Of a stretch of 64,000 bases of DNA, positions 1 through 64,000 are shown one piece after another (within the stretch, counting starts at the first letter, position 1; every line of letters begins with the position of its first letter). The position numbers and the translations under genes are program-made. This stretch comes from Squalus acanthias. Taxonomy: Eukaryota. The stretch spans positions 48,734,001 through 48,798,000 of the forward strand of contig CM059432.1 in NCBI GenBank assembly GCA_030390025.1. The letters run 5' to 3'. The notes beneath the pieces were generated by a model that searched no databases, was not told where the DNA came from, and saw only the letters and a program-made list of their open reading frames with translations.

Positions 1-329
1 TCTAGCAAAACTACCCTTATTAAAATTCTTTCAAATGGTTCTTGGGGAATTCATGAATTTCAATTAAGTTTTATATGTGTACTGATTATATGCTTGAAGC
101 AAAGGATATCTACCATCTATTTTGTAAATTAAAACTTATGAACAGTTTTGCTTGCCAACAACAGTAATAGATGCATCCCATTACCACATATTATATAGTG
201 TGTGTAACCTGCAATTTCCAGTTACCATAAGCTATGCATTCTCTGCCTATTTAATTGCTATTAAGTCCCAGGTGTTTTTTTAAAAAAGACTAACACAAGA
301 ACCAACACAAATTGACAGGATATGCAGCC

Positions 330-562
330 AGCAGGTGGTTTGACACGTTGGACCCCCTGGGACACATCTCATTGTCTTGGCTGTACTCTTAGTGTGTCTT
401 TGATGTAGGGAAAGATTTGAATAGATTTTGTCTGTGTTTAAATTGTGAATTCTGGGAGATTCTCTCACTGCTAACTTACCTGAGGAAGGAGCGAATAGCT
501 CCGAAAGCTTGTAAAATTAAATAAATCTGTTGGACTATAACCTGGTGTTGTGCGACTTCTCA
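330..562 (+). mobile_element. Penelope-like element 3' end (pLTR) fragment, family A
   Basis: Tail AATAAATCTGTTGGACTATAACCTGGTGTTGTGCGAC is shared with the GIY-YIG-encoding element at 26262-27515 and with 28247-28290. The left boundary is approximate. Confidence 0.75.
476..514 (+). ncRNA. Minimal type I hammerhead ribozyme motif (PLE family A)
   Basis: TTAC-CTGAGGA-A-GGAGC(GAATA)GCTCC-GAAA-GC-TT-GTAA: CUGANGA and GAAA cores, 4 bp stem I, 5 bp stem II, palindromic AAGCTT stem III. Confidence 0.75.
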
Positions 563-1276
563 TTATTTAATTGCTTACACTGAAACACTGGTGGACATGC
601 TGGAGAACAATCTCCTTCCCTCCCCCTTTTCACACCTGTGTTGTGAGGCAGAGGGGGGACAATATTAAACAAAGAGAAAAATAAATACACTTTTAAACTG
701 AAATTCAGACATGAAACAAAATTAACGTACCCTGTCACCATTTCAAATCCCTAAGTAGCAACTATAGATTCAAAATTCCTACAACATGACAGCTCAACTC
801 CAACATTCTGTTTCCTTTTCTTTTTGTTTCTGTACTTATGTTGAATTACAGACATTAAAATATCATCCTAGCTTTATGACAGAGTTCCAGCACCTTCTGT
901 TTGAAATTAAATGTAGATTAACTTCTGCATCTGTAGCAAAGTGGTAATTAAATTCTCCATCGGCACTAAAGCACCACATCCTCAGTAGCTGCCGGCCGAT
1001 CTCTCATTCCATCATTCCCCAGTATAAGATCCACCTCTGTGATCATAGGTTCAAACATGTGATTGGCCTGGTTGCTAACCACCAAATCTGGCTTAAACAC
1101 CCGAAGACACTGTCTCTCCCTTTCACTAGTAAAATCCATCTCTGGCTCTGTCAGCTAAGTGCTTTTGCAAGCTGCCATTTTAGAATAAAACTTCCATTTT
1201 AGAATAAAGCTTTCTATATAAACTTTGTAGTTTAATTAGGCAGCTAAAGATTGAAGCCTTGGTACCGATATTTACT

Positions 1277-4200
1277 GGGGAGGGATTTCCAATTGGGGAG
1301 GAGGAGTTCTGGTCGGGCCAGGTGTCCCCGAACACAGCGGAGTTTTAACTCCATGGTGTGCATGTTTTTTTTTTAACAGGTTCCCCAGAGGGAGAGTTGC
1401 GGAGCGGGGGTGGTGGCGTCGGGGAGGAATCGGAGAGAGAGATGGAGTGTCGGGGGAGAGTCGGTGATCGCGGGGGGGTCGGTGATCGCGGGGGGGGGGG
1501 GTCGGTGATCGCGGGGGGGTCGGTGATCGCGGGGGGGGGAGTCGGTGATCGCGGGGGCGGGGTTGGTGATCGCGGGGGGGGAATCGGTGATCGCGGGGGG
1601 GGTTGGTGATCGCGAAGGGGTCGGTGATCGCGGGGGGGTCGGTGATCGGGGGGGGGTCGGTGATCGCGGGGGGGGGTCGGTGATCGCGGGGGGGAGTCGG
1701 TGATCGCGGGGGGGGTTGGTGATCGCGGGGGGGTGATCGCGGGGGGGTCGGTGATCGCGGGGGGGGTCGGTGATCGCGGGGGCGGGGTTGGTGATCGCGG
1801 GGGGGGTGTCGGTGATCGCGGGGGCGGGGTTGGTGATCGCGGGGGGGTCGGTGATCGCGGGGGCGGGGTCGGTGATCGCGGGGGGGGTTGGTGATCGCGG
1901 GGGGGAGTCGGTGATCGCGGGGGGGGTCGGTGATCGCGGGGGGGGGGGAGTCGGTGATCGCGGGGGGGGTCGGTGATCGCAGGGGGGGAGTCGGTGATCG
2001 CGGGGGGGTCGGTGATCGCGGGGGGGGAGTCGGTGATCGCAGGGGGGGAGTCGGTGATCGCGGGGGGTGATCGCGGGGGGGGAGTCGGTGATCGCGGGGG
2101 GGTCGGTGATCGCGGGGGGTGATCGCGGGGGGGCAGTGATCGTGGGGGGGTCGGTGATCGTGGGGGGTGCGGTGATCGCGGGGGGTGATCGCGGGAGGGG
2201 TCAGTGATCGCGGGGGGTGATCGCGGGGGGGGCGGTGATCGTAGGGGGGTCGGTGATCGCGGGGATCGGTGATCGCGGGGGGTGCGGTGATCGCGGGGTT
2301 CGGTGATCGTGGGGGGGGTTGGTGATCGCGGGGGGGGTCGGTGATCGCGGGTGGGCGGTGATCACGGGGGGTGATCGCGGGGGGGGTCGGTGATCGTGGG
2401 GGGTGATCGCGGGGGGAGAGTCGGTGATCGCGGGGGGGTCGGTGATCGCGTGGGGGGTCGGTGATCGCGGGGGGGTCGGTGATCGGGGGGGGTCGGTGAT
2501 CGTGGGGGGGGTCGGTGATCGCGAAGGGGTCGGTGATCGCGGGGGGGTCGGTGATCGGGGGGGGTCGGTGATCGCGGGGGGGGGGGTCGGTGATCGCGGG
2601 GGGGGTCGGTGATCGCGGGGGGGTCGGTGATCGGGGGTGTCGGTGATATCGGGGGGTCGGTGATCGCGGGGTTCGGTGATCGTGGGGGGGGTTGGTGATC
2701 GCGGGGGGGGTCGGTGATCGCAGGGGGGGTTGGTGATCGCGTGGGGTCGGTGATCGGGGGGGGTCGGTGATCGTGGGGGGGGTCGGTGATCGCGGGGGGT
2801 CGGTGATCGCGGGGGGGTCGGTGATCGGGGGGGTGTCGGTGATCGCGGGGTGGGGTCGGTGATCGCGGGGGGGTCGGTGATCGCGGGGGGGTCGGTGATC
2901 GGGGGGGGTCGGTGATATCGGGGGGTCGGTGATCGCGGGGTTCGGTGATCGTGGGGGGGGTTGGTGATCGCGGGGGAGGTCGGTGATCACAGGGGGGTTG
3001 GTGATCGCGGGGGGTCGGTGATCGCGGGGTTCGGTGATCGTGGGGGGGGTTGGTGATCGCGGGGGGGTGATCGCGGGGGGGTCGGTGATCGCGGGGGGGG
3101 TCGGTGATCGCGGGGGCGGGGTTGGTGATCGCGGGGGGGAGTCGGTGATCGCGGGGGGGTTGGTGATCGGGGGTGTCGGTGATATCGGGGGGTCGGTGAT
3201 CGCGGGGTTCGGTGATCGTGGGGGGGGTTGGTGATCGCGGGGGGGGTCGGTGATCGCAGGGGGGGTTGGTGATCGCGGGTGGGCGGTGATCACGGGGGGT
3301 GATCGCGGGGGGGGTCGGTGATCGTGGGGGGTGATCGCGGGGGGAGAGTCGGTGATCGCGGGGGGTCGGTGATCGCGTGGGGGGTCGGTGATCGCGGGGG
3401 GGTCGGTGATCGGGGGGGGTCGGTGATCGTGGGGGGGGTCGGTGATCGCGAAGGGGTCGGTGATCGCGGGGGGGTCGGTGATCGGGGGGGGTCGGTGATC
3501 GCGGGGGGGGGGTCGGTGATCGCGGGGGGGGTCGGTGATCGCGGGGGGGTCGGTGATCGGGGGTGTCGGTGATATCGGGGGGTCGGTGATCGCGGGGTTC
3601 GGTGATCGTGGGGGGGGTTGGTGATCGCGGGGGGGGTCGGTGATCGCAGGGGGGGTTGGTGATCGCGTGGGGTCGGTGATCGGGGGGGGTCGGTGATCGT
3701 GGGGGGGGTCGGTGATCGCGGGGGGTCGGTGATCGCGGGGGGGTCGGTGATCGGGGGGGTGTCGGTGATCGCGGGGTGGGGTCGGTGATCGCGGGGGGGG
3801 TCGGTGATCGCGGGGGGGTCGGTGATCGGGGGGGGTCGGTGATATCGGGGGGTCGGTGATCGCGGGGTTCGGTGATCGTGGGGGGGGTTGGTGATCGCGG
3901 GGGAGGTCGGTGATCACAGGGGGGGTTGGTGATCGCGGGGGGTCGGTGATCGCGGGGTTCGGTGATCGTGGGGGGGGTTGGTGATCGCGGGGGGGTGATC
4001 GCGGGGGGGTCGGTGATCGCGGGGGGGGTCGGTGATCGCGGGGGCGGGGTTGGTGATCGCGGGGGGGGGGTCGGTGATCGCGGGGGCGGGGTTGGTGATC
4101 GCGGGGGGGGTCGGTGATCGCGGGGGGGGTCGGTGATCGCGGGGGGGGTTGGTGATCGCGGGGGGGAGTCGGTGATCGCGGGGGGGGTCGGTGATCGCGG

Positions 4201-7160
4201 GGGGGGAGTCGGTGATCGCGGGGGGGGTCGGTGATCGCAGGGGGGGAGTCGGTGATCGCGGGGGGGTCGGTGATCGCGGGGGGGGGAGTCGGTGATCGCA
4301 GGGGGGGAGTCGGTGATCGCGGGGGGTGATCGCGGGGGGGGAGTCGGTGATCGCGGGGGGGTCGGTGATCGCGGGGGGTGATCGCGGGGGGGGCAGTGAT
4401 CGCGGGGGGGTCGGTGATCGTGGGGGGTGCGGTGATCGCGGGGGGTGATCGCGGGAGGGGTCAGTGATCGCGGGGGGTGATCGCGGGGGGGGCGGTGATC
4501 GTAGGGGGGTCGGTGATCGCGGGGGATCGGTGATCGCGGGGGGTGCGGTGATCGCGGGGTTCGGTGATCGTGGGGTGGGTTGGTGATCGCGGGGGGGGTC
4601 GGTGATCGCGGGTGGGCGGTGATCACGGGGGGTGATCGCGGGGGGGGTCGGTGATCGTGGGGGGTGATCGCGGGGGGAGAGTCGGTGATCGCGGGGGGTC
4701 GGTGATCGCGTGGGGGGTCGGTGATCGCGGGGGGGTCGGTGATCGGGGGGGGTCGGTGATCGTGGGGGGGGTCGGTGATCGCGAAGGGGTCGGTGATCGC
4801 GGGGGGGTCGGTGATCGGGGGGGGGTCGGTGATCGCGGGGGGGGGGTCGGTGATCGCGGGGGGGGGTCGGTGATCGCGGGGGGGTCGGTGATCGGGGGTG
4901 TCGGTGATATCGGGGGGTCGGTGATCGCGGGGTTCGGTGATCGTGGGGGGGGTTGGTGATCGCGGGGGGGGTCGGTGATCGCAGGGGGGGTTGGTGATCG
5001 CGTGGGGTCGGTGATCGGGGGGGTCGGTGATCGTGGGGGGGGTCGGTGATCGCGGGGGGTCGGTGATCGCGGGGGGGTCGGTGATCGGGGGGGTGTCGGT
5101 GATCGCGGGGTGGGGTCGGTGATCGCGGGGGGGGTCGGTGATCGCGGGGGGGTCGGTGATCGGGGGGGGTCGGTGATATCGGGGGGTCGGTGATCGCGGG
5201 GTTCGGTGATCGTGGGGGGGGTTGGTGATCGCGGGGGAGGTCGGTGATCACAGGGGGGGTTGGTGATCGCGGGGGGTCGGTGATCGCGGGGTTCGGTGAT
5301 CGTGGGGGGGGTTGGTGATCGCGGGGGGGGTCGGTGATCGCAGGGGGGGTTGGTGATCGCGGGGGGTCGGTGATCGCGGGGGGTCGGTGATCACGGGGGT
5401 CGGTGATCGCAGGGGGGGTTGGTGATCGCGGGGGGTCGGTGATCGCGGGGGGGGTGGGTGCTCGCGGGGGTCGGTGATCGCGGGGGTCGGTGATCGCGGG
5501 GTGAGTGGGTGATCGCGGGGGGGGTCGGTGATCGCGGGGGGGTCGGTGATCGCGGGAGGGGTCAGTGATCGCGGGGGGTGATCGCGGGGGGGGCGGTGAT
5601 CGTAGGGGGGTCGGTGATCGCGGGGGATCGGTGATCGCGGGGGGTGCGGTGATCGCGGGGTTCGGTGATCGTGGGGGCGGGGTTGGTGATCGCGGGGGGG
5701 GTCGGTGATCGCGGGGGGGCGGTGATCACGGGGGGTGATCGCGGGGGGGGTCGGTGATCGCGGGGGGTGATCGCCGGGGGAGAGTCGGTGATCGCGGGGG
5801 GTCGGTGATCGCGTGGGGGGTCGGTGATCGCGGGGGGGTCGGTGATCGGGGGGGGTCGGTGATCGTGGGGGGGGTCGGTGATCGCGAAGGGGTCGGTGAT
5901 CGCGGGGGGGTCGGTGATCGGGGGGGGGGTCGGTGATCGCGGGGGGGGGGTCGGTGATCACGGGGGGGGTCGGTGATCGCGGGGGGGTCGGTGATCGGGG
6001 GTGTCGGTGATATCGGGGGGTCGGTGATCGCGGGGTTCGGTGATCGTGGGGGCGGGGTTGGTGATCGCGGGGGGGGTCGGTGATCGCAGGGGGGTTTGGT
6101 GATCGCGTGGGGTCGGTGATCGGGGGGGTCGGTGATCGCGGGGGCGGGGTCGGTGATCGGGGGGGTGTCGGTGATCGCGGGGGTGGGGTCGGTGATCGTG
6201 GGGGCGGGGTTGGTGATCGCGGGGGGGTCGGTGATCGGGGGGGGTCGGTGATATCGGGGGGTCGGTGATCGCGGGGTTCGGTGATCGTGGGGGGGGTTGG
6301 TGATCGCGGGGGAGGTCGGTGATCGCAGGGGGGGTTGGTGATCGCGGGGGGTCGGTGATCGCGGGGTTCGGTGATCGTGGGGGGGGTTGGTGATCGCGGG
6401 GGGGGTCGGTGATCGCAGGGGGGGTTGGTGATCGCGGGGGGTCGGTGATCGCGGGGGGTCGGTGATCACGGGGGTCGGTGATCGGGGTGGGGGGGAGGGT
6501 CAGTGATCGCTTGGTGGGGTGGGTGATTGCTCTGTAACTAATTTTCAGTCTGTCTGCACTGTTCCTGTTAAAGTCATAAACAATGCTAGAGATTAGAGAC
6601 AGGTTGATGTTATCGCCATAAAGGGATTGATGCAGTTGCTCACGGTGGGGGGGGGGGCGGTCGGTTATCGCTGGGTGGTGGGTTGGGTGATTGCGGGGGG
6701 GCGTTGTTGATCACGGGGGTGCAGTCAATGCGTTGGGGATGGGGTGGTGATCGCGGGGTGTTCGGTGAGAGATTGTGGAGATGAGGGTGTGTTTACAGGT
6801 TAGCCTTTGGGGCCTGGAGGATACACTCCTGCTCCTCCTGGCCCACAAGCAGTGCTGTAAAGGGACTTACCTAATGGATCCGGCCCTTCTCGCCTTCTTT
6901 TACCTGCCGGGCCCAGGAAACCCGGCCGACTATGGTTAAAAATAGAAACGCTGTTAAGTTGGTGGCACGCAGCCTCCTGAAAAGGTTTCAACGACCAACC
7001 CACCCCCTGGGAGAGGATTGGTCGCTTGCCCCTCATCCTGCCTCCATTAAAACCGTAAGTGGGCGGGATCGAGACGGGTTGTGTTCCTGTTTAAAATTTT
7101 TTACTTTTTTTATCTCCCACCCAACCCAAACCCATGCGCTTTTAGGGGATAAAACTACTT
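1277..7160 (-). mobile_element. Non-autonomous DNA transposon (MITE-like) hosting the minisatellite
   Basis: 6810-6925 is the reverse complement of 15700-15800 in the MITE at 15474-16278 (CACTCCTGCTCCTCCTGGC.CACAAGCAGTGCT...ACTTACCT). Ends are not sharply defined. Confidence 0.55.
1459..6510. repeat. G-rich CpG minisatellite, unit about (GTCGGTGATCGCG5-9)n, with higher-order duplications
   Basis: Directly visible tandem array of 14-21 bp units over about 5 kb. Degenerate units continue to about 6760. Confidence 0.98.
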
Positions 7161-7719
7161 GTCTAGTCAAGCCTGTCACTGGAGCATTTTGAGAGGAGGC
7201 ATTAATTCATTCTTGTTATCTTATGTTTTACAGGATGGTTTTAGGGAGGCCTCGGGAGGTCAGGTACTGGGTGTTATCTCGGATAAGGTATTACTCTGGT
7301 ATGAGGTTATCTCTGCTGTTAGGTAGAGAAAAAATTGGACAATTGATGGGAGACCTTCTGGGCCACAATGTCCGTTAGGAATAAGGGTGCTTTTAATGTA
7401 TCTAAGCTTGGACTTAGAGCATAGATGTAAGAATGTCCTCAGAGTAAGACTGGGCTGCTCACGTGTTACCCCAAGGCCATTCAAGATCAATCTCCTCGAA
7501 ACCTTGTATATGCTAACAGGTTGTATCTGTCTTTAACTGACTATGCTATAAGTATAACCTTTCCATTTTAACTTCTTTACATCTTGTAATGTAGCTTCTT
7601 TTATAACTGTAATGAATGTATATACTTTGGAACAAGGCTCCCTGTAGTTTTTGAGTATCACAGACCGAATCTAATATAAATCACTTACAGGCCCCAAAAT
7701 TATCTTGAAGAGTAGGAGT

Positions 7720-9520
7720 GACTTCAAACTTCTATTCTCCGCTATCTAATATCTACTCTATCTTCTACCTTCTGCTTCCTCTTCTTCTAAACTCAAGGAT
7801 CTAATGGACTTCTTCAGGGCTAAAATTAATGCTATTCACAGAATTGTTCTGCCTCTACCCCTTTCTTAGTTTAAATCCCTTATTTATCCCTTCCTCCAAA
7901 CTGTCTCACCCCCCACTCCACCTTTATTCCATAGTTAATTCTCATCAAACTCATATTATCCATGAAATCCACCATGCTCCCTCATCCCTATACCTTCTCT
8001 TTGAGCGCCATACTTCTCTGCATCAACCCCTTTATGGCGATAACATCAACCTGTCTCTAACCTCTAGCATTGTTCCTTCCTCCTTCAAAACTGGCGTTAT
8101 TACCCTCTTCTCAAAACACCTACCTTAGACCCCTCCATCCTTTCCAATTACTGTCCTAATTCTAACCATTCCTTCCTTACCAAGTTACTACACTGTGTCA
8201 TTGCTGAGCGGTTTTGCACCCACCTCGTACCACAGCTTGTTCGAGACTCTGAAAACTAATTTTCAGTCTGTCTGCACTGTTCCTGTTAAAGTCATAAATG
8301 ACACCTTTTGTGACAGTAGTCGCTCCCATGTCCCTTGACAGTTCCACTGTTTTTGATATTGTTGCTCGTTCCATCCTCCTACATAGTAGTGTGTTTCCTT
8401 GGTAGTCCATCTTTGTGGAACTGCTCTCTATCAGTTTCACTCTTACCTCTCTGGATGACTCTAAGTATTGGATGTGTCAAAATTTTCCCCAGTTTAATGC
8501 TGAAAAAGCCAAAGCCATCTTTTTTGACAACTTTTAATTTCTATGTGAGTTTCTCCTAGCTCAATTAACCTCTCCGAATGTCTCCTCAGTTTTAGTCCGG
8601 TGGTGCGGAATCTCAGCATGCTGCTGGTTCCCAAGCTTCCTTACATCTCTTCCATCACTAGACTGCTTTCTTCCACCTTTGTAACACTGCCGCTACTGCC
8701 ACCAGATCCATATTCATATCTTTATTATCTCCAGGCTTAACTTTTCAAATTATTACCTCTGCTATTTAATCATCACCTTGTTTTTCTTTTTAGTACATTG
8801 CAGGCCATTTCATCCATATTTCCTCTATGTGTAATTTTTTTAATTTTTTGCTGCCTTCCTTTTGTTCGACACTATTTAAATGCTTGCTCATTTTTCAGTT
8901 TTGATGAACCGAAAACGTTAACATGTCTGTTCTCTTCTTGGATGACGACTGGCTTGATGTACATTTCCAGCATTTTTGGCTTATGTTTCTTTTCAAATGC
9001 ACTACTGGCTGGGCTTCCTGATTTCACCCCGCAGGTAGCAACTCATTCAGAGTGACACTGCGCATGTAATTACCCACTTAAAGCTCTGCATTTTCAAGCT
9101 CCTTGGCCCCTACAAACCAATTTTAAGATCCTTATCCTCACCTTTAAATGTCTCTCTGGTTTGCTCCATAATAACTCAATGGCCGCCTTATGTCCTTTTT
9201 TGCACCCTTCATTTTTCTGATGCTGGTTTACTTCTCATTCCATGAGTATCTTCACTCCACTATTGTTTTTTTCAACCACAATGCTCCTTCCTCTGGAACT
9301 CCACCCCGAAAATCCACTGCCTTACTTCCTCCCTCCCTCCATTTGAAAAGCTCACTAAAGTCTGTTCTTTTCAACTGCTTCTTAAGCCCATTCCCTGCCC
9401 CTTAAACCCATTCTATCAATTCTCCTTTGCACTCAGTGCCCATTTTATTCTCCGAGTTGTAAAGCACTTTGGGGCATCTTTTCAATGCTAAAAGCACCAT
9501 ACAAACTTAAACATTGTTGA
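7720..9520 (+). mobile_element. Old, degenerate L2 LINE (RT region to 3' end)
   Basis: Remnant SSIVPSSFKTGVIT...LDPSILSNY.P translation and an L2-like tail TGTAAAGCACTTTGGG...AAAGCACCATAC. Confidence 0.7.
8751..8988 (+). mobile_element. Degenerate solo Penelope pLTR (family B) inserted in L2
   Basis: Flanked by a 10 bp direct repeat CTTTTCAAAT (8741-8750, 8989-8998). Contains decayed TTGATGAA...GAAAACGTTAAC and TTTCCAGCATTTT motifs of family B. Confidence 0.6.
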
Positions 9521-10089
9521 TAAATGACCTCGTCACAACTAAATTAAAAGTGGCTTATATTTAAGCTGTTTAAAATAAATCTACACGCAATAAACAGAAA
9601 ACACAATGGCAAAATGTGGATTACAAGGTTTATGCTATTTATGAGGAAGACCATAATAAATTCTGCATTCCACAATTCCCCATTTCTGTTTTCTTTGATT
9701 ATATTTGAAGCGCTCAGATCAGTCTAGAAGATGACTGTTAATTAACTGGGAAAAGAAGCATGCCATCCTTTGAATTCAGATAAGCAGAATAAATCTCCCA
9801 CATCTAGGCCACTCTAATGCAGTAGGATAGAATGATGAAAAACTGATTCAGCTCAAGGGCATTCGGAAGAGGAATATATCATTTAAAAAGGGGCAGCAAC
9901 ATCAATGCAAATGGTCTTAGTTATGCATTTGATGGCATAATAATAGTAGTATATTCTGGATGATTTAAAAAAAAAAAGTGTACAGTTACATACAGGCAAA
10001 GCTAAAAATCGGTGTTTTTTTTGTAACAGAATTTTTTTTACAAGTCAACCAAAAGTGAACCGAGGCTGAGTTGAGGTGAAATAAGATTG

Positions 10090-10210
10090 GTTTCCCACAT
10101 TACAACAGTGACTACACTCCAAAAAGTACTTCATTGGCTGTAAAGCACTTTGAGACGTTCGGTGGTCGTGAAAGGCGCTATATAAATGTAAGTCTTTCTT
10201 TTTTCTTTTT
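10090..10210 (+). mobile_element. 3' tail fragment of Deu-domain SINE
   Basis: CATTACAACAGTGACTACACT...GGCTGTAAAGCACTTTG...GGCGCTATATAAATG matches the tail of 17165-17625. Confidence 0.75.
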
Positions 10211-10764
10211 AGAGTAAGCAGCACAATTGAGCTGAGTTTGGATTTCAGGCTTGATGCTCATTCATGAATTGATCGCTGGTCATCACAAGTGGAACAAAAA
10301 TGAACAGGCCGACAGACTCGGTAAGCTCACGAAGCGAGAAGGAGCTCACGGTGTTTTCTCATGTCGACCCAGACTATGATATTATAAAGTGCCCTATTCT
10401 TGGTGCTTATGATTTAACACGTCAAGCATACAGGGAGAAATGATAAAACAATTGATTTTGACTTTTGGGTGGCTGACCGGCGGAGTGTGTCAGTCGGCCG
10501 TCCGTCCTGACGGCTGCAAATTTGAGGTTCTGTCTCATTTACATCGAACCGGTGAACGCAACTCAGGAGAGAAGAGATCAGGGTGACACAGCACAGGGCC
10601 AGCCTGATTGGGCAAACACAGTGAGCCTCAGAAATCAGAGGGCTTGACCCACCTAAAGAAAGTCAAGGAGCTATAATGATTAAAGGGAGAGATCTTGTCT
10701 GCCTCACTCCGAACACCACGAAGACATGCAGTGCACAGTAAAAGAAGCGCTGAATGATTTTAGG

Positions 10765-10862
10765 GGTTTAACTGGGGTCGAGGTGCAGATCAGCCTTGAT
10801 CTAATAGAATTGCGGAACAGGCTCGAGGGGCTGAATGGGCTACTCCTGTTACTATGTTCCTA
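10765..10862 (+). mobile_element. CR1 3' UTR fragment
   Basis: GATCAGCC.TGATCT...GGAACAGGCTCGAGGGGCTGAATGG.CTACTCCTG matches the 3' UTRs of the other CR1 copies. Confidence 0.7.
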
Positions 10863-11672
10863 ACTGCTTGCGGGGCCTGGGTCGTACAAGTCGAGAAGGG
10901 ATGGAAGACGTGCAGCTGACCAACAGTGCTTGAGAGCTCAGATAAAGGCAGAGAGAATGCTCAATCCTCACCTCACAAACTGAATTTAAAAAGTCACCAG
11001 ATTCTGGGAGCGTGTTTCCAGTCACACCGGGGGATCGAGGTGGTTGAGAAATGCTTCTACAGCACACCACATTCTAATGAGATAGCATTGTGTGTCTTAC
11101 CTGTTCAGGGGGAAGACATGGGAGGCCACATGAGACACTGCCCCCTGCGTCACCTAAGTGATGGACGGACTGGCGTGGGCAGCCCACGGCAGACCTTGGG
11201 TGCAGCACCCAGCTAGACAAAGGGTGGTGGCAAGGCGGAGCCTACCAGAAAGCACAGGCATACCCCGCCCCACAGTACATGGGACCACAGATGGTGATGA
11301 CACTAAGGACTGGAGTGGAAGGTTTCCACACCACCCATGAACTGTTGGGGTCTGGGAGAATCAGCAGTCGTTGTGTTATGCCTAGAGATGCAGAGAGCCG
11401 GCATGGGCTTGACGGGTCGAATGGCCTCCTTCTGTGCTATAACCATTCTATGATTCTAGAGTGGTCTCCCCAATCAAACAGTAGGGCTCACACGTGAGGG
11501 ACCTCCCCAGGGAAGGGAGATACATTATGTGTTGGAATTTTTAACCATTTTTCCAAAGAAAAGATTTCGAGATAAGTTATATTTAAGTGGTGTGTTATAA
11601 ATTAAAGTAAGTTCACACAGGTTTAAAATTCTCCTTATAGCCATATGCTGCAGCTGCTGAGACAAACACTTA

Positions 11673-12520
11673 GGGCTGGATTTTGAAACTGGGGTCGGGT
11701 TGGTGTCCTGAATCACACATTTTGGCTTGTAAACCTGCCTCCATCGACTTGTGGCCAACCCACTGTATTTTCCCTTGATTGACCTTGTTGAGCCCGCCCA
11801 GTGGGCTCAGCAGGCCAATTAAGGGCCGGCCACCCGGCAACAGGTGACGTCACAGATTGACATTTCATCTGTCAAGAGCTTTTGACAGATGAAATATCAG
11901 CGTTTGACAGCTCTGTGAAGCTGTCAAACACTGACAATATGATTTCTAACTTGAGTCCTTCCTCTCAGGCTGAGTTAGAAATCATTCCAGCACAGAAAAC
12001 AGAAGGCTGCAGTTTTTGACAGGACCACGGCTTTTCTGCTTTCTGTGCCGGTGAGATTTCTGACTCCCGAGAACTGAAGGGCTGACACCTGCAGGAGGAA
12101 GTTAAGGTAAGTAAAACTTTTTCCCACACTTAGCACTTACCTTACACACTTACCTCTGCACACATGCACCCATCACTCACCTGCCCACCGGACATATCGA
12201 CCCCTCCAACCCCTGCAGACCCACAGTCCGCCCCGATAACTTGGCGTGGTTGCCACCTGTCGGGAAGCCCACATTTCACCTTTTAAAATAGGGATTAGGC
12301 AAAAAACTGCCTGTTAACTACCTGTTAACAGGCAGTTAATTGTCACTAATCCCTTCCCGCCTCGGGGAGTCGGGTCTCAGCACAGGTTGGGTACCCGCCG
12401 CCAGCGAAACTGGCATGGAGGCGGGTTGGAGGTGGGATGGGGTCGGGACCCCCGAATCTGCAACTTTAACCCCCCACATGCCTCCAAACCCGACTCCACG
12501 GGTCATTGAAAATCCAGCCC
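11673..12520 (+). mobile_element. PIF/Harbinger-type MITE, family 1 (palindrome-array family)
   Basis: 12 bp perfect TIR GGGCTGGATTTT with 3 bp TSD TTA on both sides (11670-11672, 12521-12523). Confidence 0.9.
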
Positions 12521-12915
12521 TTAATATATTAATGAGTCAGGCATTGAAGATGTGTTTCACAATGACTACAATCTGATCTTTTGTTTCAGACTTCCTACAT
12601 CCGCACCTATTATCATTGGGATGAACCTATTCATTTGAGCCCCGTATGCAGTTTCTGCTTGTATCAGCTCTTGGGGAGGAGGGGTGGTAGTGATTTTATT
12701 GATAGGCCTACTGGCAAATCACTAGTTGGGGAAGAAGTCAGAGAGATAGGACCCTCCACTTCCTTTGGTCAAGAGTGTAAAACGGGTGTAAAGATAAACA
12801 ATTCAGCAATTTTTAGGTGGCCCTGGCAATTGCCTAAAACGAGCGCAGGACTTATTTCAATATTAAAGTGAGGCTTCTGGGCTCATTTCAGACCCAGACT
12901 CCTAAACTTTTCAGG

Positions 12916-13959
12916 TTTTCAGTTTGGCAAACTGTAACTAGTGGGGTGCCACAGGGATCAGTTCTGGGGCCTAAACTATTTACAATCTATATTAATGACT
13001 TGGATGAAGGGACTGAGTGTAGTGTAGCCAAATTTGCTGATGATACAAAGATAAGTGGGAAAGCAAGTTGTGAGGAGGACACAAAGAATCTGCAAAGGGA
13101 TATAGATAGGTTAATTGAGTGGGCAAAAATTTGGCAGATGGAGTGTAATGTGGGAAAATGTGAGGTTATGCACTTTGGTAGGAAGAATAAAAAAGCAAAT
13201 TATTATTTAAATGGAGAGAGACTACAAAATGCTGCGGTACAGAGGGATCTGGGGGTCCTTGTACATGAAACACAAAAAGTTAGCATGCAGATACAGCAAG
13301 TAATTAGGAAGGCAAATGTAATGTTGGCCTTTATTGCAAGGGGGATGAAGTATAAAAGTAGGGAAGTCTTGCTACAACTGTACAAGGTGTTGGTGAGACC
13401 ACACCTGCGTACAGTTTTGGTCTCCTTATTTAAGGAGGGATATACTTGCATTGGAGGCAGTTCAGAGAAGGTTCACTAGGTTGATTCCTGAGATGAGGGG
13501 GTTGTCTTATGAAGAAAGGTTGAGCAGGTTTGGCCTATACTCACTGGAGTTTAGAAGAATGAGAGGGGATCGTATTGAAACATATAAGATTCTGAGGGGG
13601 CTTGACAGGGTAGATGCAGAGAGGATGTTTCCCCTCGTGAGGGAATCTAGAACTAGGGGGCATAGTTTCAGAATAAGGGGTCGCCCATTTAAAATGGAGA
13701 TGAGGAGGAATTTCTTCTCTCAGAGGGTCGTGAATCTTTGGAATTCTCTACCCGAGAGAGCTGTGGAGGCTGGGTCAGTGAATATATTTAGGTGGAGATA
13801 GTCAGATATTTGAACTATAGGGGAGTCAAGGGTTTTGGGGAGCAGGCAGGAAAGTGGAGTTGAGGCCAAGATCAGATCAGCCATGGTCTTATTGAACGGC
13901 GGAGCAGGCTCGAGGGGCCAAATGGCCTACTCCTGCTCCTATTTCTATGTTCTTATGTT
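12916..13959 (+). mobile_element. 5'-truncated CR1 LINE (RT C-terminus and 3' UTR)
   Basis: SGVPQGSVLGP, FADDTK, LVRPHL and SLEFRRMRGD motifs with one frameshift; TTCTATG-type tail. Confidence 0.92.
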
Positions 13960-14770
13960 AAACTTGTTTAGATTAGTTGGAGCTTGTGATGTGCAAGCTC
14001 TGACCAGTATTTCTGGGTTTTAAGCTGCCTAGACCAGCAGTCCATAATGGGATTGCTGGAGGTCGCTCAAAAAAAGGCCCCAAAGCTTTGTGAAATTTTG
14101 AGTTTTGTGGTGTTGGAAGGAGCAGGAGTGTTCCTCCTGCCTCCACAAAACAACTGCAGGGCACTGCCTACCCACCCTCAGCCCCCTCCCGATCACTTGC
14201 CTTCCCCCCTCCCCTGGACTTAACTGTGGGTCTCAGTGCTGGCCAAAATTGGTTAGGCCCAGACAGGTGAGCTGCATCAGGGCAGTGACTGGCGCCTGCA
14301 GCTCACCTGAATTATGATGATGAGGTCCGAGGATGAATTTAGTTTGGTCCTCGGGCCTCTCCGTTCTTGGTGCACCATCGGGATTGTGCCCGGTTTTGGG
14401 AATGAATTTAGGTCCCAGTGTAACAGAGACAGACCATTCTGAAACAACATCCATTTCATAATATTGCATTTTCAACCATGATGAATGTATATTGTACAAT
14501 GACATTATCTTTGGCCTATTAAAAACCTAACCTAATGCCAGTTAGACTTGCTTTCACGAATTATCTCATGTCCAAAAATTGCAATTTGAACCATAATGAG
14601 TATTTTTAGAAATTAACCATTATCTTAAAATTTTCAAGGAAAAGATTTTACAAACATAAAGAGGCAGAGGTGACACCTATTGCTGAGATAGTATTTATAC
14701 TGATGTACATGCTGAGGACTTTCCAAAACTTGTGATAAGCTGGGCACATTCATTTATACCAGTGGCTTAC

Positions 14771-14934
14771 ATTTTGGTCCTGCTGAAGCTGTCCCCGTGA
14801 TTGTAGACCGTGGACCTCCTTTCATGGGGAAGCCACCCTTTCCTCTGCGTGTGACCGGTATTGTGACACGTGGACGTTTTATTGGTATGACAGCACGAGG
14901 AGGTGGTGGAACACGGCCATGGTAATCAAACATC
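14771..14934 (-). CDS. RALYL: RALY RNA-binding protein-like, internal coding exon (164 nt)
   Basis: Encodes (R)[54 protein letters not shown], closely resembling vertebrate RALYL as recalled ([23 protein letters not shown]). Acceptor TTTTTCAG at 14935 and donor GTAAGC at 14770. Phase 2 start is compatible with the exon at 54250. Confidence 0.93.
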
Positions 14935-15473
14935 CTGAAAAATAAATTTATATTTAGAATGCAAGATGCAACTGTCGCTTTTCTCCTATATTTAAGTGAC
15001 AAAGTTAGCACCTCTACTCCAGTTTACGAGACACTAAAATGACGCCAACAAATGACTTCAGCCGCACCAAGCCACTTATTGATGAGCACACTTCAGGGGC
15101 TTCACAGCTTCTCAGTTTTATACTCCGAGATTTGAGATTCTCAGTTAACACGAATGACAAAAACATATGGGGAGTTGTCAGTTCTGTTTTGGCTGCAGCC
15201 TCGTTTTGGCTGTGACAATGATGTAGTCAGGGGTTTGTCATATGGGTGATGCCATCTGTTCTGTCAAATTGCTGAATTTGACAAATGAGAAAAAAATAAA
15301 ATCCACCCATAAAATAGCAATTTTATGTAAATTGCTGTTTGATCTCCTGTGGCCTTGCACATGGGGAGTTAAGACAAAGAGCAGAATTCAGGTGAGGCAG
15401 GGTTAGTGGGCGGGGGATATTTGGACAAGACAAACAGATATTATTTAAAATGTAAACTTTAAAATTACACATT

Positions 15474-16278
15474 GGGGGGAATTTTACCCCACCCCATGAT
15501 GGGGGTGGGGGGGGTGTTAAAAATTAAAAATTGGGTAGCGGGACCCCAACCCGCCGCATACAACCTGCCGCCATTTTTACAGCTCTCGAGAGATGGAACA
15601 TCTCCTTATAATATTTAAATCAGGCTCCCACAGTGCAGTTGGGAGCCTGATTTAAATTTAATGCTGACTAGCCAGGTTTCCCAGGGCTCAGGAAACCCAG
15701 CAGTGAAATGGAGACGGGAGAAGCCGGATCAAGCAGGTAAGTGCTATTTATAGCACTGCTTGTGAGCCAGGAGGAGCAGGAGTGCTTCCCCCAGCCACTC
15801 AAGCAAATCCTCTGCCACACCCTCCATCCAAACTCATGATTCCAAGCCTTATGGCCCGCAATCTTTGCCGATCTCCCCTCATGCCCCGTGATCTTTGCCG
15901 ATTGCCAGGGACTGCCCCCAGCAGTTTCTGGCTGCAGCCTTCTACCACAGGCTTTCCTGCCCAACAGCTGGCCAGCCTGTCAATCTGGCCAGCCTGTCAA
16001 TCTGGCCAGCTGCTGGATGGGAACCAGAATTTAAAAAATGATAATGAGGTCCTGAAGTTAAATTTGCCTTCAGCAATCTTGGCGAGAGGACTTCAAACAG
16101 GCGTTAGGCCCCTTATTTGTTTTTGGAAAGGGTCTAACGCCTGCTTCAGGTGTGGCTAAAGGATGCCTCTTGTGTGTCCTAACCCAATATGGTGGGTGGT
16201 GCACTTTCGCCATATTGGCGCCTTAGTAGTCCAAGTCGTACCCGAAAGACGAGCGTTGCGTGGACCAATTTCTGGGCC
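15474..16278 (+). mobile_element. Harbinger-type MITE, family 3
   Basis: Ends GGGGGGAATTTT and AATTTCTGGGCC. Interior is homologous, in inverted orientation, to 6810-6925. TSD imperfect (ATT/ATG). Confidence 0.6.
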
Positions 16279-17164
16279 ATGAGAGTTTAGTGGAATGTGA
16301 TATTTCCTAGACACGGACTCTGGTTAGAGAGACTGCAATGGTCTTTTTCCAGTCCGGTACATTACTTTGTCCTTATGTAATTTTGCCAGACAAAACTCAA
16401 GTTTGAAGGACAAGCTCTATAATTGTACTATTACATAGAATAACATGGAATGTAAAGCACAGAAACAGGCCATTCGGCCCAACTGGACCATGCTTTTATG
16501 CTTTTCACAGTTGAATTGAACATAATATAATCATTTCACACACCCACCATTTTACTTTACTAAAATCTTAGTGACAAAACTGATATAGTTTTCCAAATTT
16601 TTTTATACTGTTATCAAGAATATTTAACAATCCATATAATTGATGCATTGCAAAAAATATGACTGCAAAATACCATTTATAAAATTCAGGTAATCAAGAG
16701 CAAATAGTACCAAAGAATTAGTACCAACCTCAACATTTATTCTCTGTTTGTGTCGACTTTTTTTATTAGCATGGAGTACTGAAGACAGAGCGTGGGAGAT
16801 GAATTATACACTGAGTGACCCTAGGTCAGTGACTGAACCTTGGCGGATACCTATTCGAGTCCCTGTACTTGGGTTTACTAACTACGCTTGTCCATGTCAA
16901 TCTGTTGAACGCACCTTAAATCCATTTCTGATGCAAATCTACCAGCCCAATGCATCGGAGTCCTGCAGGAAAATAGAAATTCTGATACACGTGACTTGTA
17001 CATTGGATTTAGGTGCCTCATGTTCCCTCCGTCAATGAGTGCAGCCATCACAGAGTTATTTTAGTGTACTATTACACAGAATTACATAGTATGTAGAGCA
17101 CAGAAATTATATGGATTGTTAAATATTCTTGATACTGGCATAAAAAAATTTGGAAAACTATATC

Positions 17165-17625
17165 AGTGTGGCTCAGTGGGTAGCATCTTCGCCTCTGAGT
17201 CAGAAAGTTGTTGGTTCAAGTCCCACTCCAGAGACTTGAGCATAAAAATCTAAGCTGACGCTCCAGTGCAGTGCTGAGGGAGTGCTGCACTGTCGGAGGT
17301 GCCGTCTTTAGGATGAGACTTTGAATTGAGGCCCCGTCTGATCTCTCAGGTGGACGTCAAAGATCCCATGGCACTATTTCGAAGAAGAGCAGGGGAGTTA
17401 TCCCCAGTGTCCAGGCCAATATTTATCCCTCAGTCAACATCACAAAAACAGATTATCTGGTCATTATCACATTGTTGTTCGTGGGACCTTGCTGTGGGCA
17501 AACTGACTGTCATGTTTCCTACATTACAACAGTGACTACACTTCAAGAAGTACTTAATTGGCTGTAAAGCGCTTTGGGACGTCCTGTGGTCGTGAATGGC
17601 GCTATATAAATGCAAGACTTTTTTT
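17165..17625 (+). mobile_element. tRNA-derived Deu-domain SINE (SacSINE1-like), near full length
   Basis: A box TGGCTCAGTGGG, B box GGTTCAAGTCC, core GGAGGTGCCGTCTTT.GGATGAGAC...AAAGATCCCATGGCACT, and an L2-like tail. Confidence 0.85.
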
Positions 17626-18971
17626 TCTTCCAAACCATTAATTTGGATGAGTCTCAGTGGAAGTGGTGGAACTATATCAGATTATGATTTTTGTGCTGAA
17701 TTCACACTGCTAAAGGCACAGAATCAACAGGAATATCATTGTATAACAAGGACAACATTCATGTTGGTGCATGTGTGTATACATTGACTGAGGACGAGAT
17801 CAGTGTCCTCTGTGTCTCCCCCCACCCGCACCCCCCATCCATGATTGCAAACCTTGCTAACACTCCTTGGGATACATTTTCATCTTTACTAACTGGGCGG
17901 TAATCCAGTGTGTTGGATCACGTGCCCTTTAAATCAGTGGAATTATTATATTGGGTTCTATAAAGGATGGGCAATCCACCCTGCCAGATTACTGACCAGG
18001 CAGTTGAAGGCAAAAATCTCCCCTTATCACATATGAGCAATGGCCTGTTGGGCGTAGTATCAGATGGCTGCAGGTTCACACGGAAGTGTCACCCCTGCAT
18101 AAACTGCCAACTATAGGAGAAGATAAGAGAAATATTTAGAAAATAAGAGATATGAGGGGTACTTTTTCAACTAAGTGGAAAAGTAACAGGCTTGCTGTGC
18201 TGGGTCTTCCATTCATTCAAATTAATGGACAAGAAATCATGCACAGTGTGTGCTTGAACTTTCTATATGTGTTGGTGTTGGGTGAGGCTCCCTGGCAGCA
18301 GCAGATAATCATAACATTACCCCCATGATACTGTATCTTCAGAGATGGGTGGGAAAATAACAATTCTATGATTCTATGATCCAGGCCACATATTCTAATA
18401 CCACTCAAAAAGGCATCTGATAAAGGCTATGAAAATATCATACTTCCACATTTCCATAGCTGTCATGTTCATTAAAGCCTGATCTTCAAGTTAAAAAATG
18501 CATTCCTATTTTCGACAACTATCTTGATGACCTTTGTAGCCAATTGCCTTGAAACAAATGCTGGTTTGAAAAGCTCCATTTGATCAAATTCCAGATGAGA
18601 TTTATACTAGCTGGAAGAGGTTTGGAGGAGGAACTGATAAGAACTGCATTATTCATGTTAACTCTGAATAAATACACTTATTAGGTGCCCTTTTTTTTCT
18701 TCTCAAGATTTAGAACAACAGTTATATATTCTGCCAGAGCTTTGGCTTGACTTTTCAAATCTCAGACTGTCAGCATTACAGTCAAGGATAGGAAGGATGT
18801 CAGATATTGAACTAAGGTGGAGATTAATAGCAGTTGGCTGCATTTTTTTACAAAGGCTGGCACAGAAATGTCATCTCCTGTCAGACAGGTTTTCTACTTG
18901 AAATTTGGAAGAGAATGGGACCAATGTAAGGCTTGATATGACTTGAGTTTATTAACCCCTTCATTGACACA

Positions 18972-19365
18972 AGAAAGAACTTGCATTTCTATAGTGCCCT
19001 TCAAGACTTCAGGACATCGCAAAGCGCTTTACAACCAATGAAGAGTTTTTGAAGTGTGGCCGCTGTTGTAATGTAGGAAACACAGCAACCAATCTGCATA
19101 CAGCAAGATCTCACAAAGAGCAATGTGACAATGATCAGATAATCTGTATTTTTTGATGTTGGTTGAGGGATAAGTATTGGCCCCAGGACATCGGGGAGAA
19201 CTCCCCTGCTCTTCTTCCAATAGTAGCCATGGGATCTTTTATGTCCACCTGTGAGGACAGATGGGGCCTTGGTTTAACATCTCATCCAAAAGACAGCACC
19301 TCCGACAGTTCAGCGCTCTCTCAGTACTAGCACTGGGGAGTGTTGGCCTGGGTAATGGGGCTCAA
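18972..19365 (-). mobile_element. Deu-domain SINE, second copy (head lost)
   Basis: Reverse complement of about 17245-17620. Confidence 0.85.
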
Positions 19366-19677
19366 GCATATACTTAGGCCTGAATCAAATCCACTGCAGA
19401 CAGCATTAACAAAAATTTCAAGTTTTGTGAAGGAACATTTTAGGCCATTGGTGGATGTCTTAGGTGGATGATTTTCTTATAAGAAAAATCTTTCCCTCCT
19501 TTAAGATACCAAGGTCTATTTTCCTCTTTCGTGGCTGTGGATCTAGGACTTCTGCCTGCAACATATGCCCCAGCCCTGGCCAATTTCCGAGCGTCAGGCT
19601 CTTTATCATAACTTGGGCAGGTGACAGGGCCGTTCATGCTGCTGTTGGGCCATCTTCCACCCACAGATTGTGGGGAA

Positions 19678-19881
19678 TGGGGAACTGCTGCACCGTCTTA
19701 ATACAGTTAGCATGAGGGGAGGGAAAATGCTGCACCGTCTTACCATAGATAGCATGGGAGAGGGGAAGTGCTGTGCTGTCTTACTACTGGTAGCGTGATG
19801 GAGAGGAATTACTGCGCAGTCTTACCACAGGTAGTTTGGGGAGAGGGGAATTGCTGAGCTGTCTTAGCACAGGTAGTGTGG
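19678..19881. repeat. Degenerate tandem repeat, 5 units of about 41 bp
   Basis: Recurring GGGGAA.TGCTGC.C.GTCTTACCACAGGTAG unit. Confidence 0.8.
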
Positions 19882-20204
19882 CTGGCGGTGCCCGTCAAGA
19901 TCCATTTTTTTTTGGTGCATTTTGAATTTGCCACTTTGAGTAATGGGATCAATTGATTGGATTCGGCAAAGATTTCCTTTAAAATTTACCCTGCACCCGC
20001 TGTCAATAGTAACGCTGAATGCCAGGAGCGCAATTGACAAGAAATACATTGCGTGATGTAATCCCATCATTTGCATCTTATAATACCACACTCAATGGGA
20101 TCACTTTTCCCTCTGTGTGGTTTTTGTGCGCCTGGCTGCCCAAAAGTGTTGGCAATTTAAGGCAGCTTTAAAAATCGGCCGGGTTGTAAAGCGAGGTGCT
20201 GATC

Positions 20205-21519
20205 CATAGAAACATAGAAACATAGAAGATAGGAGCAGGAGTAGGCCATTTGGCCCCTCGAGCCTGTTCCGCCATTTCATGAGATCATGGCTGATCATCC
20301 AAATTCAGTACCCCGTCCCTGCTTTCTCCCCATATCCCTTGATCCCTTTAGCCTTAAGAAATATATCTAACTCCTTCTTGAATATATTTAATGAATTGGC
20401 CTCAACTGTCTTGTGTGGTAGAGAATTCCACAGGTTCACCACTCTCTGGGTGAAGACATTCCTCCTCATCTCAGTCCTAAATGGCTTACCCCTTATCCTT
20501 AGACTGTGACCCTGGTTCTGGACTCCCCCACCATCGGGAACATCCTTCCTGCATCTAGTCTGTCTAGTCCTGTTAGAATTTTATAAGTTTCAATGAGATC
20601 TCCTCTCATTCTTCTAAACTCTAGCAAATATAAGCCTAATCGACCCAATCTCTCCTCATACGTCATTCCTGCCATCCCAGGTATCAGTCTGGTGAATCTT
20701 CGCTGCACTCTCTCCATGGCAAGAACATCCTTCCTCAGATAAGATGACCAAAACTGCACAATACTCAAGGTGTGGTCTCACCAAGGCCCTGTACAACTGC
20801 AGCAAAACATGCTTGCTCCTGTACTCGAATCCTCTCGCTATGAAGGCCAACATACCATTTGCCTTCTTAACCGCCTGCTCCACTTGCATGCTTACCTTCA
20901 GCGACTGGTGCACAAGGACACCCAGTTCTCGTTGTACTTCCCCTTTTCCCAATCTATTGCCGTTCAGATAATAATCTGTCTTCCTGTTTTTGCCACCAAA
21001 GTGGATAACCTCGCATTTATCCACATTATACTGCATTTGCCATGCATCTGCCCAATCACCCAACCTGTCCAAATCATACTGGAATTTCTCTGCATCCTCC
21101 TCACAGCACACACGCCCACCCAGCTTTGTGTCGTCTGCAAACTTGGAGATATTACATCTAGTTCCCTCGTCTAGATCATTTATATATATTGTGAATAGCT
21201 GGGGTCCTAGCACCGATCCCTGCGGTACCCCACTAGTCACTGCCTGCCACTCGGAAAAAGACCTGTTTATTCCAACTCTTTGCTTCCTGTCTGCCAACCA
21301 GTTCTCTATCCAAGTCAGTACCTTACCCCCAATCCCATGTGCTTTAACTTTGCACGCTAATCTCTTATGCGGGACCTTATCGAAAGCCTTCTGAAAGTCC
21401 AAATACACCACATCCACTGGTTCTCCCTTATCTATTCTACCAGTTACATCCTCAAAAAATTCCAGTAGATTAGTCAAGCATGATTTACCTTTTGTAAATC
21501 CATGTTGACTTTGTCCAGT
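20205..21519 (-). mobile_element. 5'-truncated CR1 LINE
   Basis: ORF 20656-21477 has [21 protein letters not shown] and FADDTK; (CATAGAAA)3 tail at 20205. Confidence 0.95.
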
Positions 21520-24500
21520 CTCATTAGTTTCCCCCTGGATGGGTTAGGTTAAAATGACCCCCGTTTATGTGCGTAAACGTGATTTTTGCTGCACTTCCAA
21601 CAAAGTTACAGTTGCGGAACTGTACAGGTGGCGGGGGTATGCTGTCTGTGAACTGGGTGGGATGGAGCTGGTAAAGTTCCTCTGTGGACTGGGGCACTTG
21701 GAGAGGGTACAGTGTCTGTAAACTTGGGGTTCGGGGGAGAGGGCATCTATAAACTGGGAGGTTGGAGGGCGTGTGTATCTGTGGGAGTGTGTTGGTTGGA
21801 GCAGGGAGGTAGCCTCCGTGGACTGTTGAAGTAACTTTTGGGGAAGTGATGGGCTGGTTGATCTGTGGAAAAGCCTAATGCCACTTACTTTCCATTTTTT
21901 TTTAATTGAAAAGCGGTTAATTGTGAAGTTAACAAAAAGTGCTTGAAACTAACCGGAATTAATCATTTTTATTGTAAGAATTCAAACTTTCCCTCGGGAG
22001 CATGCGATAAATTCCCTGAGAGATGCATCACCGGTTGCCACCGGTTTCAAGGGACGGACTGTCACATTGTAAAACAGGAGAGAAAAAAATAATTCTCAGA
22101 ATGAAAGCTCAGCCCTAACAAAGAGCTCTTCAATCACGCTGAATTGCATATTAAATGTGTTGAGCTTATATCCATTTATTAACTGCTGCCAATGATGTGT
22201 TACATTTCTGACAAGTGTGTTGCCCCCTCACCCCCCAGATTAACCCTTCCCCTTTAGTATTAAAATCAATATCCTTGAAAAGCTATTAAGATCTCGAAAA
22301 ACTGTGTCCACCACGTGATATCATGGTTTCTGCTAAAGGAGTCATTTTTCAAGGGCCAACCTTGAAATAAATATAATTATGTATCTGAGTCTCCACGTGT
22401 TTTCATTGCTTCAGAGGAGCCTCTGGATGAGTGCTGAAAAGGTTGTCTACAATTTTTCCCATTAGTCCTAATTGTGGGGCTGTAGATTACACAGACAAAT
22501 GAAACAAAGCTAATGGGTAGAAAATAGTGATAATGAACTGAATGTTCGCACCAGTAAAAAGCTTTTTTTAAGCACTCCTGTGATAAAGTAATTTGTATGT
22601 GCCGTTTGTACAGGTTCTAAACCTTCTAGACTAAAATCCGTTTATATATTTATACTACGGTGAAGACTTTGCCATTTCAGAGTTATCCTCCATTTTCCAG
22701 TCTCATTGCGGGCATTGGCAAAACAATATTTTTTCATGTCACACATTACAGGTACCATCAAATGATGATACACTGCAATTTCTGGACTCCCTCAATTGCT
22801 TAGTAGGCAAACGTACCTTGTCATACAAATTAAGAAGGTCCAGGATGGATCCCTGGTCTATGCTGAGTTAGCTGATGTGAGACAGGGAATGGTGGGGGGG
22901 CACTATAAAGACTTTAGTGCCTCCTCCCCCGCCCACTTACTAAGAGGGGTGAAAACCAGCCACAGCTCCCACTCCTGAATAGTGTCCCATGGCCTCTGTT
23001 GGAATGTGCATGTGTATGGATGTCAGGTCAGGTCAGGTCACGAAAGGATCAGGCTTAGTTGCAATACACTGGTCAATGGTCAAACACCCTGTGGACACTC
23101 ACTCTTTGGGCTCACTCATTAGAAATGGCCAATTGGATAAGATAAGAGCTACCAAAATTGGTGCAACTACATTAGCCTTCCATACTGGAGGGGAGAAAAT
23201 AAACTATTTGTTTCAGCTTTGTGGATTTGTCCAAACTAAAATCGACGTTATTTTTCAACACCAGCACTCATGTTACACAACGTCAGAAGGAAAAACTCAG
23301 CACCTGTAATGGTGATGAGGATGGGAGGCAGATTGTGAACCTATAGATAGAAAGCTTGGAAATTGTAAATTATCTGAAAGTGTGTATGCAATTTTAAGGA
23401 ATAAAACCAATGTTTGGTAATGCGCCGAAGGCACATTCCCAGATATCGGGTGACTTTGTAAGCCAGTCAAGCTTCATTCTCCCAGTTATTCCTTCAGATG
23501 TGTTACAGGCTGACAAAACAGTCTGAGCATCATTTATTCTCTCTAAATTTACTTTATAAATATACTCATAAATAATAACATGTAAATCAAAATCAAAATG
23601 GAAATAGTAGAATACCAGAGACAGGTGATCTTTGGTATTATCAGATTGGCTGTGGCTACATCTTATTAGAACATGACAGGCTTCTCCATTAATACACAGA
23701 ACCTTGATTTGAACGCTCTGACTAAGCTTTGAGTTCCAAGAATCTCTAATGAATGAATTATTAAAAACAAATATGATTTTAAAATAACTTTGCATTGAAA
23801 CATATGTACACAGTATATATTTTGACAAGTCCTGCGATTAAAAATCTGCCTGGCAGTTTTCATACGTGCCTAATTATCCCACTTACAAAAATATTTTCAC
23901 AAACTGGGTGAGAGATTAACATAATATAATAGAGATTAAGTTCAGTTTGTTGCACTGAATGTAATTAATTGATGCTGTGCAACAGGGGAAGAATAGAGAT
24001 AGTGCTGCAAATCATAACGTGTTCACAGTCAACCAGATGGGAGCCACAAAAACTGCAGAGTAAAAATTAATTTGACTGTGGTGGATTTTGTTTGTTCATA
24101 TACAAACCAGATTGTAAAAATAAAACAGTATTTTTTTGTACGGATACAATCAATACCAATGGCAGTAGTGAATAAATAAATATAAATCAGAGTTGTTTAA
24201 ATAGCTTCTTAATTTGCACTTGAATAGAAGACAGCCATTGAGGATGGAATATAACTTTTCAGAAATAAAATTTAAGTACCGTATGTCAGGAATAACAGTT
24301 TGCTTGGAATTTGTTGCAAGGAAATCCCCAGGTTCAAATAACACGATAAATCACAAACCGCAGCACTGTAATAATCTTTTACAACCACCGATCTAAGCCA
24401 GCCATTATTATCTGTTTAGCATTTGAAAAATTCCAAATCAGCTCAGACTTACTTGGTGCAAATCCATGAAACCAATGACTATTAAAGGCATCATGGGAAG

Positions 24501-24751
24501 AATGACAGTGACGTAAGCAATTATAATGCTATATGAGCATCAAGTTGAGAGACTTTTACTGAAAAATAATATGTTCTATTTTATAGAGAGATGACATTTA
24601 TGTACATATCATACAAATATGAAGGATCTGTAATATAATAAACAACAACTTACATTTACGGAGTTCTTTTCACTTAACTAAATGGCCCATGGCTCTTTCA
24701 AGGAGAGTGGTAGGCACTGGACATAAAGTGGGAGAGAAATCAGGAAGACGA

Positions 24752-25180
24752 CTTTTTTTTATTCATTCATGGGATGTGGGCCTCGCTGGCAAGGCCAGCA
24801 TTTATTGCCCATCCCTAATTGCCCTTGAGAAGGTGGTGGTGAGCTGCCTTCTTGATAACTGATTGGCTTGCTAGGCCATTTCAGAGGGCAGTTAAGAGTC
24901 AACCACATTGCTGTGGGTCTGGAGTCACATATAGGCCAGACCGGGTAAGGGCGGCAGGTTTCCCTCCCTAAAGGACATTAGTGAACCAGATGGGTTTTTA
25001 CGACAATCCGGTAGTTTCATGGTCACCATTACTGATACTAGCTTTTTATTTCAGATTTATTTCATTAACTGAATTTAAATTCCCCAGCTGCCGTGGTGGG
25101 ATTTAAACTCATGTCTCCGGTTCATTAGTCCAAGCCTCTGGATTACTAGTCTAGTAACATAACCACTATGCTACCGTTCC
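24752..25180 (-). mobile_element. tRNA-derived SINE (third family)
   Basis: Minus strand begins GGTAGCATAGTGGTT (A box) with GAGTTTAAATCCC (B box-like) and ends in an A-rich tail. A degenerate relative lies at about 50505-50725. Confidence 0.7.
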
Positions 25181-25184
25181 CTAA

Positions 25185-25610
25185 AATACTGAAGGCACAG
25201 CCAAAGAGGTAAGTTTTGAGGAGGCTTTCGAAGTAGGAGAGCAGGGCAAAAAGACATAGGAAGAAAAATGTCACATTGTGGAAACATTGGAGTAGACTTG
25301 CCACCAGGTGTAAAACTGATATTGCAGATTGGCCACCCGTTATAGAAAGTGTCTGATTTTCATTTCCAATTAAATCAATGGCAAGTTGAAAATCTACCCT
25401 ACGGTGACTGCAAGTTCTACCACCAATGGTGGAGCAGAGGTAGGCACAACCAAACAGGAGAGCAGAGTTGAAGGAGTGAAGGACACATGCAGAAATATAG
25501 GACTGGAGAAGACTGCAGAGGAAGGGAGGAGTGAGGCCATGGAGTGATTTAGAGACATTGACAACAATTTGGAAATCGATACATTGGGAAACAGGGAGGT
25601 CGGCAATATT
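25185..25610 (-). mobile_element. L2 3' fragment
   Basis: Translation remnants IDFQIVV..KSLHGLTP and FESLLKTYLF are typical of the L2 ORF2 end. Confidence 0.6.
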
Positions 25611-26261
25611 AAACCTTAGCAGTGGCGAAGGGAACAAGACTCAGACATGTCATAGAATCATAGAAAGTTACAGCACGGAAGGAGGCCATTTCAGCCCATC
25701 GTGTCCGCGCCGGCCAACAAAGAGCTATCCAGCCTAATCCCACTTCCCAGCTCTTGGTCCGTAGCCCTGCAGGTTACAGCATCCCAAGTGCACATCCAAG
25801 TACTTTTTAAATGTGGTTAGGGTTCCTGCCTCTACCACCCTTTCAGGTAGTGAGTTCCAGACCCCCACAACCCTCTGGGTGAAGAAATTTCCCCTCAAAT
25901 CCCCTCTAAACCTTCCACCAATTACTTTAAATCTGTGCCCCCTGGTTTTTGACCCCTCTGCTAAGGGAAATAGGTCCTTTCTATCCACTTTATCTAGGCT
26001 CCTCATAATTTTATACACCTCAATAAGGTCTCCCCTCAGTCTCCTCTGTTCCAAGGAAAACAAACCCAGCCTATCCAGTCTTTCCTCATAGCTAAGATTC
26101 TCTACTCCCGGCAACATCCTTGTAAATCTCCTCTGTACCCTCTCTAGTGCAATCACATCTTTCCTGTAATGTGGTGACCAGAACTGCACGCAGTACTCTA
26201 GCTGAGGCCTAACTAGTGTTTTATACAGTTGAAGCATAACCCCCTGCTCTTGTATTCTATG

Positions 26262-27515
26262 ATGCGGAGATGCCGGTGTTGGACTGGGGTGGACAAAATT
26301 GAGAGGTCGCACAACACCAGGTTATAGTCCAACAGTTTTATTTGAAATCACAAGCTTTCGGAACTATCGCTCCTTCCTCAGGTGAAGTAAATTGGATACA
26401 GAATCGTCAGAGCATATATAGATGGAAAAAAAAGCATGTGTACTTTACAATTGCAGACCAATAAATTAAATCATCCTGACTATCTGCCGAGGTGTGATAA
26501 AGTTAATTAAGTCAGCCAGGAAGGTACCACATCAAAAGACATAGCAAGATACAACTGAGACAATGAGGTGAAGTCGCAGGGGTTCTAACGTGTCAAAAGC
26601 TGCCGTCTGTATGTAAAACGAAAAGCTTTAAAAAAAAAAAAAAAAATTACTTTTTTACTGGGAAAATTTTTACTTTTTTACTGGGAATCACATCTGTGAA
26701 CAAGCTAACGACGACTCGAGTCCGGATCACGTCATGTATCGTGACATAAACCCAAGATCCCGATTGAGACCGTCTTCATGAGTGCGGAACTTGGCTATCA
26801 GTTTCTGCTCGATGATTTTGCGTTGTCGTGTGTTTCTAAGGTTGCCTTGGAGAACGCTTACCCGCAGATCCGAGGCTGAATGTCCTTGACTGCTGAAGTG
26901 TTCCCCGACTGGGAGGTAACAATCCTGCCTGGCGATTGTTGCGCGGTGCTCGTTCATACGTTGTCTCAGTGTCTGCATGGTCTCGCCGATGTACCATGCC
27001 GCGGTGCATTCTTTCCTGCAACGTATGAGGTAGACAACGTTGGCCGAGTCACATGAGTATGTACCATGTACCTGGTGGGTAGTGTCCTCACGTGTGATGG
27101 TGGTATCTGTGTTGATGATCTGGCATGTCTTGCAGAGTTTGCCATGGCAGGGTTGTGTGGTGTCGTGGTCGCTGTTATCCTGAAAGCTGGGTAATTTGCT
27201 GCGAACGATGGTACTTCTGAGGTTAGGCGGCTGTTTGAAGGCAAGTAGTGGAGGCGTGGGGATGGCCTTAGCGAGGTGTTTGTCGTCATCGATGACATGT
27301 TGAAGGCTCCGAAGAACATGTCGTAGTTTCTCCGCTCCGGGGAAGTACTGGACGACGTAGGGTACCCTGTTGGTTGTGTCCCGTGTTTGCCTTCTGAGGA
27401 GGTCTATGCGATTTTTCGCTGTGGCCCGTCGGAACTGTCGATCGATGAGTCGAGCGTCATATCCCGTTCTTACGAGGGCGTTTTTCAGCGTCCGTAGGTG
27501 TCCATCGCGTTCCTC
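26262..27515 (-). mobile_element. 5'-truncated Penelope-like element, family A (RT thumb, Cys linker, GIY-YIG endonuclease, pLTR)
   Basis: CHGKLCKTC and NVVYLIRC...WYIGET...RMNEH motifs; 13 bp TSD CTTGTATTCTATG (26249-26261, 27516-27528). Confidence 0.92.
26348..26385 (-). ncRNA. Minimal hammerhead ribozyme motif (PLE family A), sense to RALYL
   Basis: Minus strand reads TCAC-CTGAGGA-A-GGAGC(GATA)GTTCC-GAAA-GC-TT-GTGA. Confidence 0.75.
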
Positions 27516-27900
27516 CTTGTATTCTATGCCACGGCTAATAAAGGCAAGCATTCCATATGCCTTCTTAACCACCTTATTATCTACCTGGCCTGCTACCTTC
27601 AGGGATCTGTGGACATGCACTCCAAGGTCCCTTTGTTCCTCTACACTACTCGGTCTCCTACCATTTAATGTGTATTCCCTTTCCTTGTTAGCCCTCCCCA
27701 AATGCATTACCTCACACTTCTCCGGATTTAATTCCATTTGCCACTGTTCTGTCTACCTGACCAATTTATTGATATCTTCCTGCAGTCTACAGCTTCCTTC
27801 TTCAGTGTCAACCACACAGCCCATTTTAGTATCATCTGCAAACTTCTTAATCATACCCCCTATATTCAAGTCTAGATCATTGATATATAGCACAAAAAGC

Positions 27901-28293
27901 TGTATGAAGTTAACCACAGAACTCTATACAAAGTCCAAATGTACAATGGTACCATTAACTGGGATGGTTTCACAGAACAGAACAAGTTTAGCATGAGCTT
28001 TAGTGATACTCTGCCACAAGCATTATAGGTAACAGGATGGTATGTGCAGGCGATGACACTTTATGCATATGTGATGTCAATCCTGGAAATATGTGATGGG
28101 CTGTGAGCTTGTAAAAAAGTTTTTGTAAAAAAGAGATTGTATCTCTGCAGACAAATTGCTTTCTGTGTTTATATACTGTGTAATAGATTCCCTCATTGTA
28201 CCTTTACCTGACGAAGGGGCAACAGCTCCGAAAGCTCGTAATTTTAAATAAAACTGTTGGACTATAACCTGGTGTTGTGCGACTTCTCATTTT
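27901..28293 (+). mobile_element. Penelope family A 3' end fragment
   Basis: Ends in the hammerhead motif plus the AATAAAACTGTTGGACTATAACCTGGTGTTGTGCGAC tail. Confidence 0.7.
28204..28241 (+). ncRNA. Minimal hammerhead ribozyme motif (PLE family A)
   Basis: TTAC-CTGACGA-A-GGGGC(AACA)GCTCC-GAAA-GC-TC-GTAA. Confidence 0.75.
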
Positions 28294-28294
28294 T

Positions 28295-31060
28295 GGCAAA
28301 AGGTGGGAAGTGATGTTCCACAATGATTGGTGCTGAGACCACTGTTGTTCACGATTTACATAAAAGATTTGGACTCAGGAATCGGAAGTAAAATTTCAAA
28401 ATTTGCGGATGACACCAAATTGGGGTTATAGTTAAAACAGAGGAGGACGGTGACAAAATACAGGAAGACATAAATAAACTTGCAGAATGGGCGTGTAATT
28501 GGCAAATAAACTTCAATAGAGATAAGCAGAAAAAGGGTGTGTATAACAGATGTCAGCTTGATAATACAAGGGAGAATCAAAAGGCATGGATGAGGTACTA
28601 AATGAATACCTTGCCTCAGTGTTTACCAAGGAAGAGGACTTTGCCAAAGTTACGGTAAACGAGGAGGTTGTTGGGATACTGGATGAGATAAAAACAGATA
28701 AAGAGGAGGTACTAGAAAGGCTGGAGTTACTTAAAAGTGGATAAGTCACCCAGTCCAGATGCAATGCATCCTAGGTTGCTGAAGGAAGTAAGGGTAGAAA
28801 TTGCGGCGGTGCTGGCCACAATCTTCCAATCCTCTTTAGATACAGGGGAGATGCCAGACGACTGGAGGATTGCAAATGTTACACCCTTGTTCAAAATAGG
28901 GGAGAAGGATAAACCTGGCAATTACAAGCCAGTCAGTTTAACGTCGGTGATGGGGAAGTTTTTAGAAACAATAATCCGGGAGAAAATTAACAGCCACTTA
29001 GACAAGCATAGACTAATAAAGGAGAGCCAGCATGGATTTGTTAATGGCAAATCGTGTTTAACTATCTTGATTGAGTTTTTAGATGAAGTAATAGAGAAGG
29101 TGGATGAGCGCAGTGCAACTGATGTTGTGCATATGGTCTTTCAAAAGGCATTTGATAATGTGCCACATATTAAGCGTGTTTGCTAAATTGAAGCCCATGG
29201 GATAAAAAGGGCAGTAACAGCATGGATAGAAAATTGGCTAAGGGATAGAAAACAGAAAGTTGTGATGAATGGTTGTTTTTCCAACTGAAGGGAGGTATAC
29301 AGTGGCGTTCCCCAAAATTCAGCACTAGAACCACTGCTATTTTTGATATACATTAATGAATTGGACTTGGGGGTACAGAGCACAATTTTTTAATTTGCAG
29401 ATGACACAAAACTTGGAAGTGTAGTAAACCATGAGGAAGAGAGTAATAGACTTCAAGAGGACATAGACAGGCTGGTAGAATGGGAAGACACGTGGCAGAT
29501 GAAATTCAACACAAAAAAGTGTGAGGTGATACATTTCGGTAGCAAGAATGAGGAGAGACAATACAAGCTAAATGGTACAATTTTACAGGGGGTGTAAGAG
29601 CAGAGACCAGGGATGGGGTGGGGGGGGGGGTGGCACAAATCTTTGAAGGTGGCAGGACAGGTTAACAAAGCAGTTAATAAAGCATATGGGATCCTGGGCT
29701 TTATAAACAGAGGCAAAGAGTGCAAAAGCCGGGAGGTTTGCTAAACCTGTATAAAACACTAGTTCAGCCCCAGCTGGAGTATTGTGTCCAATTTTGGGCA
29801 TCATACTTTACAAAGGATGTGAAAGCTTTGGAGAGGGTACAGAAGTGATTTACTGGAATGGTTCCAGGGATGAAGTATCACAGTTACGTGGATAGACTGG
29901 AGAAGAGAAAGTTATGAGGAATTTTGATAGAGGTGTTTAAAATCATGAAGGGTTTAGATAGAGTAACTAAAGAGAAATGGTTTGCAATGGCTGAAGGGTC
30001 GATAACCAAAGGCCACAGATTTAAGATGATTAGCAAAAGAACCAGAGGCGACATGAGGAAAAACTTTTCTATGCAACGAGTGGTTAGGATTTGGAATGCA
30101 CCTGATAGGGTGGTGGATACAGATTCAATAGTAGCCTTCAAAAGTGAATTGGATAAATACTTGAAGGGGAAAAAATAACAGGGATATGGGGAAAGAGCTG
30201 AGGGCGGGGGGGGGGGGGGGGGGGAAACTAACTGGATTGCTCTTCGAAAGAGTCGGCGCAGACCTGATGGGCCGAATGGCCTCCTTCTATGATTCTATAA
30301 GTGTGAGGTGGTATATTTTGGTCGGAAGAATAAAAAGGCCTCATACTCCTTGGCGAATGAGTGTCTAAATAGGGTAGACGAGCAGAGTGATCTGGGGGTA
30401 CAGATACACAAATCACTAAAAGTAGCGATGCAGGTTAATAAAGCCATAAAAAAAGCAAACAAGGCATTGGGCTTTATTTCTAGAGGTATAGAATTGAATA
30501 GCTGAGAAGTTATGTTAAACTGGTATAGAACCTTGGTTAGCCCACAGTACTGTGAACAGTTCTGGTCTGCATATTATAAAAAGGATATAGAGGCACTGGA
30601 GAAGGTGCAAAAAAGATTTACTAGGATGATACTAGAACTGAGAGGTTATACCTATCAGGAAAGATTGAACAGACAGGGGCTCTTTTCTTTGGAAGAGAGA
30701 AGACTAAGGGGTGGCCTGATAGAGGTCTTTTATGAAACGGTTTGATAGGGTAGACGTAGAGAATATATTTCCACTTGTGGGGGAGACTAGAACTAGGAGC
30801 CGTCAATATAAGATAGTCACTAATAAATCCAATAGGGAATTCAGGAGAAACCTCTTTACCCAGAGAGTGGCTAGATTGTGGAACTCGCCACCACAAGGTG
30901 TAGTTGAGGTGACTAACATAGATGCATTTAAGGGGAAGCTAGATAAACACATGAGAAGGAAAGGAGTAGAAGGATATGTTGATGGGGTTAGATGATGAAG
31001 GGTGGGAGCATGGACCTGTTGGGCTGAATGGCCTATTTCTACGCTGTAAATGCTTGTAAT
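28295..31060 (+). mobile_element. Stack of nested or abutting degenerate CR1 fragments
   Basis: KSPSPD..HPRLLKE, W.IANVTPLFK and QHGF motifs, RT C-terminal motifs repeated, and two CR1 3' UTRs (about 30290 and 31050). Confidence 0.88.
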
Positions 31061-32284
31061 TTGCCAAATCCCAGCCCTCCCCAGAAGTTTCTGCTGGCCT
31101 TGTTGGAGATGGAGATTCCGCCTGCCCCAAACAAGGTCCACAATGTAGCAGCGTGCTTGGCCGGGATTGAAGAGCAGTAGTCGCTTATGCCGAGTGCAAC
31201 TAGGCTCGTTCAACAGCAGATGTAGGGCCCACTTTTGGAGTCCAGGCTTGGGAAATGGCCTGGACCCCAGATGATTTCAGTCACTTTTGACTTTTTCTCT
31301 GCCTCCTTATAAAGGATTCAGCACACTCTGCGGCCTCCTGGAGTGGATGGGCACCTGAGATACGCCCCTAGTTGTGCAGGAACCAGTCTGTCGTATTTAA
31401 TATAGGTAACCTCCCATTCACTCTGCTATTTCTGTATACACAAATCTGAAATTATTCTACCAGTTCTCATTTTCTGTGAGGTAATTTTTACTTTGTGCAT
31501 TACACTAAATAAATACTGTGATATGCAGCTGAATTCCCCAAGTAATATAAAAACATAGAAATGAACAACATCGGGAAGTACTTTATAAAGACAAAACCAA
31601 GGAAAATATTATCATGTGACAAACACTAAAGTTTTATGAGCGGTTTTGATTTTTTTTGGTGGTACAAAACCATTTTTCCTCATAATGTTCATGCATTAAT
31701 AAACTCTCATCTCCTGTGTTTCATTATACAAAGCACTCAGCCCAATCTGTTTGAATTAACTAGCTGGTGAATGACAAAAAAATTTTCACTCAGCAGCCTG
31801 ACACTATTAGCTGGAGAGTGTTGATCAGAGCGTCAACACATTGGTTTTCCATTCGGAAGGGAAAAAAGACATCCTACGCTCTCGTTACCTAAAGCTAAAC
31901 TTGAAGAAAGGCACTCTTCATAGTGAGCGTGATGCTTTTGTTCTTCCAATTTTAAGTAATAAAGGATGGCTGTCAGTAGTGTACCAAGATATTGAGGATA
32001 GGTAGGCTAATTGAATGATGAGACCATAGGTTTCATCCTTCAATCAATCTGCTCTTTTTAGTTCCTTAGTACAGTATAGACAGAGACCATTATTACTGTT
32101 CGATCATATCTTCTGTTGGGTATGAAGTAATTCCTCTGTTTTGCTGCATTTGTTGCAAACTTGTTGGATTCCCCACAACTATTAAAGCAGTGCACAAACT
32201 CTGGCAGCAGAACTGTCACAATTACCACCTCACAAAAGACTGGTCAGTTGAATTAATAACTTTTAGAAAGTGCTAAACTAGTTC

Positions 32285-33305
32285 TAGTTCCTTCTTGAAA
32301 CCCATTACGGTTTCTTGTTCCACAACCTGTTCTGATAATCTGTTCCACATACTCACCATTCTTTTAGTAAAAAAAAGTTATTTTTGCATTTTCTATTTTC
32401 TTTTATTGTCAGGAATTTGTAAATATTACCCCATGTACTTAAATGCTGTATGCAGCAGAAAAGCTTACTTGGATCCAAACTTTCATAATTATAAATACTT
32501 CTATCATATCCCCTCTCAGTCTTCTCTTTTTGAGAGACAAAAGGGTAGTTAATCTTTCCTCATACATCAATGCCTTATTTTCTGGGATCAACCATGTAAC
32601 CCTTCTCTGTACCCCCTCCAATAACTGAATATCCCTTTTGAAATAGGGAGACCAAAATTGCACGCTGTACTCAAGATGTGGTCTTACTAGGGCCAAATAC
32701 AGTTTTAAAATGACCTCATTAGATTTATATGTTATACCCCTTGCTATGCATATCAAAAATCTGTTTGCTTTTTTAACAGCTTGGGAACATTGTACTGATG
32801 TTTTTAGTGACCTGTCCATTAAAACCCCCAAGATCTTTCTCCTGCTCTGATACTTCAAGTACATTCCCATTTAGCACATAATCCACATCAATCTTCAACC
32901 TGCCAAATTTCATAACCTTACACTCCCTGTATTAAATGCATCTGCCATTTCTCCGTCAAGGTTGTCAAGATTTTTTTGAATTTGCGTACAATGATATTCA
33001 TTATTTGCCACAGCTCCCTATTTGGTATAATCTGCAAATTTGGACACAATTCTACTAGGTCTGTTACCTCCTCAAAAAAATCCAATAAATTGGTCAAGCA
33101 TGACCTCCCACTCCAAAAAAGAATGCTGACTGTTTTGGATTAGCTTTTGGCCCCCAAGATGCTCCCTTATATTATCCCTCATAATACTTTCAAACACTTT
33201 CCCAACAGTGAAAGCAAAGCTTGCAGGTTTATAATTTGATGGTTCATCCCTCGCCCCATTTTTGAGGATGAGGGACATATTTGCCACATTCCAATATTCT
33301 GGTTG
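32285..33305 (-). mobile_element. Old degenerate CR1 fragment
   Basis: LYLALVRPHLEYSVQFWSP and W.VANM..I.K.G.R..P.NY.P remnants. Confidence 0.8.
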
Positions 33306-33724
33306 ATGTATCTTCAATTAATCGTCAGTGGGTAAAATGCAGCTGAAGCAACTCATTTACAATTGAAGATTTTTTTTTTCCAGCGGTTACTGAATTTAAA
33401 ACACATTGGGGACTAAATTCCATAGCCCCTGAAAACAGGCGCGATTAGCCCCCTCCCTTTGAGTTCGATGCAGGCAGCACATAAACTTCGTGCTGCCTGC
33501 TAATTGATAAATGATAGTAGTGTGCAGCCCAGCACTGAACACGCTGTAGAGTGGCTGCACGCCTTAGCAGGGGGCCCAAGTTTGTGCAAGCCTAGCACTA
33601 CTTAAAGCCAGCCTGCACCTCTTAAAGGGGAGGTGCATTCTGGCTGCAGCAAGTGCTGGAAATGGCTGGGGGGGGGGGGGGGGGGGGGTGGGGGTAAGAG
33701 CATGAACAAGAAGAAGAAGTACTA

Positions 33725-33960
33725 ATGGCACAACAGGGCAGAGAGTCTGCAATAAGATTTTCTGATGCACCACTGGAGGCCTTGGTGCAGGAGGTGGACA
33801 GGACGAGAGAGGCCCTCTATCTACAGGGAGCTAGGAGGATGTCCAGACAAACTGTGAGAAGGCAATTTGAGCAGATAGCTATCGCGGTCAATGCCAGCCC
33901 CGCCCGAGGATCTGGTTGCAGTGCCAAAAGAAATTTAATGACCTCACATGAGTGATTAAG
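33725..33960 (+). pseudogene. Harbinger Myb/SANT-like DNA-binding protein, first exon (disrupted)
   Basis: RFSDAPLEALVQEV...EQIAIAVNA then, after a frameshift, WLQCQKKFNDL; followed by donor AAG/GTCAGT at 33961. Confidence 0.8.
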
Positions 33961-34172
33961 GTCAGTGAATTCATCTTCAAATGCCATATCCTTTCAACTG
34001 AACCACTAGGCTCAGACACTGCTCAATTCATCCGCCCCCCACCCACTGCACCCCCAACCCCCCGACTTCACTCACCTACCAACAATCTGATAAGAACATA
34101 AGAAATAGGAGCAGGAGTAGGCCATTCAGCCCTTCGAGCCTGCTCCGCCATTCAATAAGATCATGGCTGATC

Positions 34173-34408
34173 ACAGAATCCCCACAGTGCAGATAGAGGC
34201 CATTTCGGCCCATCGAGCTTGCACCGACACATATCCCACCCTATCCCCGTAACCCCACTTATTTAATCCCCCCTAACACTAAGGGTCAATTTATCATAGC
34301 CAAATCAACCTAACCCGCACATCTTTGGACTGTGGGAGGAAACCGGAGCACCCGGAGGAAACCCACGCAGACACGTGGAGAATGTGCAAACTCCACACAG
34401 ACAGTCAC
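34173..34408 (-). mobile_element. HE1-like V-SINE (5'-truncated)
   Basis: V-domain TGTGTGGAGTTTGCACATTCTCC.CGTGTCTGCGTGGGTTTCCTCCGGGTGCTCCGGTTTCCTCCCACAGTCCAAAGA on minus; TSD CTGATC (34167-34172, 34409-34414). Confidence 0.88.
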
Positions 34409-35012
34409 CTGATCTTCTACCTCAACACCACCTTCGTGCATATCCCTTGATTCCCTTAGTATCTAAAAATCTATCGATCTCTGTCTTGAATACACTCAAT
34501 GACTGAGCATCCACAGCTCTCTGGGGTAGAGAATTCAAAAGATTCACAACCCTTTGAGTGAAGAAATTTCTCCTCATCTCAGTCCTAAATGGCTAACCCC
34601 TTATTCTGAGACTGTGACCCCTAGTTCCAGACTCCCCAGCCAGGGAAACATCTGCCCAGCAACTACCCTATCAAGCCCCTTAAAAATGTTATATGTTTCA
34701 ATGCGATCACCTCTCATTCTTCTAAACGCTAGAGAATATAGACCTAGTTTACTCAATCTCTCCTCATAGGACAATCCCATCATCCCAGCAATCTAGTGAA
34801 CATCCTAGTGAACTTACATTGCAATCCCTCTAAAGGAAGTTTATCCTTTCTTTGGCAACGGGAGCAAAACTGTACACAGTACTCCAGATGTGTTCTTACC
34901 AAGGCATTATATAATTGTACTACGACTTCTTTACTCTTATACTCTAATTCCTTTGTAATAAAGGCTAACATAGAATTTTCTTTCCTATTTGCTTGCTGTA
35001 CCTGTATGTTAA

Positions 35013-38000
35013 ACCTCCACAACACCCTGGTCCACTCCTCAATCATCCCCAACAGCCCCTCCCCTACCCTCCCCATGGTACCTTTCCGTACAAGTGCAGG
35101 AGATGCAACACCTGCCCTTTTACCTCCTCCCTTCCCACTGCCCAGGGCCCCAAACACTCCTTCCAGGTGAAACAGCGATTTACTTGTACTTCTGTCACTT
35201 TAATTCTCCGCTGCACTCCCACTCTGACCTCTCTGTCCTCGGCCTCTTACACTGTTCCAAGCTCAACGTAAGCTCAAGGAACAGCACCTCATCTTTCGAT
35301 TTGGCACTTTACAGCCTCTGGACTCAACATTGAGTTTAACAACTTCAGACCATAACCTCTGCGACAGCTGTTGATTATTCTGCCATTCCCAGTTGCAACA
35401 TTTAATCTCTCCTGCCTTCCACCCTATCACAGACCGTCCCTTTTGTTCTTTCCTCCCCTTCCCCCTTTCCCTGCCTCTGCACCTGCTTAAAATCTGTTAC
35501 ATCTCTAACTTTTTCCAGTTTTGACGAAGGGTCACAGACCTGAAACGTTAGCTCTATTTCTCTCTCCACGGATGCTGCCTGACCTGCTCAGTGTTTCCAG
35601 CATTTTCTGTTGTTATTTCAGATTTCCAGCATCCGCAGTATTTCACTATTGTATTAGTGTTTGGTTCACTGCCACTTCTCTTCCAGGAATGCCCACCTTG
35701 AAGAAGTTCTGCTCTTCTCTCCGACGGGATTTCCGTTTGTCTCTTCAACCTTGTTCATCTTCATTACTTTCTGTTTCCCTTCTCGTGTTTGATCAGATAT
35801 CTACCAAGACTCGTTTTCACAGCCACATCTCTTTCCTCAGCAACTGTCTCCGGTCTCGACTTATTCCACGTGGATTCCAACTGAAATTTCACCCTTCGTG
35901 CTTCGGATCCACCCAGGATTACAGATATCTCCAAGATATTCAGCGTTCCTCGAACTACAGCTCTCACTGCATCCTGAGATCCACGCTCAACGCCATGCGT
36001 CGCCACATGAACACTCTTGACCTCTCTCTTCAGCAGCACCGACTCACTCTATCTCAAAGCTGTCCTGGTCCGCAGTTCCATTTCATCCTTCGCCTCATCT
36101 GGCGCTTCAACAACAAACTTTTTTTCTTCCTTTCAGGTGTCAAGGATCGCAAGCTTTAACAACTCTTGGATACCAACACCCCTCCGGAACTTTCTTCCCC
36201 TTCACTTTCCTCTGACCCCATCCCTTCTTCCAATCTCACCCCCTGCCGTGTTTTCACTATCCCCTCTGACCTTCCCCTCTCTAACCCCGAACGATCAGTC
36301 CTCAGCAAAGGCCTGAGCTTCTTCCCCTTACACCCCCACCTCAATGAATTTTGAGCACGGCAAGATGCCGAGCTCCTTTTCCGTCGCCTTCGTCTCCGTG
36401 CCCACTTCTTTGGCCAGGAGTCATCCCCCACACAGTGGACCCTTTCTCCCGCTTTCAGACTCCTCCCTCTGGCCTCTTACACTCTGTAGATCTTTTCATT
36501 GCTAACTGCCGGCGTGACGTCAGCTGTCTTAATTTCTCTGCTCCCCTCACTCACTCCAACCTACCTCCCTCTGAACTTGCAGCACTCCGTTCTCTCCGAT
36601 CCAACCCTAACATTGTCATTAAACCTGCTGACAAGGGTGGTGCTGTTGTTGTTTGGCGGACCGACCTCTACCGTGCGGAGGCTGAACGCCAACTCTCTGA
36701 CACCTCCTCCTACCTTCTCCTGGACATGACCCCACTACCAAACATCAAGCCATTGTTTCCAAGACTGTCACTGACCTCATCTCCTGTGGAGATCTTCCCT
36801 CCATGGCTGTCAACCTCATAGTTCCCCAACCCCGCACAGCCTGCTTCTACCTCCTTCCCAAGATTCACAAACAGGGCTGCCCTGGTAGACCCATCGTTTC
36901 AGCCTGTTCTTGCCCCACGGAACTGATTTCTTCCTATCTCGACTCTATTTTTTCTCCCCTTGTCCAGTCTCTTCCTCACCTACATTCGCGACTCTTCTGA
37001 TGCCCTTTGCCACTTTAACAGTTTCCAGTTTCCTGGCCCCAACTGTCTCCTTTTCACTATGAACATCCAATCCCTCTACACCTCCATCCCCCACCAGGAT
37101 GGCCTGAGGGCGCTCCACTTCTTCCTTGAACAGAGGCCCAACCAGTCCCCATCCACCACCACCCTCCTCCGCCTGGCTGAACTTGTTCTCACATTGAACA
37201 ACTTCTCCTTTGACTCCACTCACTTCCTCCAACTTAAAGGTGTTGCTATGGGAACCAGCATGGGCCCCTAGCTATGCCTGCCTTTTCGTGGGATATGTGG
37301 AACATTCTTTGTTCCAGTCCTACTCAGGTCCCCTCCCGCACCTCTTTTTCCGGTACATTGATGACTGTATTGGTGCCGTTTCCTGCTCTTGCCCTGAACT
37401 AGAAAATTTCATTCACTTTGCTTCCAATTTCCACCCTTCCCTCACCTTCACATGGTCCATCTCCGACTCTTCCCTTCCCTTCCTCGACTTCTCTGTCTCC
37501 ATTTCTGGAGATAGGCTATCAACAAACATCCACTACAAGCCCATTGATTCCCACAGCTACCTGGACTACACTTCCTCCCACCCCGCTTCCTGTAAGGACT
37601 CTATTCCATTCTCCCAGTTTCTCCATCTCCGCCGCATCTGTTCTAACGATGCCACTTTCCATAGTAGTGCTTTCGATATGTCTTCCTTTTTCTTCAACCG
37701 AGGATTCCCCTCTACCGTGGTTCACACGGCCCTCGACCGTGTCCATTCCATTTCCCGCACTTCTGCTCTCACCCCTTCCCCTCCCTCCCAAAACCACGAT
37801 AAGGTTCCCATTGTCCCCACCTTTCACCACACCAGCCTTCACATTCAACGAATCATCCTCCGCCATTTCCGCCAACTCCAGCGTGATCCCACCACCAAAC
37901 ACATCTTCCCCTCCCCTCCCCTTTCAGCTTTCCGAAGGGACTGCTCCTTTCGCGACACCCTGGTCCACTCCTCAATCACCCCCAACAGCCCCTCCCCTCC

Positions 38001-38667
38001 CTACGGTACCTTCCCGTGCAAGCGCAGGAGATGCAACACCTGCCCTTTTACCTCCTCCTTTCCCACTGTCCAGGGCCCCAAACACTCCTTCCAGGTGAAA
38101 CAGCGATTTAGTTGTACTTCTTGCAATTTAGTATACTGTATTCGCTGCTAACGATGCGGTCTCCTCTACATTGGGGAGACCACTTTGCGGAACACCTCCA
38201 TTCAGTCCGTAAGGGTGACCCCGAGCTTCTGGTCGCTTGTCATTTTAATTCTCTGCTCCACTCCCTCTCTGTCCTCGGCCTCTGTCACTGTTCCAATGAA
38301 GCTCAACGTAAGCTCGAGGAACAGCACCTCATCTTTCGATTCGGCACTTTACAGCCTTCTGGACTCAAAATTGAGTTCAACAGTTTCAGACCATAACCTC
38401 TGCCCTTAGTTTTTCAGGCAGCAACTGTTGATGATTCTGCTATTCTCAGTTGCAACATTTAATCTCTCCTGCCTTCCACCCTATCACAGACTGTGCCTTT
38501 TGTTCTTTCCTCCCCTCCCCCTTTTCCCTGCCTCTGCACCTGCTTAAAGTCTGTTACATCTCTAACTTTTTCCAGTTCTGATGAAGGGTCACAGACCTGA
38601 AATGTTAACTCTGTTTCTCTCTCCATGAATGCTGCCTGGCCTGCTCAGTGTTTACAGCATTTTCTGT
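35013..38667 (+). mobile_element. Essentially full-length Penelope-like element, family B, with upstream pLTR (ORF disrupted)
   Basis: IKPADKGGAVVV, FYLLPKIHK, GRPIVS, GVAMGT, RYIDD, CKRRRCNTC and VYCIRC..YIG motifs. 35013 to about 35650 repeats the 3' end (37955-38667). TGTTAA direct repeat at 35007-35012 and 38668-38673. Confidence 0.92.
38574..38610 (+). ncRNA. Minimal hammerhead motif (PLE family B); a core-mutated twin lies at 35517-35553
   Basis: AGTT-CTGATGA-A-GGGTC(ACA)GACCT-GAAA-TG-TT-AACT. Confidence 0.65.
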
Positions 38668-38754
38668 TGTTAACTTTCAGTGATTTGTGTACAAGGACAC
38701 CCAGGTTTCCCTGAATTCCAACATTTCCCAATTTCTCACCATTTAAAGAATATT

Positions 38755-39650
38755 GGGGGAAAAATTCAGTTGATTGTGCCTCCCGTTAGCGCCTTAAGAG
38801 GGCGCTAATGGGGCGCAACGCAACTAGCGCCTGGGCATGGCGATGTTTGCGCCGCTCGCGAAATTAACTAGACATTTTGCGGCGGCGCTAAACACTACAG
38901 CCACGATCTCCTGCGCCGGCAGATCGTGACGTCAGTCGAGTGCGCAACGCTCCGGTAGCGCCCCGGAGCAGATCTTGAGTGGCGCCCCCTGCCTTACCAC
39001 CTGCCGCTAGCAACGACAGGTTGAGGGGAGCATTTTGCAGTCAGGAAGGGACTGGGGGAGTGCTATTTAAAGGCGACCGTTTCCTGCCTTTTATTGTTGG
39101 TGACATTTTTGAACCACGCATTCTGAGAGAGAGAGAGAGAGAGAGACTTCTGGAGAGATTCAACGCTGTGTGAAGTAGTTTTGGGTACTGAGCAGCACTT
39201 TGCAGGTTCATTTTGATTTGCCCTTACTTGTATCGATTTAGAAGAGACTGTGGGGGCTGCACTCTGAGCTCTTTCCCTGGTACTCTCCATTGTTCTTTCC
39301 AGCAGATTTGATGTACAGGTCTCTCCAGGCCGAGATTCAAGGCTGCAATGAGCAGGATGTGGATGGAAAGCAAGATCAACCCTCCCCTTTAAGAACTGGC
39401 CGGCGCCATTGTGTGTGTGTTCCATTGCTGACTGACATCACATGAGCTTCGCCAGCGCTCTGAGGTAGCGCCTCGCTCCTCGGCCTTTGCGCCTTAAGAC
39501 AGGTGTGAAGTGCCTGATTTAGCGCTCCAATCACCTCCAGGGCGATAAAAGTCAAGTTTGTAGTCGGAGGCGATAATTAGCGCCAGGCGCTAATCTTTGC
39601 GCCCGGCCGATAATTGCGCCCCAAATGGGGCGATACTGAATTTCTTCCCC
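38755..39650 (+). mobile_element. Harbinger-type MITE, GC-rich family 4
   Basis: TIRs GGGGGAAAAATTCAGT / GGGGAAGAAATTCAGT (14 of 16 match), TSD ATT on both sides, many AGCGCC/GGCGCT subterminal motifs. Confidence 0.88.
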
Positions 39651-39875
39651 ATTGTGCTTTTCTATTTTTCTTACCATAGAAAGAAAGACTGGCATTTATA
39701 TAGCGCCTTTCACAGCCTCAGGACGTCCCAAAGCGTTTTACAGCCAATGAAGTACTTATGAAGTGTAGTCACTGTTGTAATGTATGATAACTTCACACTT
39801 CTCCATATTATATTCCATCTGCCATGTTCTTGCCCACTCACCTATCTAAATCCCTGTGCAGCCTCCTTGCGTCAC

Positions 39876-41375
39876 ACCCCTTAGGTTAGGTAGTGGTACA
39901 GGTCTGGTTAGTGGCCAGGGACAGGAGGGTGTGGCTGCAACTCAGGCAGGTAAGGGGACCCCAGGTGCAGTGCTGGAGGAGCCTCAGCCTTTGCACTTGT
40001 CCAACAGGTATGAGGTTCTTGCTGCCTGTGTGGATGAGGGAAAAGCTTGCATGATGGATGAGCAAGCTGACCATGGCACCATGGTGCAGGAGGCCATTCA
40101 AGTGGGGGGCGTGAAAAGGAATGTAGTTGTGGTAGGGAACAATATAGTCAGGGGGATAGATACTGTTCTCTGCAGCTGCGACCGAGAGTTCCGAAGGTTG
40201 TGTTGCCTGCCCGGTGTCAGGGTTAAAGACATTTCCTTGCGGCTGGAGAAGAACTTGGAGTGGGAGGGGCAGGATCCAGTTGTCGTGGTCCACGTAGGAA
40301 CCAACGACATAGGTAGAACTAGGAATGAGGTTCTGCTGAGGGAGTTTAAGGAGCTAGTATCCAAATTAAAAAGCAGAATCTCAAAGGTAATAATCTCTGG
40401 ATTGTTACCTGAGCCACATGCAAATTGGCATAGGGACAAACAGATTAGAGGTTTAAATGTGTGGCTCAAAGAGTGGTGTGGGAGTAAGGGGTTTCAGTTC
40501 ATGGGGCACTGGCACCAGTACTGGGGAAAGAGGGAGCTGTTCCATTGGGACGGGCTCCACTTAAACCGGGCTGGGACCAGTGTCCCGGCGAACCGAATAA
40601 CTAGGGCAGTAGATAGGGCTTTAAACTAATGAAGGGGGGTGGGGGGAGGATTCAGGAAAGAGTAAATTTAAAAGCAGCGAGAGAAATGTCAAGGCTCTTG
40701 AGCAAAGTAGAGTTTTGGGTAAAAATAAGCAGAGTGGGTCAGGAAGGGACTGGTGATAAGGCATCAGTGACTAAGGTGACATCAGGGAAAAATAGAAATA
40801 AGTCAAAGCTAAAGGCACTATATCTGAATGTGCGAAGCATTCGCAATAAATTAGATGAATTAATAACGCAGATAGAAATGAACAGGTTTGATCTAATAGC
40901 CAAAACGGAGACGTGGTTACAAAGTGGCCAAGGTTGGGAACTAAATATTCCAGGATACTTAACTTTTAGAAGAGATAGGCAAAATGGAAAAGGAGGAGGG
41001 GTAGCCCTGTTAATAAAGGATGGGATAAAGACAGTAGAGAGAAAGGATCTTAGCTCCGAAAATCAAGAAGTAGAATCAGTTTTGGTGGAGCTATGAAACA
41101 GCAAGGGGCAGAAAACATTGGTGGGAGTTGTTTATAGGCCCCCAAACAGTAGTTGTAATGTAGGGCAGAGTATAAATCAGGAAATTAGAGGCGCATGTAA
41201 CAACGGTAATACAGTAATCATGGGGGACTTTAATCTATATATAGACTGGGCAAACCAAATTTGCAGTAATAGTGTGGAGGACGAATTCATGGAATGTATG
41301 CAAGATAGTTTTCCAGATCATTATGTTGAGGAACCAACTAGGGAACAGGTTATTTTAGATCTCGTATTGTGCACT
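39876..41375 (+). mobile_element. CR1 5' region: ORF1 SGNH-esterase domain and ORF2 AP endonuclease (disrupted)
   Basis: VVHVGTNDIG and DGLHLN in ORF 39856-40629 (GDS motif changed to GNN); YLNVRSIRNK, TETWL, YRPP and MGDFN downstream. Confidence 0.9.
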
Positions 41376-41377
41376 GA

Positions 41378-41990
41378 GAAATTAGCGCACTTGTGGACCA
41401 AAGCATTATGCAGCGTCTGATAGCCGATTTCTCAGCTTACATTGCAGCACAAGCAGATGTCACCCAATGTCTGAGTGCTGCAGTGGAAGCTCAGACTTCT
41501 GTCATGCAGGCTCAGCTTACTGCCACGCAAGCTCAGATTGCTGGCATTGTGGATGCGGTTATCAGTGTTGAAAGGGGCTTGCAGGGTGTCACAGCAGACC
41601 AGCAATCTGTCCTCCAACAAATTACTAGGATTGCTGAGGCACCGCTCTGGGGGAGTGGCAGTGGTTTGTTGAGCACGAACCTGCTGTCCTCTCTCAGGTT
41701 GACAGCATTCGTGCTCCCACCACTGTCACTCCGCCAGTGCCTTTGCTTTTGCCTGTCAGCCAGCCAGCCCGGATTGCTGCCGCCCATACCGAGATGGTGT
41801 AGTCCGAAGCCGGGCCGTCTAGGCCCAGAGCTGCTCGAGGTTATCCTGCAAGGCCATCTGCAGTCTTCCCCGCTGAAGTTCAGCAGCCTTCCACCAGCTA
41901 TGCTGCAGCCACTGGGGTAGCACTGCGTAGGAGCACTAGGACAGGCAACGGCACACGGAAGACAGGCACAAAGGGAATGCACAAGGGTGA
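41378..41990 (+). pseudogene. Probable C-terminal (coiled-coil, Pro/Ser-rich) part of the Harbinger Myb-like gene
   Basis: Ala/Gln-rich helical ORF 41393-41920 lying tail-to-tail with the transposase. Assignment rests on position and composition only. Confidence 0.5.
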
Positions 41991-42151
41991 TTAGTTGACG
42001 TTTGTATGTAATATTGGATGGTTTGATTTATAAATTTGGTTTAGAATGCTTGTTTTGTGCTGTCTTTTAATTTTGCATTGTGCTGTGATGCTCAGTAACA
42101 GAGGGAAGGTAAGGTGTGGGACTGTAGGTGAATGGGGATTTGGGGTTGTAT

Positions 42152-44039
42152 TCACTGGTACCACAGTCGAATGAGTCGATCACGGACAGCCTGGCCAGAA
42201 AGGGGCTGTGTTGGTTGCATCCACCCTTCCTCCACCTCCTCCTCTTCCCCCTCCTCCTCCTCAGCTCTTCGCTGTATACCTGGTGCAAGGGCTGTGCCCT
42301 CATGGTGGCGAGGTTGTGCAGCATGCAGCAGACCACGACGATTCTTGAGACATGCTCTGGTGAGTACTGCAGGGCTCTTCCAGAGTGGTCCAGGTAGAGG
42401 AGGCATTATTTAAGCACCCTAATGGTCTGCTCGATTAAATTCCATGTGGCAGCATGACTTTCGTTACATGCATGCTGCCCACGTGTGCTTGGGTTGCACA
42501 GACATGGGCCAGGTGGTCAGCGGATAGCTCTTGTCATCCAGTAGCCACCCACTGGTTTATTGTGGTGGATCAAATGCGGATGGTCCAGTGGACTGCCGCA
42601 GAATGAAGGCATCGTGACTGCTGCCAGGATAGCGAGAATTCACTTGCATGATGCACTGAGTATGGTCGCACACCAGCTGGACACTGAGGGAGTGGAATCC
42701 CTTCTGGCTGCGGTACATTTCTGAATTCACATGCAGCGCCTGCAAAGCAATGTGCGTAAAGTCAATGGCACCCTGCACAATGGGGAAGCCTGCAATCCTC
42801 GCGAAGCCGCATGCTCGCTCTGCTTGCTGCTTTCTGGCAAGAGACAATGAAGGGCCAAAAATACTGTGTACTCACCCGTAAGGCGTCCTGAAGTGCCAGT
42901 TTCCTGCATGCACTGCGCATGCGCGGGAAACCGGAACTTCCGGTCTGGTGAAGGGAGCGGTTCATAGGTGAACCGCGTGCGCGGTAGAGGCTGCGCGCAC
43001 GCAGCAAACTTAGGTTTTTTTTCAGGTTTCTACGGGAGGGTAAGTATTGAAGAACCTGCGCTTTTAAAAAGGAGGCGCAGGACCCGTTTTCAATAAGGTA
43101 AGTGGTTAATTAACTATAATTTAAAAAAAATTTCAACAGGTTTATCTTTTTTAGATACTTTAAAGAAAGGTAAGTTTATTTTTAGCACTGTTAAAAAGTA
43201 TTTTAATTTTTTCAAAAATTTAAATTTTTGTTTAAAGTAGTTAATTTATTTAACTTATAGTTATTTTATAAATGTGATGGCTTTTTAAAAATGTATTTGA
43301 AGTTTAGCTGTTCTTTTGGGGCCGATTTTAATTCATAGATTTGACAGGTCTTCCTGTCAAATCTATGCATGAAAGATGGTCTGCTGCCATTGGCTCTCCA
43401 TGGCCCACGTGATCCCAGGGGACGCATCGCACTAACTGCGCCCCTGGGACACGCAAGCACTGCGCGCCGGCACTTGGAGCAGGCCCAGGAGCTGAAGTTC
43501 CCGTGGGCACAGAGGTCAACGGCAGGCGCGGTAGGTAAGCGCGCGTGCGATCCTTACCCCCGCGGCAAGCCGGAGAGGCGAATTTCAGGGCCGAAATGTA
43601 TTCACCTCTTTTTGCACATCGAGCCTGAGTGACCTCCCTTGTGCAACAGTGCATGGCAAATTAGGAGATGTTGGAAATATCACCTGCTCCAGCCTGGAAG
43701 GAGCCCAACACAGAACAATTCATGGCCACACTCACCTTCACAGCCAACGGTAATGCTGTCCTTGCCCTGTTCTGAGGCTGCAGTTCTGCCTGCAACAGGT
43801 GGCAGATTTCAGTGACCACCTCCTTAGTGAAGCGGAGACATTGCACACACTGTTCCTCACTGAGGTTGAGGTAGGAAAATTGCTCCCTGAAGACCCTGGG
43901 CAGATATGGCCTCCTGCTGAGAGCCCTCCTGCCCCTCCTCCTCCTCCCTCTGCGAGCAGCTTATCCTCTCCTTCGCTGCCTGCACTCCATCTCCCTGTCA
44001 TACTCAAGCGTGAGGGGGATCTGCAAGTAAAGTCTCCAT
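42152..44039 (-). pseudogene. PIF/Harbinger DDE transposase (HARBI1-like), disrupted and interrupted by a MITE
   Basis: LRFTKEVVTEIC, GSFQ..AGD, AGFP.VQGAID.TH, KGFHSL.VQLVCD, YPGSSHDAFIL, GWLL.DK.YPL, IEQTI, CCMLHNLA and an acidic tail. Confidence 0.92.
42852..43592 (-). mobile_element. Harbinger-type MITE, family 2 (inverted copy of 57482-58244)
   Basis: GAA duplicated at 42849-42851 and 43593-43595. Removing the insert restores transposase RGEYIS-LSLARKQ. Confidence 0.9.
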
Positions 44040-44113
44040 AATGCTCTATGCAAATAGAGCTAGCGGTTTGAGCAGAACCATTTAAATCAGAAACAAGGCA
44101 TGCTCCACTCACT

Positions 44114-44807
44114 GGGGGCTAGAAATTGGGCACTGTAACACCTCCAGTTATTGCCTCTGGGGGGAGGCGATAATGGGGCGCTAATCACTTACTGACCGGG
44201 CGCGGTGAGAAGATCGACTCCCGCTATATTCGGAAGGAGGTTTGCGGCAGAGGTACGGCGTTGCACCCCGATCTCCTTTGCCCGGAGATTGTGACGTCAT
44301 CGCCGTGCGCATCGTCCCGGTAGTGCCCCGGACCCGAACTTTGGTTCTGCCCCCTGCAGCATCGCCAGGCAAAACCACCGGCAGCTGCAGGAGGCGTTCA
44401 TCCGGAGGCCGGGCGCTTCGGGGGGCGATACTTAAAGGCGAGGTGGCCGAGGTAAGTGGAAAAAATTCTCAAATGCTCTTTCTGGTTTTTTTTCATTTTT
44501 CTTCACCAGCGATCGATCAGTGCATCGGGCCAGATCGCAGCTGCCTTCAGGGACCAGGTAAGTTTTTTCCTTGCAGAGCCTGCAGCGATGGCTCTTCCCT
44601 TTAAGGGAGGGAAGGAACCTTCCAATGCGGCAGCGCTGCACGGCCCACTGTGCAGCACTGCTGAAGTTTCCGCCCCGCCTGCTGCCTGTTGCGCTCCAGG
44701 AAGGAAGTGGAGCACTTGATTTAGCGCTCCCCTTCCTTCCTGGTGCGCAAAACCAAATTTTTTAAAAGTTAGCACCCCAAACGGGGCTATAATTAATTTC
44801 TCCCTCC
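44114..44807 (+). mobile_element. Harbinger-type MITE, GC-rich family 4 relative
   Basis: Ends GGGGCTAGAAATT and AATTTCTCCCTCC. Subterminal blocks (GGCGATAATGGGGCGC, GATTTAGCGCTCC, CCCTTTAAG) are shared with 38755-39650. Confidence 0.75.
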
Positions 44808-46696
44808 AGTCACCTCACCAACTTAAATAACTGTAGAAATCTCCAAACAGTTGCACAAACTTACACAGAGCCAGTAGAAATCAAAATTCAAGTCAGCTGC
44901 AAGTGGTTGCTGATCCCTTTAAATAGCGCTGGTGGGGGGCCCTTCCTGCTGCTGGCTGCATGTTCAGCTGGTTGTGATTTGGAGAGGGCATTGAAGGGAG
45001 CGACGGCGTCTAAAATGGCAGATCATGCGTCAAATCAGCGTTGCACATTGATTGATGTCACAATCTGCCTCATTACCATTTCTCTAGCAAGTGTAGGCAA
45101 TGGCCGCGCAGCCGACCTGCCCAAAATGGTGGCCACTGCGGGACCCGCGAGAAATGGGCAGAAGCGAGTCGGCTGACATTTTTTCTCCAAAATCGGTTTC
45201 ATCAACTGGCACTAAGGTGCCAAATTTCACGGCCCACGTCTTTCATTCGAAAGCTGACTTATTCATTTAAGGTGTGATGATGTTAGTCACTGATGCAGAT
45301 GCCTGCGTAATGTCTATCAGCACTCAAATGCATCTTATCCTCATCACCCATAGTTTATTGTCAATATGATGCATTGAGTTTACTTTTGTATTTTAATTTA
45401 CGGCCAGCCACTGTAAATGAAACACGAGCAGCAGGCAGTATGCTCAAGATTGTTAAAAGCAATTTCAAGAATGGGTTTCAATCTGTGCATTTGGTGCTAC
45501 ATTGTAAAGAGATTCTTGTCTGCAATCTGTAGCACCTAGTAACAAAGGCAGTAAGAATGTAAAGAAAATCAGGCTGATCCACCACCACCACCAGTTCTCC
45601 ACTGGTGCTGAAAATGAAAATTAGCCCAGAGACTTTTCATGACAAAGTTAGAATTCTGTTGTCCTCTGTGATTAATGAGCCACTAACAAAATCATGGCAA
45701 CATGTAGCTTTGAAGTAAGCGATTTATGAAAATGTGACTTCATTATTGGGTCATGAATTCAAGAGGAATTTCACCCCTTTTATGAAAATAAAATGGTACA
45801 ATATGGGCATATGGTATTTTGAAAACATCAAAAATAATTTACATTTTCTTAACTTCTTATATTAATAAGCCAGCTTTCAAATATCAATTGATTATATGGT
45901 AATCATGAGTGTTCCAGCATATTTAATGTTTGATAGCAGATTGAGGGTCTATTATAGCTTAAGGTGCAACTAAGTGCTTTAATGAGTTCCCATATTTCAA
46001 CATAAAACTCACTGGAATATTCATTAAGACTTATTAGTTGATAAAATTAAATTGTGTCACAACTGTTCAGATGGTGTTATCATTTGGGTTTTTATAGAAT
46101 CTCTCTCAATGGTCTAACTGTGGTAGCCACAACTGAACCTTACCCACTAAGATTCAGAATGTGTACCTTTCTAGATATGGTCCTCAAAGAGGTGCATTCC
46201 TGAGAGCTAACAATGATCCCACATTAAACTAAATAAGCAATCTATTTACATTATTTAATGCAGCCTTATGTCACAAAGATTAGCAGTTTATAGACTAAAG
46301 TAACTAGTATCTTACAATTGAATTTTAATATACAAAACAAAAGAAAATCAGCACAAGTATGTAATACAAAAACACACACAGTGAATAGGATGAAGTCATG
46401 GTTGGAACCATGGGCGACACCAGAGGTGACTCTAGATGAGAGGAAAAGTAATTGGACAGGATAATTAATTGTGTTAGGACAGGTAGGAGTGAATCTAGGA
46501 GAGAGGTAGTGAAGGAGGATGAAATGGCCATCTGTATTGTAGGCTGCAGAGAGATTAGGCACATCAGAACAGGAGTAGACCTTTCAGCCCCTCAAGCCTG
46601 TTCCGTCATTCAATTAGATCATGACTGACCTGTATCATACCTCCATTTACCCACCTTGGTTTCATATCCCTTAATATCCTTGCCTAAAAAAAAACA

Positions 46697-48780
46697 CAAA
46701 CATACGAACATACGAATTAGGAGCAGGAGTAGGCCACTCGGCCCCTCGAACCTGCTCCGCCATTCAATAAGATCATGGCTGATCTGATTATTCCACATTC
46801 CCGCCTACCCCCGATAACCTTTCACCCCCTTGCTTACCAAGAATCTATCTACCTCTGCCTTAAAAATATTCAAAGACTCTGCTTCTACCGCCCTCTGAGG
46901 AAGAGAGTGCCAAAGACTCATGACCCTCTGTGAGAAAAAATTTCTCCTCATCTCTGTCTTAAATGGGCGACCCCTTATTTTTAAACAGTGACTCCTAGTT
47001 TTAGATTCTCCCACAAGAGGAAACATCCTCTCCACATCCACCCTGTCCAGACCCTTCAGGATCTTATATGATTCAATCAAGTCACCTCTTACTCTTCTAA
47101 ACTCCAGCGGATACAAGCCTAGCCTGTCCAACCTTTCCTCATAAGACAACCCGCCCATTCCAGGTATTAGTCTAGTAAACCTTCTCTGAACTGCTTCCAA
47201 CGCATTTACATCCTTCCTTAAATAAGGTGACCAATACTGTACACAGTACTCCAGATGTGGTCTCACCAATGCCCTGTATAACTGAAGCATAACCTCCCTA
47301 CTTTTGTATTCAATTCCCCTCGCCATAAACAATAACATTCTATTAGCTTTCCTAATTACTTGCTGTACCTGCATACTAACCTTTTGCGATTCATGCATTA
47401 GGACACCCAGATCCCTCTGCATCTCACAGCTCTGCAATCTCTCACCATTTAAATAATATGCTTCTTTTTTATTCTTCCTGCCAAAATGGACAATTTCACA
47501 TTTTCCCACATTATACTCCATTTGCCAGATCTTTGCCCACTCACTTAACCTATCTATATCCCTTTGTAGCCTCCTTATATCCTCTTCACAATTTACTTTT
47601 CTACCCATCTTTGTGTCATCAGCAAATTTAGCAACCATACCTTCGGTCCCTTCATCCAAGTCATTTATATAAATTGTAAAAAGTTGAGGCCCCAGCACTG
47701 ATCCCTGTGGCACACCACTTGTTACATCTTGCCAATCAGAAAATGACCCATTTATACCTACTCTCTCTTTCCTGTTAGCTAGCCAATCTTCTATCCATGT
47801 CAATATGTTACCCCCTACACCATGAGCTTTTATTTTCTGCAATAACCTTTGATGTGGCACCTTATCAAATGCCTTCTGGCAATCTAAGTACAGTACATCC
47901 ACCAGTTCCCCTTTATCTACAGCACATGTTACTTCCTCAAAGAACTCCAATAAATTGGTTAAACATGATTTCCCTTTCACAAAACCATGTTGACTCTGCC
48001 TGATTACCTTGAACTTTTCTAAGTGCCCTGCTATAACGTCTTTAATAATAGCTTCTAACGTCTTCCCCATGACAGATGTTAGGCTAACTGGCCTGTAGTT
48101 TCCTGCTTTCTGTCTCCCTCCCTTTTTGAATAAAGGAGTTACATTCACTATTTTCTAATCTAATGGAACCTTCCCCGAATCTAGGGAATTTTGGAAAATT
48201 AAAACCAACGCATCAACTATCTCACTAGCCACTTCTTTTAAGACCCTAGGATGAAGTCCATCAGGACCCGGGGACTTGTCAGCCCGCAGCTCCAACAATT
48301 TGCTCAGTACTACTTCCTTGGTGATTGTAATTTTCTTGAGTTCCTCCCTCCCTTCCATTTCCTGATTTACAGCTATTTCCGGGATGTTACTTGTATCCTC
48401 TATAGTGAAGACCGATGCAAAATACCTGTTCAATTCAACTGCCATCTCCTTATTTTTCATTATTAATTCCCCAGACTCACTTTTTATCGGACCAACACTC
48501 ACTTTGTTAACTCTTTTCCTTTTTAAATATCTATAGAAACTCTTACTATCTGTTTTTATATTTCTAGCTAGCTTTCTCTCGTACTCTAATTTTTCTCTCC
48601 TTATTAATCTTTTAGTCATTCTTTGCTGTTTTTTATATTCTGTCCAATCTTCTGACCTGCCACCCATCTTTGCGCAATTATATGCTTTTTTCTTTAAGTT
48701 TGATACTATCTTTAACTTTTTTAGCTATCCACGGATGGTGGGTCCTCCCCTTGGAATTTTTCTTTCTCGTTGGAATGTAT
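46697..48780 (-). mobile_element. Relatively young 5'-truncated CR1 with a nearly intact RT frame
   Basis: ORFs 48155-48667 and 46805-48148 share one frame, separated by a single TAG at a conserved Trp (PLD*KI). All RT motifs are recognisable. Confidence 0.95.
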
Positions 48781-49620
48781 GAATCTCAGTTTTGAAATTT
48801 TCAATTGACCTAGCCTCAACAGCTTTTTGGGGGAGAGAGTTTCAGATTTCCACTACCCTTTGTATGAACAAGTACTTCTTGACATCACCTCTGAACAGCC
48901 TAGCTCTAATTTTAAGGTTATTCCCCCCCTGTTGTGGACTCCTTCACCAGAAGAAATAGTTTCTCTCTATCTACCTATCAAATCCTTTAATCATCTTGAA
49001 CACCTCAATTTGATCACCCCGTAATCTTCTATACTTGAGGGAATATGGAACCTAGTCTATGCAACCTGTACTCATAATTTAACCCATTTAGCCCTGGTAT
49101 CATTCTGGTGAATCTGTGCTGCAACCCCTTAAAGGCCAATATATCCTTCCTGAGGTGCGGTGCCCAGGACTAAACACAGTACTCCAGATGTGGTCTAACC
49201 AGAGCTTTATACAACTGTAGCATAACTTCCACCCATTTGTATTCCAGCCCCTTGAGATGAAGGCTACCTCTGCTCCTCCACAGTTCCTACCTTGGCACCA
49301 TTTAGAAAATACCTTGATCGATCTTTCTTAGATCCAAAGTGGATGACCTCGCACTTCCCCGCGTTAAACTCCATCTGCCACAGTTTTGCTCGCTCACTTA
49401 ATTTATCAATGTCCTTTTGCAACATTTTGCTCCAATCTACATGACTTATGATGCCACCTAACTTAGTGTCATCAGCAAACTTGGATATATGGCTCACTAT
49501 TTCTTCATCTAAGTCATTGCTAAATATCGTGACAATCTGAGGCCCCAGTCCAGATTCCTGGGGGACACAACTAATCACATCCTGCAAAACTGGAGTACAT
49601 AATCATTATCCATACTCTCT

Positions 49621-50327
49621 GGGCTAAAAATTGAGTAGCGCCCCATTTGGAGCGCTAACTTCGCTGGGGCGCTACTTTTAGCATTCTGGAAAAATTAGCG
49701 CCCCCGCGCCAGAACTTGAGTGGTTGTGCCCCAAGAGGGAAGCGGGGTGCTACTGGAAGCACCCCGCATCCCTCTTGGGGCGCTGCGAGTCAATATCGTG
49801 ACGCTACGTGCCGCAGCACATCGCACCGCAGTACTGCAGGCCTTCCTCCCCTTCTTAAAGGGGAGGGGTCTTGTGCAGCGCAACCCGGGGCCCAGCTGGG
49901 CCCCCGGGGATCGGGAGTGCCGGATAAAGAGCCCGGCACTCAAGAGAAGTGCCAGGCTCTTGGAGCACAGCCGGCACTCCAAAGGGGGGGGGGGGGAGGG
50001 GCCATTCAGGAGGCTGGGGACAGGAGTGCAGGCAGGTGCTGGCAGGCGGCCGCAGGTAGGCTCCCTGACCCCGTCGGACGTAGCATCCGGTGGTAAGTCA
50101 GGGGGCGCTCCCAAAGATCGTGGCCGAGGCGCGAGCGGGGCACTGCGCACGGCGATGACGTCATCGCCGGCGGCAGGGCGCTACCGGTTAGCGCCGCCGC
50201 TAACCTCCCACTGAATTTCGGGGGAGGCGTCGGCGGCGCCGCACCCGGGCGCTAGTTGCTTTGCGCCCCCCATTAGCGCCCTAAGAGGGCGCTAATGGGA
50301 GGTGCAAAGCAACCCAATTATTCCCCC
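49621..50327 (-). mobile_element. Harbinger-type MITE, GC-rich family 4 relative
   Basis: Ends GGGCTAAAAATT and AATTATTCCCCC; inverted homolog of 52394-52998. Confidence 0.8.
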
Positions 50328-50819
50328 ATGTCTCTTATCTCCTAACCAATTCCCAACCATGCCTTACCAAAGAGCCGGCACAGGCACGATGGGCCTCATG
50401 GCCTCCTTCTGTGCTGTATGATTCTATGCCAAAAGGTTGCCTACAATTCCACACGCTTCCATTTTTTGGTAATGAAATACTAACGGGTTTCTGGAGAGCT
50501 GAGAAAATATTTATTGCCCATCCCTAGTTCTCCTGAGGGCATTAAGAGCCAACCAGTGGGACTGGAGTCACATGTAGGCCAGACTGTGCAGGGGTAGCAT
50601 TAGTAAACCAGTTGGATTTTAATGACAATCTGGCAGCTTTCATTTAGTGCTACCCACAAATTTATTAAATTGAATTTCCGAATTTGCCACAATGGGATCC
50701 TGGTTTGCTAGACTACCATACCAAAGGTTGAGAAGGATGAGCTGAGAACAATGCACTATTTTGCTGGTCTTGGTGCTGTGGGCAGGACAGAAATCAGACT
50801 GGTGGGATTCAAACACATT

Positions 50820-51657
50820 GGGCTGGATTTTCTCAATGGAGACGTGTTGGAGGCGGGACTGCTGCTTGCCTGGTTTCAGTCCCGCCTCCATCAGCCTCTG
50901 GCCAACCAGCGGGATATTCCCCTGATTGATCTTATTAAGCCCGCCCGGTGGGCTCAGCAGGCCAATTAGGTGGAAGTCAGTGACAGAGCACGTCAACGTA
51001 TGACGTGTCATCTGTCAAGAATTTTTGAAAGAAGAAATGTCATCGTTTGACAGCTCTGTGAAGCTGTCAAACACTGACATTCTGTGTAGTTTGATGAGGC
51101 CTTGTGTTCAGGACTCATCAAACCTTTCTACTTTGTAGAAATCAGATGACTGTTGGATTGGAGGATCCAACAGCCAGTCTGTGATCTCTACAATGGAGGT
51201 GTCGGGACTTCAGCTCCACAGCGGCTGAAGGCAGAAATAAAGGTAAGTTAACATTTTCTAACACTTTACACTCACCTCACATACTTACCACTCCACACTT
51301 GCATCCATCACTCACCTCTACATTGCACTTTCAGACCCCTCCGGCCCCCGCAGACCTCCTATTCGTCTCCTACACCCTGGCGGGGTTCCCCGAGGTCGGG
51401 AAGCCCGCACTTGTGAATGAAAAATGGGGATAATCCTATTTTCTGCCTGTTAACTACCTGTTAACAGGCTGTTAATAGGCTTTAATCCCTTTCCCGCCTC
51501 AAGCAGACAGGACCCGGGGCAGGACGGCTTCCCACCTCCTGGCAAGAGGGCACGGAGGCGGGTTGGGGGCAGGTTTGCCACCCGCTCCCAAATTCTGCAA
51601 CTTTCCCGGCAATCCTGCCTCCACACCCGCCTCCTCGGGGCTGAGAAAATCCAGCCC
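50820..51657 (+). mobile_element. Harbinger-type MITE, family 1, second copy
   Basis: 16 bp perfect TIR GGGCTGGATTTTCTCA and internal blocks shared with 11673-12520. TSD not preserved. Confidence 0.85.
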
Positions 51658-52393
51658 AGACTGTATAATTTGTGCATTTATTTTTTCTATTCGAATGTGG
51701 GCAACAGCTATTCAAATCCAGGAAGTTCCTGTAACTTTGCAGTGATATTTAAGGAGCTGTAGCTATTGGGTCTGGCTAGTTCAGACTAGTACAGCTCTTG
51801 TCGTGGCTAGAAATAAAATAGAAGAAACACAGGGGCAGTGGGGGGTTGAAATTCAGCTTCAGCAGGGGTGCAAAATGGGTGGCAGCAGAAGCTCAGGAAA
51901 AGTTAGCTACTGGCTTTAAGCACATGGGGATGATGATTTCAGGGGTCCTGCCATGAAGAAAAGGATGCTAGACGAGCATCACACACATATAAAGGCTAAG
52001 CAGTAAGCACTATCCCACACAGTGTGTGGCAGATGGCTGTGACTGTGTAAGAGTCATAGTCCAATATCACCAGTATCCTGACCCCACTTTCAGTGGGTTA
52101 GAGCATTCCAAGGAGGCTGGTCTCCCTCATGACAGCAGATCAGGAAAGCTCTCCAGACTGTCCCCTCAGATGCCTTTACACGTGGGAGTTAGTCTACAGA
52201 GCCAGGCTGCTGAGGAACATGCCCCGAGAGGAGGGCCAATGCCTTCCCAACAGACTTCTTCTAAAGATCAGTGGTCGCCCACATCAAAGACCCCAGGTCC
52301 TCAGGTGGCAGAGTGAAGAAATGTAAGAATAGGCCAAATGAGAGATCATAAAGCCACAAGGAGTAAACACGTTGGTGATTCTTAATTTTTTAA

Positions 52394-52998
52394 GGCCTAA
52401 AAATTCGGTGGCTTTGCGCCTCCCGTTAGTGCCTGCAACGCTGCGCTGCCGGCGATGATGTCATCGCCTTGCGCAGCGCCCCGCTCGGTAGCGCCCCCTG
52501 ACTTACCACCGGACGCTATGTCCGACAGGGTCAGGGGGGCCTACCTGCGGCCGGGGCGGCGATAATTAAAGGGAAGGTGCCACGCGGCCATTTTTGTTGC
52601 TGGCCGCTTGCCAGCACCTGTCCCCGTTGCCATCCCTGGCCTCCTCTGAAGCCCCCCCCGTGGAGTGCCAGGTGCGCTCCGTGAGCCCGGCACTTCTCTT
52701 GAGTGCCGGGCTCTTTTGCCAGCACTCCAATCCAAGGTGGCCCAGCTGGGCCCCGGGTCGCACTGCGCAAGGCCTCTCCCCTTTAAGAAGGGGAGGAAGG
52801 CCTGCAGTACCGCGGCACGTAGCACCACGATATTCACTCGCAGCGCCCCAAGAGGGAGGCGGGGCACTTCCAGTAGCACCCTGCTTCCATTTTGGAGCGC
52901 TACCGATGAATTTCGGCCGCGGGGGGCGTTCATTTTTTTGGGAGTAGCGCCCCGGCGAAGTTAGCGCCCCAAAGGGGGCGCGACTCAATTTCCCCCCC
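52394..52998 (+). mobile_element. Harbinger-type MITE, GC-rich family 4 relative
   Basis: TSD TAA on both sides (52391-52393, 52999-53001); imperfect TIR ending in AAATT. Confidence 0.82.
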
Positions 52999-54249
52999 TA
53001 AAACTTTTAATTCAATTTGAATGCTATGTTTTAAATTCCAATATAACTGGGGCTGCAATTGCTAATATGAATTTTTCGATTTTATTCTTTCAGAGATTCA
53101 TACATGTCAATCAATATAAGTAAAGGGACTGAAAAGGGATTTCAGGGCTTGGATAATGACAAAAATTGATGTAAGCGGAGGCGCACTGGTAAGAGGTGGA
53201 TCACGCATCACTGAAGGTTCCTCAGATAAGTCGGCCTTGCTGCTGACTGCTGCTGCATCATTTTAATTTCATGCGTGTGGAGGCTGCCAGTATCGACAGT
53301 GATAGTTTTGGATTGAGGAGGCAGATGTTCAGTTGTACTTGAATTAAGTCAGTAAGCTGGGCTGTGTTTTTTTTGTATTTTTGCCCACCACTCATAAAAC
53401 ATTTAAAGCGATGGGGAAGGCTGTGATTAAAGTTTCTCTGCTGAATAGGTTTTAGATTCACTTCCAACAAGCTTTCATATCACTTGCCTCATGCAGTTTT
53501 AAAGGGCAATCTCTTGATTCATACCAGTTTACAGTTTACTTACCAAAATACATGAATGTGATAGCTGCAAGTTTTATACTGCAATTTATAAGAGATACTT
53601 TAGACAGAAAAAATTGTCTACTGCTAAATTCTTAGCAAATACTATTTTCAAGAGAATACAGTACTTCAACATCTTCTCAGATAGGTAATATGGGAAGTTT
53701 GATTCCATTAAGGAACATATCAGCACTTAAAAGTAAAATAGGGACAAGTTATTGCTCAGTTTGATGGAGCTGCTATTTCTTTTACTCTTTGCTAAGTTCT
53801 TTTTGCTTTTGAACAACTGACATTTTCTTTTCTGCACAATAAAAGAATGACAAGATTTATATTCCAATTTTGTCTATCTGACTGCTGGAAACTAGCCAAA
53901 GATACAGTACTTTTCTCCAACTCCTGCTTCCCTTGCACCACAGGCTTTCTTTAATTTTACTTATAATTTTAATAATGGTGTGTAAAGATAGATTATCCAT
54001 CTTTGAATGGACGCATTTTCAATACACTGCAGGATTTTGTCCCTTGTCTAACTGAGTTTGGAGTTTTTATTGATGCGCTGAACTTTCAGTCATTTTGCGG
54101 GGTCTAACTGTTCCTTAATTTGTCACAGCAGCATAGGATAGGCGCTGATCATTGTTCATTTAGAAATTGTATCATACAAACTATTTACAGTTAATAATAA
54201 AGCTAAAATATTGCACACCCTGCAAAAGAAGTACAAATAGTATACATAC

Positions 54250-54300
54250 CGACTGTAGAAATCATCTCTGTAATAATCGTAGTCAAAGTCATAACCACTG
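54250..54300 (-). CDS. RALYL: RALY RNA-binding protein-like, short internal coding exon (48 or 51 nt)
   Basis: Encodes (S)GYDFDYDYYRDDFYS(R), the hallmark RALY/RALYL/hnRNP C segment. Polypyrimidine tract then CAGCAG acceptor; donor CG/GTATGT. Splices in frame to 14934. Confidence 0.92.
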
Positions 54301-54632
54301 CTGAAAAAGGAAAAATAAGCTTTAATGAGAAGCTGCAGAATAAAAACTTTCACTTTTCTAAGCTTAAAGAAATTGATTATCTTTTGATCAATTCAAAATA
54401 CACTCAATGCAAAGAAAACAAGAAAACTGCTAATAGTATGTAGAAATATAGGTGGTAAGATTAATGAACAAAACAAGTGAGGAATACTGAAAACAGGAAA
54501 TGCTGGATAGACTCAGTCAGCTTTTATTCCCCCTCCATGTTTTTCCAATTCTAATAAAATGTTTTCAGTTCTGTAAGAAAGATTCTTCTACACATTTCTA
54601 ACATTTTCTGTTTTTGTTTTAGATTTCCAGCC

Positions 54633-54769
54633 TTCAACCACCGTCTGCCCCACCTGTGACAGAGACTATAGGTCCCGCATTGGACTCATTAGTCACCTGC
54701 AAACTCATTTTTAATGTGGAAGCAAGTCATCCTCGGTTCCGAGGGACTTCCTAAGAAGGAAGAAGAAGA
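54633..54769 (+). mobile_element. RTE-clade LINE 3' end
   Basis: Encodes CPTCDRDYRSRIGLISHLQTH then a stop, a short UTR and an (AGA)n tail. Confidence 0.7.
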
Positions 54770-55457
54770 TAACTGTCGTAAGACATCCTTGCTCCTGTAC
54801 TCAAATCCTCTTGCAATGAAGGCCAACATACCATTTGCCTTCCTAACTGCTTGCTGCACCTGCATGTTTGCTTTCAGTGACTGGTGTACAAGGACACCCA
54901 GGTCCCTCTGTACATCAACATTTCCCAATCTATCACCATTTAAAGAATACTCTGCCTTTCTGTTTTTCCTACCAAAGTGGATAACTTCACATTTATCCAC
55001 GTTATACTGCATCTGCCATGTATTTGCCCACTCACTCAACTTGTCTAAATCGCCTTAAAGCCTCTTTGCATCCTCCTCACAACTCACAATCCCACCTAGT
55101 TTCATGTCGTCAGCAAACTTGGAAATATTACATTTGGTTCCCTCATCCAAATCATTGATATATATTGTGAATAGCTGGGGCCCAAGCGCTGATCCCTGCG
55201 GTACCCCACTAGTCACCGCCTGCCACACTGAAAAAGAGCCATTTATTCCTACTCTCTGTTTCCTGTCTATTAACCAATTTTCAATCCATGCCAGTATATT
55301 ACCCCCAATCCCATGTGCTTTAATTTTGCACACTAACCTCTTATGTGGGACTTTATCAAAGGCCTTCTGAAAATCCAAATACACCACATCCACTGGTTCT
55401 CCCTTGTCTATTCTACCAGTTACATCCTCAAAAAACTCTAGTAGGTTTGTCAAACAC
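54770..55457 (-). mobile_element. CR1 RT fragment
   Basis: [17 protein letters not shown] and FADD motifs; close relative of 20205-21519. Confidence 0.9.
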
Positions 55458-55477
55458 CCAGTAGGTTTGTCAAACAA

Positions 55478-56603
55478 ACTTGATGAGGATATGCGTGTCA
55501 TACCTAATGATGCCCTCATAACTGTCTGAGAACATGCTTTTATACATGTTCAGCATTGTGTCGAGTCGCTTCTTTGAAGCATCTATACTGAAGATGTTTT
55601 TCCAGTCTAGTTTTAACTTTCTCAACCAATCTTTGCACATGAGGGTTGGCCTGTTGTTGTAGCTCGCTACAATAATGGGCAGCTTTACTGACTGGCTATT
55701 GTGTTGAACTGTACATTCCATTTGTCCACATGTCTCTAGGATTTCTCCGGAGTTGGTTTTTAATTCTACGGTACTCTTTGTAAGTGGTATCTGATTAAAC
55801 TTACTCTCATATGTGTTCTTACTCATGATAGAGCAGTCCGTCATCGTGCCGATACACATATCAATACATTGCTCGTTGATCAAAAGTTTTGTATGAAAAT
55901 CTTTCTCACGACTGCTTGCATTGTCACTAGTGGCATAGATACTGTAGATGCCTAGTTCTTCAATATCAGGTGTGTTCACTTCAATATTGTGAATTCCTCC
56001 CATTTGTTGACGCTGCTTTGTATTGCCACTAGAATGGTTCTTACTTCTGGCTTTTGATCTAGCTCTGCAAGCTGTTGAAATATGGCCTTGCTTCTGGCAG
56101 TGAAAACACTTCACATTTCTGTATTGGCAGGTCTGTGGTGATTGATTTCAATTGCAACGATAACAATTCACTAAACTGCTCTCACTGACATGCTTTTGAC
56201 TTGGTCTCACAGCTTTAGGTTTGGCAGTAGCTTTATGACTGTAGACCTCAGCTGCACTAGTCACTTGAGTTGGATGGAGTTCCCTAGCATTCTTAGACAC
56301 CATCTCCATAGATAGGGCAATTTTGCATGCTATGTCAAATGTTAGGTTCAGTAACATTCAGTAACTTGGACTGTGTGCGCTCATCCACCAGTCCACACAC
56401 AAACTTATCTCGCAACACACGCAAAAATGTTCTGAAGTTACATTGCAAAGACAGGTTTTTAAGAGCTACAATGTACTTACTGATGGATTCATTTGTTTTT
56501 GGTTTCTGGTACCAAACTTATAGCTCTCTGCTATTTCTAAAGGCTTTGGGTCGAAATAGTCCTCGGGTTTCTCGACAATGTCTTCAAATGACACATCCTT
56601 CAC
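55478..56603 (-). mobile_element. Ty3/Gypsy LTR retrotransposon gag-protease fragment
   Basis: YFDPKPLEIAESYKF..RNQ (gag), CYRC and CFHCQKQGHISTAC zinc knuckles, and a decayed aspartic protease ending L..KDWLRKLKLDW. Confidence 0.85.
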
Positions 56604-57068
56604 TTGCAGAAAATTTTTGCTCATCCAGAACTGTATGTAGGTCAAGCAGTCTGACAAGTTAGAGACCGTGGAGGGGTCGAGAGAAGAGGTAGTGAGGTAG
56701 AGCTGGGTGTCGTCAGTGTACATGTGGAAACTGACGCTGTGTTTTCGGACGATGTCGCCAAGGGGCAACATGTAGATGAGAAATAGGAGGGGGCCAAGGA
56801 TAGATCCTTGGGGGACACCAGAGGTAACGATGCGGGAGCGGGAAGAGAAGCCATTGCAGGTGATTCTCTGATTACGATTAGATAGATAAGAATGGAACCA
56901 GCCGAGTGCAGTCCCACCCAGCTGGATGATGGTGGAGAGGCGTTGGAGAAGGATGGAGTGGTCAACCGTGTCAAAGGCTGCAGACAAGTCAAGAAGGATG
57001 AGGAGGGATAGTTTACCTTGGTCACAGCCACAAAGGATGTTATTTGTGACTTTGATGAGAGCCGTTTC
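56604..57068 (-). mobile_element. L2 LINE RT fragment
   Basis: DLSAAFDTVDH, GVPQGSILGPLLFLIYMLPLG and MYTDDTQLY. Confidence 0.9.
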
Positions 57069-57069
57069 G

Positions 57070-57306
57070 GTGGGTGCTGGTGGGTGGTCCCTCGTGCAGA
57101 TGAACGCACGTTCAGCTGTGCGTGTTTAGGAGAGAGCATTGATTGGAGCGTTGACGTCCAAAATGGCAGGTCATGCGCAAAATCAGCATTACACGCTGAC
57201 TGACGTCACAATCTATCTACTTTGCATACTGCCGGCGAAGATGGTCCGTGCTGTTTTTTCTAAACCAACCTTAACTGCCGGCGCTAAGGTGCCAAATTTC
57301 GCGGCC
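57070..57306. mobile_element. Harbinger terminal fragment
   Basis: Homologous to 44925-45235, ending GGCGCTAAGGTGCCAAATTTCGCGGCC. Confidence 0.8.
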
Positions 57307-57481
57307 AAAGAATGATGATAATTTTGTAAAAGTATTGGAGATAGGAATTTAATACAAATGTTTTAAGCATTCTATGACAATACTGCTCACAGTGAGTTGC
57401 AGGATATTATAACTCACTAAAAATCATTTTGTCCTTTCCTAATATTTGTCAATGATACAATGGGTCGTCACCGATTATCAT

Positions 57482-58244
57482 GGGCCAGAAATTCGGGTCA
57501 GAGGCTTCCCGCGGGTGCAAGCCCCCGACCTGCACTTACCTAGCACGCCTGCCGTTGTGCTGTGGGCCCGCATGGGATTCGGGTCCTGGGCTTCCTACAG
57601 CTGCCGGCGTGCAGTGCTCGCGGATCCCAGCGGCGCAGTTAGTTCAAAGCGTCCCCTGGGATCACGTGGGCCATGGAGAGCCAATCGTAGCAGGGAATCT
57701 CCATTCATAGATTTGACAGGAAGACCTGTCAAAACTATGAATAGAGATCGGCCCCAAAACCTAACTAAAACTTCAAATATTTTTTTTTTTAAATCACATT
57801 TTTAAAGTAACTATAAATTACATAAAATAACTATTTTAAACAATAATTTAAATTTTTGAAAAAATTAATTACAGTTTTTAACAGGGCTAAAAATAAACTT
57901 ACCTTTCTTTAAAGTATTTAAAAATAATAAACCTGTGGAAAAAATGTTTTAATTTTACTTAATTCACCACTTACCTTGTTAAAAGCAGGCCTTGTGCCTG
58001 CTTTTTCCCCGCGCAGCTGCTAGGAACTTACCCGCACGGAGAAACCTGTAAAAAAAGCCAAAGTTCCAGGCATACGCGCTGCCTCTCCGGCACACGCGTT
58101 TGACCTGTGAACCCCTTCCTTCAAGGGAACAGAAGTTCCAGTTTCCCGCGCATGCACTGCGCATGCGCGAAACCGGCACTTTCGTTGTGCCTACGGGTGA
58201 GTACCCAGCGCGTACTCACCCGTGGAGACCCAAATTTCTGGCCC
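57482..58244 (+). mobile_element. Harbinger-type MITE, family 2
   Basis: 12 bp perfect TIR GGGCCAGAAATT and TSD CAT (57479-57481, 58245-58247). Confidence 0.92.
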
Positions 58245-58590
58245 CATATCTTTACAGCAGCACCATCCCAAATCCTGTCTGTGACGCCTCAACTGAATAT
58301 TTTTATTGGCCTTCCAGGATCATAGAATTTCAGAACTGTCTCTTTCATGAGCAGTTTTTTTTTTAAGTTTCCTTATTTTTCTCAATATTCTAGCTCCATT
58401 CAGTAGTCTTTTCCAACAGTTTCTAGCAGGTGATACTTTTTTCCCCCCAAGAGACTTGCTATGAATTTACCCAGATAACTGGCTATACTTAGGAAGCTCT
58501 GCACATCTTCTTGCACTACAGACATTTGCTGAGTCTTTTAAATTAGTGCGCTCAATGTCTTCACCAATGGTGATGCTACCAATAATACAA

Positions 58591-59175
58591 GCTGGAAATA
58601 CTCAGCAGGTCAGGCAGCATCTGTGGAGAGAGAGAAACAGAGTTAACGTTTCAGGTCGATGACCCTTCGTCAGAACTGGAAAAAGCTGGAGATGGAACAG
58701 GTTTTTAAGCAAGTGTTGGGGCAGGGAGAGGGGGGAGGGGAGGAAAGAACAAAAGGGAAGGTCTGTAATAGGATGGAAGGCAGGAGAGATTAAGAGACAT
58801 TAAGAGAGATTAAAAGATGGTGCAAGGCAAAAGGAGATGGTAATTGGACAAGTTAAGAAACAAAAGATGGCTCTAGATGAAGTGTAAATGGCACTGGCAG
58901 AATGAAAGACAGCTGCCATGTGGGAGAGAGAAAAAAAAATGGAAAAAAAAGGATAGGGGCAGAGGTTATGATCTGAAATTGTTGAACTCTATGTTGAGTC
59001 CAGAAGGCTTAAAATCTGTTACATCTCCAGCTTTTTCCAGTTCTGACGAAGGGTCATCGACCTGAAACATTAACTTTGTCTCTCTCTCCACAGATGCTGC
59101 CTGACCTGCTGAGTATTTCCAGCATTTTCTGTTTTTATTTCAGATTTCCAGCATCCGCAGTATTTTGCTTTTGAA
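58591..59175. mobile_element. Penelope family B inverted pLTR pair
   Basis: 58591-58710 is a near-perfect reverse complement of 59007-59123, and both match the 3' end of 35013-38667. Confidence 0.88.
58641..58677 (-). ncRNA. Minimal hammerhead motif (PLE family B), intact core, sense to RALYL; twin on + at 59039-59075
   Basis: Minus strand reads AGTT-CTGACGA-A-GGGTC(ATC)GACCT-GAAA-CG-TT-AACT with palindromic AACGTT stem III. Confidence 0.72.
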
Positions 59176-59954
59176 TAAATATAAGCTCACTGACTTCAAA
59201 TATATATTTGTCTTTATTAGGTTTCAGGTTAGCTATTCTACTAACTTCAATACTTTCTGAAGTCGATTGTCATGTACCCCTTTAGACAAACCCTACACCA
59301 TATACCTACTTCCCAATACTTTTTGCTCACGCCAATGAGAAAAGTCCTGGTCCATAGGCAAACTTGCTCCCTATGATCCAAAACATGTCATTATATGGCT
59401 TCATGTGCAAATTAATTGGGAAAATAGGCTATAGAGTGAATAATAAACTCTTTTGCCATTGAGGTATACCCTGAAACTATATGGGATATATACTTCTGAT
59501 CTCTCTGCTTAACAGCAAACATCACACTGACAGACCATATGACTCAGACTGAAAACTATCAACGAAGATTAAGAGGTAATATCAAACACAGGCAAGAGCA
59601 AAAACAGCAGATTTAGCTGGATTACAATACTTTACAGTATATGTTGCAAAAAAGTAAAAGTTCTGAAATCCTAGCTCTTCTCCTCTGTAATTTAGGCCAT
59701 GCCTCTGTGGTGACGAGTTTTATATTGGAATGGACTACCGCAGAGCATCCTATAAGCTCCTGGCACATATCGTGGAGCAGCAAAATAGGAACTGGCAAAG
59801 AGCCTAGACTTCCAGCCTGATTATATCCTTCTCTTCCATTTGAGGTCAAGCTGGTACAGAAAGAAAATAAGAGTACCTTCACAATTAAATAAAACTGTCA
59901 ATCAAAATAGATTTCAAAACCTCAAAGCCATAGGCAGTAGGAATAGGGCACTGA

Positions 59955-60938
59955 CATAGGAACATAGGAATAGGAGTAGGCCATTCAGCAACTCGAGCCT
60001 GTTCCGCCATTCAATGAGATCATGGTAGATCTGTATCCTATCTCCATGCACCCGCCTTGGCTCTATATCCCTTAATATCGTTGATTAGCAAAAATCTATC
60101 GATCTCAGATTTAAAATTATTAATTAAGCTCTTTGTGGGAGAGAGTTCCATGCTTCTACCATCCTTTGTATGAAGAAGTGTTTCCTAACTTCTCTCCTGA
60201 ATGGCCCATCTCTGATTTTAATGTTATGTCTCCTTGTCCTAGATTTCCCCACCAGCGGAAAAAGTTTCTCTCTATCTACCCTATCAATTCCGTGCAAAAT
60301 CCTAAAACCCTCAATCAAATTATCCTTTAATCTTCTATATTCCAGGGAGTACATGCCTAGTTTATGTAATCTCTCCTCATAATCTAACCCTTGGAACCCT
60401 GGTAACATTCTGCTGAATCTGCGCTGCACTCCTTCCAAGCCCATTACATCTTTCCTAAGGTGCAGTGCCCAGAACTGTACACAGTATTCCAGGTGTGGTC
60501 TAACCACGGCATTGTATAACTGTAGCAAAACATCCTCCGATTTATATTCTAGCCCTCTAGTTCTAAATGCTAACATGCCATTAGCCTTTTTGATTATTTT
60601 TTATACCTGACCATTACATTTTAGCGATCTGTGTGCATGGACCCCTAAATCTCTTTGGACCTGCAATGTTCCTAGCTTTTCACCATTTATAAAATATTTG
60701 GATCTATCCATTTTTGGACCAAAATGGATGACCTCACCCTTACCTGCATTGAAATCAATGTGTCACAGTTTTGCCCATTCACTTAATCTATCAATGTCGC
60801 TTTGTAATTTTATGTTCCCATCTACATTACTCACTATACCACCAATCTTTGTGTCATCGGAAAACTTGGATATATGCCTCTCTATTGCGTTATCTAAGTC
60901 ATTAATAAATATAGTGAATAGTTGAGGCCCCAGCACAG
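59955..60938 (-). mobile_element. 5'-truncated CR1 (RT end and 3' UTR)
   Basis: LYNAVVRPHLEYCVQFW; CATAGGAA tail at 59955. Confidence 0.9.
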
Positions 60939-63900
60939 GACTTTAAACTAGTAAATGGGGTGTGGGCAGGGGGGGGGGGGGGGGGGGTGGTGTTGGGGGC
61001 GGAGAGCTCAAGTGGAAATTGTAGTACTGTTAATAGTTCAAAAACAAACAAAAGGGAAGAGAGTAGAGTAACAGTCAGAAATTGAGCTTTAGGCACTACA
61101 GGTTAAGGGAAAACTAAAAGATGTAAAGGGATTAAACCAGGAGAGAGAAACAAGAAACATGTGAGTAAGACATTAGAGCTGAAGAACAGGCTAGGGTGTG
61201 TGGCCCAAAAAAGCGTTTTTTATACAAACGCACAGAGTATAAGGAATAAATTGAATGAACTGCAGGTGCAAATTCAACTTGGAGGGTATGACATGGTAGC
61301 CATTACTGAGACATGGCTGCAAGTCAGGACTGGGAACTAAATATACCAGGTTATAACGTCTACAGAAGATTGGGAAAATGGTAGAGGGGGAGGAGTAGCC
61401 TTAGTGATTAAGGATGAAATCACTTCAATGGAGAGGTAAACAGGCAGTGGAGACTTTATAGGTAGAATTAAGAAATAGGAAAGGATTTAAGACTGTAGTG
61501 GGAGTTGTGTATAGGCCCCCTGGTAGTAGCTGTGAAGTGCTAGATTGTATAAATGCAGAGATTAGATAAGTGTGTAGCAAAGGCAGAGTGATTTTAATGG
61601 GGGATTTTAACTTTCATACAGATTGGGATAAGCAGACTAGCACCTGTCAGAAAGGTAGTGAATTTCTTGAGTGTGTCTGGGATAGTTTTCTACAACAATA
61701 TATCCTAGAACCAACAAGGGGGCATGCCATATTAGATTTAGTAATCAGTAATGAGCCAAATTTAGTTAACAGCCTAACGGTGCGTGAACATTTATCTATT
61801 AGCGATCATAACATGATCGAGTTCAATGTAATGTTTGAAAGGGAGAAACACGAAACAGCTACTAAGATTCTAGATTTAGGTAAGGCCGACTTCAATGGGA
61901 TGAGACAGAGACTGTCCACAGTAAACTGAGCAAATCTGTTAATGGGTAAAATGACAGAAGATCAGCAGGAGGTGTTCAAAAAAGAATTTAATGGGATACA
62001 GAACCAATTTTTACCCTGAGGGGGCAAGAGCTCTATTTGCCAAAAAAAAACCCAGCCATGGACAACTAAAGAGGTTAGAGATAGCATAAAACTAAAAGAA
62101 AAAGCATACAAAAATGCAAAAAAATGCTCGATTCTGGTGAATGGAAAAGAGACAAAGAACAGCAAAGGGTGACAAAACAGATAGTAAGATCTACAAAAAG
62201 GGAGTATGAAAAGAAACTTGCAAAGGATATCAAAATCAACACAAGAACTTTTACAATTATATTAGGAAAAAGAGGGTAGTCAGGAGCAATGTTGGCCCCT
62301 TGAAAACTGATATCGCTGATACGGTCAATGGTAATAAGGAAATGGCGGACATGTTGAATAATTGCTTTGTGTCAGTATTTACAGTAGAGGAAGAGGATAG
62401 CATGTCAAAAATCCCAAGGAAACTAATATTGAATCAGGGACAGGGACTCAATAAAATTAATGTAAGCAAAATAGCAGTAATGAAGAAAATAATGGCACTA
62501 AAGAGTGACAAATCCCCAGGACCAGATGGTTTCCATCCCAGGGTTTTAAAGGAAGTCAGTGAACACATTGCAGATGCCCTAATTATAATCTTCCAAAGTT
62601 CTCTCAATTCAGGAACCGTCCCTTTAGATTGGAAAATTGCACATGTCACTCCGCTATTTAAGAATGGCGAGAGAGGGAAACCAGGGAATTATAGACCAGT
62701 TAGCCTAACATCTGTTGTTGGGAAATTACTAGAGTCTATAATTAAGGATAGGGTGACTGAACACCTTGAAAATTTTCAGCTGATCAGAGAGAGCCATCAT
62801 GGATTTGTGAAAGGTAGGTCATGCCAGACAAACCTGATTGAATTTTTTGAAATGGTAACTAAAATAGTGGACAGGGGAATGTCTATGAATGTTATTAATA
62901 TGGACTTCCAGAAGGCATTTGATAAAATCCCTCATAAGAGACTGTTATCTAAGGTTGAAGCCCATGGAAGTGAAGGCAAATTGTTGACCTGGTTAGGAAA
63001 TTGACTGAGCGGCAGGAGACAGAGAGTAGGGATAATGGGCAGGTAGTCTAATTGGCAGGATGTGTCTAGTGGTGTCCTACAGGGATCTGTGTTGGGGCCT
63101 CAACTGTTCACAGTATTTATTAATGACTTAGATAATGGCATGGAAAGCCACATATCCAAATTTGCCGATGACACAAAGATAGGCGGCATTGTAGGCAGTG
63201 TAGATGAAAGCATAAATTTACAAAGGGATATCAATAGATTAAGTGAATGGGTAAAACTGTGGCAAATGATGTCAATGTAGGCAAATGTGAGGTCATCCAC
63301 TTTGGACCTAAAAAGCAGGGTACTTTCTAAATGGTGAAAAGCTATAAAAAGTGGAGGTCCAAAGAGATTTGGGGGGTCTAGGTACATAAATCATTAAAAT
63401 GTCATGAACAGGTACAGAAAATAATCAAAAAGGTTAATGGAATGCTGACCTTTATATCTAGAGGACTAGAATACAAGGGGGTAGAAATTATGTTACAGCT
63501 ATACAAAGCCCTGGTTAGACCACACCTGGAGTACTGCGAGCAGTTCTGGGCACCACACCTTAGGAAGGATATAGTGGCCTTGGAGGGAGTGCAGCGTAGG
63601 TTTACCAGAATGATACCCGGACTCCAAGGGTTAAATCATGAGGAGAGATTACACAAATTAGAGTTGTATTCCCTAGAATTTAAAAGGTTAAGGGATGATT
63701 TGATCGAAGTTTTCAAGATATTAAAAGGACCAGATAGGGTAGATAGAGAGAAACTATTGCTGCTGTTTGGGGATTCTAGGACTAGGGGGCATAGTCTAAA
63801 AATTAGAGCCAGACCTTTCAAGGGTGAAATTAGGAAACACTTCTACACACAAAGGGTGGTAGAAGTTTGGAACTCTCTTTCACAAACTAGATCAATTGTT

Positions 63901-64000
63901 AATTTTAAATCTGAGATTGATAGCTTTCTGTTAACCAAAGGTATTAAGGAATATGGGCCAAAGGTGGGTATATGGAGCTCGGTCACAGATCAGCCACGAT
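60939..64000 (+). mobile_element. CR1 from the ORF1 stop through a decayed ORF2 (endonuclease and RT) into the 3' UTR
   Basis: YTNAQSIRNK, ITETWL, MGDFN, SDHN, KSPGPDG, NYRPVSLTS, DFQKAFD and FADDTK, with multiple stops and frameshifts. Confidence 0.93.

Follow-up and report, generated by a model that had tools for sequence, protein, structure and literature searches.

The window, by which we mean the whole 64-kb stretch of DNA that was analyzed, is rich in reverse-transcriptase fragments and small TIR elements. Presumably, the many reverse-transcriptase fragments are CR1-like, and ORF pieces at 26727-27752 and 36348-38151 appear to resemble Penelope-type reverse transcriptase and GIY-YIG endonuclease, the former piece being inserted in a CR1-like fragment. 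A GC-rich satellite at ~1390-6500 is made up of 15-22 bp units based on GGTGATCGC and a G run, and displays higher-order repeats and strong strand skew. Two of the TIR elements are copies of one type, designated family A:

11673..12520, no strand assigned: copy 1, 848 bp, with TIR GGGCTGGATTTT, TTA/TTA flanks and AAACAC in the left flank
50820..51657, no strand assigned: copy 2, of another subfamily, 838 bp, with ATT/AGA flanks and AAACAC in the left flank

The copies are colinear, with 573 of 848 aligned positions identical (68%), and no third copy of the family A element occurs in the 64-kb window. Each has a perfect TIR of 12-13 bp, with 14/16 and 16/16 terminal bases matching, which is shorter than the 25-50 bp that the consulted portion of PMC9179366 gives as usual for PIF/Harbinger elements. 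The duplicated 3-bp target site is intact in one of the two copies (TTA/TTA in copy 1, ATT/AGA in copy 2). AAACAC precedes both copies and corresponds to the left half of the target consensus of Harbinger3_DR (PMC3016246, in excerpt); the right half of that consensus is unmatched in both. A relic of a Harbinger transposase (DDE_Tnp_4, E 6e-10) also lies in the window and gave the Pfam match found in one of five frames tested. Based upon the TTA/TTA duplication, the AAACAC flank and this relic, family A is very probably a non-autonomous PIF/Harbinger-type element. No parent with family A TIRs was found in the window, where the Harbinger relic has different TIRs. Family A is non-coding. The longest ATG-initiated ORF overlapping copy 1 encodes only 56 aa, and a 124-aa stop-to-stop frame overlapping copy 2 is without a Pfam match. 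At 838-848 bp the element exceeds the 100-500 bp given for MITEs in the part of PMC2836001 consulted. Between copies there are 168 transversions versus 95 transitions over the element, so that the spacers look near saturation, and spacer lengths are nearly unchanged; the transversion excess together with the steady spacer lengths suggests deep divergence under a spacing constraint.

The interior of both copies contains an array of abutting hairpins (H1 to H4) and a further stem (H5):

11858-11899, no strand assigned: H1, 17/18 pairs, a dyad of TGACA half-sites; in copy 2 at 51000-51043, 15/19 pairs, decayed
11897-11936, no strand assigned: H2, 15/16 pairs over 11897-11934, a TTTGACAG-N10-CTGTCAAA dyad; in copy 2 at 51036-51081, 18/20 pairs
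11939-11985, no strand assigned: H3, with a perfect 13-bp outer stem; in copy 2 at 51089-51123, 13/14 pairs
11987-12051, no strand assigned: H4, long and imperfect; in copy 2 at 51133-51193, with a perfect 9-bp inner stem at 51150-51173
12305-12342, no strand assigned: H5, with a 14-bp perfect stem at 12305-12337; in copy 2 at 51435-51479
50848..50890, no strand assigned: a subterminal hairpin of copy 2 only, perfect over 14 bp and built on the GGAGGCGGG motif, which is repeated near both ends of both copies

An earlier note on this DNA had placed H1-H4 and the H5 stem at these sites in copy 1, and all of them were recovered with the same pair counts; the same stem order in copy 2 was likewise found, with H1 decayed. 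Folding of the array yields -94.7 kcal/mol in copy 1 (z -9.1) and -83.7 kcal/mol in copy 2 (z -6.4). The shuffled control that the note had proposed left the stems standing, since none of 200 shuffles was as stable as the array of either copy. Over the whole element, five stems scoring >=9 occur in each copy, compared with shuffle means of 0.25 and 0.10.

The central claim of the note, that symmetry is kept while sequence changes, is borne out for H3 and H4, which are 21/47 and 33/65 identical between copies (45-51%) and still fold in both. When copy 1 H3 and H4 were mutated at random in simulation, the stability of copy 2 was attained in 0/300 trials with 51% of sites mutated and in 1/300 with 28% mutated; because random mutation almost never reaches that stability, the symmetry of H3 and H4 truly persists. 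The further statement that the H3 arms and all of H4 differ holds for the H3 outer arms, which are subfamily-specific, and goes too far for the rest, because conserved cores remain: the H4 left-arm core at 11994-12003 is 9/10 identical between copies, and the H3 inner core TGAG..CCT/CAGG is kept in both. At outer positions of H4 (fixed-diagonal table, n=24), eight have the same pair and four are changed on both sides.

The remaining stems behave differently. Identity between copies, loops included, is 35/42 in H1 (83%), 39/40 in H2 (97%) and 33/35 in H5 (94%), which against the 68% background gives p 3e-6 for H2 and p 2e-4 for H5. The H2 loop is invariant, and none of 21 positions in H2 is changed on both sides. 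A C.A mismatch in H2 is common to both copies, so arm-to-arm repair has been incomplete. A 12-bp unit ending in TTTGACAG occurs three times in copy 1, at 11877, 11899 and 12011 (in H1, H2 and the inner part of H4), and TTTGACAG itself is found six times in the 1,687 bp of family A versus five times in 55,716 bp elsewhere in the window; four of those five sites form a dyad after CCAAT in a second MITE family (43327-43374 and 57697-57748). The 14 perfect pairs described near 12305 are present, although three GTTAA units with an 11-bp period, which occur in both copies, are the better reading of H5. A fixed sequence and loop, half-sites that recur and phasing with the helix mark H1, H2 and H5 as likely double-stranded DNA binding sites rather than RNA stems. 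The suggestion of modular DNA binding sites thus fits these three stems, with their fixed sequence and loop, their repeated units and the helically phased H5. H3 and H4 diverge to a degree similar to the unstructured spacers (49% v 57%, p 0.15). Both-sided changes in H3 form a single block of 5/6 consecutive pairs, all double transversions.

Pattern scans outside the window brought up no other copy of the element. In metagenome contigs the H2 motif gave no match and the H5 motif gave one, in a contig (L013) that is gene-dense, looks bacterial and lacks the element; an intergenic region there (1031-1057) matches >21 bases of H5, among them the direct-repeat pair, and this was taken as chance. 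A loose scan for the H2 dyad in viral contigs gave 12 matches that were taken as unrelated short dyads, and the single match from a scan of prokaryote genomes (L014) was put down to chance.

Around the stems, both ends of family A carry promoter-like and splice-like motifs:

11772..11852, + strand: left promoter-like block, with a GC box, CCAAT at 11815 and the CRE-like TGACGTCA at 11845, of putative promoter role
12104..12112, + strand: AAG/GTAAGT donor-like motif (12107), facing inward from the left end; in copy 2 at 51240-51248
12125..12182, - strand: three donor-like GGTRAGT motifs at 12180, 12153 and 12140, facing inward from the right end

Starting at the left end, the order toward the interior is GC box, CCAAT, CRE-like motif, H1-H4 and donor 12107. 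Starting at the right end, the minus strand presents a GC-rich motif and H5, next a TATA-like run that only copy 1 has, and then donors 12180, 12153 and 12140. Between copies, 45 of 50 positions are identical at 11772-11821, and 48 of 58 in the donor-like cluster, where spacings of 27 and 13 are found in both. The distance between TIR and CCAAT is 142 bp in both copies, and distances of landmarks to the nearer TIR are kept within 4 bp. The array had been described as lying between a CCAAT/CRE-like block and an AAG/GTAAGT donor. CCAAT and the donor are indeed in both copies, although that description overlooked donor- and acceptor-like motifs on the minus strand, where the + donor motif reads as branch-point-like and lies ~20 nt before an acceptor-like AG (12089; 51225 in copy 2). 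This AG could mark a real mini-intron or could be the mirror of a purine-rich exon end.

One could read the donor-like GGTRAGT repeats as a Myb/SANT binding motif, the whole interior then being a protein scaffold lacking promoter or leader. Such motifs are in fact arranged at fixed spacings, both in tandem and as inverted arrays, family B (described below) has an inverted 12-bp GGTRAGT-type pair near a TIR (58193-58223), and GGTRAGT may resemble a motif of human MSANTD3. Against this, the + motif of family A matches a donor perfectly and is purine-rich on its upstream side, and the similar motif of the Harbinger relic sits where a leader donor is needed, between TATA-like box and acceptor. We regard this scaffold as very improbable.

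The relic itself allows for comparison with a coding element:

~41376-45234: decayed Harbinger relic of a different family from A, with a DDE_Tnp_4 fragment on the - strand and a convergent coiled-coil ORF on the + strand

The coiled-coil ORF, which has no Pfam match, we take to be Myb-partner-like. At the right end of the relic are a TATA-like motif at ~44924, a leader of ~55 nt, a donor at ~44862, more donor-like motifs and an acceptor at ~44021, followed by the transposase. This right end is present a second time near 57076-57307, and the relic has a further two TIR elements (42852-43592 and 44113-44790) nested in it. The relic thus supports a parent anatomy in which a similar promoter-leader-donor-acceptor plan is convergent on the Myb-partner-like ORF.

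Our preferred reading, to which we assign a probability of about one half, combines three parts: fusion of the promoter-and-leader ends of a two-gene parent, DNA binding sites in the fixed dyads, and upkeep of H3 and H4 by template switching. The parent would have contained a pair of convergent genes, both of them having a promoter and a spliced leader of their own. As the simplest origin, a deletion between their first introns would have joined two inward-facing promoter-and-leader ends, leaving the + donor (12107) ~33 bp from the nearest minus-strand donor. This deletion origin is argued by analogy with another family, since a parent with family A TIRs is unseen. Next to each core promoter, a dimeric protein may bind the TTTGACAG dyads and the phased GTTAA units, the element's own Myb/SANT protein or a host factor being a candidate, and the fixed dyads would be kept since internal cis sequences tune transposition or expression of the parent. 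In the portion of PMC9921582 consulted, internal sequences tune the mobility of mPing, although these effects share no motif and are put down to general DNA features, which counts against our proposal. The conserved cores of H3 and H4 would start fold-back in the single-stranded intermediates that arise during repair or replication in actively copying lineages, whereby changes in the outer arms would be copied across the stem; inserted copies would afterwards just decay. Template switching is described as yielding hairpins and compensatory blocks of change without selection (excerpts of PMC5453318 and PMC8794818). Here the mechanism is inferred only, because in-place inversion of the H3 arms gave two matches in ~970 tests against ~1.3 expected by estimate, which does not exceed chance. 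A non-RNA view is favored by the lability of the stems, as H1 is decayed in copy 2 and one perfect hairpin is present in that copy only, and likewise by the block-like changes of H3, the spacer-like divergence of H3 and H4, the even split of wobble mismatches between strands and the general occurrence of stems in the TIR elements.

A different account of the drifting stems keeps H1, H2 and H5 as DNA sites and has H3 and H4 as selected RNA stems in a spliced leader that damps translation of the Myb protein or transposase. The transcript would be either a + leader ending at 12107 or a minus-strand exon after a mini-intron of ~90 nt (12180 to 12089). H3 and H4 are located between promoter-like motifs and a donor, their distance from the left TIR is kept within 4 bp in both copies even though the spacers are near saturation, and three of the four outer double changes of H4 are transitions. 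The minus-strand acceptor geometry is also kept and would place H4-H1 in spliced RNA. The minus-strand fold of the array is the more stable one in both copies, by 11.1 and 9.8 kcal/mol; the significance of this difference against dinucleotide shuffles was gone under a wobble-flip null (p 0.19 and 0.14), with the direction being the same in both copies. No significant strand bias is seen in wobble mismatches, which number 10 on the donor strand versus 11 on the other over eight elements (p 1.0), a comparison with few mismatches and low power. The leader end of the Harbinger relic, moreover, has no stem scoring >=9 in either of its copies. Both-sided changes affect five of 50 consensus pairs in a comparison of two full copies only, and such counts depend on the alignment, given that sliding H1 or H2 by one base creates 11-12 false changes.

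Sequencing runs were used to survey further copies, and four of 24 listed runs were mapped on 11780-12360 at 80% likeness, two of them only presumed to be RNA. Family A sequence was found in all four. In a single DNA run, 7,256 contigs map to 581 bp of copy 1, a figure that indicates high abundance and is not a copy-number estimate. The depth profile is alike in 4/4 runs, with H2, the minus-strand donor cluster and H5 standing out as peaks and H4 as a trough; in run X1, the summed depth is 1.6 million on H2, 1.1 million on the donor cluster and 1.7 million on H5, versus 0.1 million on H4. Because these peaks and this trough recur in the four runs, we read the fixed blocks as common across subfamilies and H3 and H4 as subfamily-specific. 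Among 24 of 243 loose ends listed, the copy 2 type of H3 follows 11935-11936 in two DNA runs, and an apparent third H3 type is also found among the listed loose ends, its two arms coming from different contigs. Among 40 of 104 variant rows listed, a frequent variant at 11896, which makes up 57% of depth in X1, re-forms the single broken H1 pair of copy 1. None of six listed joints matches the 12107 donor or the 12180-12089 splice, a negative that is weakened by the use of contigs and by subfamily divergence, and an unspliced contig with a depth of ~1,090 covers 12074-12172 in a presumed-RNA run, contigs being weak evidence. Both observations run against a spliced leader. The structured RNA leader proposed in the earlier note is therefore possible for H3 and H4, given their place between a promoter-like block and a donor, and is without a significant strand bias or a listed spliced joint; on balance we consider the leader account a real rival, although the less likely one. 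It is less probable still, and in our judgment improbable, that family A specifies a selected, spliced and structured non-coding transcript in which the fixed dyads would be Myb operators and H3 and H4 RNA modules swapped between subfamilies.

The same runs bear on the proposal that the array serves the element as a source of either a structured non-coding RNA or precursors of small RNAs. H4 is pre-miRNA-sized, its sequence is present in the presumed-RNA runs, and plant MITE hairpins can give rise to small RNAs (PMC12595863, in excerpt). No match to Rfam reaches the gathering score, however, with 11 weak generic ones below it, and the best miRNA-model score for H4 is a weak 28 bits versus a gathering score of 97. 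The stems that would yield the mature RNA are the least conserved part of the element, there is no strand bias, and presence in RNA contigs is expected from any abundant intronic repeat. As a small-RNA precursor the array is highly unlikely, and that suggestion of the earlier note is not upheld, given the lack of Rfam matches at the gathering score and the unconserved sequence of the drifting stems.

Hairpins are not special to family A within the window. Twelve TIR-element segments were delimited by eye, comprising 8,065 bp or 12.6% of the window, and 22 of the window's 24 strong stems (score >=11) fall within them (p 3e-18). Ten of the 12 segments contain at least one stem scoring >=9, the two without being ends of the coding relic's family. 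In family D, hairpins lie between a TATA-like motif and donors. Stems also decay in single copies, as in H1 of copy 2 and in one family D hairpin. These counts have a bearing on the idea that all stems act as DNA structure, as cruciforms or single-strand hairpins that aid transposition or gap-repair copying irrespective of their sequence. The enrichment of stems in TIR elements of several families is strand-neutral and agrees with such a role, which leaves the fixed H2 loop and the phased H5 units unexplained. Arms of 13-18 bp with GC-rich loops also extrude poorly, and we hold it unlikely that DNA structure accounts for all stems. The array had been put forward as the best candidate for an undescribed system in the window, which is overstated for a Harbinger-type non-autonomous element where hairpins occur in 10/12 TIR segments. 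What is distinctive in family A is the density of its stems and their split into fixed and drifting ones.

Several of the other TIR elements have layouts of their own. Family B (57482-58244 and 42852-43592) is 79% identical between copies, with a CAT/CAT duplication in one of them, and contains an E-box and CCAAT, a long TTTGACAG dyad with the H2 core, an AT-rich tract and 4-5 same-strand donor-like motifs; its inverted pair at 58193-58223 is of GGTGAGT. Four related GC-rich TIR elements (49620-50328, 52393-52999, 38755-39650 and 44113-44790) display mosaic sharing of end segments, 24-28 bp stems, CRE-like and CTTAAAGG TATA-like motifs and paired donors, and that at 44113-44790 has a donor-acceptor-donor micro-exon layout. 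TIR-type elements at 15474-16278 and 14040-14417 carry perfect stems of 18 bp and 13 bp, respectively, and both contain a ATGAGGTCC motif like the H3 core; the former also has two tandem GATTGACAG motifs on the minus strand at 15976-16001.

Family A is tidy anatomy within a known transposon class and does not constitute a new system; only the demonstration of a functional processed or spliced RNA would make it surprising. If our preferred reading of promoter-end fusion, fixed DNA sites and template-switch upkeep is true, a very abundant class of vertebrate transposon would have distributed finished promoter modules, complete with dyad binding sites, over a shark-like genome, and its subfamilies would offer naturally occurring data for telling apart hairpins that template switching maintains from those selected as RNA. 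Telling template-switch upkeep from RNA selection is an open problem in the reading of compensatory change. Were the selected-transcript reading true, family A would be a DNA transposon that encodes no protein yet controls transposition or neighboring genes through RNA of its own.

In the literature searched, Harbinger mini-elements of sharks with hairpin arrays were not found described, although a consensus may be deposited in Repbase or Dfam. The excerpt of PMC9179366 reports Harbingers as undetected in the elephant shark, with other cartilaginous fish unexamined there. DECA-CCAAT (TALE/NF-Y/Sp2; bioRxiv 10.64898/2026.02.16.706105, in part) resembles two MITE families of the window in having CCAAT near TGACAG-type half-sites. 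It was rejected as a match, given a canonical spacing of 10-11 bp there, whereas family A has ~28 and 35 bp and family B ~22 bp, and the half-sites here are arranged in inverted dyads rather than in the DECA decamer. With regard to the drifting stems, template-switch hairpins (PMC5453318, PMC8794818 and PMC13334657, each in excerpt) are among the closest parallels, with multi-base, both-sided changes, short inversions and repeated or inverted arms that arise without selection, although as far as those excerpts go the papers concern human mutation clusters, RNA genes and FEN1-deficient cells and not one transposon class. Returning to the dyads, the TGACAG-type half-sites are presumably TALE-like.

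Among vertebrate Harbingers, Harbinger3_DR and Harbinger3N_DR of zebrafish, as cited in the consulted parts of PMC3016246, PMC2836001 and PMC9392472, have an extended target preference, and their AAACAC target half precedes both family A copies. The Myb-like protein of Harbinger3_DR binds the element ends, and an internal hairpin array is not mentioned in those excerpts. The flanks of family A, on the other hand, lack the right target half, and the central triplet differs. Also among the closest to family A are the Tourist-like PIF/Harbinger MITEs, such as rice mPing (PMC2836001 and PMC9921582, in excerpt). The words "hairpin" and "promoter" are absent from the main text of the mPing paper (PMC9921582), which favors non-sequence-specific effects. 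Compared with the Tourist-like MITEs, as far as these sources describe them, family A is larger (838-848 versus 100-500 bp) and has an interior of fixed dyads and drifting hairpins.
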